The notes under the pieces are model-generated. The model did not search any database. It saw nothing but the letters and a program-made list of their open reading frames with translations, and had not been told where the DNA came from. From NCBI GenBank assembly GCA_002269645.1, contig NIVC01003666.1, forward strand, positions 20,071-84,070: a stretch of 64,000 nucleotides of DNA, given 5' to 3'. This document shows positions 1 to 64,000 of this stretch, one piece after another. A program made the position numbers and the translations under genes. Numbering within the stretch: position 1 is the stretch's first letter; each line of letters starts with the position of its first letter. Origin of the DNA: Macrostomum lignano. Taxonomy: Eukaryota.

Positions 1-1424
1 AATCGGGCACTGCTTCTACGAGCTGTCCGAAGAGGGCCACTTTGACAGCTACGCCAAGTACGCCCAGGACGTATTGTCCGTCAAATGCCGCGATCGCCTA
101 TTCGAATTGTTGGGAAACAGTTTGGTTAAGGAGAAATTCGAAACAGTCGGCCGGGAGATCGAGCTGCAGGCGGCCGGGCACCTCAGCTATTATTCCCTTC
201 TGTCTTCCTGCCCTGCCCCCGTGCCTCCGCCTGCGGCAGGGGCAGCTTCCAAGAAGAACTCCGACGCAGATGGATCTTCGGCTCAGAATCATCTCAATTT
301 TTATTCACATCATCATCATCATCAGGTGTCGGATTCTGTATCAGCTGCCTCCTCGACGGCTACTCTGACTTCCCTGTCAACTGCAACTACATGCGCTTCG
401 AGTTCAGCCTCGCCAGCCGGCTTGGAGCAGGGCGAAGAGCTCCGGGCCGTGATGCTGCTGGCCTGCCGGTATCTGCTGCCGAAACTGCTGCTCGTGCCAG
501 TTTATCACTTCTTGTACTACGACAGGATATTGGAGAGATTTGAACAGTTGCAAGAGAAGAATATGTGGCATTGTAGAAACGGCTCGTCCACTGCTAGGTC
601 TGCTTCTTCTGGTGGAGCGGAATTAGAGTCTGCCGACGATGCAGATGCGGCTAGCCAGCAGCAGCCATCCTTGTGCGGCAGTCCAGTCACCAGCGGGTAT
701 AATGCCGATAGGCGTCGATCCTCATCGTCCCTACCTGTTGAGGTGTGCAGCGACGATCGGGACACTATAGTGCAGACCAGATCCATCCTAGTGTCCACTA
801 GTCATCGGGTTAAACGGACACTTGACGAGTTTGAGCGTCGGCCGGTGCCAGCAGCGACCGTCTCGGCTGCTTCCATTCCTGGCGTCGGTAGCAACGGCGA
901 CGACTCCGTGTCGCTAAGCGTCAGCCCGACTGGCGGCTCCGACATTGAAGAATCGGCGTCTGTTGTTGCAGCAGCGGCGGCTTCAGGTGCGGCCAGTCGG
1001 ATGTCTAACCAGCAGCAGCGCTCTGTGCTGTTGAATCCGCTGGCCTCCAGGCTGTTCTTTCACGCATCGATGAGCGCGCCAGACTCCATGCACACGGACC
1101 GGGCCTGCAGTAAGAAGCTCGCCCAGCTGCGCTCAATGACCCGGTCGGCGCCGGAGCTCGATCTGGCCAAACCGCGCTGTACAATCTTCTACAAGGAGGG
1201 CACCCTGTACCAGATGGAACGGGCCGGCCGGTTTCAAGAGCGCCGAGTCTATCTGTTTAATAATCGATTGTTTGTGATGAAGGCTAGCAAAACACTGCCG
1301 CTGCGCAGTATTAATGAAGAATATCGATTGAAGCGGGTTGTGTTCCTTCTACAGCATCGCTTCGTGCTGGTTGACCATCCGAAGCCTGTGACCAAGCCTG
1401 CCGCGGCTGGAGGCACAGAAGAGG
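1..1424 (+). CDS. Sos: SOS-like exon: DH C-terminal half and PH start (open from window edge, codons start at 2)
   Basis: IGHCFYELSEEGHFDSYAKYAQDVL, YLLPKLLLVPVYHFLYY and ERRVYLFNNRLFVMK...EYRLK match SOS DH/PH motifs. Donor G|GTTCGT at 1424/1425. Confidence 0.9.
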
Positions 1425-1451
1425 GTTCGTGTTCTTGTCCTTTATTATTGC

Positions 1452-2610
1452 GTCACTGTCCGTCTGGTGATCTGGTCCCTGTCACTTAACTGTCTGTCTG
1501 GTAATCTGGTCCCTGTCACTTAACTGTCCGTCTGGTGATCTGGTCCCTGTCACTTAACTGTCCGTCTGGTGATCTGGTCCCTGTCACTTAACTGTCTGTC
1601 TGGTGATCTGGTCCCTGTCACTTAACTGTCCGTCTGGTGATCTGGTCCCTGTCACTTAACTGTCTGTCTGGTAATCTGGTCCCTGTCACTTAACTGTCCG
1701 TCTGGTAATCTGGTCCCTGTCACTTAACTGTCCGTCTGGTGATCTGGTCCCTGTCACTTAACTGTCCGTCTGGTGATCTGGTTCCTGTCACTGAACTGTC
1801 CGTCTGGTGATCTGGTCCCTGTCACTGAACTGTCCGTCTGGTGATCTGGTTCCTGTCACTGAACTGTCCGTCTGGTGATCTGGTCCCTGTCACTGAACTG
1901 TCCGTCTGGTGATCTGGTCCCTGTCACTGAACTGTCCGTCTGGTGATCTGGTCCCTGTCACTTAACTGTCTGTCTGGTGATCTGGTCCCTGTCACTGAAC
2001 TGTCCGTCTGGTGATCTGGTCCCTGTCACTTAACTGTCCGTCTGGTGATCTGGTCCCTGTCACTGAACTGTCCGTCTGGTGATCTGGTCCCTGTCACTGA
2101 ACTGTCTGTCTGGTGATCTGGTCCCTGTCACTGAACTGTCTGTCTGGTGATCTGGTCCCTGTCACTGAACTGTCCGTCTGGTGATCTGGTCCCTGTCACT
2201 GAACTGTCCGTCTGGTGATCTGGTCCCTGTCACTGAACTGTCCGTCTGGTGATCTGGTCCCTGTCACTGAACTGTCTGTCTGGTGATCTGGTCCCTGTCA
2301 CTGAACTGTCTATCTGGTGATCTGGTCCCTGTCACTGAACTGTCCGTCTGGTGATCTGGTCCCTGTCACTGAACTGTCCGTCTGGTGATCTGGTCCCTGT
2401 CACTGAACTGTCCGTCTGGTGATCTGGTCCCTGTCACTGAACTGTCCGTCTGGTGATCTGGTCCCTGTCACTGAACTGTCCGTCTGGTGATCTGGTCCCT
2501 GTCACTGAACTGTCTGTCTGGTGATCTGGTCCCTGTCACTGAACTGTCTATCTGGTGATCTGGTCCCTGTCACTGAACTGTCTATCTGGTGATCTGGTCC
2601 CTGTCACTTA
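1452..2610. repeat. 34-bp minisatellite, about 34 copies
   Basis: Unit CTGTCCGTCTGGTGATCTGGTCCCTGTCACT(T/G)AA, with a polar variant gradient from TTAA to TGAA. Confidence 0.95.
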
Positions 2611-3057
2611 GCTTTTATGCATACAACAAATAGACTTATTTTTCTATTGCTACAATACATTGCCTTCTAAATAATCCAGGTGTTAAGACTATAAACTTTT
2701 TCTAACTGGCCAGGCCCTCGCTTAGCTTGTACTGACTCGATTCTGTACCCGCACAGGCCTGTGCGTGCGTGTCTTGTCACTGTGTGACCGGAGCTGACGC
2801 GTAAAAATGCGTATTTTCTGCGTCAGTCCGTTAGCTTGTCGCTTGTCTGGGCGCGTGCATGCGTTTGATACGGAGAAATTGTTGCCAATCTTTGCATACC
2901 AATCTCTATCCACCTCTCCTTGTGCCTTTGGAACTTTGGAACTTTGCCACTGAGGTTTAATCTTGCTGAAAAATATGTGATTCATTGGTTATTCATTATT
3001 GTTGCTAAAAATGTTTCCTACTTGGAGTGTTGGCTAATTGCCAGCTGGAAGCTTGCG

Positions 3058-4200
3058 TATTAGGTTTCATACTAGAAGTTTGTCTCAGTCTATTAGGTTT
3101 TGTGTTAAAAGTGCGTCTTAGTCTATTAGGTTGGATATTAGAAGTTTGTCTTAGCTTATTAGGTGGGTATTAGAAGTTTGTCTTGGTCTATTAGGTTTCG
3201 TATTGGAAGTTTGCCGTAGTCTATTAGGTGGGGTACTAGAAGTGTGTCCTAATTTAGTAGGTTGGGTATTAGAAGTTTTTCTTAGTCTATTAGGTTAGAT
3301 ATAGAAGGTTGTCTTAGTCTATTAGGTTCGGTATTAGAAGTTTGTCTTAGCTTATTAGGTTGAATGAAAATAAGAAGTTTGTCTTAGCTAATTAGGTGGG
3401 TATTAGAAGTTTATCTTGGTCTATTAGGTTTCGTATTGGAAGCAGTGGTGTGATTCAGGCGCGAATTCGCGCCAGGCGCGAAAATGGCGCGAATGCGCGA
3501 ATCCTGGGGGTCTGGCGCGAAATTTTGTGGAACCATGGGCGCGAAAATTGCATTCTTATTTTCTGCTTTTTACACTTACTCTCTTGTCAGACAGTATGAA
3601 ATACAAGAATGTCATAGCTTAGGAGATTAATCTAACAAACTGAGTTCAATCTCAGGCGTCAGCAGCAGAATGTGCAGAAGAAGAAACAGAAGAAGGCAGG
3701 GAAGCTAGCTGAGCTCGTCTTAAAGCGCAAGGCTGCTGAGCTGCTGTCAACGTCGTCAATCACCAGCACGAGCAGTCGTCTGTCTGCAGACATCGCCAAC
3801 AAGAAGTTCAGGGGGGACACGGCTGTGACTTAAGAGACATGCTAATTGGTAGCCAGACGCATCTTCAAAAGTGTCATCAATTGACTTATTTGGCTGTCAG
3901 TAGAATATTATTGGCATGGCGCGAAAATTTTCAGTCGGCGCGAAATTTGGCAAACTTTCCAATCACACCACTGATTGGAAGTTTTGCCGTAGTCTATTAG
4001 GTGGGGTATTATAAGTGTGTCCTAGTTTAGTACGAGCGTAGGTTGGGTATTAGAAGTTTTTCTTAGTCTATTAGGTTAGATATAGAAGTTTGTCTTAGTC
4101 TACGAGTATTAGTTTGTTTATTAGAAGTTTGTCCTACTCGTAGTCTATTAGTTTGAGTATTAGACGTGCGTCTTTGTCTATTAGGTTGGTAATTTTAAAA
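3058..4200. repeat. Degenerate ~33-bp minisatellite interrupted by the hAT insertion
   Basis: Unit approximately AGTCTATTAGGTTGGGTATTAGAAGTTTGTCTT on both sides of 3443..3973. Confidence 0.85.
3443..3973. mobile_element. Non-autonomous hAT-type DNA transposon, 531 bp
   Basis: Perfect 13-bp TIR CAGTGGTGTGATT/AATCACACCACTG. 8-bp TSD ATTGGAAG at 3435..3442 and 3974..3981. Subterminal GGCGCGAA repeats at both ends. Confidence 0.9.
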
Positions 4201-4494
4201 GCTATATGTTGGCCACTCGTAGAGTTGGTTGGTACCCAGCTGGAATCCTGTTTCTTGTCAGTGTGCGCCCGGCTAGCAGCAGTCACATTATTAAGTGTTA
4301 CTAAGAAATCCGACCTCATTTGTGGAGACCGCTCATTGCTTTTCTTGTCTGCTACTAGCCTTCCCCCCCCCCTCCTTGCGTCTGTTCGCCGCTCTGACGA
4401 ATTGTTGACGTCAATGCTGGCGCATGTAAACAATTTGATACTATTGATAATAACAAATGCTATTGTTTATTGTTATTATTATCATTTTTCTGTC

Positions 4495-5165
4495 CCTGGG
4501 GTCAGCAAAACTTTTTACCTCAAGGGCCAAATAAAGAAAATACCTCATGGTTGCTGGCCAGGTGACGAGGGAATAGCGAGGAGAGAGAAAAGGAGAGATG
4601 TGAGATGTAATGAGAGAAAAGAGAAGAAAGGAGAGGAGAGAGAAGAGGAAAGAGATGTGAGATGTAATGAGAGAAAAGAGAAGAAAGGAGAGGAGAGAGA
4701 AGAGGAAAGAGATGTGAGATGTAATGAGAGAAAAGAGAAGAAAGGAGAGGAGAGAGAAGAGGAAAGAGATGTGAGATGTAATGAGAGAAAAGAGAAGAAA
4801 GGAGAGGAGAGAGAAGAGGAAAGAGATGTGAGATGTAATGTGAGAAAAGAGAAGAAAGGAGAGGAGAGAGAAGAGGAAAGAGGAGATGTGAGATGAGCTG
4901 AGAGAGAAGAGAGCAAACAGAAGGAGAGAGAAGAAGAAAGAAGAGATGTGAGATGAGATGAGAGAGGAGATCAAAGAGAAGACAGAAGAGGAAAGAGGAG
5001 ATGTGAGATGAGCTGAGAAAGGAGATATAAGAGAGAAGAGGAAAGAGATGTGAGAGAAGAGATCAAAGAGAGGAGAGGAGAGGGAAAAGGATATGAGAGA
5101 GAGAAGAGAGGAGATGAGAGTGAAAAGGGGAAGAGGAGACGTGAGATAAAATGAGAGAGAAGAGA
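4495..5165 (+). mobile_element. Partial hAT-Charlie-like MITE copy with expanded GA-rich interior (57-bp unit at about 4594..4895)
   Basis: Left end CTGGGGTCAGCAAAACTTTTTACCTCAAGGGCCAAATAAA resembles the element at 41720. No right TIR or TSD was found. Confidence 0.55.
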
Positions 5166-5704
5166 TCAAGGACCATTGGCCTAGCCGCAACCAGTTTGGT
5201 CTGGAGCGCGTGTTGCAAGTCTTGCACAACTCTGAAGCCGCCATGCATGCGGCTAGGGAGGGGAGGGCTTGAGCCCTGGATTGGAGGACGGAGGTGTGTG
5301 TACGCTGGGCTTGGGCCTGGATTTCGGCTGGTCCTGCACTTTAATTATAAACCAACTTTGTGCGTACTTCGTCTCCCCGTTCCTCCTGGTGTGTTCCGTC
5401 CGTCCGTCTGCCTAGACTTTATTTTAATACGGCTAAGTTTGTGTGTTTACATAGCGCAAACTTGTGTATATAACTAATTCTATTGTGGCTGAAAATAATA
5501 GATTAACTATGGTGTAATAATCTGATTTCTAAACAAGTGACGCTGGGATGCATGCAAGTCTATTGTGGGGGCAACTTCCTGCATCCAAGGCTTTATTTTC
5601 TGACCTAGCCTTCTCTTTACCTAATGTTAATAATGAATTAGGCTATTAAGCTCCTTTGGGAAATAAGTTGGGTAAAATTGAGACGCCTAGGAGAAACAGG
5701 AATA

Positions 5705-5933
5705 CAGAGACAAACAGACAGACAGACAGACAGACAGGCACTAAGACAGACAGACAGGCAGGCAGGCAGGCAGGCAGACAAACAGGCAGACAGACAGACA
5801 GGCAGGCAGGCAGGCAGACAGATAGACAGACAGACAGACAGACAGTCAGACAGACAGACAGACAGACACTAAGACAGGCAGGCAGACAGACAGACAGACA
5901 CTAAGACAGGCAGGCAGACAGACAGAAACACTA

Positions 5934-5970
<37 letters not shown>

Positions 5971-6109
5971 GGCAGTCAGGCAGACAGACAGGCAGACAGG
6001 CAGGCAGACAGACAGAAACACTAAGGCAGACAGGCAGACAGACAGACATGCAGACAGGCAGGCAGACAGACAGAAACACTAAGACAGACAGACAGGCAGG
6101 CAGTCAGGC

Positions 6110-6182
<73 letters not shown>

Positions 6183-6255
6183 GTCAGGCAGACAGACAGG
6201 CAGACAGACAGGCAGACAGACAGAAACACTAAGACAGACAGACAGGCAGGCAGTC

Positions 6256-6304
<49 letters not shown>

Positions 6305-6317
6305 CACAGACAGACAC

Positions 6318-6372
<55 letters not shown>

Positions 6373-6415
6373 GTCAGACAGGCAGACAGACAGAAACACT
6401 AAGACAGACAGACAC
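5705..6415. repeat. (GACA)n microsatellite with GGCA and ACTAA interruptions
   Basis: Direct reading. Confidence 0.95.
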
Positions 6416-7013
6416 CCGAAAGTTACTAACATTAATCGTAAACATGAATCACACATTTATCAAACATTATCGCACATTTGAAGCAAACTCAATAAATTTC
6501 TTCAGCACATGAAGAATATGATTATTATTAATGCATCACGCAGTCAAGCCGTGCGAATCAGTCGGATAGTTATAATACAGATATGGAATAATATATGGAA
6601 TGAAAAATAAAACACTTCCTTTGACTTGACGCGATTTTAAGCCTCTCTGTCTCTCTCGCTCTCTCCGCTGCTATTGCGGGGGCGAATCTAGGGTTGGCAA
6701 CGGGCCCTGGATTTGGGGCCAATCTCTGTCTGTCAGTCTGTCTACTAATATACAGTATCTGCGCCTGAGTCAGTCAGTCCGTTAACCCCCCCCCAGTTCT
6801 GTGACGCGTCACGATTTCTTCTGTAGAGGAGAGAGAGAGAGATCTCTACGCACTCTGTCTCTTCACCTCCCCGCCGCTCCCCTCCCCTCTTCAGCCGTCC
6901 CAGGTCCGAATTGACGTGGTCAACAGCCAGGGCCTGGATCTATTTATAGGCCTCGCCTTACCTTCCCAAGCATCCAGTCATGTCTTGGCCGCGCCATCCC
7001 TTCTGTTAAGTTC

Positions 7014-7080
7014 AGGGGTCGGCAAAATCCAGCCCGCGGGCCACATGCATCCGACCTCTGTCCGACCCGCTCAAAATTTG
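7014..7080 (+). mobile_element. hAT-Charlie-like terminal fragment
   Basis: CAGGGGTCGGCAAA...GCCCGCGGGCC end motif followed by a CT-rich tract. The partner end was not identified. Confidence 0.45.
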
Positions 7081-7876
7081 TGTCTCTTCTCAGCTGTCTT
7101 CTCTCTAATCTCCTCTCTTTTCTCTCCTATCTCTTATCTCCTTTCTCCTCTCCTCTCCTTTTCTCCCAACTTATTTAATCCCTCCTCTCATTTCGTCTTC
7201 TCTGTTAATTCATATACAAATATATTTTTTTCACCTGATATAATTAATTCCCCTGCCGCCATTTGGTCCAAGCTATCCACTTTCTCTCTCTCTCTCTCGT
7301 ATTTTACTGTCCTCTCAGATGTGTTGCCAGGCTGTTTGCTAATGAAGCGACTTGTGTTTAACTAAAAAATAGATAGTGGAATTATCTGGCCAGATGGCTC
7401 CGGAGGGGGGAGGGGGTTGGCATCCAGGCCTCCGCGCTCTGCTGTCCATCCGGGTGAATATTTTTGTCTTCTAATGGCTTCTAAAAATAGTTAGCTACTA
7501 AAAGACTGGAAAATATTTTCTGGCGCTAGCGCCTACTTGTTGCTTCCTTCGGTTGGAATATTCAATACTGCGTATGGCATTGTAGAGCTTACTGTACTGA
7601 GCAAAATCCATTATCCGTATTGAGACCGTCATCAGCTAGATTGGCTCGCCCAATCTGTTGAAAATCAGCCTTTCCAGTCCGTTGAAATGCCATTCTACTC
7701 CGTTAGAAATAGCCTTTTTGTTTGCTGAGAAATCGCCTTTCTAATTCACGAAAAACGACCCTTTCTAATCCACGAGAAATCGCCTTCTGAATCAGTGAGA
7801 AATAAACTGCTTATTACCTGAGAAAGTGCCTTGTTTATTCGTGAGAAATCACCCTTCCAATCCGTAAGAAATCACC

Positions 7877-8545
7877 CTTCTACTCTGTGAGAAGTCGCCC
7901 TTCTAAGTTCTAATCTGTGAGAAATCGCCCTTCCACTCTGTGAGAAGTCGGCCTTCTAATCTGTGAGAAATCGCCCTTCCACTCTGTGAGAAGTCGCCCT
8001 TCTAATCTGTGAGAAATCTCCCTTCTAATCTGTGAGAAGTCGCCCTTCTAATCTGTGAGAAGTCGCCCTTCTAAATTGTGAGAAATCGCCCTTCTAATCT
8101 GTGAGAAATCGCCCTTCTAATCTGTGAGAAATCGCCCTTCTAATCTGTGAGAAATCGCCCTTCTAATCTGTGAGAAGTCGCCCTTCTAAATTGTGAGAAA
8201 TCGCCCTTCTAATCTGTGAGAAATCGCCCTTCTAATCTGTGAGAAATCGCCCTTCTAATCTGTGAGAAATCGCCCTTCTAATCTGTGAGAAATCGCGCTT
8301 TTAATCTGTGAGAAGTCGCCCTTCTAATCTGTGAGAAGTCGCCCTTCTAATCTGTGAGAAATCACCCTTCTAATCTGTGAGAAATCGCCCTTCTAATCTG
8401 TGAAAAATCGCCCTTCTAATCTGTGAGAAATCGCCCTTCTAATCCGTGAGAAATCACCCTTCTAATCTGTGAGAAATCGCCCTTTTAATCTGTGACAAGT
8501 CGCCCTTCTAAATTGTTAGAAATCGCCCTTCTGATCTGAGAAATC
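7877..8545. repeat. 23-bp minisatellite
   Basis: Unit TTCTAATCTGTGAGAAATCGCCC, with degenerate copies back to about 7720. Confidence 0.93.
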
Positions 8546-8698
8546 TCTCCCTACCTGTGAGCATAGCCCGCCCTGTCAGAGAACTGCTCTCATGTTAATT
8601 CAATAATGCTAATCTTTTAATCACAGCCGTCTGTTGATAAGAATTTTAGGTAAAACGCATTTCGTTAGAAACAGTTTTGTTCACCTTTATCCTTTCAG

Positions 8699-8861
8699 AG
8701 ATGTACACCTTCTCTATCGAGTACCTGCCCTCGCCGGACACTGTAGAGGGCGGCGCCACTGTTGGCACCGCGCCAATCAAACAGCGAATCACTTTCGCTA
8801 CTAAAAGCCTGCTGGATAAGGAAGAATGGATGCTAATTTTAATTTATCTGCAATCTTATCA
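8699..8861 (+). CDS. Sos: SOS-like exon: PH domain end
   Basis: Acceptor tttcag and donor CA|GTGAGC. ITFATKSLLDKEEWMLILIYLQ matches SOS [20 protein letters not shown]. Confidence 0.9.
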
Positions 8862-9000
8862 GTGAGCTCTAATTTCTGCTGTCGTGTTTTCTACTGATTT
8901 TCCGACTAAAGTCCTATCTTTTATACTAATAGTAGTTAAAGTAGCTTCCAAGCGTTGTTATTTTATATTTACAAGCGAAACTATTTCTAATTTTTTGCAG

Positions 9001-9084
9001 CATGTTTGAAGAGTATCTATCGCTGAAAGGACTCACGGATACGGCGGAAGCGATCCACTTTCCCCAGGATCATCGAGGCTACGA
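9001..9084 (+). CDS. Sos: SOS-like exon: PH-REM linker
   Basis: Acceptor ttttgcag, donor GA|GTAAGA, phase 2-2. Open frame HMFEEYLSLKGLTDTAEAIHFPQDHRGYE. Not in the ORF track. Confidence 0.8.
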
Positions 9085-9177
9085 GTAAGAGCTGTATTCT
9101 ATCTTTTTAGTCAGCACCATACACATCCATCGGTTCTCTGTGCTATAATGGATATTCTCTGGGTTCTTTTAGCGTCT

Positions 9178-9390
9178 CGAAGATCATGTAGCATCTCTGG
9201 GATCATGTAACATCTCTCGGTTCATGTAACATCTCTGGGCTCATGTAATATCTCCGAGATCATGTAGCATCTCTAGGATCATGTAATATCTCTAGGATCA
9301 TGTAACATTTCTGGGATCATGTCTCCAAGATCATGTAAAGTCTATAGGTTTGTATGGCATCTCTGGCATCATGTAACATCTCTGGGACAT
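9178..9390. repeat. Degenerate ~20-bp minisatellite
   Basis: GATCATGTAACATCTCT(G/A)G repeats. Confidence 0.8.
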
Positions 9391-9524
9391 GTCATACTTC
9401 TGCATGGTGATTAGATCATCACACCATAGAGAGCATATCTCTGACCATGTGACACACAACAGTTCTCTCTAAAATCATTGGTTAGCAAACAAAGGTTCGA
9501 GTGCAATTCCCAAACCTCAATCAG

Positions 9525-9837
9525 GTATTGGCAGCCCGACTCGGATCAGGTGATCGAACTGGAAGAGAACAGCGAGAGCAGCTCAAGCGAGTCGCACGTG
9601 ATTCGCCGGGCAACCCTGAACAAGCTGATCGAGCGGATGACTCACTACAGCGGCAACATTGACAGCCGGCTGATGAAAGTCTTTCTAATGACTTTCAGAT
9701 CTTTCTGCACTCCGCTGCACCTGCTAACTAAGCTAATTAGTCGCTTTAATTTTCCCGAGTACACCTATGTGGATTTTCAAACTGATGACTCCATGATGTC
9801 TGTGGCCCAGGCTCAGCTGAGGAAACGGGAATTCGAG
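9525..9837 (+). CDS. Sos: SOS-like exon: REM domain
   Basis: YWQPDSDQVIELEEN...IRRATLNKLIERMTHY...FLMTFRSFC. Acceptor tcag, donor GAG|GTGTGT. Confidence 0.92.
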
Positions 9838-9867
9838 GTGTGTCTGTTCAATATGCGACAGATATAT

Positions 9868-10265
9868 ATTGATTGATTTGTTGGTTAATTAATTAGTTTA
9901 TTGATTGGTTGGTTGATTGATTGATTGATTGGTTGATTGGTTAATTAGTTGATTAATTGACTGATTGATTGATTGATCGATTGGTTGATTGATTGGTTGG
10001 TTGGTTGATTGGTTAATTAATTGATTAATTGACTGATTGATTGATCGATTGGTTGATTGATTGGTTGGTTGGTTGATTGGTTAATTAATTGATTAATTGA
10101 CTGATTGATTGATTGGTTGATTGATTGATTGATTGATTGGTTGTTTTTTGATTGATCAATTGGTTAATTAATTAGTTTATTGATTGATTGGTTGATTGGT
10201 TAGTTGGTTGTTTAGTTGATTGATTAATTCATTGATAGATAGATACATAAATAGATTGATGGATT
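9868..10265. repeat. (TTGA/TTGG)n microsatellite
   Basis: Direct reading. Confidence 0.9.
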
Positions 10266-10346
10266 GGTCTTACAAACAATATTCATTCGCAGCACTCATT
10301 AAAAGCCACTTACGTTAACTCACGCCACCCCATTTCGCACTGCCAG

Positions 10347-10511
10347 GACAAGTACTGCCGCAAGGTTAGGCTACGCGTGCTCAAAGTCATGACCACCTGG
10401 ATTGAGAACTATTTTCACGATTTCGGCAAATGCCCAGAATTAGTCAATGGCCTGCGCGACTTTCTCAACGGCCCGTCCGTTGACAAGCTCTACGATATTA
10501 AGAAGTTCCAG
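10347..10511 (+). CDS. Sos: SOS-like exon: REM C-terminal part
   Basis: VRLRVLKVMTTWIENYFHDF matches SOS [20 protein letters not shown]. Donor CAG|GTAAGA. Confidence 0.92.
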
Positions 10512-10595
10512 GTAAGAGGAAAAGACTGCCGATCATTTTATAATTGTCCATTTATGAAAAAGTAACACTGGCTCTCATTGAAACAATCACTCAAG

Positions 10596-10970
10596 GTGCC
10601 CAACCTGTTGAAGCAGCTGGACCGCAGGAGCCGAGGCGAGGGCAGGCGCGAGCTGGTCCAGTCCATCGAAGACTATCCAGAGGTGCTTTGGCACACGGCC
10701 AGAGACAAGCGCGAATTCAACATTATGACTTTGCATCCTCTGGAATTGGCACGGCAAATCACCCTGTACATGTTCTCGTTGTACATGCGTATCGAGCCCT
10801 GGGAGCTGGTCACTGGGGACTGGATGAAGACTAAAGAAAAGCAGCTGAGAGCGCCAAATGTGCACAACTTGATTCGCTACACTAACAGGCTGACTTGGTG
10901 GTGCTGCCTCAATGTGCTGAAAACCAATCATCTGGAGGAGAGGCGCTGCGTGTTGCTGAGGATATACGAG
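10596..10970 (+). CDS. Sos: SOS-like exon: CDC25 domain start
   Basis: LWH...TLHPLELARQITL...ELVTGDWMK...APN...RYTNRLTWW. Donor GAG|GTATTC. Confidence 0.93.
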
Positions 10971-10979
10971 GTATTCAAT

Positions 10980-11880
10980 TGTGTCTGTAGGTGTTGCTAT
11001 GTGTCTGGGTGTTGCTATGTGTCTGGGTGTTGCTATGTGTCTGGGTGTTGCTATGTGTCTGGGTGTTGGTATGTGTCTGTAGGTGTCTGTAGGTGTTGCT
11101 ATGTGTCTGTATGTGTTGCTATGTGTCTGTAGGTGTTGCTATGTGTCTGTGGGTGTTGGTATGTGTCTGTAGGTGTCTGTAAGTGTTGCTATGTGTCTGT
11201 AGGTGTAGGTATGTGCCTGTAGGTGTTGGTACGTGTCTGCAGGTGTTGCTATGTGTCTGTAGGTGTTGCTATGTGTCTGTAAGTGTAGGTATGTGTTTGC
11301 AGGTGTTGCTATGTGTCTGTATGTGTTGCTATGTGTCTGTAGGTGTTGGTATGTGTCTGTAGGTGTCTGTAGGTGTTGCTATGTGTCTGTAAGTGTAGGT
11401 ACGTGCCTGTAGGTGTTGGTATGTGTCTGCCGGTGTTGGTATGTGTCTGTAGGTGTTGCTATGTGTCTGTAAGTGTAGGTATGTGTTTGCAGGTGTTGCT
11501 ATGTATCTGTATGTGTTGCTATGTGTCTGTAGGTGTTGCTATGTGTCTGGGTGTTGCATTGTGTCTGTAGGTGTTGCTATGTGTCTGTATGTGTTGGTAT
11601 GTGTCTGTAGGTGTTGGTATGTGTCTGTAGGTGTTGGTATGTGTCTGTAGGTGTTGGTATGTGTCTGTAGGTGTCTGTAGGTGTTGCTATGTGTCTGTAA
11701 GTGTAGGTATGTGTCTCTAGGTGTTGGTACGTGTCTGCAGGTGTTGCTATGTGTCTGTAGGTGTTGGTATGTCTCTGTAGGTGTTGGTCTGTGTCTATAG
11801 GTGTTAGCATGTGTTTGCAGGTGTTGGTAGGTAAAGTCTGTGCTGCATTATTGGGGATTTTAAGTGGGTATGTTTGCAGG
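10980..11880. repeat. 20-bp minisatellite
   Basis: Unit GTGTTG(C/G)TATGTGTCTGTAG. Confidence 0.93.
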
Positions 11881-12004
11881 TCATTTCTATGCTGGTATTT
11901 CTAGTTATACTCGTAGTAACATTGTTAATAAATTACAGTTAATAAGCTGTTAAGTATCTCTAAAGACTTCAACCAATCCCCATTCTCACCCAAACTCGGC
12001 CCAG

Positions 12005-12397
12005 ATCATGAAGTACTTCCGTTCGTTAAACAACTTCCTTGGCCTGGCCGCACTGGACAGCGTGTTCGTGAACTCCTCAATCCAGTACATCCGGCTGCAG
12101 CACACCTGGAAGCTAATTAAGAACGGCAAAGATAATAAGTTCCTCGAACAGGTGCAAGAGCTAGTCAGCAATGGCAACACAATGCGGCAGTACGATGAGT
12201 TATTGCGCACACTGGACACGGCCTGCGTGCCAAACCTGCGCTACCATCTCAGCCTCATCTTCCGGCTATTGGAAATCAACAGGGTCAAAGGCGACCAGCA
12301 GCAACAGCAGCAGCAACTTACTACCGGCAGGACGACCGCGTTAACCACAGCCGAGGCCGATGCCACCGTTATGATTCCGTTCTTCTGCTACCGACAG
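12005..12397 (+). CDS. Sos: SOS-like exon: CDC25 core and helical hairpin
   Basis: LNNFLG...NSSIQYIRLQHTW...CVP. Acceptor cccag, donor CAG|GTTCGC. Confidence 0.92.
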
Positions 12398-12409
12398 GTT
12401 CGCTTACAC

Positions 12410-15400
12410 TGTCTCCCCCACTCTGGATAAGGACTGTCTCCCCCACTCTGGATAAGGATTGTCTCCCCCACTCTGGATAAGGACTGTCTCCCCCACTCTG
12501 GATAAGGACTGTCTCCCCCACTCTGGATAAGGACTGTCTCCCCCACTCTGGATAAGGACTGTCTCCCCCACTCTGGATAAGGACTGTCTCCCCCACTCTA
12601 GATAAGGACTGTCTCCCCCACTCTGGATAAGGACTGTCTCCCCCACTCTGGATAAGGAATGTCTTCCCCACTCTGGATAAGGATTGTCTCCCCCACTCTG
12701 GATAAGGACTGTCTCCCCCACTCTGGATAAGGATTGTCTCCCCCACTCTGGATAAGGACTGTCTCCCCCACTCTGGATAAGGACTGTCTCCCCCACTCTG
12801 GATAAGGATTGTCTGCCCCCACTCTGGATAAGGAATGTCTGCCCCCACTCTGGATAAAGACTGTCTCCCCCACTCTGGATAAGGATTGTCTCCCCCACTC
12901 TGGATAAGGACTGTCTCCCCCACTCTGGATAAGGAATGTCTCCCCCACTCTGGATAAGGATTGTCTCCCCCACTCTGGATAAGGACTGTCTCCCCCACTC
13001 TGGATAAGGATTGTCTCCCCCACTCTGGATAAGGACTGTCTCCCCCACTCTGGATAAGGACTGTCTCCCCCACTCTGGATAAGGATTGTCTGCCCCCACT
13101 CTGGATAAGGACTGTCTCCCCCACTCTGGATAAGGACTGTCTCCCCCACTCTGGATAAGGACTGTCTCCCCCACTCTGGATAAGGACTGTCTCCCCCACT
13201 CTGGATAAGGACTGTCTCCCCCACTCTGGATAAGGACTGTCTCCCCCACTCTGGATAAGGACTGTCTCCCCCACTCTGGATAAGGACTGTCTCCCCCACT
13301 CTGGATAAGGACTGTCTCCCCCACTCTGGATAAGGACTGTCTCCCCCACTCTGGATAAGGACTGTCTCCCCCACTCTGGATAAGGACTGTCTCCCCCACT
13401 CTGGATAAGGACTGTCTCCCCCACTCTGAATAAGGAATGTCTCCCCCACTCTGGATAAGGACTGTCTCCCCCACTCTGGATAAGGACTGTCTCCCCCACT
13501 CTGGATAAGGAATGTCTGCCCCCACTCTGGATAAGGATTGTCTCCCCCACTCTGGATAAGGATTGTCTGCCCCACTCTGGATAAGGACTGTCTCCCCCAC
13601 TCTGGATAAGGATTGTCTCCCCCACTCTGGATAAGGACTGTCACCCCCACTCTGGATAAGGACTGTCTCCCCCACTCTGGATAAGGATTGTCTGCCCCCA
13701 CTCTGGATAAGGAATGTCTGCCCCCACTCTGGATAAAGACTGTCTACCCCACTCTGGATAAGGATTGTCTCCCCCACTCTGGATAAGGACTGTCTCCCCC
13801 ACTCTGGATAAGGAATGTCTCCCCCACTCTGGATAAGGATTGTCTCCCCCACTCTGGATAAGGAATGTCTGCCCCCACTCTGGATAAGGATTGTCTCCCC
13901 CACTCTGGATAAGGATTGTCTCCCCCACTCTGGATAAGGACTGTCTCCCCCACTCTGGATAAGGAATGTCTGCCCCCACTCTAGATAAGGACTGTCTCCC
14001 CCACTCTGGATAAGGACTGTCTCCCCCACTCTGGATAAGGATTGTCTGCCCCCACTCTGGATAAGGAATGTCTGCCCCCACTCTGGATAAAGACTGTCTC
14101 CCCCACTCTGGATAAGGATTGTCTCCCCCACTCTGGATAAGGACTGTCTCCCCCACTCTGGATAAGGACTGTCTCCCCCACTCTGGATAAGGATTGTCTG
14201 CCCCCACTCTGGATAAGGAATGTCTGCCCCCACTCTGGATAAGGATTGTCTCCCCCACTCTGGATAAGGATTGTCTGCCCCCCCCCACTCTGGATAAGGA
14301 ATGTCTGCCCCACTCTGGATAAGGACTGTCTCCCCCACCCTGGATAAGGACTGTCTCCCCCACTCTGGATAAGGAATGTCTCCTCCACTCTGGATAAGGA
14401 TTTTCTGCCCCCACTCTGGATAAGGATTGTCTCCCCCACTCTGGATAAGGATTGTCTGCCCCCACTCTGGATAAGGACTGTCTGCCCCCACTCTGGATAA
14501 GGATTGTCTCCCCCACTCTGGATAAGGATTGTCTGCCCCCCCCACTCTGGATAAGGAATGTCTGCCCCACTCTGGATAAGGACTGTCTCCTCCACTCTGG
14601 ATAAGGATTGTCTGCCCCCACTCTGGATAAGGATTGTCTGCCCCCACTCTGGATAAGGATTGTCTCCCCCACTCTGGATAAGGACTGTCTGCCCCCCCCA
14701 CTCTGGATAAGGATTGTCTGCCCCCACTCTGGATAAGGATTGTCTCCCCCACTCTGGATAAGGATTGTCTGCCCCCCCACTCTGGATAAGGAATGTCTGC
14801 CCCACTCTGGATAAGGACTGTCTCCCCCACCCTGGATAAGGACTTTCTCCCCCACTCTGGATAAGGATTGTCTCCCCCACTCTGGATAAGGATTTTCTGC
14901 CCCCACTCTGGATAAGGATTGTCTCCCCCACTCTGGATAAGGACTGTCTCCCCCACCCTGGATAAGGACTGTCTCCCCCACTCTGGATAAGGAATGTCTC
15001 CTCCACTCTGGATAAGGATTGTCTCCCCCACTCTGGATAAGGATTGTCTCCCCCACTCTGGATAAGGAATGTCTCCCCCACTCTGGATAAGGATTGCCCC
15101 CCCCACTTCGGGTAAAGACCCAGTTACTATGGATAAAGACCAATGGCTGCGGATAAAGAATCATGGCTATGGATTGAAACTCATGGCTATGGATTGAAAC
15201 TCATGGCTATGGATAAAGACCCCTGACTATGGATAAAGACCCAGTTACTATGAATAAGGACTGTCTCCCCCACTCTGGATAAGGACTGTCTCCCCCACTC
15301 TGGATAAGGACTGTCTCCCCCACTCTGGATAAGGATTGTCTCCCCCACTCTGGATAAGGACTGTCTCCCCCACTCTGGATAAGGACTGTCTCCCCCACTC

Positions 15401-17350
15401 TGGATAAGGACTGTCTCCCCCACTCTGGATAAGGACTGTCTCCCCCACTCTGGATAAGGACTGTCTCCCCCACTCTGGATAAGGACTGTCTCCCCCACTC
15501 TGAATAAGGAATGTCTCCCCCACTCTGGATAAGGATTGTCTCCCCCACTCTGGATAAGGACTGTCTCCCCCACTCTGGATAAGGAATGTCTGCCCCCACT
15601 CTGGATAAGGATTGTCTCCCCCACTCTGGATAAGGATTGTCTGCCCCACTCTGGATAAGGACTGTCTCCCCCAATCTGGATAAGGATTGTCTCCCCCACT
15701 CTGGATAAGGACTGTCTCCCCCACTCTGGATAAGGACTGTCTCCCCCACTCTGGATAAGGATTGTCTGCCCCCACTCTGGATAAGGAATGTCTGCCCCCA
15801 CTCTGGATAAAGACTGTCTCCCCCACTCTGGATAAGGATTGTCTCCCCCACTCTGGATAAGGACTGTCTCCCCCACTCTGGATAAGGAATGTCTCCCCCA
15901 CTCTGGATAAGGATTGTCTCCCCCACTCTGGATAAGGAATGTCTGCCCCCACTCTGGATAAGGATTGTCTCCCCCACTCTGGATAAGGATTGTCTCCCCC
16001 ACTCTGGATAAGGACTGTCTCCCCCACTCTGGATAAGGAATGTCTGCCCCCACTCTGGATAAGGACTGTCTCCCCCACTCTGGATAAGGACTGTCTCCCC
16101 CACTCTGGATAAGGATTGTCTGCCCCCACTCTGGATAAGGAATGTCTGCCCCCACTCTGGATAAAGACTGTCTCCCCCACTCTGGATAAGGATTGTCTCC
16201 CCCACTCTGGATAAGGACTGTCTCCCCCACTCTGGATAAGGATTGTCTGCCCCCACTCTGGATAAGGATTGTCTGCCCCCACTCTGGATAAGGAATGTCT
16301 GCCCCCACTCTGGATAAGGATTGTCTCCCCCACTCTGGATAAGGATTGTCTGCCCCCCCCCACTCTGGATAAGGAATGTCTGCCCCACTCTGGATAAGGA
16401 CTGTCTCCCCCACCCTGGATAAGGACTGTCTCCCCCACTCTGGATAAGGAATGTCTCCTCCACTCTGGATAAGGATTTTCTGCCCCCACTCTGGATAAGG
16501 ATTGTCTCCCCCACTCTGGATAAGGATTGTCTGCCCCCACTCTGGATAAGGACTGTCTGCCCCCACTCTGGATAAGGATTGTCTCCCCCACTCTGGATAA
16601 GGATTGTCTGCCCCCCCCCCACTCTGGATAAGGAATGTCTGCCCCACTCTGGATAAGGACTGTCTCCTCCACTCTGGATAAGGATTGTCTGCCCCCACTC
16701 TGGATAAGGATTGTCTGCCCCCACTCTGGATAAGGATTGTCTCCCCCACTCTGGATAAGGACTGTCTGCCCCCCCCCCACTCTGGATAAGGATTGTCTGC
16801 CCCCACTCTGGATAAGGATTGTCTCCCCCACTCTGGATAAGGATTGTCTGCCCCCCCACTCTGGATAAGGAATGTCTGCCCCACTCTGGATAAGGACTGT
16901 CTCCCCCACCCTGGATAAGGACTGTCTCCCCCACTCTGGATAAGGAATGTCTCCTCCACTCTGGATAAGGATTTTCTGCCCCCACTCTGGATAAGGATTG
17001 TCTCCCCCACTCTGGATAAGGATTGTCTGCCCCCACTCTGGATAAGGACTGTCTGCCCCCCCACACTCTGGATAAGGAATGTCTGCCCCCACTCTGGATA
17101 AGGATTGTCTCCCCCACTCTGGATAAGGATTGTCTCCCCCACTCTGGATAAGGAATGTCTCCCCCACTCTGGATAAGGATTGCCCCCCCCACTTCGGGTA
17201 AAGACCCAGTTACTATGGATAAAGACCAATGGCTGCGGATAAAGAATCATGGCTATGGATTGAAACTCATGGCTATGGATTGAAACTCATGGCTATGGAT
17301 AAAGACCCCTGACTATGGATAAAGACCCAGTTACTATGAATAAGGACTGT
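12410..17350. repeat. 25-bp minisatellite, about 180 copies, containing a ~2.08-kb tandem duplication
   Basis: Unit CTCTGGATAAGGA(C/T/A)TGTCT(C/G)CCCCA. An identical terminal block occurs at about 15095..15262 and 17180..17350. Confidence 0.97.
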
Positions 17351-17440
17351 CCCGCTGCGTATAAAGCCCCAAACTTTCTTTTAGTCAGTCCGTTTTAGTC
17401 TCACTAACAGCACTGCCTGTTTCGATGACGTCACCCGCAG

Positions 17441-17963
17441 GTCGCAGAGCGCATAGACGAGCTGCTCAAAGCCAAGGACACTCGCTATCAGCTGCGCGAA
17501 GAGCCATCAATCCAAGAATTCGTCCGCGACATCAACCCGATGCGCGACCTGGAACTGGAAGAGGTTGACGACACTAACCAGAACCAGCGCCTATTGGATA
17601 ACATATTCTATCGAATGAGCAACGAGCTGGAGCCCAAGGACGCCGACGAAGACTCGCTGAAGCGATCGGGCGCCAGGCGGTTCTCTTCTGAGGCGCTCCG
17701 CTCCCCGACTGTCAACGGCGGCGGCAGCGGAGGCGGCGTTGGCGGCGGCGGCAAATCGGCGAAGAAATCGTCAGCTGGCGGAGGCGGCGGCGCCAGACTG
17801 ACCTCTGCGCCGTTTATCCAGAGCAGCTCCAGGCCGACATCGCCTCTGCGAGATGCTCAGCAGCAGCCGCCGACGCCTCATCAAATTGTGCACTCCGGCA
17901 AGTCTAGCGCCGGAGGCAGCTCGGGTCTGACGTCACCGAATGGACCGATTGCGCAATCGCCGA
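17441..17963 (+). CDS. Sos: SOS-like exon: CDC25 end and start of disordered tail
   Basis: VAERIDELL...YQLREEPSIQEFVRDINPM matches SOS VAEITGEIQ...YCLRVESDIKRFFENLNPM. Donor A|GTGAGT. Confidence 0.92.
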
Positions 17964-18559
17964 GTGAGTAGCTGGGTCACGTGATGCGGTTTGTAATTCG
18001 ATTGCTAACTAAATTAGTTACTGGATATAAAAGCTATCGCATCTTAGCTACTAAATAGTAGCGAGAAACGGATGGGGAACCAATTCAATAGAGCCTGCAA
18101 TTCGCTGGTAGTTGAAAAATCGACAAAGAACTTGTTTCTAAGGAAGTTTCCGTATTGATAATTCTCTTCTAGACTAATTTTCATTTAAAATCGTTTCGCA
18201 AAGTGAATAAGATTGCCTATTTTATCCTTCCTCGCAGGATTCTTTCGCTTCGGTACGTTGCCAATAAAAAAATCCCTTTTAAACCAATACAAACCGTTCT
18301 TTAATGTCGGGTCTCTTATTACGTTATTAATCGATTTTTATAGATTTCTAAACCACTAAATTACACTTATAAGTTAACTAATATTTAAAATAATGTATAG
18401 GTAATATTAATTCGCTCTTTAACTATTGTTTCAATATTCAAGGATCCAGTTGTAAGGGCAAGTTAAGGGCAAGTTTAGGATTGTGTGATAAACTCCGTTT
18501 GCGTATACCCAACTTCAAATGCGTAATGGTGTCTGAGAGCGGGACAATGCAAGTGTCCG

Positions 18560-20172
18560 GGAGTGTCTGGGAAAGTCTATGGGAGTGTCTGGGAAGGTCT
18601 ATGGGACTGTCTGGGAAAGTCTATGGGACTGTCTGGGAAAGTCTATGGGGCTGTCTGGGAAAGTCTATGGGAGTGTCTGGGAAAGTCTATGGGACTGTCT
18701 GGGAAAGTCTATGGGAGTGTCTGGGAAAGTCTATGGGAGTGTCTGGGAAAGTCTATGGGAGTGTCTGGGAAAGTCTATGGGAGTGTCTGGGAAAGTCTAT
18801 GGGACTGTCTGGGAAAGTCTATGGGACTGTCTGGGAAAGTCTATGGGACTGTCTGGGAAAGTCTATGGGAGTGTCTGGGAAAGTCTATGGGACTGTCTGG
18901 GAAAGTCTATGGGAATGTCTGGGAAAGTCTATGGGAATGTCTGGGAGAGTGTTCGGCAGTGTCTATGGGAGTGTCTGAAAGAGTATCTATAGGAGTGTCT
19001 GGAAGAGTATCCATAGGAGTGTCTGAAAGAGTATCTATAGGAGTGTCTGGAAGAGTATCTATAGGAGTGTCTGGAAGAGTATCTATAGGAGTGTCTGGGA
19101 GAGTATCTATAGGAGTGTCTAGGAGAGTATCTATAGGAGTGTCCATGAGAGTACGAGTATCTATAGGAGTGTCTTGGAGAGTATCTATAGCAGTGTCTGG
19201 GAGAGTATCTATAGGAGTGTCTGGGAGAGTATCTATAGGAGTGTCTGGGAGAGTATCTATAGGAGTATCTGGAAGAGTATCTATAGGAGTGTCGGGGAGA
19301 GTATCTATAGGAGTGTCTGGAAGAGTATCTATAGGAGTGTCGGGGAGAGTATCTATAGGAGTGTCTGGAAGAGTATCTATAGGAGTGTCGGGGAGAGTAT
19401 CTATGAGTGTCTAGGAGAGTATCTATAGGAGTGTCCATGAGAGTACGAGTATCTATAGGAGTGTCTGGGAGAGTTTCTTTAGGAGTGTCTGGAAGAGTAT
19501 CTATAGGAGTGTCTGGGAGAGTATCTATAGGAGTGTCTGGGAGAGTATCTATAGGAGTGTCTGGGAGAGTATCTATAGGAGTGTCTGGGAGAGTATCTAT
19601 AGGAGTGTCTGGGAGAGTATCTATAGGAGTGTCTGGGAGAGTATCTATAGGAGTGTCTGGGAGAGTATCTATAGGAGTGTCTGGGAGAGTATCTATAGGA
19701 GTGTCTGGGAGAGTATCTATAGGAGTGTCTGGGAGAGTTTCTTTAGGAGTGTCTGGAAGAGTATCTATAGGAGTGTCTGGGAGAGTATCTATAGGAGTGT
19801 CTGGGAGAGTATCTATAGGAGTGTCTGGGAGAGTATCTATAGGAGTGTCTGGGAGAGTATCTATAGGAGTGTCTGGGAGAGTATCTATAGGAGTGTCTGG
19901 GAGAGTATCTATAGGAGTGTCGGGGAGAGTATCTATAGGAGTGTCTGGGAGAGTATCTATAGGAGTGTCGGGGAGAGTATCTATAGGAGTGTCTGGGAGA
20001 GTATCTATAGGAGTGTCTGGAAGAGTATCTATAGGAGTGTCTGGGAGAGTATCTATAGGAGTGTCGGGGAGAGTATCTATAGGAGTGTCGGGGAGAGTTT
20101 CTATAGGAGTGTCTGGGAGAGTATCTATAGGAGTGTCTGGGAGAGTGTTCGGCAGTGTCTATGGGAGTGTCG
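18560..20172. repeat. Compound 22-bp then 24-bp minisatellite
   Basis: GAGTGTCTGGGAAAGTCTATGG up to about 18960, then GAGTGTCTGGGAGAGTATCTATAG. Confidence 0.95.
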
Positions 20173-20632
20173 GGGAATGTGGCTACAATCATGAAGCTCC
20201 CTAATAGATTGACTCGCAGGTCAGGGGCAGCTGTATTGGCCTCAGTAGGACAGGGCATCAATCAGACAACACTACTGCGCATGTCCCATTCCTGTGACTT
20301 AAGTGATTTTTCTAATTAACAAGAAATCCATCCAATCCATTCATTGTTTTGCTTGCCTGTCCCAAATGTGTTTTGCATGGCACTTGTTGCAGTAAAGTAT
20401 GAAAAATATTAGAATTGCCATGTACTGCTAGGAGCCTGCTGTGAGATTGTTTAAACGAATCAGTGTTCCGTTTTGATGGGGCCAGCATAGTTTGACTGTC
20501 TATGCATCGCAATCGAGCATGCTGCTCGCTGTCTCGTACAAATAGTGTTTTTCTCTATTGTTAATATTTACCTACATGACTAACCCAAGTGACTGACCGT
20601 GCTCTCCCTTTATTTCTGCATTCAAATTTCAG

Positions 20633-20665
20633 TAGTTGAAGACCTGACTCGGCAGGACAGTGCAG
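20633..20665 (+). CDS. Sos: Candidate 33-nt symmetric micro-exon of SOS-like gene (IVEDLTRQDSA)
   Basis: Pyrimidine tract plus CAG/TAG tandem acceptor, donor CAG|GTAAAA, phase 1-1, no stop. Confidence 0.6.
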
Positions 20666-20821
20666 GTAAAAAAACCGAAGCGCCAGAATTTGTGTTATTG
20701 CGATTTTTCTGCTCGATTGTTTTTCATTTTCTCTAACTACTGCTACTATTGTGTCGGATATCAGTAGCTCATGTCAATCATAAAATGATATAATAATCTG
20801 CATTTATGTTTGAAATTGCAG

Positions 20822-21195
20822 ACCATTCTCGCAGCATCTCAGACCCCGTGCCGGCGGCAGTTGGCGCCGCCGTCGTCTCTGGCGGCGGCAGCGGCAGCCC
20901 GGCAGCAGCGCCGGCGGCTGGAGGCGGAGGCGTCCTGGCCAGCCACAGCAACAGCAACAGCGGCAGCAGTCAGCTGCCTCCGCTGCCGCCCAGGCAGACG
21001 GCCGGTTTGAAGTCGGCAGCGGCCGCTGTAAAATCGGCCGCCGTTGCGACAGCCACTGCGACGGCGGCAGCGGCGTCGACGTCAACCGGAGCGGCGCCGC
21101 CTCTGCCGCCCCGAGCTCGCAAGTCGGCTCCGCCGCCGTCGTTGCCGCCCAGAACTTCATTGCGCAGCAGTTCGGTCAGCAATCCGACTCAATAG
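20822..21195 (+). CDS. Sos: SOS-like terminal exon with SH3-binding PxxPxR motifs
   Basis: PPLPPRQ, PPLPPRAR and PSLPPRT are class II Grb2-SH3-type motifs. Acceptor ttgcag, stop TAG at 21193..21195. Confidence 0.88.
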
Positions 21196-21606
21196 GGATT
21201 ATTTTCTATCCTTATATTTCCCCTGTTGATTTTGTTTCCCGCGTCCTTCATTAATCCGCTTTTTGCTACCTACCTCCTTGTCAGTAGTCTGTGCGGCTTA
21301 TGTTAAACTATTGTTATTAGAAAGTTTGTAATAATAATTTGAATTCCAGTAAAAAATTGAATGAGTCTGTGTTTTTATAAATTCTCAATCCCCTGCTTAG
21401 TTTCTATTGCTCTGATAATTGCCTGTGCCGATTGGCCTGCTCCCTGGAAACTGCATTAGCTCTGTAGCTCAGCATTACACAATTGTGAGCTGTTGGATCT
21501 TTGGTATCGAATATTTGCAATATTTGCTTCGCATTGTTGTCTTGTTGCTTTATAACTCCAGTTTTTGCGTTTGTATCTGGGTGAGATTGACATGGTTGGG
21601 GGGGGG

Positions 21607-22284
21607 GTGAGACTTCTGAGTCTCTATGCCAGTAAATGGTGAGATTTCCGAGTCTCTATGCAGTAAAGGGTGAGATTTTCAAGGAGTCTATGTCAATAAG
21701 AGGTGAGATTTCTGAGTCTCTATGCCAGTTAAGGGTGAGATTTCCGAGTCTCTATGCCAATAAGGGGTGAGATTTCCGAGTCTCTATGCCAGTAAAGGGT
21801 GAGATTTCCGAGTATCTATGCCAATAAGGGGTGAGATTTCCGAGTCTCTATGCCAGTAAAGGGTGAGATTTCCGAGTCTCTATGCCAATAAGGGGTGAGA
21901 TTTCCGAGTCTGTGCCAGTAAAGGGTGAGATTTCCGAGTCTCTATGCCAGTAAAGGGTGAGATTTCCGAGTATCTATACCAATAAGGGGTGAGATTTCCG
22001 AGTCTGTGCCAGTAAAGGGTGAGATTTCCGAGTCTCTATGCCAATAAGGGGTGAGATTTCTGAGTCTCTATGCCAGTAAAGGGTGAGATTTCCGAGTCTC
22101 TGTGCCAGTAAAGGGTGAGATTTCCGAGTCTCTATGCCAATAAGGGGTGAGATTTCTGAGTCTCTATGCCAGTAAAGGGTGAGATTTCCGAGTCTCTGTG
22201 CCAATAAGGGGTGAGATTTCTGAGTCTCTATGCTAGTAAAAGATGAGATTTCCGAGTCTCTATGCCAGTAAAGGGTGAGATTTC
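21607..22284. repeat. 32-bp minisatellite with alternating variants
   Basis: GGGTGAGATTTCCGAGTCTCTATGCC(AGTAAA/AATAAG). Confidence 0.94.
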
Positions 22285-22969
22285 GATTTTTCATGGTTAA
22301 TTATCCAGCAGACTGCACAGTCCTTGTAATTAGTGTTTATCCCAGCTTGCATGTTTGTTATGATATTTGTGCATAACAGAAAAATATTGGTCAAATTGTA
22401 GAATCTGTGCATTCGTTTAAAGCTGCTAAATAGTTTGCAGAGCATATTGCTAATGTACCACTAGCGGGAGTTTCAGTTATTGCATATGTTTCGATGTGTT
22501 ACATCTGGCTATCAATTGATAATGCATATGCTTGTGCTTGTTTAGCAATGCAGGTCTTGTATGTGCATTTTTCAACTTTAGAAATACTTGTGTATATGTA
22601 TACATATATTTACTGCAGATCGATAATAACCCTAAAGTCTGATCTTTCTATTTTTGTCCGATATCTGTACATATATTTGTTGTATAAATACAAATTATTA
22701 TAAATATATTTACTTACAAATACAAACTAAGATTTTAGCATATTTTCGTGGCCCTTTGGGCCTCTGTGTTTATGCTTGGTGATTAAATGTCGTGCCTGAT
22801 TTTTTTTTTGTTCGCTTTCAGTTACTTCTGTCAAATTAAATTTACAGTAGTGCTTAATACTATTGGATTGTCTGGGAGTGAGTATATGACAGTGTCTTTA
22901 ACGTGTCTGGGAGAGCATGTGGCAGTGTTGGAGAGTCTGCGAGTGTATGGGAGTTCCGACGGCTGTAAA

Positions 22970-23480
22970 GTGTCTGGGAAAGTGGGAGAGGCTCTGGCGG
23001 GTTTGCAGTGTCTGGGAGAGGCTCTAGCGGGTTTGCAGTGTCTGGGAGAGGCTCTGGCGGGTGTGAAGTGTCTGGGAGAGGCTCTGGCGGGTTTGCAGTG
23101 TCTGGGAGAGGCTCTGACGGGTGTGAAGTGTCCGGGAGAGGTTCTTCCAGGTGTGCAGTGTCCGGGAGAGGTTCTTCCAGGCTTCCAGGTGTGCTGTGTC
23201 CGGGAGAGGTCCTGGTGGGTGTGAAGTGTCTGGGAGAGGTTCTGGCGGGTGTGAAGTGTCTGGGAGAGGTTCTGGCGGGTGTGAAGTGTCTGGGAAAGGT
23301 TCTGGCGGGTGTGAAGTGTCTGAGAGAGGTTCTCACGGGTGTGAAGTGTCTGAGAGAGGTTCTCACGGGTGTGAAGTGTCTGGGAGAGGTTCTGACGGGT
23401 GTGAAGTGTCTGGGAGAGGTTCTCACGGGTGTGAAGTGTCTGGGAGAGGTTCTGACGGGTGTGAAGTGTCCGGGAGAGCG
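22970..23480. repeat. 30-bp minisatellite bracketed by 38-bp direct repeats
   Basis: Unit GTGAAGTGTCTGGGAGAGGTTCTGGCGGGT. Flanks at 22923..22960 and 23486..23523. Confidence 0.92.
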
Positions 23481-23806
23481 TCTGACAGTGTTGTAGAGTC
23501 TGCGAGTGTATGGGTGTTCCGACCTACTTGAAGTGTTTGCTAAGCTGAAGTTTCAGATGGCTATTAAAAAATCCAATATCATCATTTTGCGAGCGCAGAT
23601 GAAAAAATCCAATCAAAACGGATGGAATGCAAATGCGAGTCAATGCATTTTTTTATTGTAAGTTTTGTCATACAAAAAACTCCGATAAAGAAAAGCAAAT
23701 ATGAAAAAAAAAGAAAAAATCTCACCGCTAAACCCACCTGTGCCGACGCGATACAGCAGGATCACTCATCAATATTCTCTTATTGTTAATACTCACGGAA
23801 ACTCAC

Positions 23807-24541
23807 CCTGCAGGTAATAGTTGATGATGCATTTGATCCCACTGCTGCTTTGCCTGGTCACCTGGCACTGCTGAAAGCCGGTGACGTCACTGCTAATCTC
23901 GCACTTGCCAATCAGGTCGTCTGCAGATGAAGTCATAGTTGTAGACAGTGATTATTAAAATGTGTCGCTATACCACTTGGAGCTGCTGGCCCAGGTGTGG
24001 TTCCAAATCACCGGTTTACTGCCGCAGGTGTCTGAAACGGGTAAATGAGTTTACAGAAAAATAGATTATACAGTAACTGTATATTATCGCTATTTGAATT
24101 CAACTTTTTAGACCAGCAAACTTAGACTCCCAGCGTGCTCAAGGCAACTGAACGATAAACGCGGTCTAATTCTTTGCTGGGGATGGTTTTGGCCATAGAC
24201 TATAAAACGGTAGACCAAACTAAGTGCCTGCATGGTTCTCACTCATGACGAATTTTGTCTTGCAGATTAGCTCGAGGCCCCTGTTAACTTGCACAAAGGG
24301 GTCACTTGACTCCGATAGGCAGTCTAATCCTGTCCCATTCAAAATGATGAAAACTGGCTGTACACCCGCGAGACCTGACAGCAGCTGCAGAGCGGTGAGG
24401 ACTAGAAGGGAACTAGCATATCCTGTAACTCGATAAAAGATAGTCTCCTGGGCTGAGAGTCTTGCATAGGCGCTTGGAGGCCAGATACAAAAGTCATTCG
24501 TATGCAGAACTGAAGCTTCTTACATCCTTGTTGCGCTGCAT
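23807..24541 (-). CDS. Signal peptide plus single C2 domain protein; frameshifted as assembled (assembly error or pseudogene)
   Basis: Exons 24243..24422 and 23807..24031 (GT-AG, phase 1), with a possible first exon 24524..24541. C2 motifs LDCLSESSDPFVQV, CKTKFV, PVIWNHTW, ITVYNYDF..ADDLIG are present. In-frame TAA TAA at 23952..23957 lies between two compensating small indels. Confidence 0.72.
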
Positions 24542-24607
24542 CGGTCAGTGGTTGGCGGTTTGGCCCAATCATAAACAGGTAGCGAAAGCTGGGGAATTAC
24601 AGCAACC

Positions 24608-25540
24608 ATCTGAGGAATGTTTCAAAGCCTATCTGAGGCGCATTTCAGGGTCTATCTGAGGCGCATTTCAGGATCTATCTGAGGGGCATTTCAGGGTCTA
24701 TCTGAGGCGCATTTCAGGATCTATCTGAGGGGCATTTCAGGGTCTATCTGAGGCGCATTTCAGGGTCTATCTGAGGCGCATTTCAGGATCTATCTGAGGC
24801 GCATTTCAGGATCTATCTGAGGCGCATTTCAGGGTCTATCTGAGGCGCATTTCAGGATCTATCTGAGGGGCATTTCAGGGTCTATCTGAGGCGCATTTCG
24901 GGGTCTATCTGAGGCTCATTAAAGGGTCTATCTGAGGCTCATTTCAGGGTCTATCTGAGGGGCATATCAGAGTCTATCTGAGAGGCATTTCAGGGTCTAT
25001 CTGAGGCGCATTTCAGGATCTATCTGAGGCGCATTTCAGGGCTATCTGAGGCTCATTTAAGGGTCTATCTTAGGCTCATTTCAGGGTCTATCTGAGGCTC
25101 ATTTCAGGGTCTATCTGAGGCTCATTTCAGGGTCTATCTGAGGCTCATTTCAGGGTCTATCTGAGGCTCATTAAAGGGTCTATCTTAGGCTCATTAAAGG
25201 GTCTATCTTAGGCTCATTAAAGGGTCTATCTTAGGCTCATTAAAGGGTCTATCTTAGGCTCATTAAAGGGTCTATCTGGGGCTCATTAAAGGGTCTATCT
25301 GAGGCTCATTTCAGGGTCTATCTGAGGCTCATTAAAGGGTCTATCTTAGGCTCATTAAAGGGTCTATCTGAAAGGCATTTCAGGGTCTATCTGAGGCTCA
25401 TTTCAGGGTCTATCTGAGGCTCATTAAAGGGTCTATCTGGGGCTCATTGCAGGGTCTATCTGGGGCTCATTAAAGGGTCTATCTGAGGCTCTTTAAAGGG
25501 TCTATCTTAGGCTCATTAAAGGGTCTATCTGATGCTCATT
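24608..25540. repeat. 23-bp minisatellite
   Basis: Unit TTTCAGGGTCTATCTGAGGC(G/T)CA. Confidence 0.94.
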
Positions 25541-25969
25541 TCTGCTTAAATTTCGAAATTAGACCACCAATCAACCTCATATTGCCGTTTTCCTGAAATG
25601 AAAATTGACACATTTAAACTCATCTTTCCCATTCTAATAAATTATGGACGCGCGATTCCATCTTCCATTGCGATTTCCAGGAAATAGAAAAATAACAGCC
25701 ATAACCAGTGAGACCGAAATGTTTCTAAAGAACATTTCGGATGCTGGTAATTCCAGCTAATGGGAACTGTGGGATTTATGAGTTAATGTTTCAACTTGCT
25801 TGTCTCTCACCCAGTTTACTTTGCTGGCATATTTCCGTAACTAAAAAAACAGCTTTTACAGCACCAGCGCCCATCCTTTCATTCATTCACACTGCGCATT
25901 CGTGACTAATGAAAGGTACTGCTGTTAATCAGTTGAGTCAGACTGAAGTGCAGACACTTCACAACACTC

Positions 25970-27285
25970 CCACGGACACTCTCCCAGACACTCCCATAGA
26001 CACTCCCATAGACACTCCCATAGACACTCCCATAGACACTCCCATAGACACGCTTCTAGACACTCCTATAGACACTCGCATAGATACTCCCATAGACACT
26101 CCCATAGACACTCTTCTAGACACTCCCATAGACACTCCTATAGACACTCTTCTAGACACTCCCATAGACACTCCTATAGACACTCGCATAGATACTCCCA
26201 TAGACACTCACATAGACACTCTTCTAGACACTCCCATAGACACTCCTATAGACACTCTTCTAGACACTCCCATAGACACTCCCATAGACACTCCCATAGA
26301 CACTCTTCTAGACACTCCCATAGACACTCCATAGACACTCCCATAGACACGCTTCTAGACACTCCCATAGACACTCTCATAGACACGCTTCTAGACACTC
26401 CCATAGACACTCCTATAGACACTCGCATAGATACTCCCATAGACACTCCCATAGACACTCTTCTAGACACTCCCATAGACACTCCTATAGGCACTCTTCT
26501 AGACACTCCCATAGACACTCCCATAGACACTCTTCTAGACACTCCCATAGACACTCCTATAGACACTCCTATAGACACTCCTATAGACACTCCTATAGAC
26601 ACTCCTATAGACACTCCATAGACACTCCCATAGACACTCCTATAGACAATTCCATAGACACTCCTATAGACAATTCCATAGACACTCCCATAGACACTCC
26701 TATAGACACTCCCATAGACACTCCTATAGACACTCCCATAGACACTCCTATAGACACTCCCATAGACACTCCTATAGACACTCCTATAGACACTCCTATA
26801 GACACTCCCATAGACACTCCTATAGACAATTCCATAGACACTCCCATAGACACTCCCATAGACACTCCCATAGACACTCCTATAGACACTCCCATAGACA
26901 CTCCTATAGACACTCCCATAGACACTCCTATAGACAATTCCATAGACACTCCCATAGACACTCCCATAGACACTCCCATAGACACTCCTATAGACAATTC
27001 CATAGACACTCCCATAGACACTCCCATAGACACTCCCATAGACACTCCTATAGACACTCCTATAGACACTCCTATAGACACTCCCATAGACACTCCTATA
27101 GACAATTCCATAGACACTCCCATAGACACTCCCATAGACACTCCCATAGACACTCCTATAGACACTCCCATAGACACTCCCATAGACACTCCCATAGACA
27201 ATTCCATAGACACTCCCATAGACACTCCCATAGACACTCCTATAGACACTCTCCCAGGCACTCCTATAGACACTCCCACAGACAC
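25970..27285. repeat. 12-bp minisatellite (reverse-complement relative of 18560..20172)
   Basis: Unit AGACACTCC(C/T)AT. Confidence 0.95.
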
Positions 27286-27977
27286 TCTAATCGACACAAA
27301 ATACACCTGTTCAAAAACTGCAGTAGAAACAGCCAAAACTACCAAACAGTCACAGAAAGTGAACATAAACTCCAGATGAAAAATGCGCAATCTCAATGCA
27401 TACTACTTAAAGTGGGAACAAAATTATTTTTCTTATTCTGAAGACACGCCTCTTATTGTCTATTTAAGGCTACTACGTCGTTAGCGTGTCTGTCTGGGAG
27501 TGTGCCTGTTAGACGGCGTCTGTGAATATTATTTTGGCACTCTTAAGATGCACGCGTGGCCCATCTTTCTTTAACAATGCAAACAAAAGTTACATACCGT
27601 AGAAAGAAAGCATCAAAATTACTCGTAATACCAGCTCGTATCACGGTTTTTGGCCAAGGATTCCTCAGGAGTCAAGTGCTCTTGCACTAAAACATCATAC
27701 TCCTCAGGATGAAGGCCTCCCCCTAGTCCTCTGCTGCCGTCTTCGTTCCCAAAACCCTGCAACTTCATGCTTTTCTGTTTCTGTTCATATGCCCCCGAAG
27801 CTAGTATTCTGTTCATTAATTACTGTCCTAGGCAGAATTCGTGTCACCGTCTATTTCTGCTCATCCTGTGGACGCACTGCTGGGTCTCCTACTTCAGTAG
27901 CTTTATCTTGCCAGGGTAAGGGACTCTTGCAGTCTTATACATGGCTCTCATTGTAATAACACGCCTGTGCGTACTGA

Positions 27978-28591
<614 letters not shown>

Positions 28592-29069
28592 AAGGGGAGA
28601 AAGTCTATCCTAATTTAATCTTACAGTTGCCATGCCTGAGCACTGCTGATAAAAGAACAGGCCCACAGAAGGGCGTTAATTGGTCGATCTGTCGCAGCCG
28701 TACGCAGCTCTGTACATCAGTGTGGGCGGAGGCAGTAATTCAATTAGCCTCGTGCGCCAGATTAGGAAATCTATCGCACAGCCTTTGCCGTCATAAATGA
28801 TTTTCCTGGGCAATAGCGCCGCAGTTCCCCAATGCGCACGCAGGAAATCCGTGTCAGTCAGAACAGGGCCTGCAGCTCTGCATTATGAACTGGTCGTGCA
28901 GTTCAGTAAAAACTGCTCCATCACGTGCGAAAGTCCCTGCTTTACGTACAGTTAGAAATAACCACAGAATATCACCCAGAATATGAGCGTTTTCACTTCA
29001 TAGCTCGTACTTCTACTTTGGTTAATATTGTAAGAGCGTAATATTGTGTTGTCCGACTTAGTGTTTTGT

Positions 29070-30172
<1,103 letters not shown>

Positions 30173-30661
30173 CGGTCCGCACACCGGAGTGAATCGGGCA
30201 GCAAATCGAATCTCGGCCGGGGCAATCAAGCCGGACAGCTGCCAATCGCCTATCGCATTCCAAACTGCCCTTCAGCTTCTCCCAGAGAGCGGCAGTCAGG
30301 AAGCGACAGCGTGGAACAGCAGCGCCCCTCCATTCGGTCAGCCGGTCTCTGGCGGCCAATTCCCGCGCATGGTGGGCGGCTGACGGCAGTAATTACGCAT
30401 GCTAATTCCCCGCTGGCTCAGCGGACAGCCGCCCCCGCCCTGCGCCTCCCGGCCTGCTGCAATCCAATTCGATTGATTATTTGTCTGTCTTAAACTTTCT
30501 CTAGCTGGTATCCAGGACACTGAACTCGGGTTAGACTTGGATAGAGCATGCGCAGGATTCAATAGTGGCGGGGCCGTTGGTCTCTGAAATTGGGGAAGAA
30601 GGGACTCAGGAAATACAGCTTCCAACTAAAGTCTCAAAGATGATAGACTTGAAGATCTGGA

Positions 30662-30813
<152 letters not shown>

Positions 30814-31049
30814 GATAGGTATCGATAGGTAGTTGCACGTACTCTTTTGCACTACTTGAGTAGTCTGATTTTCGTTCGGCATGGCTGGTTCCAGCAGGTA
30901 GTTCCTCTGGATAAAAGCGCTTACCGCGCCCATTGGCTTTCCAGCTGCCTTAATCGTTTCCGGTGATCTTGTGTGCGTGCTTTCAGCTTGATTGGCTGCG
31001 GCAAGCAAGCTCGAAAGAGCTCGCTTCGCTCGCTCTTTCTCGCTATCTA

Positions 31050-31094
<45 letters not shown>

Positions 31095-31546
31095 ATCTGT
31101 CTATCTGCTTAGTTCAGAATACACTTCATGCTATCTGCAGCTCGTTGTATCCACTGTTGGCTGTTAACTCTTCTTCTCTCTTCTGTCTAAACGAGCAAAG
31201 ACGATCAAAGAAAGCGAACACCGCTTCACAATTCAAGCGAAAAGAAGTCAGGATGAAGGCTTGTGCGTCACTGAGATTTCCCGACTCGATGCGATTCAAT
31301 GGAACCGGACGCCCAAAGGATCTGGCAGGTTGCACGCTTCAGTTCAGCCGAAACTCGCTCGACTCACGCACGGCTGAGACTTGCAAGCTGAAACCGCCGC
31401 TTTGGTGACTGTGAGACAGGTGGATCATTGCCAGGATTTTTTAATTCTTCCCCACGCACATCCCAGAATAAACCCTCTGGCAGTCATTGCCACGCTGATC
31501 TCATAGTTAGAGATTTTCAAGTATTTCAGCTGAAATGATGTATCAA

Positions 31547-31957
<411 letters not shown>

Positions 31958-32690
31958 CAACCGTATTAGTGTCTATCATAGCTCCGGTTTAGCTCAGATG
32001 GCCCCAATCCCCCAACCTGAATGCAGGGAAGGACGCCAGCATTCGATTTGCCGTCCAGCCGTGCAAATTCTAAAAAATTGACTTATGCTGAAGCTGCGCC
32101 CAAGTAAAACCCACCGGCCACCGTGTTTATGACTGTATTGTGAAAGCCCAAATGTGCAGAGCAGCTGCCTTGCATGCTTGGGCTTTCGTCTTGCACTTTC
32201 AGTTGACCGAGTGGCCAGTTAGGGAAATATTTTTGCTTAATTTTAACCCCAGGTGTTCGCCTGAATTCCACGAGTTTGCTGGATTGACTCAAAACAAATT
32301 GGCACTTTTTTGTGCAGGAAATTTCTCTTTTTTCTCTGCTTCTTCTAAAAGTAACGCCTACATTGATAACGCATGAGTCTCGAGAGTTCGGGTGTAAAAA
32401 TTCGAGTACCTTGAGGAGCCTCGTAGATGGGTGGAGAGGGCCCGCAGCTCCCACGCTGTGCGCATTACATTCGCTAAGAATAAAATAATAGTCGTGACAG
32501 AGCAGTCAAAGCACAGACTGCTACACTGCCACGGCAGGGCAGGGCAGGTCAGTGGAGTCTTGCCGTCTTGTTGAAATTTGTAGCAACTTTTTAAACAGAA
32601 AAGCAGGAAATTATACGGCTCTGAGAAGAAGCAAGACAAAGGAAATCAGTTTAGCACAAGAAGCATCGAGTCGAAGATCTTTGGCACAGC

Positions 32691-33996
32691 ATGGCCGCCG
32701 CCGCCGCTGCACCGCAAGGCGTCCGACATGCTCTGCAGAGAAGCCGCAGCAGGTGCAGCAGCACCGGGGGCGGCCCAGGTGGTCGGCAGCTGGACGCTCT
32801 GGTGGAGGCTGACGAGTCGGAGCCACAGCAGCCGCCGCCGCTACCACCGACCGCGACGGCGCAGCAACCACGACGTCAGCATCGGCGGCGTCGGCAATCG
32901 ATTTTCAGCTTGAGTCGGCTGCGTCAGCTCTTGTCACTGCGACCGGCGCCGTTGCCACTGCCGCCGCCACAGCCTCCGCAGCCGCCGAAGCCGCAGCGCG
33001 CGCATCTTGCCGCGGTGCCAGCCAAGTGTCTTGGCGCCGTTCCGCTGTCGAGCGCCCGCCTCCTCCTGGCAGCGGCCTCCAATACCGCGGCCGAGTTTGT
33101 ACAGCAGCCAGTTGAGCAGCTGGTGGCAGCGGCCGCTGCGGCCAGGCGTCGACAGCGGAATTCGCTGGCTTCGACGGCGACAACTGCAGAAGGTTCTTCG
33201 GTGCTGCCAGTTGCCATGGTGACAGTGTCGGTCGGCGGTTTGACTGTACAGCCTCTAGAACAAAACGGTCCGTCACTGACAAGGTAATTCTCCCCTTCCT
33301 GTCGCAATATTGAATATTTAATCAGCACCCGAGATTATTAACTGAATGAGGTGAACAGGCGAGTGTCTGATAGGCTATTAACTATCAAGGTTACATTGTA
33401 TATCAGCTCAGTAACTATCAAGGTCAGAGAGTGTACAGAGAGTGTACATGCCTAAGGGTTAGAAAGTCAGGGGCCGCTGTACACCCTGCGTGAGCGTGTG
33501 TGTGAGTGCGTGTGTGTGAGTGCGTGTGTGTGAGTGCGTGCGTGTGAGTGCGTGTGTGTGAGTGCGTGTGTGTGAGTGCGTGTGTGTGAGTGCGTGTGTG
33601 TGAGTGTGTGTGTGTGAGTGAGTGCGTGTGTGAGTGCTCGGGAGTCAGCGGGATGGGCAGAGTTGTCTCAGCGGACAAAGTTACATCAGGCCAGTATGCA
33701 AATTATTAAATGGACAATCACCTTCAACCCAATAAACTTTCAGATTAACCCCAACTGGTTCATTAGCAGCCGCACCAGACAGCCGTGCGTCCTCCGCAGA
33801 CACCCAGCGCCACCCCATAGAGTCAGTCGTGTGCGCCTCTGTGCACCGCAGACTGCCTCGAATATTCTGCTGCGCTATTGTCGATAGCGACGCCACCGCC
33901 GCCTGTCACGCCTTCCTGTGCGCTCGGACTGATTCAGCCGACTGTCTGGTGCAGGCGGTGGCTCGGGTTTGCCATCTGTCAGCGGCCGGACCCTGA
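32691..33996 (+). CDS. PTB/PID-domain adaptor protein, 2 exons, 281 aa
   Basis: join(32691..33283,33744..33996), donor AG|GTAATT, acceptor tttcag, 846 nt in frame to TGA. AKCLGAVP...VTVSVGGLTV plus HPIESVVCASV...RIFCCAI...ACHAFLC...ADCLVQAV fits the PID-fold pattern (xKYLG, VSxxGI, CHVFxC). Confidence 0.78.
33488..33636. repeat. GTGAGTGCGTGT(GT) repeat in the PTB gene intron
   Basis: Direct reading. Confidence 0.9.
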
Positions 33997-34711
33997 TCAT
34001 TCTGAGTGCACCCCCGCGGAATTACCATAGAACTGCGTTCACTATACTATACGTTTTTGCGAGCAATCTCAGCCATGGCTTGTTTATTAAGCGAAAAATT
34101 TATTTGGTTCGTATATAAGAGACTGTCGGAGTTGGATGTTTGTCGCAACTGAGCCATCGGAGGAGGAGGAAAGAAAGAAGGGAAGAGGAAATGAATGGGC
34201 AGACAAGCTATGGCTGAGATTGCTCGCCCGTTGGATGAGTTTGGTTGAAAAAACGTGATAGTCTATGGTTCAAACCACCTCCTTCGTCGTATTGAAATCT
34301 ATGGGATGGATGAGTTTGCTTGCTCCTTGGCTGAGATAGCTCGCAAAAACCAATAGTAGCCATATACAAAAAAGGTTTATGCCATAGACAAGTAGCAGAC
34401 GCAGTCCCACACAGAGGCATGTGTTTTAGTCTATGGCTGAAACCCCAGAAGAAGTAGCGCTCGTAATTTGTCAATAGCTGATTTTTTTAAACAAATTATT
34501 TTGCCGATTTGTAATTTGTAATTTGTCCGACCAGTGCTTTATGAACTGGGCCTCAGAAGCGAGTTAAAAGGAATGCCCTTTCTAATAGCTAATAAAAAGT
34601 AAATAATTTTCAACTAAAGGTGTTTAGACCACAGAACTTGATCTCTACTTGATAGAATGACCGACTTAATTGGATTTATTGTCTGCGGTCAAATGCAGTC
34701 CTGTGGCAATG

Positions 34712-35868
34712 GACACTGAGACACTGAAAAGGACTTTGAGACACAGGGAGTGACTTTAAGACACAGGAAATAACACTGAGACACAGGGAGTGACACTGAG
34801 ACACAGGGAGTGACACTGAGACACAGGGAGTGACACTGAGACACAGGGAGTGACACTGAGACACAGGGAGTGACACTGAGACACAGGAAATAACACTGAG
34901 ACACAGGGAGTGACACTGAGACACAGGAAATAACACTGAGACACAGGGAGTGACACTGAGACACAGGAAATAACACTGAGACACAGGGAGTGACACTGAG
35001 ACACAGGGAGTGGCACTGAGACACAGGGAGTGACACTGAGACACAGGGAGTGACACTGAGACACAGGGAGTGACACTGAGACACAGGGAGTGACACTGAG
35101 ACACAGGGAGTGACACTGAGACACAGGGAGTGACACTGAGACACAGGGAGTGACACTGAGACACAGGGAGTGACACTGCGACACAGGGAATGACACTGAG
35201 ACACAGGGAGTGACACTGAGACACAGGGAGTGACACTGAGACACAGGGAGTGACACTGAGACACAGGGAGTGACACTGAGACACAGGAAATAACACTGAG
35301 ACACAGGGAGTGACACTGCGACACAGGGAATGACACTGAGACACAGGGAGTGACACTGAGACACAGGGAGTGACACTGAGACACAGGGAGTGACACTGAG
35401 ACACAGGGAGTGACACTGAGACACAGGGAGTGACACTGAGACACAGGGAGTGACACTGAGACACAGGGAGTGACACTGCGACACAGGGAATGACACTGAG
35501 ACACAGGGAGTGACACTGAGACACAGGGAGTGACACTGAGACACAGGGAGTGACACTGAGACACAGGGAGTGACACTGAGACACAGGAAATAACACTGAG
35601 ACACAGGGAGTGACACTGCGACACAGGGAATGACACTGAGACACAGGGAGTGACACTGAGACACAGGGAGTGACACTGAGACACAGGGAGTGACACTGAG
35701 ACACAGGGAGTGACACTGAGACACAGGAAATAACACTGAGACACAGGGAGTGACACTGAGACACAGGGAGTGGCACTGAGACACAGGGAGTGACACTGAG
35801 ACACAGGGAGTGACACTGAGACACAGGGAGTGACACTGAGACACAGGGAGTGACACTGAGACACAGGG
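34712..35868. repeat. 20-bp minisatellite with 300-bp higher-order duplication
   Basis: Unit GACACTGAGACACAGGGAGT. Variant units recur at +300 (35176/35476, 35283/35583, 35316/35616). Confidence 0.95.
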
Positions 35869-36414
35869 AATTTCGCAGGGGATGCTTAGAATCTAATAAT
35901 TTCTATAAGATACGGACATCTTAGAGACGAAGTTTGCTAAAATCGAAATAACTGCAATCAGTCTGGAAAATGGTTTGAGTTTAGGCAAGAGTTGTCACTC
36001 CAAGTTCTCCTGCTGGGCCTCTTTGGCAGACCCCAGAAATGACTCCAGTGCAGCCAGTTACGGTCGGGGTGGATACAGAGGTTAGCTCAAGCTGTCCGGC
36101 TCAATTTGAGAATAATTTTTTTTTCTATTTCCCTTGGCGAACTGCAGGTCTGCACTCATTGCCTTCTGCAGCTGGAGTGCATGCAGTTGAGCAGGCCGGC
36201 TTAATGAGAGAGGCTGGTTCTGCTGCTATGGAGAGAGGGTCCGAGAAACTGGGGAGAGTTCGGGACCACTACCTCCTCTTTAGTAAGCCAGCTGCTTGGG
36301 AACCGCCTGCGCCTTCTCCTGGCTCTCGGCCTCGGCTTTCCCTTCCATATTTCCCTTTCTCCTCATCCGCACTATAAAGAGGGAAGAGAGATGAGGATAA
36401 ATACACCTAATCCG

Positions 36415-36721
36415 GAGGAGAGAAAGGAGAGAGGAGACAGGAAAGAGAGAAGATACTGGATAGAGAGGAGACACGAGAGAGAGGAGACAGGAGAGAGAGG
36501 AGACAGGATAGAGAGGAGACAGGAGAGAGAGAGGAGACAGGAGAGACAGAGAGAGAGAGAGAGAAGAGACTGGATAGAGAGGAGACAGGAGAGAGAGAAG
36601 ACAGGAGAGAGAGAAGACAGGAGAGAGAGAGAAGAGACTGGATAGAGAGGAGACAGGAGAGAGAGAGGAGACAGGAGAGAGAGGAGACAGGATAGAGAGG
36701 AGACACGAGAGAGAGAGGAGA

Positions 36722-36762
<41 letters not shown>

Positions 36763-36866
36763 ACTGGATAGAGAGGAGACACGAGAGAGAGAGGAGACAG
36801 GAGAGAGAGGAGACAGGATAGAGAGGAGACAGGAGAGAGAGAGAGGAGACAGGATAGAGAGGAGAC

Positions 36867-36954
<88 letters not shown>

Positions 36955-36958
36955 GGAT
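36415..36958. repeat. GA-rich degenerate repeat ending in (GA)n
   Basis: GAGAGGAGACAGGA-type units. Confidence 0.9.
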
Positions 36959-37539
36959 ACAGACGAGACTGGAGTCCAGAGAAAGGCTTCTGGGAAAGAA
37001 AGAAGTTGGGAAAGGAGCTGCAGTACTGAGTTCTGAAACTAATTAATTAACGAAAGAAAGAGAAACTCTTGGAAGTGTGTGATTTCTTTTTCTACTTACA
37101 AAAGCAAGCAAAGTACAGTGCATTTGGAAAATTCCAGTGATCAGGTCATACGCTAGAATAGGAATCAATACTGAAGGGCAGAAAAATACCTTGGAGACTC
37201 CCACCGGCTGTCAAGGATTTGTGCCAGCTGCCGGCATCAGTTTGAGGACAGAAGTGTCAGGAAGTCTGTGCCCGCCAGCGGGTTGTCAAAAAGAAATTGA
37301 AAAAAATTTTCTGTCACAGAGCTCCAAGCAACTTTGCCCCGGTTTTTCTTCGTCTCCACAATTTTATTAATCGATCAATCAATCAACACTCTGAGTAATC
37401 TAGTCGCCATGCAGTCAATAAACAAGCCGTCTAATTTACAATAACACAATCAATAAGCCACCCAGTCAATCAATCGTGCATTGATCAATAAATCATTGAA
37501 CCAATAAATCAGAATATCCATCCATCATTCAATCGATCT

Positions 37540-37581
37540 TTCAATCAATCAATCGATTGACCAATCAACCAATCAACCAAC

Positions 37582-37661
<80 letters not shown>

Positions 37662-37737
37662 TGATCCATCAACCAATCAACCAACCAATCAATCAATCAA
37701 TCAATCAATCGATTGACCAATCAACCAATCAACCAAC

Positions 37738-37817
<80 letters not shown>

Positions 37818-37881
37818 TGACTAATGAACCAATCAACCAATCAACCAATCAATCAATCAATTGACTAATGAACCAACCAAC

Positions 37882-37944
<63 letters not shown>

Positions 37945-37977
37945 CCAATCAACCAATCAACCAATCAACCAATCAAT

Positions 37978-38011
<34 letters not shown>

Positions 38012-38015
38012 GTCA
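37540..38015. repeat. (ATCA/ACCA)n microsatellite
   Basis: Direct reading; the reverse-complement class of 9868..10265. Confidence 0.93.
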
Positions 38016-38729
38016 AGCAATTACAAAATCATGTAATCAATATATCAATGAAAATGCCAAAAGTCAGTAAAGTATGGCCATCCTGAATTTGAAGCATAAA
38101 AAAGCCGGGCAAAGCTGACTCATTTGCTTACAACAACACATGATTTCTAACTGGGCATGGAATTTGCACCAACGTGTGCATTTGTATTATTGTGCTAGTT
38201 TGGCCTAGCAACTAGGAAGTATGCCGGACTCCAGCGGCACTTTCCGGTGCATCTACTCCCCTATTTTTATTCAATCCCCTCTCTCCTATTTATTAGTTTG
38301 AGACGCCCACTTCCTCTTTTTCCTGACAGGCCAGCTGCAAAAAGTTTGTCCAAGATAAGCAATGTATATTAACAGGGCCAAGTTGGTACACTGGATTCAG
38401 GCTGAGCTCCGGAAAAGGCTGAAGAGGGAATATGGGAAGCAAGCCGGCAGCCGAGAAGAGTACTGGCTAATGGCGCCTGAGGAAACCTTTTCTTGGCCTC
38501 TTAAATCTGAGCGGTCGTTAGTTTGCTTCAAGGCCTCAGAGCTTGTTTTGACTGTTTTGCTCCAGGCTGCTCATATGGTCTGTAATTATGTAGGTGGAGC
38601 ATTCTCGAGAGATAATTAGGTAGAATAGACAAACAAAACAATTGAGAGGCATAATGTGGTGTGAGCAATTTATAGGTCTGTGTAGGGGACCCCTTATTCA
38701 CTGAGACAGTGTAGAGACATGCATAGAGC

Positions 38730-39115
38730 AGCGGTGGAGAGGGTAGAAGGGAGGGTGGAGCGTAGAGAGGAGGGTGTAGGGTAGAGAGAAGAGTGCAGGG
38801 TAGAGAGGAGGGTGTAGGGTAGTGAGGAGGGCGCAGGGTAGACAGGAGGGTGTAGGGTAGTGAGGAGAGTGCAGGGTGGAGAGCGCAGGGTGGAGAGTGC
38901 AGGGTGGAGAGTGCAGGGTGGAGAATGCAGGGTGGAGAATGCAGGGTGGAGAATGCAGGGTGGAGAGTGCAGGGTGGAGAGTGCAGGGTGGAGAGTGCAG
39001 GGTGGAGAGTGCAGGGTGGAGAATGCAGGGTGGAGAATGCAGGGTGGAGAGTGCAGGGTGGAGGGTGCAGGGTGGAGAGTGCAGGGTGGAGAGTGCAGGG
39101 TGGAGGGTGCAGAAA
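38730..39115. repeat. G-rich 14-bp minisatellite
   Basis: GCAGGGTGGAGA(G/A)T from about 38870, with degenerate longer units upstream. Confidence 0.9.
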
Positions 39116-39409
39116 GAGAAGGGAGGAATGACAGCAGCAATCGATAGTCTTTATCTCATAACGGCAACAGGGAGCCATCCAGGTATGCTAATGTAGTTCC
39201 AAAAACATAGCTATATAGATGTATTTAGCACGGTTAATTGCTTTGCTACAGCACTCAGCATGCTCGAATGCTTTCTAAAAAATTGCCTGGCGAATCGGAA
39301 ATACATTCTCCCCTGGTTCAATTGCTCACGCCAACTAATCAAGCGGCATAAGTAAGAAGAGGTCCGGCCCCAATTTTAGATTTGTACCTGCGCAGATTCC
39401 CTTGGGATT

Positions 39410-40325
39410 TGAATTTGAGATTTGGGATATGGGATTTGGGATATGGGATTTGGGATATGGGATTTGGGATATGGGATTTGGGATATGGGATTTGGGATAT
39501 GGGATTTGGGATATGGGATTTGGGATATGGGTTTTGGGATATAAGATTTGGGATTTGGGATTTGGGATATGGGATTTGGGTTATAAGATTTGGGATATGG
39601 GATTTGGGATATAAGATTTGGGATATGGGATTTGGGATATAAGATTTGGGATATGGGATTTGGGATATAAGATTTGGGATATGGGATTTGGGATATAAGA
39701 TTTGGGATATGGGATTTGGGATATGGAATTTGGGATATGGGATTTGGGATATGGGATTTGGGATATGGGATTGGGGATTTGGGATTTGGGATTTGAGATT
39801 TGGGATTTGGGATATGGGATTTGGGATATGGAATTTGAGATTTGGGATTTTGGATTTTGGGATATGGGATTTGGGATATGGGATTTGGGATATGGGATTT
39901 GGGATATGGGATTTGGGATATGGGATTTGGGATATGGGATTTGGGATATGGGATTTGGGATTTGGGATTTGGGATATGGGATTTGGGATATGGGATTTGG
40001 GATATAAGATTTGGGATATGGGATTTGGGATATAAGATTTGGGATTTGGGATTTGGGATTTGGGATATGGGATTTGGGATATGGGATTTGGGATATAAGA
40101 TTTGGGATATGGGATTTGGGATATGGGATTTGGGATATGGGATTTGGGATATGGGATTTGGGATATGGGATTTGGGATATAAGATTTGGGATATGGGATT
40201 TGGGATATGGGATTTGGGATATGGGATTTGGGATATGGGATTTGGGATATGGGATTTGGGATATGGGATTTGGGATATGGGATTTGGGATATGGGATTTG
40301 GGATATGGGATTTGGGATTTGGGAT
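39410..40325. repeat. (GGGATTT GGGATAT)n 7/14-bp G-tract array
   Basis: GGG every 7 nt for about 900 bp, with ATAA variants. Confidence 0.95.
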
Positions 40326-40570
40326 TACGCCCGGCTGGTTGCTGGCAGGCAAACAGCTTCTCTGCACAAAAAAGCCGTGTGAAAGGAACTCTAACTCTCT
40401 TAAGGAGTCTCTAACTCTGTACTCAGATTCTCAGACCTCCCTGCTTTTCTCAATTTACGGAATTGTCCCGTCCTGTTCAAGACATAAAGTGGCAAAGCAG
40501 ACAAGCGAGCAGAAGGCGGCTTAATGGGTTTTAGGACTATAAAAATAATGGTTGGGAGACAAGGAGGGAG

Positions 40571-40607
<37 letters not shown>

Positions 40608-41162
40608 GGGATCAGCCCGGCTCTCTCTTCAGCTTAGAACTCATAATCCATCCATCCCTCCATCCCCTCAAGCCGGCCGGGGTTGGGATGGGGGTTGTGG
40701 GAGGGCGGGCGAGACCAGAGAGGGCTAAAGAAGGAATGCCCGCTGCCGAAGGAGTGGAATCGGGTGATGTTTGTTGACTTTTTTCTTTCGGCTGGACGTC
40801 TCAACTGGAGAGATGAACCCGGACTAGGCTTGAGCTTGGGTTTAAGATTGGGGGTTGGTGCGCAAGTCACGGATCCGGGAGACAGACATTGGGACGCGCT
40901 AAGCAAACACAAAGCTTAATAATCTCGAATGCAGGTTCACTCCAAAAAGGACAGCCTCAGTTTACTGTATCTACCGAAATTTTACCTGACGCAAATGGGA
41001 AAGGTGCTTCCATTAATCAAATTCAATTCGCTTGGATTCAATGGGATTTCAATAAGTAAAAAATCACAATGCAAAATATGAAATGTTTTTTTACTGGTAT
41101 AAAGAGATATTGTTGCTCACCAATGGAACGGTTGAGTTCTTTTAATCTCTTCTTTACGGGTG

Positions 41163-41408
41163 GCACTCTTAATCTCTCATTGTGCGTCACTCTTAATCTG
41201 TCATTGTGCGTCACTCTTAATCTGTCATTGTGCGTCACTCTTAATCTGTCATTGTGCGTCACTCTTAATCTGTCATTGTGCGTCACTCTTAATCTCTCAT
41301 TGTGCGTCACTCTTAATCTGTCATTGTGCGTCACTCTTAATCTGTCATTGTGCGTCACTCTTAATCTGTCATTGTGCGTCACTCTTAATCTGTCATTGTG
41401 CGTCACTG
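41163..41408. repeat. 24-bp minisatellite, about 10 copies
   Basis: CACTCTTAATCT(G/C)TCATTGTGCGT. Confidence 0.95.
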
Positions 41409-41719
41409 TTAGTTGCATGACTTCTATTTTTTTAAATTGATCATTGAGCAGTCTATTTATTTTTGATGAAGCACGGATTCTGTAACCCCGATAATCCAAG
41501 CTCTCTAGTTAATTAGGAAAATGTCAATGCAATTTCTGAAGATTTGTTACACAGCAAAGTTTAGAAACAGGGGATTCGTCACGCGGAGACTGATTACGTT
41601 TATTTTTTGTCGGTTTTTTACGTCAGTAACAACACAGATAAAAATAGATATTTGTGGGTCAGTATGGTAACGTCAACTAAGTACACCTGTAAAGGGAATC
41701 CTGCGAGTACCTTGTACAT

Positions 41720-41980
41720 CAGGGGTTGGCAAACGTTTCTACTTTAAGGGCCAAATAAAAAACCTAGCACGTGACTGCAGGTCGGAGGGAAGAAAGAGAA
41801 GAGAAGAAAGAGAAAAGAGAGGCGAGGGAATAAAGTAGAAAAGAGAAGAGAGAGAGAAGAAGTATGAGATTCGAGAGAAGATAAGAGAGAGGAGAGAAGA
41901 GGCGAACCTTGATGGGGCCGGATTGCTATTGTGAAGTTTTAGAGTGGCTTCGTGGGTCGCATGTCGTTTGCCGACGCCTG
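41720..41980. mobile_element. hAT-Charlie-like MITE, 261 bp
   Basis: TIRs CAGGGGTTGGCAAAC / GTTTGCCGACGCCTG (13 of 15 match). 8-bp TSD TTGTACAT at 41712..41719 and 41981..41988. Confidence 0.88.
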
Positions 41981-42466
41981 TTGTACATGGATCATATTAA
42001 GGAATGAAAGAGACAGGGGAGAAGGGAGACGACACAAGAGAAGGTAATTGAGAGACTCGCCAGCCCTACGATTCTAATAAAAGGGGATTAACAATTCCCC
42101 TGTAGTTTATGCATTCCACGAGGGCTATAGATAGCGGTTTGCCAAAAAGCCACAGTTTTGCAAGAGAAGAAAATCGCGCTATTCTCGGAGGACAGATTCT
42201 AGGAGCAGAAATCGGAATTGTACCAGTACAATACGAAGCAAAAAATATGAAAATAATAATTGTGTTTGACAGTGCTAAGGGGGATACGAAAGCAACAAAG
42301 CAAATGCCGCGGAAGAAAAACGGCAATGTTTTAACGTTTGAACACTGACTCAACGGCACTGACTCAATCAAGCGAGGGACGCACAAAGGTGGGCTTGGTT
42401 TAAGACGGGCACTCAGTTAATTCACAGACGCAAAACTCTGCTCTGACCGCTCCGGACTTCCCGCGG

Positions 42467-42502
<36 letters not shown>

Positions 42503-42764
42503 TCCAGAGAAAAAAGTATTACTTACCATTGATTTATTAGGATTTTTCCCCTAAGTAAAGCTTCGAGAACTTGGACAGTGTGAGGCTCTGTCAGCCTTGG
42601 ATACTCGCCGGCAAGAATCAATAGAAGTACAGTTTAACTGATAGTGCTTTTTGTGTGTCCCTGGTGCGACTCAGCAGACAGTAAAGTGCATCAAGTTTTC
42701 GTTTGTTTGAGGTGGATGCATCTGATAATTCTTTTGTTTGTCACGATATTAAAATGACGCTCAG

Positions 42765-43008
42765 GTGAGACTCAGGTGACATTCGACTGGCACTCAGGTT
42801 ACACTCGGGTGACAATCGGGTGACACTCAGGTTACAGTCAGGTGACACTCAGGTTACAGTCAGATGACACTCAGGTTACAGTCAGGTGACACTCAGGTTA
42901 CAGTCGGGTGACACTCAGGTTACAGTCAGGTGACACTCAGGTTACAGTCAGGTGACACTCAGGTTACAGTCAGGTGACACTCAGGTTACAGTCAGGTGAC
43001 ACTCAGGT
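42765..43008. repeat. 22-bp minisatellite overlapping the GPCR stop codon
   Basis: CACTCAGGTTACAGTCAGGTGA. Confidence 0.92.
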
Positions 43009-44481
43009 AGACCGGCGATTCTGACAGCCCACAGCCAGGGCTTTCCGGCTCGAGTCGCCGGTGTCGGATGATGCGAAATCGTGCTGCGGCTTCGGCTTCT
43101 GCTTTGGCCCGGGGTTCCGGTTGTACAGCAGGTCCATCTCCACCGGGTCGCCGTCCCAGTGCCTGCTGCCGCCGCTGGCCCGACCGCCAATTCCGGCATC
43201 TTCGTCTCCGCCCATGCCGGCGATGGCCGCCCCGCCGCCTCCGTCACCGCCGACGCCTCCGCCTCCGCCGCCGACTCTGCCTCCGCCAGCGCCGCCTCCG
43301 CCTCCGCCGCCGATGGCGCCGCCGCCGCGCCGTCGGGCCTGGCAGGCGCAGATGATGAGGGCCAGGGAGCGCCTGAACTTGCCATTGAGCCAGGCGTAGA
43401 TGATCGGATTGTACCAGATGTTGCTCATGGCCACCCAGTAGCAGATCGCGTGAGCCAGGATTTCCGTGTGACCCTGGCTGACGGGCCGCCAGTTGCTAGA
43501 AATGACATACAGGTGGATCGGCGACCAGGAGATGAAGAATAGCAGCATGACAACCACCAGCATCACGATGGTCTTCTTGCGTGTCACGATGCGCATGCCG
43601 TGTGCGGCGCCGTTATTAGCCACCGCCTCGCCGCTCTGGTTGCCCGCGCCGCCCAGGACGGACTTGGCAATCCACAGGGTGTGGATGATGCGGGCGTAGA
43701 TGAGCACAATGAAAGCCAGGGGCAGCACGTACTGAGTGAGGAAGCTGATGCAGCTCAGGCTCAGCCGGATGATGGACTTGTCGAGCGGCATGAAGGCGCA
43801 GACTGTGGTGTCCTGCGTCTTGTAGACTCGCTGCACTTGATTAGTTGAGCTGTGCGGGAACAGCACCCGGCAGTTGAGCAGGCCCAGCAGCACGGAGGCC
43901 ACCCAGCAAGCTGCAATCATCAGCTTGACTGCTCGCTTGGTGAATCGCGGTTTCAACGGCGACACGATGACGCGGTAGCGATCAACGGCAATGCACACCA
44001 GGGTGAAGCTGCTGACGCTGATGCACAGGCTGTTGGCAAAATAGGCCATTGTGCAGATGGCGTTGCCCAGGTTCCAGTTGTCAAAGAAGACAAACAGCTT
44101 CAACAAGTTGATGGGGATGGCCACGCAGGCCAGGATGATCTGCGCCACCGACAGGTTCAGCAGGAAAATGTTTGTCACGGTGCGCAGGCTGCGGCGCCGG
44201 TAGAGCACGCAGCAGACCAGAGAATTGCCAATAAGCGACGCGATCGCCATGACAACTATCACCACGGCGATGATATCCAGCAACGCGCCTAGTTGCTCTT
44301 TTAATAGGCGTAGAAAATGCTTGCTCTCCTGGTCGAGAACTTTGTCGTACATCTTTGTGGAATTCCCGTACGAAGACTTGTTAATGTGAGTCTTCAGCTT
44401 GTCAAGGTTGTGATGCAACTGGTCCACCTGCATATCCCTTGTCGGGGAACGCGAGACTAAACTGGCCACGAGGTCCAACAT
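43003..44481 (-). CDS. Intronless class A neuropeptide GPCR (RYamide/luqin/NPF/tachykinin receptor-like), 492 aa
   Basis: Seven hydrophobic helices, GNSLV, TNIFLLNLS, IAVDRY, QYVLPL, FFISWSP, WVAMSNIWYNPIIY..NGKFR. First ATG is at 44481; the ORF-track start at 44586 is TTG. Gly-rich C-tail. Confidence 0.93.
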   Translation of the reverse strand: MLDLVASLVSRSPTRDMQVDQLHHNLDKLKTHINKSSYGNSTKMYDKVLDQESKHFLRLLKEQLGALLDIIAVVIVVMAIASLIGNSLVCCVLYRRRSLRTVTNIFLLNLSVAQIILACVAIPINLLKLFVFFDNWNLGNAICTMAYFANSLCISVSSFTLVCIAVDRYRVIVSPLKPRFTKRAVKLMIAACWVASVLLGLLNCRVLFPHSSTNQVQRVYKTQDTTVCAFMPLDKSIIRLSLSCISFLTQYVLPLAFIVLIYARIIHTLWIAKSVLGGAGNQSGEAVANNGAAHGMRIVTRKKTIVMLVVVMLLFFISWSPIHLYVISSNWRPVSQGHTEILAHAICYWVAMSNIWYNPIIYAWLNGKFRRSLALIICACQARRRGGGAIGGGGGGGAGGGRVGGGGGGVGGDGGGGAAIAGMGGDEDAGIGGRASGGSRHWDGDPVEMDLLYNRNPGPKQKPKPQHDFASSDTGDSSRKALAVGCQNRRST

Positions 44482-45074
44482 TGCCGAGCGGAGATGAATG
44501 GGAGACAGGCTTGGTCTGATCCTTGGTCTGATCCTTGGTCTGATCCTTGGTCTGATCTGGGCTCCTCTGGGTCCACTTGGTTTCAATGCTTCGCGTCACG
44601 CCTGTCCTGTTCAAAAATATGCAGGCAATTCCCCCGTTGATTGGATGGCTCGACAAGCGTTCCTCCACAGCTATGGAGGAACCACACGTTCCTCCACTCC
44701 TATCCGTTCCCATTGGCCGCTGGGAGGAACTGCAGCGTGCAGGCCAAGAGGCACGGGGGTCTTCAGGGATCCGCTGACAGCTGATACACTTGTCAGAGCC
44801 CTCCATTCTAGAGTCTTTCGCTAACCTTTCTACCTCTTGCAGACACTTCAACATTTAGTTCCTGGCTGGATTAAATAAGCCTGACCGCTAGCTGGATTCT
44901 TTCGCACCGCTCGCGTCTCTCTCAACAGGGCAGGGAAGACAAAAAAGTGAAGGTGGAGGCTCAATGGCTTGGGATCGGGGGAGGCCCTTGGGACTGGAAG
45001 GAGAGTCGCTCAAGTGTTTACCGAGAAGGAGCTTGTGCAAATGTGAGAATTTTGAACTTTGCTTATGTTATGCT

Positions 45075-46700
45075 GAGCCTGTGAATATGGTGAATTGTGT
45101 GATTCGTGAACAGTGTATTGGCTGAGCCTGTGAATATGCTGAATTGTGGGATTGGTGAACTGTTTAATTGCTGAACCTGTGAATATGGTAAATTGTGTGA
45201 TTTGTGAACAGTGTATTGCTGAACCTGTGAATATGGGGAATTGTGTGATTCGTGAACAGTGTATTGGCTGAACCTGTGAATATGGGGAATTGTGTGATTG
45301 GTGAACAGTGTATTGGCTGAACCTGTGAATATGGTGAATTGTGTGATTCGTGAACAGTGTATTGGCTGAGCCTGAGAATATGGTGAATTGTGTGATTCGT
45401 GAACAGTGTATTAGCTGAGCCTGTGAATATGCTGAATTGTGTGATTGGTGAACTGTTTAATTGCTGAACCTGTGAATATGGTAAATTGTGTGATTTGTGA
45501 ACAGTGTATTGCTGAACCTGTGAATATGGGGAATTGTGTGATTTGTGAACAGTGTATTGCTGAACCTGTGAATATGGTGAATTGTGTGATTCGTGAACAG
45601 TGTATTGGCTGAGCCTGTGAATATGGTGAATTGTGTGATTCGTGAACAGTGTATTGGCTGAGCCTGTGAATATGGGGAATTGTGTGATTCGTGAACAGTG
45701 TATTGCTGAACCTGTGAATATGGTAAATTGTGTGATTGGTGAACAGTTTAATTGCTGAACCTGTGAATATGGTGAATTGTGTGATTGGTGAACAGTTTAA
45801 TTGCTGAACCTGTGAATATGGGGAATTGTGTGATTGGTGAACAGATTAATTGCTGAACCTGTGAATATGCTGAATTTTGTGATTGGTGAACAGTTTAATT
45901 GCTGAACCTGTGAATATGGTGAATTGTGTGATTGGTGAACAGTTTAATTGCTGAACCTGTGAATATGCTGAATTGTGTGATTGGTGAACAGTTTAATTGC
46001 TGAACCTGTGAATATGCTGAATTGTGTGATTGGTGAACAGTTTAATTGCTGAACCTGTGAATATGGTGAATTGTGTGATTGGTGAACAGTTTAATTGCTG
46101 AACCTGTGAAAATGGTGAATTGTGTGATTGGTGAACAGTTTAATTGCTGAACCTGTGAATATGGGGAATTGTGTGATTGGTGAACAGTTTAATTGCTGAA
46201 CCTGTGAATATGGGGAATTGTGTGATTGGTGAACAGTTTAATTGCTGAACCTGTGAATATGCTGAATTGTGTGATTGGTGAACAGTTTAATTGCTGAACC
46301 TGTGAATATGCTGAATTGTGTGATTGTTGAACAGTGTATTGGCTGAGCCTGTGAATATGGGGAATTGTGTGATTGGTGAACAGTTTAATTGCTGAACCTG
46401 TGAATATGCTGAATTGTGTAATCAGTCTGTATGTGTAATTGGTGAACTTGTGAATATGGTGAATTGTATAAAATGGTGAACGTGTGAATATGGTGAATTG
46501 TATAAAATGGTGAACTTGTGAATATGGTGAATTGTATAAAATGGTGAACTTGTGAATATGGTGAATTGTATAAAATGGTGAACTTGTGAATATGGTGAAT
46601 TGTATAAAATGGTGAACTTGTGAATATCGTGAATGTATAAAATGGTGAACTTGTGAATATCGTGAATTTATAAAATGGTGAACTTGTGAATATGGTGAAC
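45075..46700. repeat. 49-bp minisatellite grading into a related 34-bp unit at about 46440
   Basis: GAACCTGTGAATATGGTGAATTGTGTGATTGGTGAACAGTTTAATTGCT, then TGGTGAACTTGTGAATATGGTGAATTGTATAAAA. Confidence 0.94.
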
Positions 46701-47827
46701 TTATGGTAAACTCGTGAAACAGTATAATAAGGATGTTGGATTTTTTTACTTTGATGATCTGAAATATGGGGGTTTCAAATAGTCTAACGCATCCAGACGC
46801 CAAAAAAATAAAGAAATTAAAAAGTTTTGATTTCAAGCCTCATATTTCCCCCTCACTTCCCCTCAACGGCCCCCTCACTTCCGGTTTCCTGGGAATCAAA
46901 TGGTCTCCCTAATCCCAGTTATTGCTGGGTGAAGACTCGAACCAGTTCAAAAAACGATCTTCAGACGGGCTGGGGAAACTTTAATCTGGTGTATTTTTAA
47001 TTCAGCGTTGGTGTACTCAGCCTCTGAAAGGCGTAAAAGTGCATCTCGGGTGGCGCAAAAGGAAATACAGACATGAATCGATGCATTCAATGCGAAATCT
47101 TCTGCTGGGAGCACTGCTTCTCTGTCCCTCTCTGTTTTAAGACAGCAGGGATGCCCATGTGCTTGGGGAAAATTCCGGTGGGAAAAAATGACCCAATGCC
47201 CAGCCCTCCAAGTCAGAGGCCTGGTGGAGGATTTTGGAACAACTTTCCTTTGCCTATGGGCTACAAACTTTGGGATCTTTGCTCCCACAGCAGAGAGACA
47301 GAGATTTGTGTTGCCAAATATTTCACACGCTGTTACTGCATGATTCTGTGGAGAGATATCTCATCGAAATGGAAAGTTTTGCACACGAGCTAGAATCCCA
47401 TTTTCTCCCATTGTCCCTTCTTGGGCTGCTTTGGAGAATGTCACTCTAGGGAGCTGTTCCACAGTGGCGAATGCTGGTCAGCCTGTGTGGCGCATCTGAT
47501 ACCGAAGCCAAATTATTAATTTGCAACTGCACATCAAGCCATAAGGCACTGATGGCGCTTCCCCTTTTAACGGGATCCGGCTATCCTCATGCCCTCCCCC
47601 CCCCCCTGCAGGTTTATAGAGCGACCCAGCCAATGTGATTTTCAAGGTCAGCTAATTAGAAGTCCTTGTAGATTCGTTCCAATCCAAGCTCTGAATCACT
47701 ATTGCACTCAATAATAGTGGTACCCAAGTTTTGGTAGAAACAGCTTGATGAGAATCGGTTGAGCCATAAATTTTCTAAATGAAACACATACCCTCATTTT
47801 TAGTATACTGGATTTCACTAACAGATT

Positions 47828-50442
47828 GACTCAAAATGGCACCTCTGACAGACACTGACACTCAAAGTAAGTGGCGTCCCTGACTGACACTGACACTCAA
47901 AGTAAGTGGCGTCCCTGACTGACACTGACACTCAAAGTAAGTGGCGCTCCTGACTGACACTGACACTCAAAGTAAGTGGCTCTCCTGACTGACACTGACA
48001 CTCAAAGTAAGTGGCTCTCCTGACTGGCACTGACACTCAAAGTAAGTGGCTCTCCTGACTGGCACTGACACTCAAAGTAAGTGGCGCCCTGACTGACACT
48101 GACACTCAAAGTAAGTGGCTCTCCTGACTGGCACTGACACTCAAAGTAAGTGGCTCTCCTGACTGGCACTGACACTCAAAGTAAGTGGCTCTCCTGACTG
48201 ACACTGACACTCAAAGTAAGTGGCTCTCCTGACTGGCACTGACACTCAAAGTAAGTGGCTCTCCTGACTGACACTGACACTCAAAGTAAGTGGCTCTCCT
48301 GACTGGCACTGACACTCAAAGTAAGTGGCGCCCCTGACTGACACTGGCACTCAAAGTAAGTGGCGCCCTGACTGACACTGACACTCAAAGTAAGTGGCGT
48401 CCCTGACTGACACTGACACTCAAAGTAAGTGGCGCTCCTGACTGACACTAACACTCAAAGTAAGTGGCGTCCCTGACTGACACTGACACTCAAAGTGGCT
48501 CTCCTGACTGACACTGACACTCAAAGTAAGTGGCGCCCCTGACTGACACTGACACTCAAAGTAAGTGGCGCTCCTGACTGACACTGACACTCAAAGTAAG
48601 TGGCGCTCCTGACTGACACTGGCACTCAAAATGGCACCCTGACTGACACTGGCACTCAAAGTAAGTGGCGCCCCTGACTGACACTGACTTTTAAAGTAAG
48701 TGGCACCTCTGACAGACACTGGCACTCAAAGTAAGTGGCGCCCCTGACTGACACTGACACTCAAAGTAAGTGGCACCTCTGACAGACACTGGCACTCAAA
48801 GTAAGTGGCGCCCCTGACTGACACTGACACTCAAAATGGCACCCTGACTGACACTGGCACTCAAAATGGCACCCCTGACTGACACTGACACTCAAAGTAA
48901 GTGGCGCCCCTGACTGACACTGACACTCAAAGTAAGTGGCGCCCCTGACTGACACTGACACTCAAAGTAAGTGGCACCTCTGACAGACACTGGCACTCAA
49001 AGTAAGTGGCGCCCCTGACTGACACTGACACTCAAAGTAAGTGGCGCCCCTGACTGACACTGACACTCAAAGTAAGTGGCACCCCTGACTGACACTGACA
49101 CTCAAAGTAAGTGGCGCCCCTGACTGACACTGACACTCAAAGTAAGTGGCACCTCTGACAGACACTGGCACTCAAAGTAAGTGGCGCCCCTGACTGACAC
49201 TGACACTCAAAGTAAGTGGCACCTCTGACAGACACTGGCACTCAAAGTAAGTGGCGCCCCTGACTGACACTGACACTCAAAATGGCACCCTGACTGACAC
49301 TGGCACTCAAAATGGCACCCCTGACTGACACTGACACTCAAAGTAAGTGGCGCCCCTGACTGACACTGACACTCAAAGTAAGTGGCGTCCCTGACTGACA
49401 CTGACACTCAAAGTGGCTCTCCTGACTGACACTGACACTCAAAGTAAGTGGCGCCCCTGACTGACACTGACACTCAAAGTAAGTGGCTCTCCTGACTGAC
49501 ACTGACACTCAAAGTAAGTGGCGCCCCTGACTGACACTGGCACTCAAAGTAAGTGGCGCCCCTGACTGACACTGACACTCAAAGTAAGTGGCGCTCCTGA
49601 CTGACACTGACACTCAAAGTAAGTGGCGCTCCTGACTGACACTGGCACTCAAAATGGCACCCTGACTGACACTGGCACTCAAAATGGCACCCCTGACTGA
49701 CACTGACACTCAAAGTAAGTGGCACCCCTGACTGACACTGACACTCAAAGTAAGTGGCGCCCCTGACTGACACTGACACTCAAAGTAAGTGGCACCTCTG
49801 ACAGACACTGGCACTCAAAGTAAGTGGCGCCCCTGACTGACACTGACACTCAAAGTAAGTGGCACCTCTGACAGACACTGGCACTCAAAGTAAGTGGCGC
49901 CCCTGACTGACACTGACACTCAAAATGGCACCCTGACTGACACTGGCACTCAAAATGGCACCCCTGACTGACACTGACACTCAAAGTAAGTGGCGCCCCT
50001 GACTGACACTGACACTCAAAGTAAGTGGCGCCCCTGACTGACACTGACACTCAAAGTAAGTGGCACCCCTGACTGACACTGGCACTCAAAATGGCGCCCC
50101 TGACTGACACTGACACTCAAAGTAAGTGGCGCTCCTGACTGACACTAACACTCAAAGTAAGTGGCGCTCCTGACTGACACTAACACTCAAAGTAAGTGGC
50201 GCTCCTGACTGACACTGACACTCAAAGTAAGTGGCGCTCCTGACTGACACTGACACTCAAAGTAAGTGGCGCTCCTGACTGACACTGGCACTCAAAGTGG
50301 CTCTCCTGACTGACACTGGCACACAAAGGGGCCTTCCTGACTGACACTGACACTCAAAGTGGCTCTCCTGACTGACACTGACACTCAAAGTGGCGCTCCT
50401 GACTGACACTGACACTCAAAGTGGCGCTCCTGACTGACTGAC
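47828..50442. repeat. 35-bp minisatellite with higher-order blocks
   Basis: GACTGACACTGACACTCAAAGTAAGTGGCGCCCCT. Paired AAAATGGCACC variant units recur near 48835, 49281, 49652 and 49924. Confidence 0.95.
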
Positions 50443-50724
50443 GCTGCTGTTCTTAGTAACTGACACAAGTTCGTAACTAAGAAATTTTGCTGAATACTGA
50501 TAAAGAACTACTGGTACTTTTGATAATTCGTTCGTTTTTTGATATTTGGACAATCATCACGCACGAATTCACAACCTGGCCTGGTGACTGGCGAAGGTGC
50601 CTCGATAGAATCGCCCCCGAGGGTTTTGAGTCAGTGAGAAATTCCCAATAGAAGGGAATTCATTCCAAGAAAATATCAGCGCTCATTATTTATTTCACTT
50701 GCAACTCCTACTTGTACAGCTGAC

Positions 50725-51690
50725 TGTGAAGAAGCCGGGCACTACACGGAAGGAGGAGCATCGTGGAATCTCGCTCATGTCCTGTACCGCAAAGCTGTTC
50801 AACCGGGTGCTATTAGCACGGTTACAGCCCGTGCTGGACTCGTTCCTGCGGTACGAGCAGAACGGGTTCCGCCCCCGTCGCGGTACGGTGACGCAGATCC
50901 TGGCCCTCCGCCGCATCATCGAGGAGGCGCGCATCCACCAGTCAAGCCAAGTCTCGTCATCAACGCCAGGAAGACCGAGGTGCTGACGGTGCCGCATGAT
51001 CTACCCGCCGAGATTCGACTTCGAGACGGTGACGGCCCCGGGACGGCGCTCCCGAAGTGCCTTCAGTTCGTCTACCTCGGCGGACTGGTACCTGACGTCA
51101 GCGACGACCTAGCGAGACGGCGCGGCAAGGCCTGGGCTGCCTTCCGATCTGTGCGGGCGGTGCTGCTCTCCGAGGCCCTGTCCGACGGCGCCAGGTCCCA
51201 GCTGTTCCAGGCGGTTGTTGAGACCGCCCTGCTGTACAATGCTGAGACCTGGACGCTGACCGGGGCGCTTGAGGCGCAGCTTGACGCGGCGCATGCGGCC
51301 CTAGTCCGCGCCGCTTTTGGCGCCCGCCGCGGCCCTGGCAGCGAGACAACCGAGTCCCTGTACAAGCGCACAGGCCTGACGCGGCCTTCTGCCCTGCTGA
51401 GTCAGCGGCGACTGCGGCTGGCCAGACATGTCATCCGGGCCGAAGTCTACTGCCCAGAGCCGCTGCAGGACGTCCTGCTGTGGACCCCGCAGGGACCGCG
51501 CAGGCGTGGCCAGGGACGATCAGCCCGCTACGTCGACCGTCTTTTTGAAGATGCGCGAGCACCCAGCCAGGCGGCCGGTGTGAAGCACGTTAGAGACCTG
51601 GCTCTGAAACGCGCGATTTGACGCTCCCTCTCTTGGCCACTCCCGTGGCTGGCGTGGGGCGTAACTATTATTATTATTATTATTATTATT
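50725..51690 (+). mobile_element. 5'-truncated, internally deleted RTE-clade non-LTR retrotransposon
   Basis: RT N-terminal motifs RGISLMSCTAKLFNRVL..EQNGFR, then LVINARKTEVL, FVYLG, LLYNAETWTL and RRLRL. (TAT)n tail at 51666..51690. TSD (T)ACAGCTGAC at 50715..50724 and 51690..51699. Confidence 0.9.
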
Positions 51691-51767
51691 ACAGCTGACA
51701 GACTCGCTCGAACATCAAGTTAATGCGGCACACGAGCGCTATTGACGCTGAGCGAGTCACCAACACC

Positions 51768-51978
51768 CAGTCTCTGCCATAGACATTCCAGAGCAACCAG
51801 TCTCTGCCATAGACATTCCAGAGCACCCAGTCTCTCCCATAGACATTCAAGAGCACCTAGTCTCTACCATAGACATTCCGCTTAACTAAAACATCCAGTC
51901 TCTACCATAGACATTCCAGAGCACCTAGTCTCTTTACTCTAAACTAGACAACCCCGTCTCTGCCATAGAAATTCCGCT
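51768..51978. repeat. Degenerate ~29-bp minisatellite
   Basis: CCAGTCTCTGCCATAGACATTCCAGAGCA. Confidence 0.8.
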
Positions 51979-52925
51979 CAACCTTTGCTCGATTACGACA
52001 ATTTTTTTAAATAAAATCACTAATTCAATATTGGAATTTGAATTATCTAGGACTGATTCCGTTTTTTGGGAATCTTGTGAATGTCACAAGTCTCTGTAGA
52101 GTTCAAAACCTACTGCAAAAAAGTAATTAAGTCAAAGTTGCCTACAAAAGCGATCTCAAGCATATTAACTTTTTATCAAAAAGAAGTTGGACTTTAGAAC
52201 TCCCCGTAAAATGCCCTCTTCAAAGTCCCTCAAAAGATTTAGCTTAATTATTTTTTCCGATTTCAGAAAATTTTCGATTTCGAAGCCGACCAGACCAGAC
52301 CCACTTTTCTATGTTAAATCCGTGGTCGATTTGATTAAATCAACAAATAATTTCATAATTTTTTGATGATTTCGCTAAGTCTGAAACAGTGATTGCTTTT
52401 CTGTCAAAAGCAAGCAAATTGATAAATAATTTCCAGTTTCTGAAAAATCCGTGGGAGGAGGTCACTTCCGCCCTGTTTAGAAAAGTTATAAGGGTGTTAA
52501 TCCATGTGGGCGCTAATCTACGGGGGCGTTAATGGAAAACAGTTCCACGAGTTTTAAACAAGACTGCTGTTGCAGATAAGGGCGTAAAAAACAATTTCAA
52601 ACTACGAGCATGCCAAAAATGTATAACGTAAGATAAAATAGCGATAATATATTTACATTTTCAGTCAATTAAATTTTTTTGAAAATACCAAAATTTAGTT
52701 GGTAATTTAAAAAAATGTCTTTGTTGCTACTTATAAGTAGCTTAGTTAGAGCATGAGTTCTTTAAACTTCTCGTGCGTGGTTATTATATAAACTTTTATT
52801 TATGCCAAATTAAATATATTTAGTATAGAAACCAAGCAAATTTTTGTGAATGAATTTTACTTTAAAATTACATGACTAATAATAAACTTGGATTAAATTT
52901 AAGAAAAAAGCTCTCAAGTTCAATT

Positions 52926-53068
52926 GTAACTAACTTGTAACTAACTCGTAACTAACTCGTAACTAACTCGTAACTAACTCGTAACTAACTCGTAACTAAC
53001 ACGTAACTAACTCGTAATTAACACGTAACTAACTCGTAACTAACTCGGAACCAACTCGTAACTAACTC
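52926..53068. repeat. 11-bp repeat immediately 3' of the vWA-gene stop
   Basis: (GTAACTAACTC)n. Confidence 0.9.
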
Positions 53069-53075
53069 GATAAAG

Positions 53076-54401
53076 CTAGTGATGTCCAGGCCAACGATCC
53101 GTGGAGCGTCCGTCACCGTCAGCGACGCCACAGAGGCGGCGTCCAAGCGCGTCAAAAACTGCAGCACTGTCGGCTCGTCCACCGCCGGCAGCGTCGCCGC
53201 CGAACTCCAGCGAGAGGAGGGACGAGAACAGGCGGAGCATTCGCTCGGCGCGCGACTCCAACTGGCGAATCTCTCCCACCACGACTGTCAGCTGGTCGAA
53301 GACCCGCCTGGCCACTTCAGCGGCTTGGCCGGCCTCAGCAAGGGCGCGGTCGTCCACGCGGATGCCCGGGCCAGCCGGCGTCATGACAACCAGCGAGCAG
53401 GGCGACTCAAGACGCAGTTGGTGCCGGAGCCGTTCGGCGGCGGCGGTAGCCTCGGGCAGGTTGCACTCGTCGGCCAGATGTCCACGAAGGCCGCGCACCG
53501 TAGCGGCCAGACGCTGTCGGAACGCCGCTATACTGCGAGACCGCGAAGCCACCGCTGCAGCCTCCGCTTCGTCAACAACGTCCAGCACTCGACGGTTAAA
53601 GAAAATGACGATTACTCGAGCCGGCGAAAACCGATCAACAAGGCTGTCCAAGAAGTTGAGCAGTCGGCTTAGGCCGCCGAAATCCGACGAGGTGTGCACG
53701 AGCAGGAACAGGTTGACTCTGCTGTGCGAGCTGCAAGGCGGAAACCCCGGCGTGGGGTGCGGCGGATGCGGCGGCAGATGCGGCACGCGCGGCGGCGGCA
53801 GCGGCAGGAAAGCCTTCGCCAGCCGGTTGTCAACTGAATTGGACTCGCTAGAGAATTCCGTTTTGTTAGCCGCGTGGCCGCTGTTGCTGAAGCTGCTCTG
53901 CTTGCCAGAGTCGGCGCTGACCACCGTGCGGCCGTTCACCTGAGTCAGCTTCTGGTTTCGCTGGGAGCTCTCGCCCGACTCGCTGGCTTTGAGCTCCTTG
54001 GCGCTGCGCTCGGCGATTTTTTCTTGCCTAGCAACCGAGTCCAGCTGCTTCACGCCGCCCCGACCGTTGTCCTGGAAGCCGCGGTTCCACTCGACGCTCT
54101 TGGCCGATTTGCGCACGTGCTGCAGGGTGTCCTCGGTGCGGCTCTCCCTGCTCTCGGACTTGGACGACTGCACCACGCTGGAGAATGTGGCCGGGAAACC
54201 CGAGCCGACTGCCGACGACTGCTGACGCTGGCCCCAGTCGAAGTTGTCGAAGTTGAACGGCAGGCGAGATTTGGCGCTGTCCGACAGGTCGGAGGCCGAC
54301 TGCCAGAAAGAGAAGTCGGCGTCGGCAGTGGCCGCTGCAGCAAGATACAGGGCCAGCATCAGTAGGTGGTGGCATGACAACTGAGGTAAGGCGACTGCCA
54401 T
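53076..54401 (-). CDS. Secreted protein: signal peptide, Ser-rich region, Pro-rich linker, degenerate vWA-like domain
   Basis: Single ORF with GC-rich coding style. Hydrophobic N-terminus LLMLALYLAAAATA. C...VNLFLLVHTSS...LLNFLDSLVDRF...VIVIFF...LGRRLC follows the vWA beta-A/alpha1/beta-B layout with bracketing Cys. AATAAA on the minus strand near 52795..52800. The start may be 54419 or 54401. Confidence 0.75.
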   Translation of the reverse strand: MAVALPQLSCHHLLMLALYLAAAATADADFSFWQSASDLSDSAKSRLPFNFDNFDWGQRQQSSAVGSGFPATFSSVVQSSKSESRESRTEDTLQHVRKSAKSVEWNRGFQDNGRGGVKQLDSVARQEKIAERSAKELKASESGESSQRNQKLTQVNGRTVVSADSGKQSSFSNSGHAANKTEFSSESNSVDNRLAKAFLPLPPPRVPHLPPHPPHPTPGFPPCSSHSRVNLFLLVHTSSDFGGLSRLLNFLDSLVDRFSPARVIVIFFNRRVLDVVDEAEAAAVASRSRSIAAFRQRLAATVRGLRGHLADECNLPEATAAAERLRHQLRLESPCSLVVMTPAGPGIRVDDRALAEAGQAAEVARRVFDQLTVVVGEIRQLESRAERMLRLFSSLLSLEFGGDAAGGGRADSAAVFDALGRRLCGVADGDGRSTDRWPGHH

Positions 54402-55500
54402 TTCTGGGCAAATTTTCATTCAAATGTCTAGCTGCGTAATTGCGTGCAAGACTGTTTATTTGGCACGGTGGCTTAGCCAAACTTTTCTTTTGAATTCTGG
54501 CGAAAATGAGAGAGGGAGAGAGAGAGGGAGAGAGATTTTAGCTAATAGTAGGATTGGACTGGGGCTTTGTTAATTCTGCATGTACACAACATCCCCAAGG
54601 GGGTTAGAAAGTTAGGGGTAGAGTTGGTCTATCTGCTCAGTGGTTGCTTCGCTCTGATTGGCTGGGGCAGAGGAGGGATAGAAAAACGTCGCGCGTATAT
54701 TTATCAGTTTGATTCTGATTAGAGTGGGTTGGTTGGCCAAGTTAGTTTGAGAGTTAAACGCCAGTCACAAAAACATTAATGTACTTTTCTAGCTCGCATT
54801 TTGTTATTTTATCATTGAAATGAATAGGAAAGTTCCTGTCAATGTTTTCTTTACTATTCAGCTACAACCACAGATACTAAAATAACTGGATGGGCCACTC
54901 AGGCATGTATACTTAGTAAAACAGCTTTCTACTTTCAGTTCAGTAGCAAAGAAGAATGCATAAGCTATTCTATAAAAAAGCAGCTAAAATGACTTTGATA
55001 AGTTTAGAAGCCAAGCTTGCAGACGTAAACAACCAGCTAATTGGTTCAGCAATAACGTACATTAGCCAGTCCACTGAAATGTACATGGCAGCTTTAGGCT
55101 GCAATTCCGAGAAAGGCAATAAAAATTAGGGCGTGGCGGGGGGGGTAGTGTGGAAAGGCGCGGTTGGAGGGTTTAAGCTGGGGGGAGGGGGTAAGAAACA
55201 ACAAATGAGCCTTGGCTTTAAAAATACACCAAAATGCTACTGTTTATTAACTTACTACTGAACTGAAAGTAGTTTGCACGCAAACCCATCTAGTTTTTCT
55301 AGTATCTGTGCCTACCTACAACCAAGGGGTTCGATTAGCATTTTCAATTCAATTTCAATAGTAGCTTAACAAAACATCGTGCAAGTCTGTATGTATTGAC
55401 GTATTCATGAACAAAATTATGTACGAATTGAATAGTTTTATTGTATTAATTATTCACAAACAGCTGGGTAAACTGCATTGAACAAACCCAGCTCTTTAAT

Positions 55501-55698
55501 TTAAAGCTCCTTATTAATTATGCAGTTCCCAATGTACCGGCCAAATAGTTTTGGCCAGTCGCAGACCAGACCGGGGCAGCATTCGTGATCAAAGTAGCAC
55601 GCCGTGTCAACAGTCTGGCAGGACTTCGCCTTCAAACTGCAGGTGTCTCCGGTGTTGAGCAGACTGACAGCTGTTAAAATAACTGTCAGAAGCTGCAT
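55501..55698 (-). CDS. Secreted cysteine-rich peptide with inhibitor cystine knot (knottin) spacing, 65 aa
   Basis: MQLLTVILTAVSLLNTG-DTCSLKAKSCQTVDTACYFDHECCPGLVCDWPKLFGRYIGNCIINKEL*. Spacing is C-x6-C-x5-CC-x4-C-x12-C. AATAAA on the minus strand at 55437..55442. Confidence 0.8.
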   Translation of the reverse strand: MQLLTVILTAVSLLNTGDTCSLKAKSCQTVDTACYFDHECCPGLVCDWPKLFGRYIGNCIINKEL

Positions 55699-55717
55699 TG
55701 CCAGCCAAGTTGAAGTG

Positions 55718-56760
55718 GAGTGGAGTACACTGTCTGAAGTGGATGAGTACACTGTCTGAAGTGGATGAGTACACTGACTGGATGAGTACACTGTCTGAAG
55801 TGGATGAGTACACTGTCTGAAGTGGATGAGTACACTGTCTGAAGTGGATGAGTAAACTATCTGAAGTGGATGAGTACATTGTCTGAAGTGGATGAGTACA
55901 CTGACTGAAGTGGATGAGTACACTGTCTGAAGTGGATGAGTACACTGTCTGAAGTGGATGAGTACACTGTCTGAAGTGGATGAGTACACTGTCTGAAGTG
56001 GATGAGTACACTGTCTGAAGTGGATGAGTACACTGACTGGATGAGTACACTGACTGGATGAGTACACTGACTGGATGAGTACACTGACTGGATGAGTACA
56101 TTGACTGAAGTGGATGAGTACACTGTCTGAAGTGGATGAGTACACTGACTGAAGTGGATGAGTACACTGACTGAAGTGGATGAGTACACTGTCTGAAGTG
56201 GATGAGTACACTGACTGAAGTGGATGAGTACACTGTCTGAAGTGGATGAGTACACTGACTGAAGTGGATGAGTACACTGTCTGAAGTGGATGAGTACACT
56301 GACTGAAGTGGATGAGTACACTGTCTGAAGTGGATGAGTACACTGTCTGAAGTGGATGAGTACACTGACTGGATGAGTACACTGACTGGATGAGTACACT
56401 GACTGGATGAGTACACTGACTGGATGAGTACATTGACTGAAGTGGATGAGTACACTGTCTGAAGTGGATGAGTACACTGACTGAAGTGGATGAGTACACT
56501 GACTGAAGTGGATGAGTACACTGTCTGAAGTGGATGAGTACACTGACTGAAGTGGATGAGTACACTGTCTGAAGTGGATGAGTACACTGACTGAAGTGGA
56601 TGAGTACACTGTCTGAAGTGGATGAGTACACTGACTGAAGTGGATGAGTACACTGTCTGAAGTGGATGAGTACACTGTCTGAAGTGGATGAGTACACTGA
56701 CTGAAGTGGATGAGTACACTGACTGAAGTGGATGAGTACACTGACTGGATGAGTACACTG
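55718..56760. repeat. 22-bp minisatellite with shorter variant units and a ~330-bp higher-order block, just upstream of the knottin ATG
   Basis: GAAGTGGATGAGTACACTG(T/A)CT. Confidence 0.95.
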
Positions 56761-57565
56761 AAATGTGCATACGTACATGAGTATGAAAACAAGTAGTAAT
56801 TACGAGCTATGGAGAATCGAGCAATCAAGTGATTTATATCACTAAATTTGAATCAACAGCTAGGATGCTACAACTCACAAGCTTCTAACTCATTACCAGA
56901 ATCAAGAAGCCTAGAGCTTTTCGGTACAACGGCAGCAAGGCTTTGTAACTCACATTTATGCAGGCAGCTTTAGCAGTTGCACGCCTTAGCCTTCATCAAT
57001 TGGAAAGGATTCTTGCGTGCAGAGAGCTAATGAAGAATTCAGGACCAGTTTAGCAATTCAGGTATACCAGTGCGTAAGTATTGTAAAAAGAAGCGAGTTG
57101 TCTTTGGAGACAAAAATAGCTTGAAATTTTGATGTTTTTATCGGTTTGTTTATCACTCAGTTATTATACGGACAGAGTGCAATAGCTATCTATGGAAGTA
57201 CTTGATTTGGATTTTGATTGTCAAAAATATTGCCATGGATGAAGGAATTGATCTACTCCTTCATCCATGAATATAGCTCAAATTACTCGAGTATAATTTC
57301 TTTTGTCTATGGTCGCAAGGATGCTCTCTGGTTAGAAGACAATCAAGTGGAGAATTTCAAAGCAAATATTCTGGCCGCAGAACTTCATTTCTATACACTT
57401 GGTGATGATTTTTAATGGAATTTCCACTTGCTTAACTTTAGTCAAGCTCAGAACTAAGCTTTGCACATAGACAAATGAAGGTCATTAAGGCAATATTTTC
57501 TCGATCGGCTGCTTTTAAGGCAATTTCTGTCTATATTCAAGGCTAAATGTAGGAATTCAATTAAA

Positions 57566-57840
57566 GGGGTGGTAGCCTAGTGGTTTAGAGCGTCGGACTC
57601 ACGACGTGAAGGTTGGGGGTTCGATTCTCCACCCACTAGGAACAATTTGTGTCCTTGAGCAAGACACTTAATTCTGCATTGCTTCAGTTCACCCAGCTGT
57701 AAAATGGGTGCCAGCATTAGCTGGGGTAACTGAGGGTGTGGCGACCCCCAGTCCTTGTACTGAACAGCCGTACGCAGCCTTCAGATGCGCCGCGCAATAG
57801 CACATCTGCCCATTAGGGCAGGTGTAATCTACTAGTAGTA
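57566..57840 (+). mobile_element. tRNA-derived CORE-type SINE, copy 1
   Basis: A box TAGCCTAGTGG and B box GGTTCGATTC. Body TGTGTCCTTGAGCAAGACACTTAA...CAGTT...CTGTAAAATGGG resembles the MIR/CORE domain. A second copy is at about 63397. Confidence 0.85.
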
Positions 57841-59077
57841 GAAAAGCACACGAGGATTAAATTTAGCTGAATATCTAGTGACAGTAATAGTTCATTCTGT
57901 GATAGCATCAAATTAGCTTGCTTTACTCGCATAAACTACTTACAGTAGTTTGTCATAAAACTGAAGATCTTCCCCAGCAGAGACGGACCTGATGAACGGT
58001 CATTGGCTCGGCCGAACGTGCCGTTGCTGCGGCAGGCCAGCGGGGATTGGCAAAGCCAGCAATTTCCCGACTGTATATATACATTCCAAACAGACGGAAA
58101 TTGGAAGAAGCTCGCCGGAAAATAACCACTGAAGCCGTCAATTTGTAAGAAAACCAAACTTCAACCTGCACAGGTTCCTACGTGAGTTTCTTCTAGCAGC
58201 AAAACTTTTTCTTTCGAATCTTTCGTAGTTTTACGGCAGAAAATTATACACATTTGGGAGCCCATGCAGTTTCCCGGAAGCCCAAGCAAGCGGTTTCATT
58301 TCTGTCTCCTAGAAGAAGACAGCTGTGCGGCAGGCGGGGAATCTGGCTGCGTCACGGGGCCTGGAATTCCTGCTGAATTGTAAATTGGCTGGCCTGGCTT
58401 GCCGGACTCCGTCAGGCTCCCTCGAGGAGAGCCGCTTGCATCCAACTGGATCCGGCCATCGGGACGGAGTCAAAGAAGAGGAAAACAGAGGCCGCCAGCA
58501 GCAAAGAAAACTTTGGCAGAAAAGGTTCCATCAGGACCCCGGGGGGAAGCCATCGATTTGGCCGACAGCTCTGCATCTAAGGCGGCTGAGAGCAGAGCTG
58601 CAAATATTAGCTCAACTCAACGCCGCGGCCCAGTTCTCATCTCTTGGCTTGTCAAACTTGAGCAGTCTTCGCCCCTCCCCGCCTCCTGACATTCAATCAA
58701 TTCCAAGTGCACATCGAGAAAGAGAGAGCCACAGTTTCCTTTCCAAATATTTCTGCCCAGTTTTTCTTTCCTGTTTGAATTGCTTTAATTACAGCAGCAT
58801 TCTCAAATGAACTGCCTTGCTTGCTAGCTCCCTCCCTACTCTGTGAGCTCAGAGCAGCTAATGTCAGTTTCGAATCTTTCTCGTTAGGCAATATTCGATC
58901 GCTTCTCTATGAGGTCTCGAGATGCGTGAACACACCGATTCTCTGCCTTGCCCCACTTATTTCTCTTGTTTGATCAAACTGTCTTATTTCTTTTTCTCTA
59001 TCGTCTTCCCTCTCGCCTCCTGCTTCCTTTTCTCCCTCTTCCACTCCCCTCTCCCATCCACTTGCTCCCGCTCTGAC

Positions 59078-59445
59078 AATCTCCCTCTCCGCCCCCATCT
59101 CCCTCTCAGCCTACTCCTCTCCCTCTCCGTCCCCATCTCCCTCTCAGCCTACTCCTCTCCCTCTGCGTCCCCATCTCCCTCTCAGCCTACTCCTCTCCCT
59201 CTGCGTCCCCATCTCCCTCTCAGCCTACTCCTCTCCCTCTCCGCCCCCATCTCCCTCTCAGTCTATTCCTCTCCCTCTGCGCCCCCATCTCCCTCTCAGT
59301 CTATTCCTCTCCCTCTCCGCCCCCATCTCCCTCTCAGTCTATTCCTCTCCCTCTCCGCCCCCATCTCCCTCTCAGTCTATTCCTCTCCCTCTGCGCCCCC
59401 ATCTCCCTCTCAGTCTATTCCTCTCCCTCTCCACCCCTTCTCCCT
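59078..59445. repeat. Pyrimidine-rich 38-bp minisatellite
   Basis: CTCCCTCTCCGCCCCCATCTCCCTCTCAG(CCTACT/TCTATT)CCT. Confidence 0.9.
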
Positions 59446-60396
59446 CTCTGCCTGCTCATCTCCTACTCCCCCCCCATCTCCCACTCCGCCTACTCACTAC
59501 TCATCTCCCTCTTCCCAAATCCAACTCCCATATCCTTTCTCCCTTCCCTCTCCATCTCCGTCTCCTCTTCCTTTCTTTCCCCCCTTTGTGACTTCTCTCC
59601 CATTTGCTCTAAAACTTTTCTCCGCCCCTGTTACCCGCCTCTCTATGTATTACATATTTATTTGTGTCCATATCTGACTGCTAGATCGGATTCGACCATC
59701 TGCCCGATTCAAATGTGCTAGAGAAGGGAATTAGAGCAGGAAATACCCCCCCGCGAAGCTCGAAATGAAATCGATTAAAAAGAATGGGAGAAAAGAGTTA
59801 CATGATGTTAGCGGAGACGCCACAGCCGTCTTGGCGGTGTCCACTCTAGAGAAAAAAACTTAATCTTCTCCCTCAATTTCGAGCGCATCCGCAATGCGCT
59901 GGGCAGCTACGAGCCAAAAGTGCAGCGCCAGCGCCGAACTGAGAAACCCGGCCGGCTCCGCCCTTAGATAAGATTAGTTTGAATTCCCTGGCGTCATTTA
60001 CTAGAATACTCTTTGTGGCTGCCATCAATATACGAGAATATATCTAGTTACTGCTTCGTTTCTTACTCCGACTGCGCCTTTCAATGCCAAATTTATTGAT
60101 CTGCACTGCAAATCAAAGCCTTCCGACCGCTTTGAAAATCAGCGGCAACAGAAGAAGGTCCGGGGTTGACAGCTTTGACGATTGGCCGGAATGTTTGTTT
60201 ACAGCATCCAGCCTTGCCGTCGTTGAACTTTAAAAAATGCAAATGTAGTGCTTAAGATGAATGTACTTTTACTACCCTGTAACTGCAAAAAACAAATCGA
60301 GGCGCTTTAGAGAGGTTGCTATGGGAATTTGAAGCTAGGGGATGCAATAATGTAAGAGAGATGGTCGGTAAGAAGCTAGGCTGGGCTAAGACGGGG

Positions 60397-60800
60397 AGCA
60401 TGGAGTGATGTGGAATTGGAATGGGCAGCATGGAGTGACTTGGAATTGGAATGGGTAGCATGGAGTGACTTGGAATTGGAATGGGTAGCATGGAGTGACT
60501 TGGAATTGGAATGGGTAGCATGGAGTGACTTGGAATTGGAATGGGTAGCATGGAGTGACTTGAAATTGGAATGGGTAGCATGGAGTGACTTGGAATTGGA
60601 ATGGGTAGCATGGAGTGACTTGGAATTGGAATGGACAGCATGGAGTGACTTGGAATTGGAATGGGTAGCATGGAGTGACTTGGAATTGGAATGGACAGCA
60701 TGGAGTGACTTGGAATTGGAATGGGCAGCATGGAGTGACTTGGAATTGGAATGGGCAGCATGGAGTGGCTTGGAATTGGAATGGACAGCATGGAGTGACC
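60397..60800. repeat. 30-bp minisatellite
   Basis: GCATGGAGTGACTTGGAATTGGAATGG(GTA/ACA/GCA). Confidence 0.94.
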
Positions 60801-61477
60801 CGTGATTGGAATTATGTTGAGTTGACGCCCTGACGGGCTTCAGGGAGAGAGGTGTTTAAGGCATGGCAGTGGTGAGATGCGTCTCGGAGGTACTCATTGT
60901 TGGGGTGCGCTTGAATCAGTTTCCGCAAGCCAACTGAGTCGAACCAAGTCCGGTAGTGGAGTCAACAGTCAACTTTTAAATCATTATTATCTTCCTGAGC
61001 ATGGTTCTCTTTAAAGAAATTCATTCCATCATTCCAGTCTGCCTGTCATGAGCTGCATCATGAGCTGAATCATGACGAAGCAGTATTTCCGAGTGCTCCC
61101 GTGCTGCTCAATTCCGCTCGTCGCTGATCAGGAAATTTGATTCAATATTTCTCTCTTTCCAAGCGGCTGAGAACACTCTTCTCCGTATATTTGATTAGCC
61201 TAATGTATCTGGGCTACGAGTATATGGCGTCCCTGCAGTCAGTCGAAACCAGTTTAACATGTCGAGGCACCATTTGAGTACTGCCTGCTTTTTCCAAGAT
61301 TTAAGAAGGATTCCCTGAGATTGAACTGGTTTCAGACTAAATTCTGGTTGCATGCCGTTCTGCTTGTGCCGCAACTCGTTGCCTTCTATTCAGGTCAGGA
61401 TACAAATCTGAGATCGGAGCTACAAAGAGGCTCCATCACTGGAAATCCGATTAGAATGGAAGGAAACAACCCATCCT

Positions 61478-61965
61478 GACAGACGCACAGAATCCACAAA
61501 CAGACGCACAGAATCCACAAACAGACGTACAGAATCCGCATAAACAGACGCACAGAATTCCACAAACAGACGTACAGAATCCACAAACAGACGCACAGAA
61601 TCCACAAACAGACGCACAGAATTCCACAAACAGACGTACAGAATCCACAAACAGACGTACAGAATCCACAAACAGACGCACAGAATCCACAAACAGACGC
61701 ACAGAATTCCACAAACAGACGTACAGAATCCACAAACAGACGCACAGAATCCGCATAAACAGACGCACAGAATCCACAAACAGACGCACAGAATTCCACA
61801 AACAGACGCACAGAATTCCACAAACAGACGCACAGGATTCCATAAACAGACGCACAGAATTCCACAAACAGACGCACAGAATTCCACAAACAGACGCACA
61901 GAATCCACAAACAGACGCACAGAATCCACAAACAGACGCACAGAATCCACAAACAGACGCACAGG
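61478..61965. repeat. 21/22-bp minisatellite
   Basis: ACAAACAGACG(C/T)ACAGAAT(T)CC. Confidence 0.94.
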
Positions 61966-62091
61966 ACTCTAAAATTTAAAGGGAGAGTAAAATTTATCAA
62001 TAACAACAACCCGAACTTTCAGATTTTTGCTCATCAGTCCAAACTCCAAACCAACGAGTTTCTGAGCCTCTCGGTGGTTGCAGCACGAAGA

Positions 62092-63915
62092 ATGGCCTCT
62101 GTTCTGTTGCAGCCTCTGCTGCTGCTGCAGTCACTGCTTGTACTTTTCCTGTTGCTGCACTCAGGCGGCACAGCCGCCAAGAGCTCCGCTGAAAATACGT
62201 AAGACTTATACTATCCGCTGGAGTGTTAAGGATTAATGACTTCCACAAAGCCCAGAAACCCAATCCAGTCCCGAAACCCCATCCAGTCCCGAGACCCCAT
62301 CCAGTCCCGAGACCCAATCTAGTCCCGAGACCCAATCTAGTCCCGAGACCCCATCCAGTCCCGAGACCCCATCCAGTCCCGAGACCCAATCTAGTCCCGA
62401 GACCCCATCCAGTCCCGAGACCCAATCTAGTCCCGAGACCCAATCTAGTCCCGAGACCCCATCCAGTCCCGAGACCCCATCCAGTCCCGAGACCCAATCT
62501 AGTCCCGAGACCCCATCCAGTCCCGAGACCCAATCTAGTCCCGAGACCCCATCTAGTCCCGAGACCCCATCCAGTCTCGAGACCCCATCCAGTCCCGAGA
62601 CCCCATCTAGTCCCGAGACCCCATCCAGTCTCGAGACCCCATCCAGTCTCGAGACCCCATCCAGTCCCGAGACCCCATCCAGTCCCGAGACCCCATCCAG
62701 TCCCGAGACCCCATCCAGTCCCAAGACCCCATCCAGTCCCGAGACCCCATCCAGTCCCGAGACCCCATCCAGTCCCGAGACCCCATCTAGTCCCGAGACC
62801 CCATCCAGTCTCGAGACCCATCCAGTCCCGAGACCCCATCCAGTCCGAGACCCCATCCAGTCCCGAGACCCCATCCAGTCCCGAGACCCCATCCAGTCCC
62901 GAGACCCCATCCAGTCCCGAAACCCCATCCAGTCCCGAGACCCATCCAGTCCCGAGACCCAATCCAGTCCTGAGACCCCATCCAGTCCCGAGACCCAATC
63001 CAGTCCCGAGACCCCATTCCGAAACACATTAATCTTGCACCGAACTCTGTTAACACCTGTACTTTTGTCCGCAGAAAGCGTGTCGTCGACCGCATACTGA
63101 AGAACTACACGCGGCAGAACAGTCCCAATGGAGGTAAAAATTAAAATTAAAAATTAAAAAACAAGAAAAAGAAGCAAGACGATAGAATATAATTTCACTA
63201 TAATTGATTTTGTCTATCATTTTAGATTCCACTACAAATGTTTACATTGGAATTTATATCATTGGTTTCTACTCAATCAGCGAGGCTACGATGGTGAGCA
63301 TATGGCCATATGATCACTGGCTCAGATATGCTTGCTTATGCTAACCGATAAACTAGAAATTATTTCCTGTGATAATTATTTTCACTGTTATTCGTCTGTG
63401 TTGCAGCCTAGTGGTCAGAGCGTCGGACCCACGACTTAAAGGTCGGGGGTTCGATTCCCGATCCCACTTGGAACAATTTGTGTCCTTGAGCAAGACACTT
63501 AACTCTGCATTGCTTCAGTTCACCAGCTGTAAAATGGTGCCAGCATTAGCTGGGGTAACTGAGGCTGTGTGGCGACCCCCCAATCCTTGGACTGAACAGC
63601 CGTACGCAGCCTTCAGATATAGCTGCGGCTGAGCTGTCGGTTGTACATCTGCTCATTAGGCAGGTGTAATCAATTATTATCATAATTCGTATTACATTTT
63701 GTCATAGCCTATCCTAAATAAAAGGCTAAGGCTTTACCATAACCACACCCTAACTGCTTCACACCTGCCCAAAAGGACTACTCTCTGACCATCTACCTGC
63801 GACAGCAGTGGACGGATCCGCGACTAAAGTTCAACAGCAGCCTGGTTGGCGGCAAGACTCAGATTAAGCTGGAGGACAGAATCTGGAAAATCTGGGTACC
63901 GGATGTGTTCCTTAG
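62092..63915 (+). CDS. Cys-loop ligand-gated ion channel subunit, anion-selective GlyR/GABA/GluCl-like group (3'-partial)
   Basis: join(62092..62198,63075..63133,63226..63293,63776..63915), phases 2,1,0,2. Signal peptide, then VVDRILKNY, SISEATM|DYSLTIYLRQQWTDPRL (loop D) and IWVPDVF (loop A). Not in the ORF track. Confidence 0.92.
62262..63022. repeat. 18-bp minisatellite filling Cys-loop receptor intron 1
   Basis: CCAGTCCCGAGACCC(C/A)AT. Confidence 0.95.
63397..63685 (+). mobile_element. tRNA-derived CORE-type SINE, copy 2, in Cys-loop receptor intron 3
   Basis: Colinear with 57566..57840 over head, CORE and 3' end (GCAGGTGTAATC), with a short (ATT)-like tail. Confidence 0.85.
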
Positions 63916-64000
63916 GTGAGTACTCACAGCTTCTCAGGATTGTCAGTGTATTTTTGTAGGGCCTGAAATGGAGCTGAAACCTGCCCAATCCCGATATGAC

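What the first reader, a model, noticed from the sequence alone, without database searches (positions are those of the whole stretch)
23807..24541. Hidden gene: signal peptide plus a lone perforin-type extracellular C2 domain
Seen, after correcting three small indels: MLVPLLVLTALQLLSGLAG-VQPVFIILNGTGLDCLSESSDPFVQVNRGLELICKTKFVMNTCGSKPVIWNHTWASSSKWYSDTFLIITVYNYDFISADDLIGKCEISSDVTGFQQCQVTRQSSSGIKCIINYYLQG. It has six Cys, two N-x-T sequons (NGT, NHT) and most Ca-binding acidic positions (one is Asn). Knowledge: C2 domains are nearly always cytosolic. Perforin is the classic secreted exception and has DDxLGxC-x12-C, versus DDLIGKC-x11-C here. Inference: a secreted, MACPF-less, Ca-dependent membrane-binding protein, such as an immune/defence opsonin or a partner subunit of a pore-former. 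It is invisible in the ORF track.
Basis: partly seen in the sequence, partly recalled or inferred. Interest (0 to 1): 0.78.

Follow-up and report, generated by a model that had tools for sequence, protein, structure and literature searches.

The report
Broken flatworm gene for secreted C2
The flatworm Macrostomum lignano really does carry a small two-exon gene that would encode a secreted, cysteine-rich protein made of one calcium/lipid-binding C2 domain, but three frameshifts break it in this assembly and it is not specifically perforin-like.

Summary
On the minus strand, ATG 24419 to TGA 23793, two exons are split by a 211-nt GT..AG intron. It scores 37.7 bits (E 2.5e-9) on Pfam C2; unrepaired pieces fall below threshold.

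The window is Macrostomum lignano Mlig_3_7 contig NIVC01003666.1, a PacBio/Pilon assembly of a neopolyploid genome.

An in-frame hydrophobic leader abuts the first C2 strand. Six Cys and two sequons fit a secreted lone C2.

"Perforin-type" is only weakly supported. The three C-terminal Cys align with perforin C496, C509 and C524. However, profile comparison gives 12% probability against perforin plus SmC2P1, versus 96% against small CAR-like C2 domains, and phmmer against PDB never lists perforin. No MACPF or other domain lies within about 10 kb.

As assembled the gene is dead (MLVPF*), while neighbouring genes are intact. I cannot tell a pseudogenised copy from residual long-read indels, because all three lesions read as missing bases next to short runs.

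No relative was found in any searchable collection, but these cover M. lignano poorly.

Interest is modest.

The parts
24423..24424 (-). AG acceptor (tcttttatcgagttacAG|GAT ATG) 3 nt upstream of the start codon. It is a possible spliced-leader trans-splice site.
   Evidence: Read from the sequence. SL trans-splicing affects 38.8% of M. lignano genes (PMC5730564). Use of this site is inferred, not shown.
24243..24419 (-). Exon 1. It holds the ATG (24419..24417), the signal-peptide-like leader and C2 strands 1-3 (..VQPVFIILNGTGLDCLSESSDPFVQVNRGLELICKTKFVM).
   Evidence: The exon ends in phase 1 at the donor A|GTGAGA. It joins exon 2 in frame to give ..FVM-N-TCGSKP.
24364..24419 (-). Predicted signal peptide MLVP-LLVLTALQLLSGLAG. 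The likely cleavage is SGLA|G or LAG|V.
   Evidence: Kyte-Doolittle 11-residue means are 2.1-2.6 over residues 1-5, then fall. The h-region is in the same frame as the C2 domain without any repair. SignalP was not available.
24408..24410 (-). Frameshift 1. The CCC run needs one more base (ATG CTA GTT CCC cTT CTA..). As assembled, the ORF reads MLVPF*.
24032..24242 (-). Intron, 211 nt, GT..AG with a pyrimidine-rich 3' end.
   Evidence: Codon log-odds is negative in all three frames.
23793..24031 (-). Exon 2. It holds C2 strands 4-8 and the three C-terminal Cys. It ends with stop TGA 23795..23793 unless the donor at 23806 is used.
23957..23960 (-). Frameshift 2. The TTTT run needs +1 (or -2) to read SDTF-LIITVYNYDF.
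   Evidence: Both repairs give 37.7 bits on PF00168.
23924..23926 (-). Frameshift 3, inside Ca-binding loop 3 (DFI[S]ADD). The +TC repair gives 37.7 bits and the -1 repair gives 33.8 bits.
   Evidence: The +2 reading matches plant CAR TVYDYDLLSADDKMG and the canonical D-x5-D spacing.
23886..24345 (-). Span of the Pfam C2 match (residues 26-109 of the repaired protein, profile 7-90/104), interrupted by the intron.
   Evidence: Coordinates are computed from the model.
23801..23806 (-). Consensus-like 5' splice site G|GTGAGT directly after ..YYLQ(G). If it is used, an unidentified further exon follows.
Evidence: Sequence. No convincing downstream exon was found.
23652..23657 (-). AATAAA, 136 nt after the TGA. 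It is the candidate poly(A) signal of a two-exon mRNA.

Best explanation
This is a real, lineage-specific, two-exon gene unit of Macrostomum lignano. Its product would be a 139-residue secreted protein: a cleavable signal peptide followed directly by one small C2 beta-sandwich, about 120 residues once the leader is removed.

Inferred mechanism of the intact form:
- It enters the ER, forms three disulfides from its six Cys, and may be glycosylated at N28 and N70.
- At extracellular or sea-water calcium levels, the acidic residues of loops 1 and 3 (D33, E37, D40, D92, D97, D98; N90 replaces one canonical Asp) bind Ca2+.
- Together with L36, F93 and I94, they then dock the domain on lipid membranes.

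In overall sequence it is a generic small single-C2 type. The perforin-like placement of three Cys is the only perforin-specific trait.

The copy in this window cannot make the protein, because three frameshifts end translation after MLVPF. I take it as most likely a decayed (pseudogenised) copy in a genome that holds most loci in about three copies.

Shown: the C2 homology, the exon structure, the frameshifts and the in-frame hydrophobic leader. Inferred: secretion, disulfides, Ca/lipid binding and pseudogene status.
For: - C2 identity is robust to how the lesions are repaired: 37.7, 33.8 and 37.7 bits, against 19.5 bits unrepaired. Mouse perforin C2 itself scores 43.4 on the same model.
- Codon usage is host-like only in the repaired frame.
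- The leader and the C2 domain share one exon and one frame.
- There are six Cys and two sequons.
- Four of the five canonical Ca ligands align with perforin D429/D435/D485/D491 and with the CAR proteins.
- It is a lone domain. There is no second copy in the window and no Pfam domain in minus-strand ORF pieces across most of 21039..34563 (33933..32649 not scanned).
- For pseudogene status: there are three disabling lesions in 416 nt. About 6 kb of neighbouring coding sequence is uninterrupted. The RasGEF profile is split exactly at position 79 across an intron, 7tm_1 matches 1-260 contiguously, and a 447-aa ORF is open.
- The assembly was polished with Illumina DNA and RNA-seq reads.
- No gene with its C-terminal ORF as product is on record in the gene index, whereas two nearby genes (447 aa and 65 aa) are.
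- About 85% of the genome is in three copies, which leaves room for one copy to decay.
Against: - All three lesions can be read as bases missing at or beside short runs (C3, T4, TC). This is the typical residual error of a Canu PacBio-CLR consensus.
- REAPR rates only 63.95% of Mlig_3_7 bases as error-free, and 93% of read pairs map to multiple loci.
- After repair there is no stop codon. The ATG, both splice sites, all six Cys and the C2 core are intact, which is cleaner than expected for a copy old enough to have collected three indels.
- No reads, transcripts or homeologous copies could be inspected.
- Secretion rests on hydropathy and composition only.
- One canonical Ca ligand is Asn, and frameshift 3 lies inside a Ca-binding loop, so Ca binding is uncertain.
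Confidence: 0.5

Rival explanations
1. The same gene, but intact and functional in the animal. On this reading the three frameshifts are residual long-read consensus errors (missing bases in short runs) that Pilon did not correct. The locus is then an unannotated, probably weakly or tissue-specifically expressed gene for a secreted C2 protein.
For: - The lesions sit at or beside the runs CCC, TTTT and TC, and all can be repaired by adding bases.
- The repaired ORF has no stop, and it keeps intact splice sites, ATG, Cys pairs and host-like codon usage.
- Mlig_3_7 is Canu PacBio plus Pilon only, with 63.95% error-free bases by REAPR. Not all mapped transcripts keep intact ORFs on it, and the genome is highly multi-mapping.
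- 0.7% indels is what an unpolished CLR patch would show (my own knowledge of such assemblies).
Against: - About 6 kb of coding sequence elsewhere in the same window has no frameshift.
- The 1.15-kb block is unique within the window, so short reads should anchor there.
- Lesion 3 is not in a homopolymer and needs two bases.
- An expressed gene should have been repaired by the RNA-seq polishing.
Confidence: 0.35
2. It is not a lone secreted protein. On this reading the exons belong to a larger product: upstream exons spliced at AG 24424/24423 and/or downstream exons from the donor at 23806. Alternatively, the hydrophobic stretch is a membrane anchor that holds a cytosolic C2 domain, as in synaptotagmin-like proteins.
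For: - A good acceptor lies just upstream of the ATG. Reading through it in frame 2 would remove the need for frameshift 1.
- A consensus-like donor, G|GTGAGT, follows the last C2 strand.
- C2 domains are overwhelmingly cytosolic (general knowledge).
Against: - No in-frame ATG-plus-donor combination exists in the 200 nt before the 24629..25542 minisatellite (my reading).
- No Pfam domain was found in neighbouring minus-strand pieces, although the C2 fragments themselves were also missed there, so sensitivity is low.
- The hydrophobic run is only about 15 residues. It ends in SGLAG-VQP and abuts beta-strand 1 with no linker, which fits a cleaved leader rather than an anchor.
- Six Cys and two sequons fit a luminal or extracellular domain.
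- AATAAA lies 136 nt after the TGA.
Confidence: 0.1
3. It is a chance resemblance produced by the reader's choice of 'corrections'.
For: The C2 hit appears only after the fragments are joined. The single fragments score nothing.
Against: - Five fragments are collinear with one HMM stretch at E 2.5e-9.
- The result is insensitive to how the lesions are repaired.
- The exon junction keeps the reading frame.
- The codon signal is frame-specific.
- hhalign gives 96% probability against independent C2 sequences.
Confidence: 0.01

Closest known systems
Small single-C2 Ca-dependent lipid-binding proteins: plant CAR proteins (PDB 5a52, 5a4x/At3g17980) and the C2 domain of an 'XYPPX repeat family protein' (9bkw)
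   Same: - They are the best sequence matches: phmmer E 6e-4 to 2e-3, 31-37% identity over their aligned stretches, and hhalign 96%, E 3.7e-9 over 65 columns.
- Loop 3 is nearly identical (TVYDYDLLSADDKMG against TVYNYDFISADDLIG).
- They have one C2 domain per protein.
   Different: - They are cytosolic plant or protist proteins without a leader (my own knowledge).
- They lack the GxC..C..C cysteines.
- They have Asp where this gene has N90.
Perforin-1 C2 domain (mouse, PDB 3nsj, 4y1s)
   Same: - It is an extracellular, disulfide-bonded C2 domain.
- The motif DDLLGSC-x12-C compares with DDLIGKC-x11-C here.
- MAFFT puts this gene's C104, C116 and C128 in the columns of perforin C496, C509 and C524.
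- Asp equivalents of D435, D485, D490 and D491 are present, and D429 has a likely equivalent (D33) offset by one residue.
   Different: - Perforin's C2 follows MACPF and EGF domains in one chain. Here a leader precedes it and no MACPF lies nearby.
- Overall similarity is weak: BLASTP matches 31 residues at 25 bits, hhalign gives 12% probability, and perforin is absent from the phmmer PDB list.
- D483 is Asn and D489 is Ala here.
- Of the membrane-inserting aromatics W427, Y430, Y486 and W488, only F93 (at the Y486 position) is kept.
- There is no C-terminal extension with a C533 partner.
SmC2P1, a 131-residue stand-alone 'C2 domain protein' of turbot (PDB 3w56/3w57)
   Same: - It is a stand-alone C2 protein that carries the perforin-type DDLLGVC-x12-C hairpin.
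- It shows that MACPF-less perforin-like C2 proteins exist.
- It is described as the closest structural relative of the perforin C2 (PMC10400287).
   Different: - It matches perforin at E 4e-12, but it matches this protein only at 16.9 bits over 31 residues.
- It is a vertebrate protein.
- Whether it has a signal peptide was not checked here.
Synaptotagmin C2A/C2B
   Same: It shares the generic C2 core (SDPYV, P-x-WN, V-x-D-x-D...D-x-x-G). phmmer gives E about 3e-3.
   Different: It has tandem C2 domains on a membrane anchor with a long linker, and it is cytosolic. It has no conserved cysteine set.

Membership tests
C2 domain (Pfam PF00168) | Profile-HMM score above the curated gathering threshold (22 bits) | tested here: met
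   The score is 37.7 bits, E 2.5e-9, over profile positions 7-90/104. It stays at 33.8-37.7 bits under alternative repairs. Without repair of exon 2 it falls to 19.5 bits.
C2 domain (Pfam PF00168) | Eight-stranded beta-sandwich fold | not testable with these tools
   Structure prediction and the search of protein representatives accept only sequences that are exact in the window. Eight strand-like segments can be read in the alignment, but that is inference.
C2 domain (Ca-dependent subclass) | Five acidic Ca ligands in loops 1 and 3 (Syt1 D172/D178/D230/D232/D238; perforin D429/D435/D483/D485/D491) | tested here: inconclusive
   Four of the five are present (D33 with a one-residue longer loop, D40, D92, D98). 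The D230/D483 position is N90. Frameshift 3 lies inside loop 3.
Perforin-type C2 (C2 of MACPF-EGF-C2 proteins) | C2 placed C-terminal to MACPF and EGF domains in the same polypeptide | tested here: not met
   The leader and C2 strand 1 share one exon. No Pfam hit was found in the scanned minus-strand ORF pieces between 21039 and 34563, but sensitivity for split exons is low.
Perforin-type C2 | Closer in sequence or profile to perforin and SmC2P1 than to other C2 domains | tested here: not met
   hhalign gives 12% probability and score 22.8 over 26 columns against perforin plus SmC2P1. It gives 96% and score 50.5 over 65 columns against CAR/XYPPX C2 domains. Perforin is absent from the 35 PDB hits at E<=10.
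Perforin-type C2 | Disulfide hairpin DDxLGxC-x12-C (mouse C496-C509) | tested here: inconclusive
   The Cys columns coincide in MAFFT for this protein, perforin and SmC2P1, and are absent from the CAR proteins. The spacing is 11, not 12. The disulfide itself cannot be shown. How common Cys is at these columns across all C2 domains was not measured.
Perforin-type C2 | Membrane-inserting aromatics W427, Y430, Y486, W488 | tested here: not met
   Only F93 aligns, at the Y486 position. The other positions are not aromatic. The list of residues is from my own knowledge of the perforin literature.
Secretory protein | Cleavable N-terminal signal peptide | tested here: inconclusive
   The h-region is about 15 residues with mean hydropathy above 2, followed by SGLAG-VQP. 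The start codon is separated from the h-region by frameshift 1. No SignalP-type predictor was available.
Pseudogene | Disabling lesions that are real in the genome and not assembly errors | not testable with these tools
   Three frameshifts are present in the assembly.

The most novel reading that the evidence does not exclude
Macrostomum (and perhaps other free-living flatworms) has a functional family of secreted, MACPF-less, disulfide-locked C2 proteins. On this reading they share the perforin/SmC2P1 cysteine hairpin and act outside the cell as Ca-dependent membrane binders, for example in gland secretions, defence or adhesion. This locus would then be either an intact member hidden by assembly indels or a dead copy of a live paralogue.
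Probability: 0.15. Interest if true: 0.55.

Novelty: new variant of a known kind. Interest (0 to 1): 0.3.

Why it matters
C2 domains work almost exclusively on the cytosolic face of membranes, and perforin is the textbook extracellular case. An invertebrate protein made only of a leader and a disulfide-rich C2 domain would add a second, independent extracellular use of the fold. It would also give a very small, tractable Ca/lipid-binding module to study.

The practical lesson here is different. The locus shows how short genes in the indel-prone, triplicated Mlig_3_7 assembly drop out of ORF- and TransDecoder-based annotation. Frameshift-tolerant profile scans can recover such genes, but they need read-level confirmation before being called genes.

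Tried and rejected
- Word-indexed search of 5.8 billion proteins with the repaired protein found nothing.
- The same search with a profile of 100 synthetic conservative variants, made to widen the 5-mer seeds (A1), found 46 candidates and none was significant.
- phmmer of the exact 55-aa exon-1 piece against 1.84 billion representatives gave 0 hits. A fragment of that length has little power.
- A scan of JGI metagenome contigs with back-translated peptides gave 268 pattern matches, none confirmed.
- I tried to reach the two homeologous loci through the neighbouring RasGEF gene. Its 471-aa exon has no match in the database, not even to itself. The database therefore holds few M. lignano proteins, and absence of C2 paralogues says little.
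- Exact look-up of the 47-aa C-terminal ORF found nothing on record.
- Rfam found nothing in the window.
- A Pfam scan of minus-strand ORF pieces found no MACPF or other neighbouring domain.
- I considered a tiny intron instead of frameshifts 2 and 3. I rejected it because the 11 codons between them (LIITVYNYDFI) are the best-conserved C2 strand.
- I considered an upstream coding exon spliced in at 24423. No ATG-plus-donor combination in the right phase exists before the minisatellite.
- Literature searches for Macrostomum plus C2 domain, and for secreted or extracellular C2 proteins, returned nothing relevant.

Full report
**Source.** The 447-aa ORF at 53076..54419(-) is recorded exactly once in the public gene index, on NCBI GCA_002269645.1, contig NIVC01003666.1 (84,070 bp). 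The locus returned with 10-kb flanks fixes the window as bases 20071..84070 of that contig. [quoted passage not shown] It was assembled from PacBio reads with Canu 1.4 and polished only with Pilon, using Illumina DNA and RNA-seq reads (PMC5730564). Tandem repeats cover 47% of the window. That matches the paper's account of a genome rich in simple and tandem repeats.

**Observation.** The feature lies on the minus strand. No ORF longer than 56 aa overlaps the gene on its own strand.

An explicit model has these parts:
- ATG at 24419
- exon 1 at 24419..24243
- a 211-nt GT..AG intron at 24242..24032
- exon 2 at 24031..23793

The exon junction keeps the frame (..FVM|N|TCGSKP..).

Three lesions break the frame:
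- a CCC run at 24410..24408, which needs +1
- a TTTT run at 23960..23957, which needs +1 or -2
- ATC|T|GCA at 23926..23924, which needs +2 or -1

**Is it more than chance?**
- The repaired protein matches Pfam C2 (PF00168) at 37.7 bits, E 2.5e-9, against a gathering cut-off of 22. It does so as one stretch that crosses the intron and two frameshifts.
- Alternative repairs give 33.8 to 37.7 bits. Leaving exon 2 unrepaired gives 19.5 bits, and the single pieces give nothing.
- Mouse perforin's own C2 scores 43.4 bits on the same model.
- A codon-usage log-odds trained on 1,597 codons of neighbouring genes is +16.5 bits in the repaired frame. It is -82 and -70 in the other two frames, and negative in every frame of the intron and the 3' flank.

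The C2 coding unit is real.

**Architecture.**
- The hydrophobic run LLVLTALQLLSGLAG is in the same frame and the same exon as the first C2 strands, without any repair. Only the four codons ATG-CTA-GTT-CCC are displaced, by frameshift 1.
- The run is about 15 residues long with mean hydropathy above 2. It ends in SGLAG-VQP and abuts strand 1. That fits a cleaved leader better than a membrane anchor.
- An AG acceptor lies 3 nt before the ATG. 38.8% of M. lignano genes are SL trans-spliced, so this is a candidate trans-splice site. That is inference.
- After ..YYLQ there is both a consensus-like donor (G|GTGAGT, 23806) and, on read-through, GEFP-TGA, with AATAAA 136 nt further on. I favour the two-exon reading, but the 3' end is not settled.
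- There is no second copy in the window.
- Pfam found nothing in the scanned minus-strand ORF pieces between 21039 and 34563. The C2 pieces were also missed in that scan, so a split MACPF could escape it.

**Which kind of C2?**
- phmmer against all PDB sequences lists 35 C2 chains at E<=10. The best are plant CAR proteins (5a52, E 6e-4; 5a4x), an XYPPX-repeat protein C2 (9bkw) and synaptotagmins. Perforin is not listed.
- I recovered the mouse perforin C2 sequence from 3nsj and part of the turbot SmC2P1 sequence from 3w56.
- BLASTP of the flatworm protein against perforin C2 aligns only 31 residues around DDLIGKC (25 bits). Against SmC2P1 it gives 16.9 bits.
- hhalign against a perforin plus SmC2P1 profile gives 12% probability over 26 columns. 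Against a CAR/XYPPX profile it gives 96%, E 3.7e-9, over 65 columns.
- Loop 3 (TVYNYDFISADDLIG) is almost the CAR sequence (TVYDYDLLSADDKMG). This also supports the +2 repair.
- What is perforin-like is the cysteine placement. In the MAFFT alignment, C104, C116 and C128 fall in the columns of perforin C496, C509 and C524, and the first two also match SmC2P1. The CAR proteins have no Cys there. My recollection of the UniProt annotation is that perforin's C496-C509 is a disulfide.

By overall similarity, however, the domain is a generic small C2, and membership of a perforin-type subfamily fails on domain context, profile similarity and the aromatic membrane-insertion residues.

**Calcium sites.** The perforin ligands named in PMC10400287 are D429, D435, D483, D485 and D491. 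The flatworm protein has D40, D92 and D98 at three of these positions. It has D33 one residue out of register, and N90 in place of D483. Ca-dependent lipid binding is plausible but not assured, and frameshift 3 sits inside loop 3.

**Gene, pseudogene or mis-assembly?**

As assembled, translation stops at MLVPF*.

For a real pseudogene:
- The other coding sequence in the window is uninterrupted. RasGEF_N and RasGEF match cleanly, with the domain split at profile position 79 across an intron. 7tm_1 matches 1-260 in one stretch. ORFs of 471 and 447 aa are open.
- The assembly was polished with DNA and RNA reads.
- No gene with its C-terminal ORF as product is on record in the gene index.
- About 85% of the genome is present in three copies that differ by about 2%, so one copy can decay freely.

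For mis-assembly:
- Each lesion can be repaired by adding bases at or beside a short run, which is the usual residue of a CLR consensus.
- REAPR calls only 63.95% of bases error-free, and 93% of read pairs multi-map.
- The repaired ORF is suspiciously clean. It has no stop, and the ATG, splice sites, all six Cys and the C2 core are intact.

I put a pseudogenised copy at about 0.5, an intact gene with assembly errors at about 0.35, and a different architecture at about 0.1. Reads over contig positions 43863-44489 would decide.

**Relatives.** None was found:
- the repaired protein in the 5.8-billion protein index
- a synthetic-variant profile made to widen seeding
- phmmer of the exact exon-1 piece against 1.84 billion representatives
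- JGI metagenome contigs

These negatives are weak. The neighbouring RasGEF exon finds nothing either, not even itself, so M. lignano is barely represented.

**Verdict.** 'Secreted lone C2' is the best-supported architecture. 'Perforin-type' rests only on a cysteine motif, and the broader tests contradict it. 'Hidden gene' may well be a dead copy or an assembly casualty. The locus is a modestly interesting lead, an unusual extracellular-looking C2 in a flatworm. It needs reads, transcripts and the homeologous copies before any functional claim.

Noticed in passing
window 1..64000: Tandem repeats (52 merged arrays, mostly minisatellites with 12-57 bp units) cover 47% of the window. The C2 unit sits in a 1.15-kb unique block between the arrays 22983..23478 and 24629..25542.
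   Followed up: partly
window 74..21195 (+): A multi-exon RasGEF-family gene. RasGEF_N is at 9481..9873. The RasGEF domain is split at profile position 79 between exons near 10581 and 12011. The introns are filled with minisatellites, for example a 25-bp unit repeated about 189 times at 12408..17193. The gene is convergent with the C2 unit. Its 471-aa first ORF has no match in the protein index.
   Followed up: partly
window 12408..17329: The large 25-bp array contains two copies of the same short 20-bp array (15113..15243 and 17199..17329). This suggests a segmental duplication of about 2.1 kb inside the array.
   Followed up: no
window 43003..44586 (-): An intronless rhodopsin-family GPCR (7tm_1, 161.8 bits, profile 1-260 contiguous) with a long Gly-rich C-terminal tail. 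The version starting at the ATG I chose is not on record as an annotated product.
   Followed up: partly
window 53076..54419 (-): An annotated 447-aa protein with a signal-peptide-like N-terminus and no Pfam domain. It is an orphan, and it is the protein that identified the contig.
   Followed up: partly
window 55504..55698 (-): An annotated 65-aa Cys-rich product (..CQTVDTACYFDHECCPGLVCDW..) with weak, sub-threshold Dickkopf_N-like similarity (20 bits). The open frame continues upstream into a 22-bp tandem array (55711..56761).
   Followed up: partly
window 50702..51618 (+): A reverse-transcriptase (RVT_1) fragment of a retroelement. It is split over two overlapping frames near 50980, so it is degraded or frameshifted.
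   Followed up: no
window 22920..22960 and 23483..23523: A 41-bp direct repeat (92.7% identity) flanks the 30-bp minisatellite 22983..23478 on both sides.
   Followed up: no
window 32691..33287 (+): A GC-rich 198-aa ORF (Ala/Pro/Arg-rich) that looks like the first exon of another plus-strand gene. It was not characterised.
   Followed up: no

Follow-up and report, generated by a model that had tools for sequence, protein, structure and literature searches.

A candidate knottin-fold secretory precursor gene beside a minisatellite in the flatworm Macrostomum lignano

A long reading frame in the genome of the flatworm Macrostomum lignano runs through a minisatellite and closes with a short, cysteine-rich stretch, raising the question of whether the locus encodes a repeat protein, a small secreted peptide, or nothing at all. 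The frame was found mechanically on the minus strand (425 aa; 55501..56778) of the window analyzed here, a 64,000-nucleotide stretch of contig NIVC01003666.1 (positions 20071-84070; assembly GCA_002269645.1, Mlig_3_7). The reading that we favor, with a probability of about 0.6, is that its last 65 codons constitute a real gene for a secreted peptide with a knottin fold, that is, an intron-less M. lignano gene that specifies a 65-residue secretory precursor and has three near-identical copies in the genome. The coding sequence (P0001) occupies a single exon on the minus strand (55501..55698 of the window; NIVC01003666.1:75571-75768 in contig numbering), with 65 codons and a TAA stop (55503..55501). 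Its translation from 55698 to 55501 is MQLLTVILTAVSLLNTGDTCSLKAKSCQTVDTACYFDHECCPGLVCDWPKLFGRYIGNCIINKEL, 65 aa, followed by the stop. The first-pass annotation of this DNA had proposed that the end of the repeat-derived frame is a self-contained precursor. This is borne out, as the segment from 55698 to 55501 runs from an ATG to a TAA and is common to all three copies.

The remainder of the 425-aa frame is accounted for by the repeat. A 22-bp minisatellite (TGAAGTGGATGAGTACACTGTC), recognized by TRF and a pattern search, extends over 49 copies (55711..56747) and ends 13 nt 5' of the ATG. Its unit is free of stop codons in all three minus-strand frames, and because of this the array is covered by overlapping ORFs of 425, 387, and 323 aa. 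The extension is also inconstant between the genomic copies of the locus. The window copy (L003), with 49 repeat units, has an in-frame, ATG-initiated upstream ORF of 425 aa; the corresponding ORF is 172 aa in L001, with 98 units, and none is present in L002, with 103 units. On the strength of the three open frames, the variable copy number, and the inconstant upstream ORF, we rejected a genuine repeat protein. The 425-aa ORF is an artefact created by the stop-free repeat, which by coincidence shares the reading frame of the gene and is no part of it; only the 65 codons are common to the copies. About 30 different minisatellite arrays are found in the window, their summed lengths amounting to roughly 28 kb of the 64 kb, and further long ORFs in it are artefacts of the same type. 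The wider implication is that long ORFs in the M. lignano genome are mostly minisatellite artefacts, at the ends of which small genes may sit.

The 65-residue product is already on record. The exact protein is present in both NCBI nr and UniRef and is encoded on three contigs of GCA_002269645.1 (NIVC01001864.1, NIVC01001952.1, and NIVC01003666.1), all of them annotated GenBank loci, contrary to the first-pass expectation that annotation would probably miss the gene. The GenBank annotation of Mlig_3_7 (NIVC00000000) was built solely from an RNA-seq transcriptome in a genome-guided manner. StringTie/TACO assembly was followed by the definition of transcript boundaries from trans-splice and poly(A) reads and then by TransDecoder, resulting in the "coregenes" set (PMC5730564). 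Since an annotation built in this way includes the 65-aa protein, a transcript of the gene very probably exists. A TTCAG located 37 nt 5' of the ATG is a candidate acceptor for spliced-leader trans-splicing. On the 3' side, an AATAAA poly(A) signal (55442..55437, minus strand) is located 58 nt past the stop codon, in agreement with the signal that had been placed about 60 nt downstream, and an ATTAAA variant (55495..55500, minus strand) directly adjoins the stop. Neither the 198-bp coding sequence nor the approximately 230 bp 3' of its stop differs among the three genomic copies. The knottin-like ORF is thus intact and identical in all of them, while the length of the adjacent repeat varies two-fold and a neighboring gene is frame-shifted in one. 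With 0 of 198 coding positions differing and flanks that are about 1% divergent, P is about 0.15, and the copies are too similar to reveal purifying selection.

The precursor begins with a probable signal peptide, residues 1-17 (MQLLTVILTAVSLLNTG; 55648..55698, minus strand), which was assigned heuristically from the hydrophobicity profile and the (-3,-1) rule. Residues 3-14 are strongly hydrophobic, with a Kyte-Doolittle 11-mer mean of up to 2.5, and small-residue (-3,-1) cleavage sites are found after S12, G17, and T19, any of which is equally possible. The earlier estimate of a 17-19-residue signal agrees with the hydrophobic N-terminus and with the candidates after G17 and T19, but cleavage after S12 is also possible and the boundary is heuristic. 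The segment that follows, D18-K25 (DTCSLKAK; 55624..55647, minus strand), is a linker or possible short propeptide, with a cysteine, C20, and a K-A-K motif just N-terminal of the knot; its pLDDT is low in both AlphaFold models described below. The cysteine-knot core, C27-C59 (CQTVDTACYFDHECCPGLVCDWPKLFGRYIGNC; 55522..55620, minus strand), displays the pattern C-x6-C-x5-CC-x4-C-x12-C, with loops of 6, 5, 0, 4, and 12 residues. Altogether, seven cysteines (20, 27, 34, 40, 41, 46, and 59) lie C-terminal to the hydrophobic region. The first-pass annotation had correctly described the six-cysteine framework C-x6-C-x5-CC-x4-C-xn-C, but it had overlooked the seventh cysteine, C20. The core is net anionic by computation (pI about 4.7; charge about -2.7 at pH 7.5). 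It is followed by the tail IINKEL (55504..55521, minus strand), delimited from the sequence, which does not conform to the PROSITE motif for ER retention. The stop codon hence comes six residues past the last cysteine, with the canonical poly(A) signal beyond it.

The loop lengths of the core fall inside the ranges of the inhibitor-cystine-knot (ICK) consensus, CX3-7CX3-6CX0-5CX1-4CX4-13C. AlphaFold, run without an alignment, modeled the full precursor with a mean pLDDT of 65 (74-82 in the core) and the 48-aa form that would remain after signal removal with a mean of 72.9 (70-85 in the core). The 48-aa model contains strands at precursor residues 33-35, 44-47, and 56-61, beside cysteines II, V, and VI. 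These three strands coincide in position with those seen by NMR in the peptide Ms11a-2 (H8-C9, L20-R23, and W35-R39), whose disulfides, I-IV, II-V, and III-VI, were determined experimentally (PMC9866706). Two Foldseek searches of the PDB recovered 32 and 34 matches, all of them non-significant (E of at least 0.28), with TM-scores of 0.58-0.79 when normalized to the target. Most are ICK peptides, among them Ms11a-2 and Ms11a-3, DkTx, ProTx-1, J-ACTX, asteropsin A, PcTx1, grammotoxin, and tachystatin A, and a few colipase, IGFBP N-domain, and draxin structures score similarly to them. At the sequence level, a phmmer search of the PDB yielded five matches at E ≤ 10, of which four are knottins and one, a caspase, is noise. 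Ms11a-2 again ranks first, with an E-value of 0.0034 over 25 residues and the common motif CY..H.ECC.GLVC. When the non-cysteine residues were permuted, none of 20,000 permutations reached the observed similarity to Ms11a-2 or to the modules of a metagenomic protein (P0002, see below); these targets had been picked by the database search itself, and only the HMMER E-values count. Taken together, the framework, the placement of the predicted strands, the preponderance of ICK peptides among the structural neighbors, and the match to Ms11a-2 support, at the level of models, the earlier knottin-type reading of the precursor. They suggest that the peptide probably folds like the knottin toxins of spiders and sea anemones.

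Outside the PDB, the gene is an orphan as far as sequence comparison reaches. A word-indexed search of 5.8 billion proteins returned the query itself only, and an exhaustive phmmer search of 1.84 billion representatives recovered no orthologue or paralogue, the only matches being P0002 and a repeat artefact (P0003). The first-pass annotation had proposed searches for paralogues and with knottin profiles. The former, for which the window and the three loci were searched by tblastn with the precursor and with its mature portion, detected no second copy. The latter gave a divided outcome: the knottin-type families of Pfam stayed below threshold, but the PDB sequence search returned the above match to Ms11a-2. 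No Pfam family matched the peptide at threshold, the best of the sub-threshold ones being DUF5885 (E 8e-4) and Dickkopf_N (PF04706; E 8.7e-4; 20 bits against a cut-off of 25), with the match to the latter covering only positions 24-47 of the 51 in the profile. Toxin_12 (PF07740) scored 13.6 bits against a cut-off of 21 (E 0.11). Neither the conotoxin families nor UPF0506 occur among the Pfam matches at E ≤ 10, and conotoxins are likewise missing from the PDB sequence matches at E ≤ 10. The proposed link to O-superfamily conotoxins and spider toxins consequently finds no counterpart at family level, with no conotoxin family at E ≤ 10 and Toxin_12 sub-threshold. Dickkopf or colipase domains have ten cysteines, and we rejected membership in Dickkopf_N on the basis of this difference (six or seven in the peptide) and of the insufficient bit score. 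Membership in UPF0506 was rejected because no profile match was obtained at E ≤ 10 and because the peptide has a single rather than a double cysteine array.

The lone meaningful relative among the 1.84 billion representatives, P0002 (JGI 3300045087), is a metagenomic protein of 1365 aa that combines Big_5 domains with seven tandem modules at its C-terminus, each of the form C-x6-C-x5-CC-x4-C-x4-9-C. Its E-value of 9e-6 is a sum over the seven modules and is inflated by their repetition; identity per module is 28-41%. The modules and the flatworm peptide have in common the motif C.xV[ND]TAC.....CC.GL.CD. On the other hand, P0002 is a large multidomain protein, and the last loop of its modules is short. 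The similarity probably reflects the same structural solution rather than orthology. A profile built from the peptide and the P0002 modules found nothing further. Genes on the P0002 contig are sparse and mostly unannotated.

[quoted passage not shown] These have the framework C-x6-C-x5/6-CC-x4-C-long loop-C, match the flatworm peptide in the PDB sequence search with E-values of 0.0034 and 0.14, and are among its top structural matches. They also resemble it in the unusual length of the loop that joins cysteines V and VI, which has 12 residues in the flatworm peptide versus 14 in Ms11a. However, they come from another phylum, and identity is about 35% over 25-40 residues, a level at which homology is unproven. 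In the sea anemone, the Ms11a peptides are cationic constituents of the venom and act as inhibitors of nicotinic acetylcholine receptors, and in Ms11a-1 to -3 the signal peptide runs straight into the mature peptide (PMC9866706). In contrast, the flatworm core is anionic, with an additional cysteine N-terminal to it and a tail of six residues C-terminal to it, and the flatworm itself is not venomous. By analogy, we infer that the peptide would work like an ICK peptide, with the Ms11a peptides as its closest resemblance.

The spider ICK toxins, such as ProTx-1, DkTx, J-atracotoxin-Hv1c, and U2-segestritoxin-Sf1a, likewise resemble the flatworm peptide in framework, predicted fold (TM-scores to the target of 0.7-0.79), and secreted precursor. 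The flatworm peptide differs from them in that it lacks a long propeptide, carries a net negative charge, scores below threshold for Toxin_12, and belongs to an animal that is not known to have a venom gland. O-superfamily conotoxins (framework VI/VII) have the same C-C-CC-C-C framework, but they are defined by a conserved signal sequence, to which that of the flatworm precursor is unrelated, and their genes contain several exons, whereas the flatworm gene has no intron. A further comparison is offered from within the phylum by the UPF0506 proteins of Schistosoma and of Schistocephalus solidus (A0A183TDP7), which are also secreted and have knottin-type cysteine arrays. These are two tandem arrays, of the form C-x6-C-x7-CC-x4-C-x9-C-x2-C-x6-C-x5-CC-x3-C-x4-C (PMC8400842), as opposed to the single array of the flatworm peptide. 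The double-array UPF0506 proteins are the sole flatworm knottin-fold family that we found in the literature (PMC8400842), and our literature search found no paper on knottins in Macrostomum.

If the favored reading of the locus as a secreted knottin-fold peptide gene is correct, its action may be envisaged as follows. An N-terminal stretch of 17-19 residues would direct the precursor into the ER and would then be removed. The linker D18-K25, with its odd cysteine C20, could be trimmed at K-A-K or be kept as a tail, in which case C20 might be left unpaired or form a dimer. The form S26-L65 with three disulfides would have a mass of about 4,550 Da, and longer forms would have about 5.2-5.4 kDa. 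The 33-residue core would fold into an inhibitor cystine knot with the expected disulfides C27-C41, C34-C46, and C40-C59 and a three-stranded sheet. The 12-residue hairpin loop between cysteines V and VI would then display W48, K50, F52, R54, and Y55, which would likely form the surface for target binding. By analogy with other knottins, the peptide may act extracellularly as a very stable, protease-resistant ligand of a protein target. Our best guess for this target is a channel or receptor, either of another organism, with the peptide acting as a defensive secretion, or of the mating partner, with the peptide acting as a gland or seminal product. A defensive secretion and a reproductive-gland peptide would be the two most plausible roles. 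The acidity of the core is hard to reconcile with a cationic antimicrobial mode or with gating modification by membrane partitioning, and an antimicrobial role appears less likely. The venom, antimicrobial, and signalling functions that had been suggested for the peptide are speculative.

Several alternatives compete with this interpretation, the most basic being that no peptide is made at all. The ORF could be a chance product of a transcribed, non-coding stretch next to a minisatellite, which TransDecoder annotated as the only ORF of its transcript. The fact that the product has no homologues in either of the large protein collections, its odd number of cysteines, and the lack of measurable selection across three near-identical copies are all in line with such an accident. 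How often a pattern of this kind arises by chance can be estimated. When the window is translated in all six frames, a loose knottin regular expression matches once; dinucleotide shuffles gave 0.07 such matches per window, and none of 200 shuffles contained the strict pattern. Across 850 Markov-simulated 64-kb windows, the loose pattern was found 50 times, but in none of the 850 was it accompanied both by a hydrophobic N-terminus starting with Met and by a stop no more than 15 residues away, as in a full precursor. The corresponding 95% upper bound of about 0.0035 per window still permits tens of chance cases in a repeat-rich genome of several hundred Mb, and the window was picked out of many; therefore, the pattern alone is not proof, and other evidence is needed. 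Such evidence comes from the compact fold that AlphaFold predicts from the single sequence, with the core at pLDDT 70-85, and from the similarity to a solved ICK peptide that extends beyond the cysteines (the CC-x-GLVC and CY-x-x-H motifs; E 0.0034 against the PDB). The position of the stop relative to the last cysteine and the canonical poly(A) signal point in the same direction, and we regard a chance ORF as rather unlikely. It is also unlikely, if a shade less so, that the locus encodes a secreted cysteine-rich peptide of another kind, such as a disulfide-directed hairpin, half of a colipase- or Dickkopf-like domain, or a C20-linked dimer with a different connectivity. The best Pfam scores, to Dickkopf_N and DUF5885, would agree with this, as would the colipase, IGFBP N-domain, and draxin structures that Foldseek places at E-values similar to those of the knottins, and with seven cysteines one thiol is left without a partner as long as the linker stays on. 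Against it, the peptide falls short of the ten cysteines of a Dickkopf or colipase domain, its loop lengths fit the ICK consensus, and most of its structural neighbors and all of its meaningful PDB sequence matches are single-domain ICK peptides. The closest of these relatives, Ms11a-2, has the connectivity I-IV, II-V, III-VI (PMC9866706).

Other alternatives concern the function of a knottin-fold peptide rather than its existence. The first-pass annotation had likened the last long loop to the hydrophobic and basic patch of toxins that partition into the membrane and modify the gating of voltage-gated channels. The presence of W, K, F, R, and Y in this loop and of ProTx-1, DkTx, grammotoxin, and PcTx1 among the structural neighbors is compatible with such a venom-type activity. 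Nevertheless, we consider it very improbable: typical gating modifiers are cationic, in contrast to the acidic flatworm core, and the Toxin_12 score is sub-threshold. Further, M. lignano is a non-venomous animal that feeds by grazing on diatoms and is not known to possess a venom apparatus. Moreover, Ms11a-2, as the nearest relative with a solved structure, blocks nicotinic acetylcholine receptors and does not gate voltage sensors (PMC9866706). We consider it scarcely less doubtful that the peptide is a bioactive, neuroactive knottin of a free-living, non-venomous flatworm and has true homology to the nicotinic-receptor blockers of the cnidarian Ms11a group. Such homology would be a sign that ICK peptides form an ancient lineage in metazoans. 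The worm might then use the peptide for chemical defense in its mucus or, in the sexual conflict of hermaphrodites, as a seminal peptide that manipulates the partner. A further reading is that the peptide is a reproductive gland product (from the prostate or seminal fluid, the cement glands, or the antrum, for example) that acts on the mating partner and appears as an orphan as a consequence of fast evolution. This we view as possible, though tentatively and on the unlikely side. A small, predicted secreted orphan would not be out of place in such a role: 76 transcripts are limited to the prostate in M. lignano, of which at least 64 are predicted to be secreted and 31 lack any BLAST hit (PMC5977470), a base rate that favors this origin. 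Fast evolution is also reported for reproduction-related Macrostomum genes (PMC7336406, PMC8662610). Yet neither the peptide nor the coding sequence occurs as a string in three text supplementary files of the seminal-fluid screen (PMC5977470).

As regards its significance, the locus opens no long-standing question. Knottin-like peptides are known from many animal phyla, and GenBank already lists the product of this gene as a hypothetical protein. If it is made and folds as predicted, the product would be an uncharacterized single-domain knottin in a genetically tractable flatworm, as transgenesis, RNAi, and in situ hybridization are established in M. lignano. It could then offer a simple model for the roles of knottins in non-venomous animals and one more stable scaffold for pharmacological screening.

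In the surrounding DNA, an Rfam scan of the whole window gave no matches, and a scan for bacterial promoters and terminators, which is not applicable to a eukaryote, gave nothing useful. About 1.1 kb 3' of the knottin-like gene, also on the minus strand, lies an ORF of 447 aa (53076..54419) with a signal-like N-terminus and no Pfam match. Its sole relative is its own M. lignano paralogue, which is 99% identical and is described as "hypothetical protein BOX15_Mlig032082g1" and, in UniRef, as "VWFA domain-containing protein". In L001, this neighbor is broken up across three reading frames, whereas the knottin ORF of that copy is intact; a pseudogene or an error of assembly may account for the broken frame. 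Nothing ties the 447-aa ORF and the knottin-like gene functionally. Elsewhere in the window, a single-exon ORF (43003-44586) encodes a rhodopsin-family GPCR.

Directly 5' of the ATG of the knottin gene, which encodes the 65-aa knottin-like secretory precursor, lies a minisatellite with a 22-bp unit, whose copy number differs among the three genomic copies of the locus: 98 units in the NIVC01001864.1 copy (locus L001, 7932-9988), 103 in the NIVC01001952.1 copy (locus L002, 7827-9988), and 49 in the window (55711-56747). Since CACTTCAG, which could serve as a 3' splice (trans-splice) acceptor, occurs in each of the repeat units, the array may represent a putative outron that would be removed by spliced-leader trans-splicing. 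On the other side of the gene, two perfectly complementary 8-bp arms (AGCTGGGT ... ACCCAGCT; 55462-55493, minus strand) form an inverted repeat with a 16-nt loop in the 3' UTR, situated between the stop codon (55503..55501) and the poly(A) signal (55442..55437); this may well be a chance occurrence.

Farther downstream on the same strand is an ORF for a secreted-looking 447-aa protein (window 53076-54419, minus strand; locus L001 on NIVC01001864.1, 11266-12606), for which no relative was found beyond its own M. lignano paralogue, BOX15_Mlig032082g1, named "VWFA domain-containing protein" in UniRef. In the NIVC01001864.1 copy, this neighbor is broken across three reading frames and the adjoining knottin ORF is intact; the split could reflect either a pseudogene or an indel error in the assembly. 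Also on the same strand, with some 11 kb separating it from the knottin gene, a single uninterrupted ORF (43003-44586, minus strand) codes for a rhodopsin-family G-protein-coupled receptor, matching the 7tm_1 profile over its full length (E 2.9e-47).

The metagenomic relative of the knottin precursor, P0002 (1365 aa; positions 7-4104 of loci L004/L005, JGI metagenome 3300045087), combines an HExxH motif and Big_5 Ig-like domains with seven C-terminal tandem knottin-like modules. It is unusual for a large enzyme-like protein to end in a series of knottin modules in this way. Genes on its contig are sparse and lack annotation.

Minisatellites with a TRF score of at least 300 form about 30 different arrays with periods of 4-57 bp (e.g., 12408-17193, 47837-50422, and 1455-2608), and their summed lengths amount to approximately 28 kb (about 44%) of the 64-kb window. 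Stop-free repeats of this kind account for most long ORFs of the window, which are thus artefacts, as exemplified by 12404-15106 and 15187-17250, both within a 25-bp x 189 array. The Pfam matches of repeat-artefact ORFs to DUF6347 and ComJ are spurious, with no single stretch passing alone.
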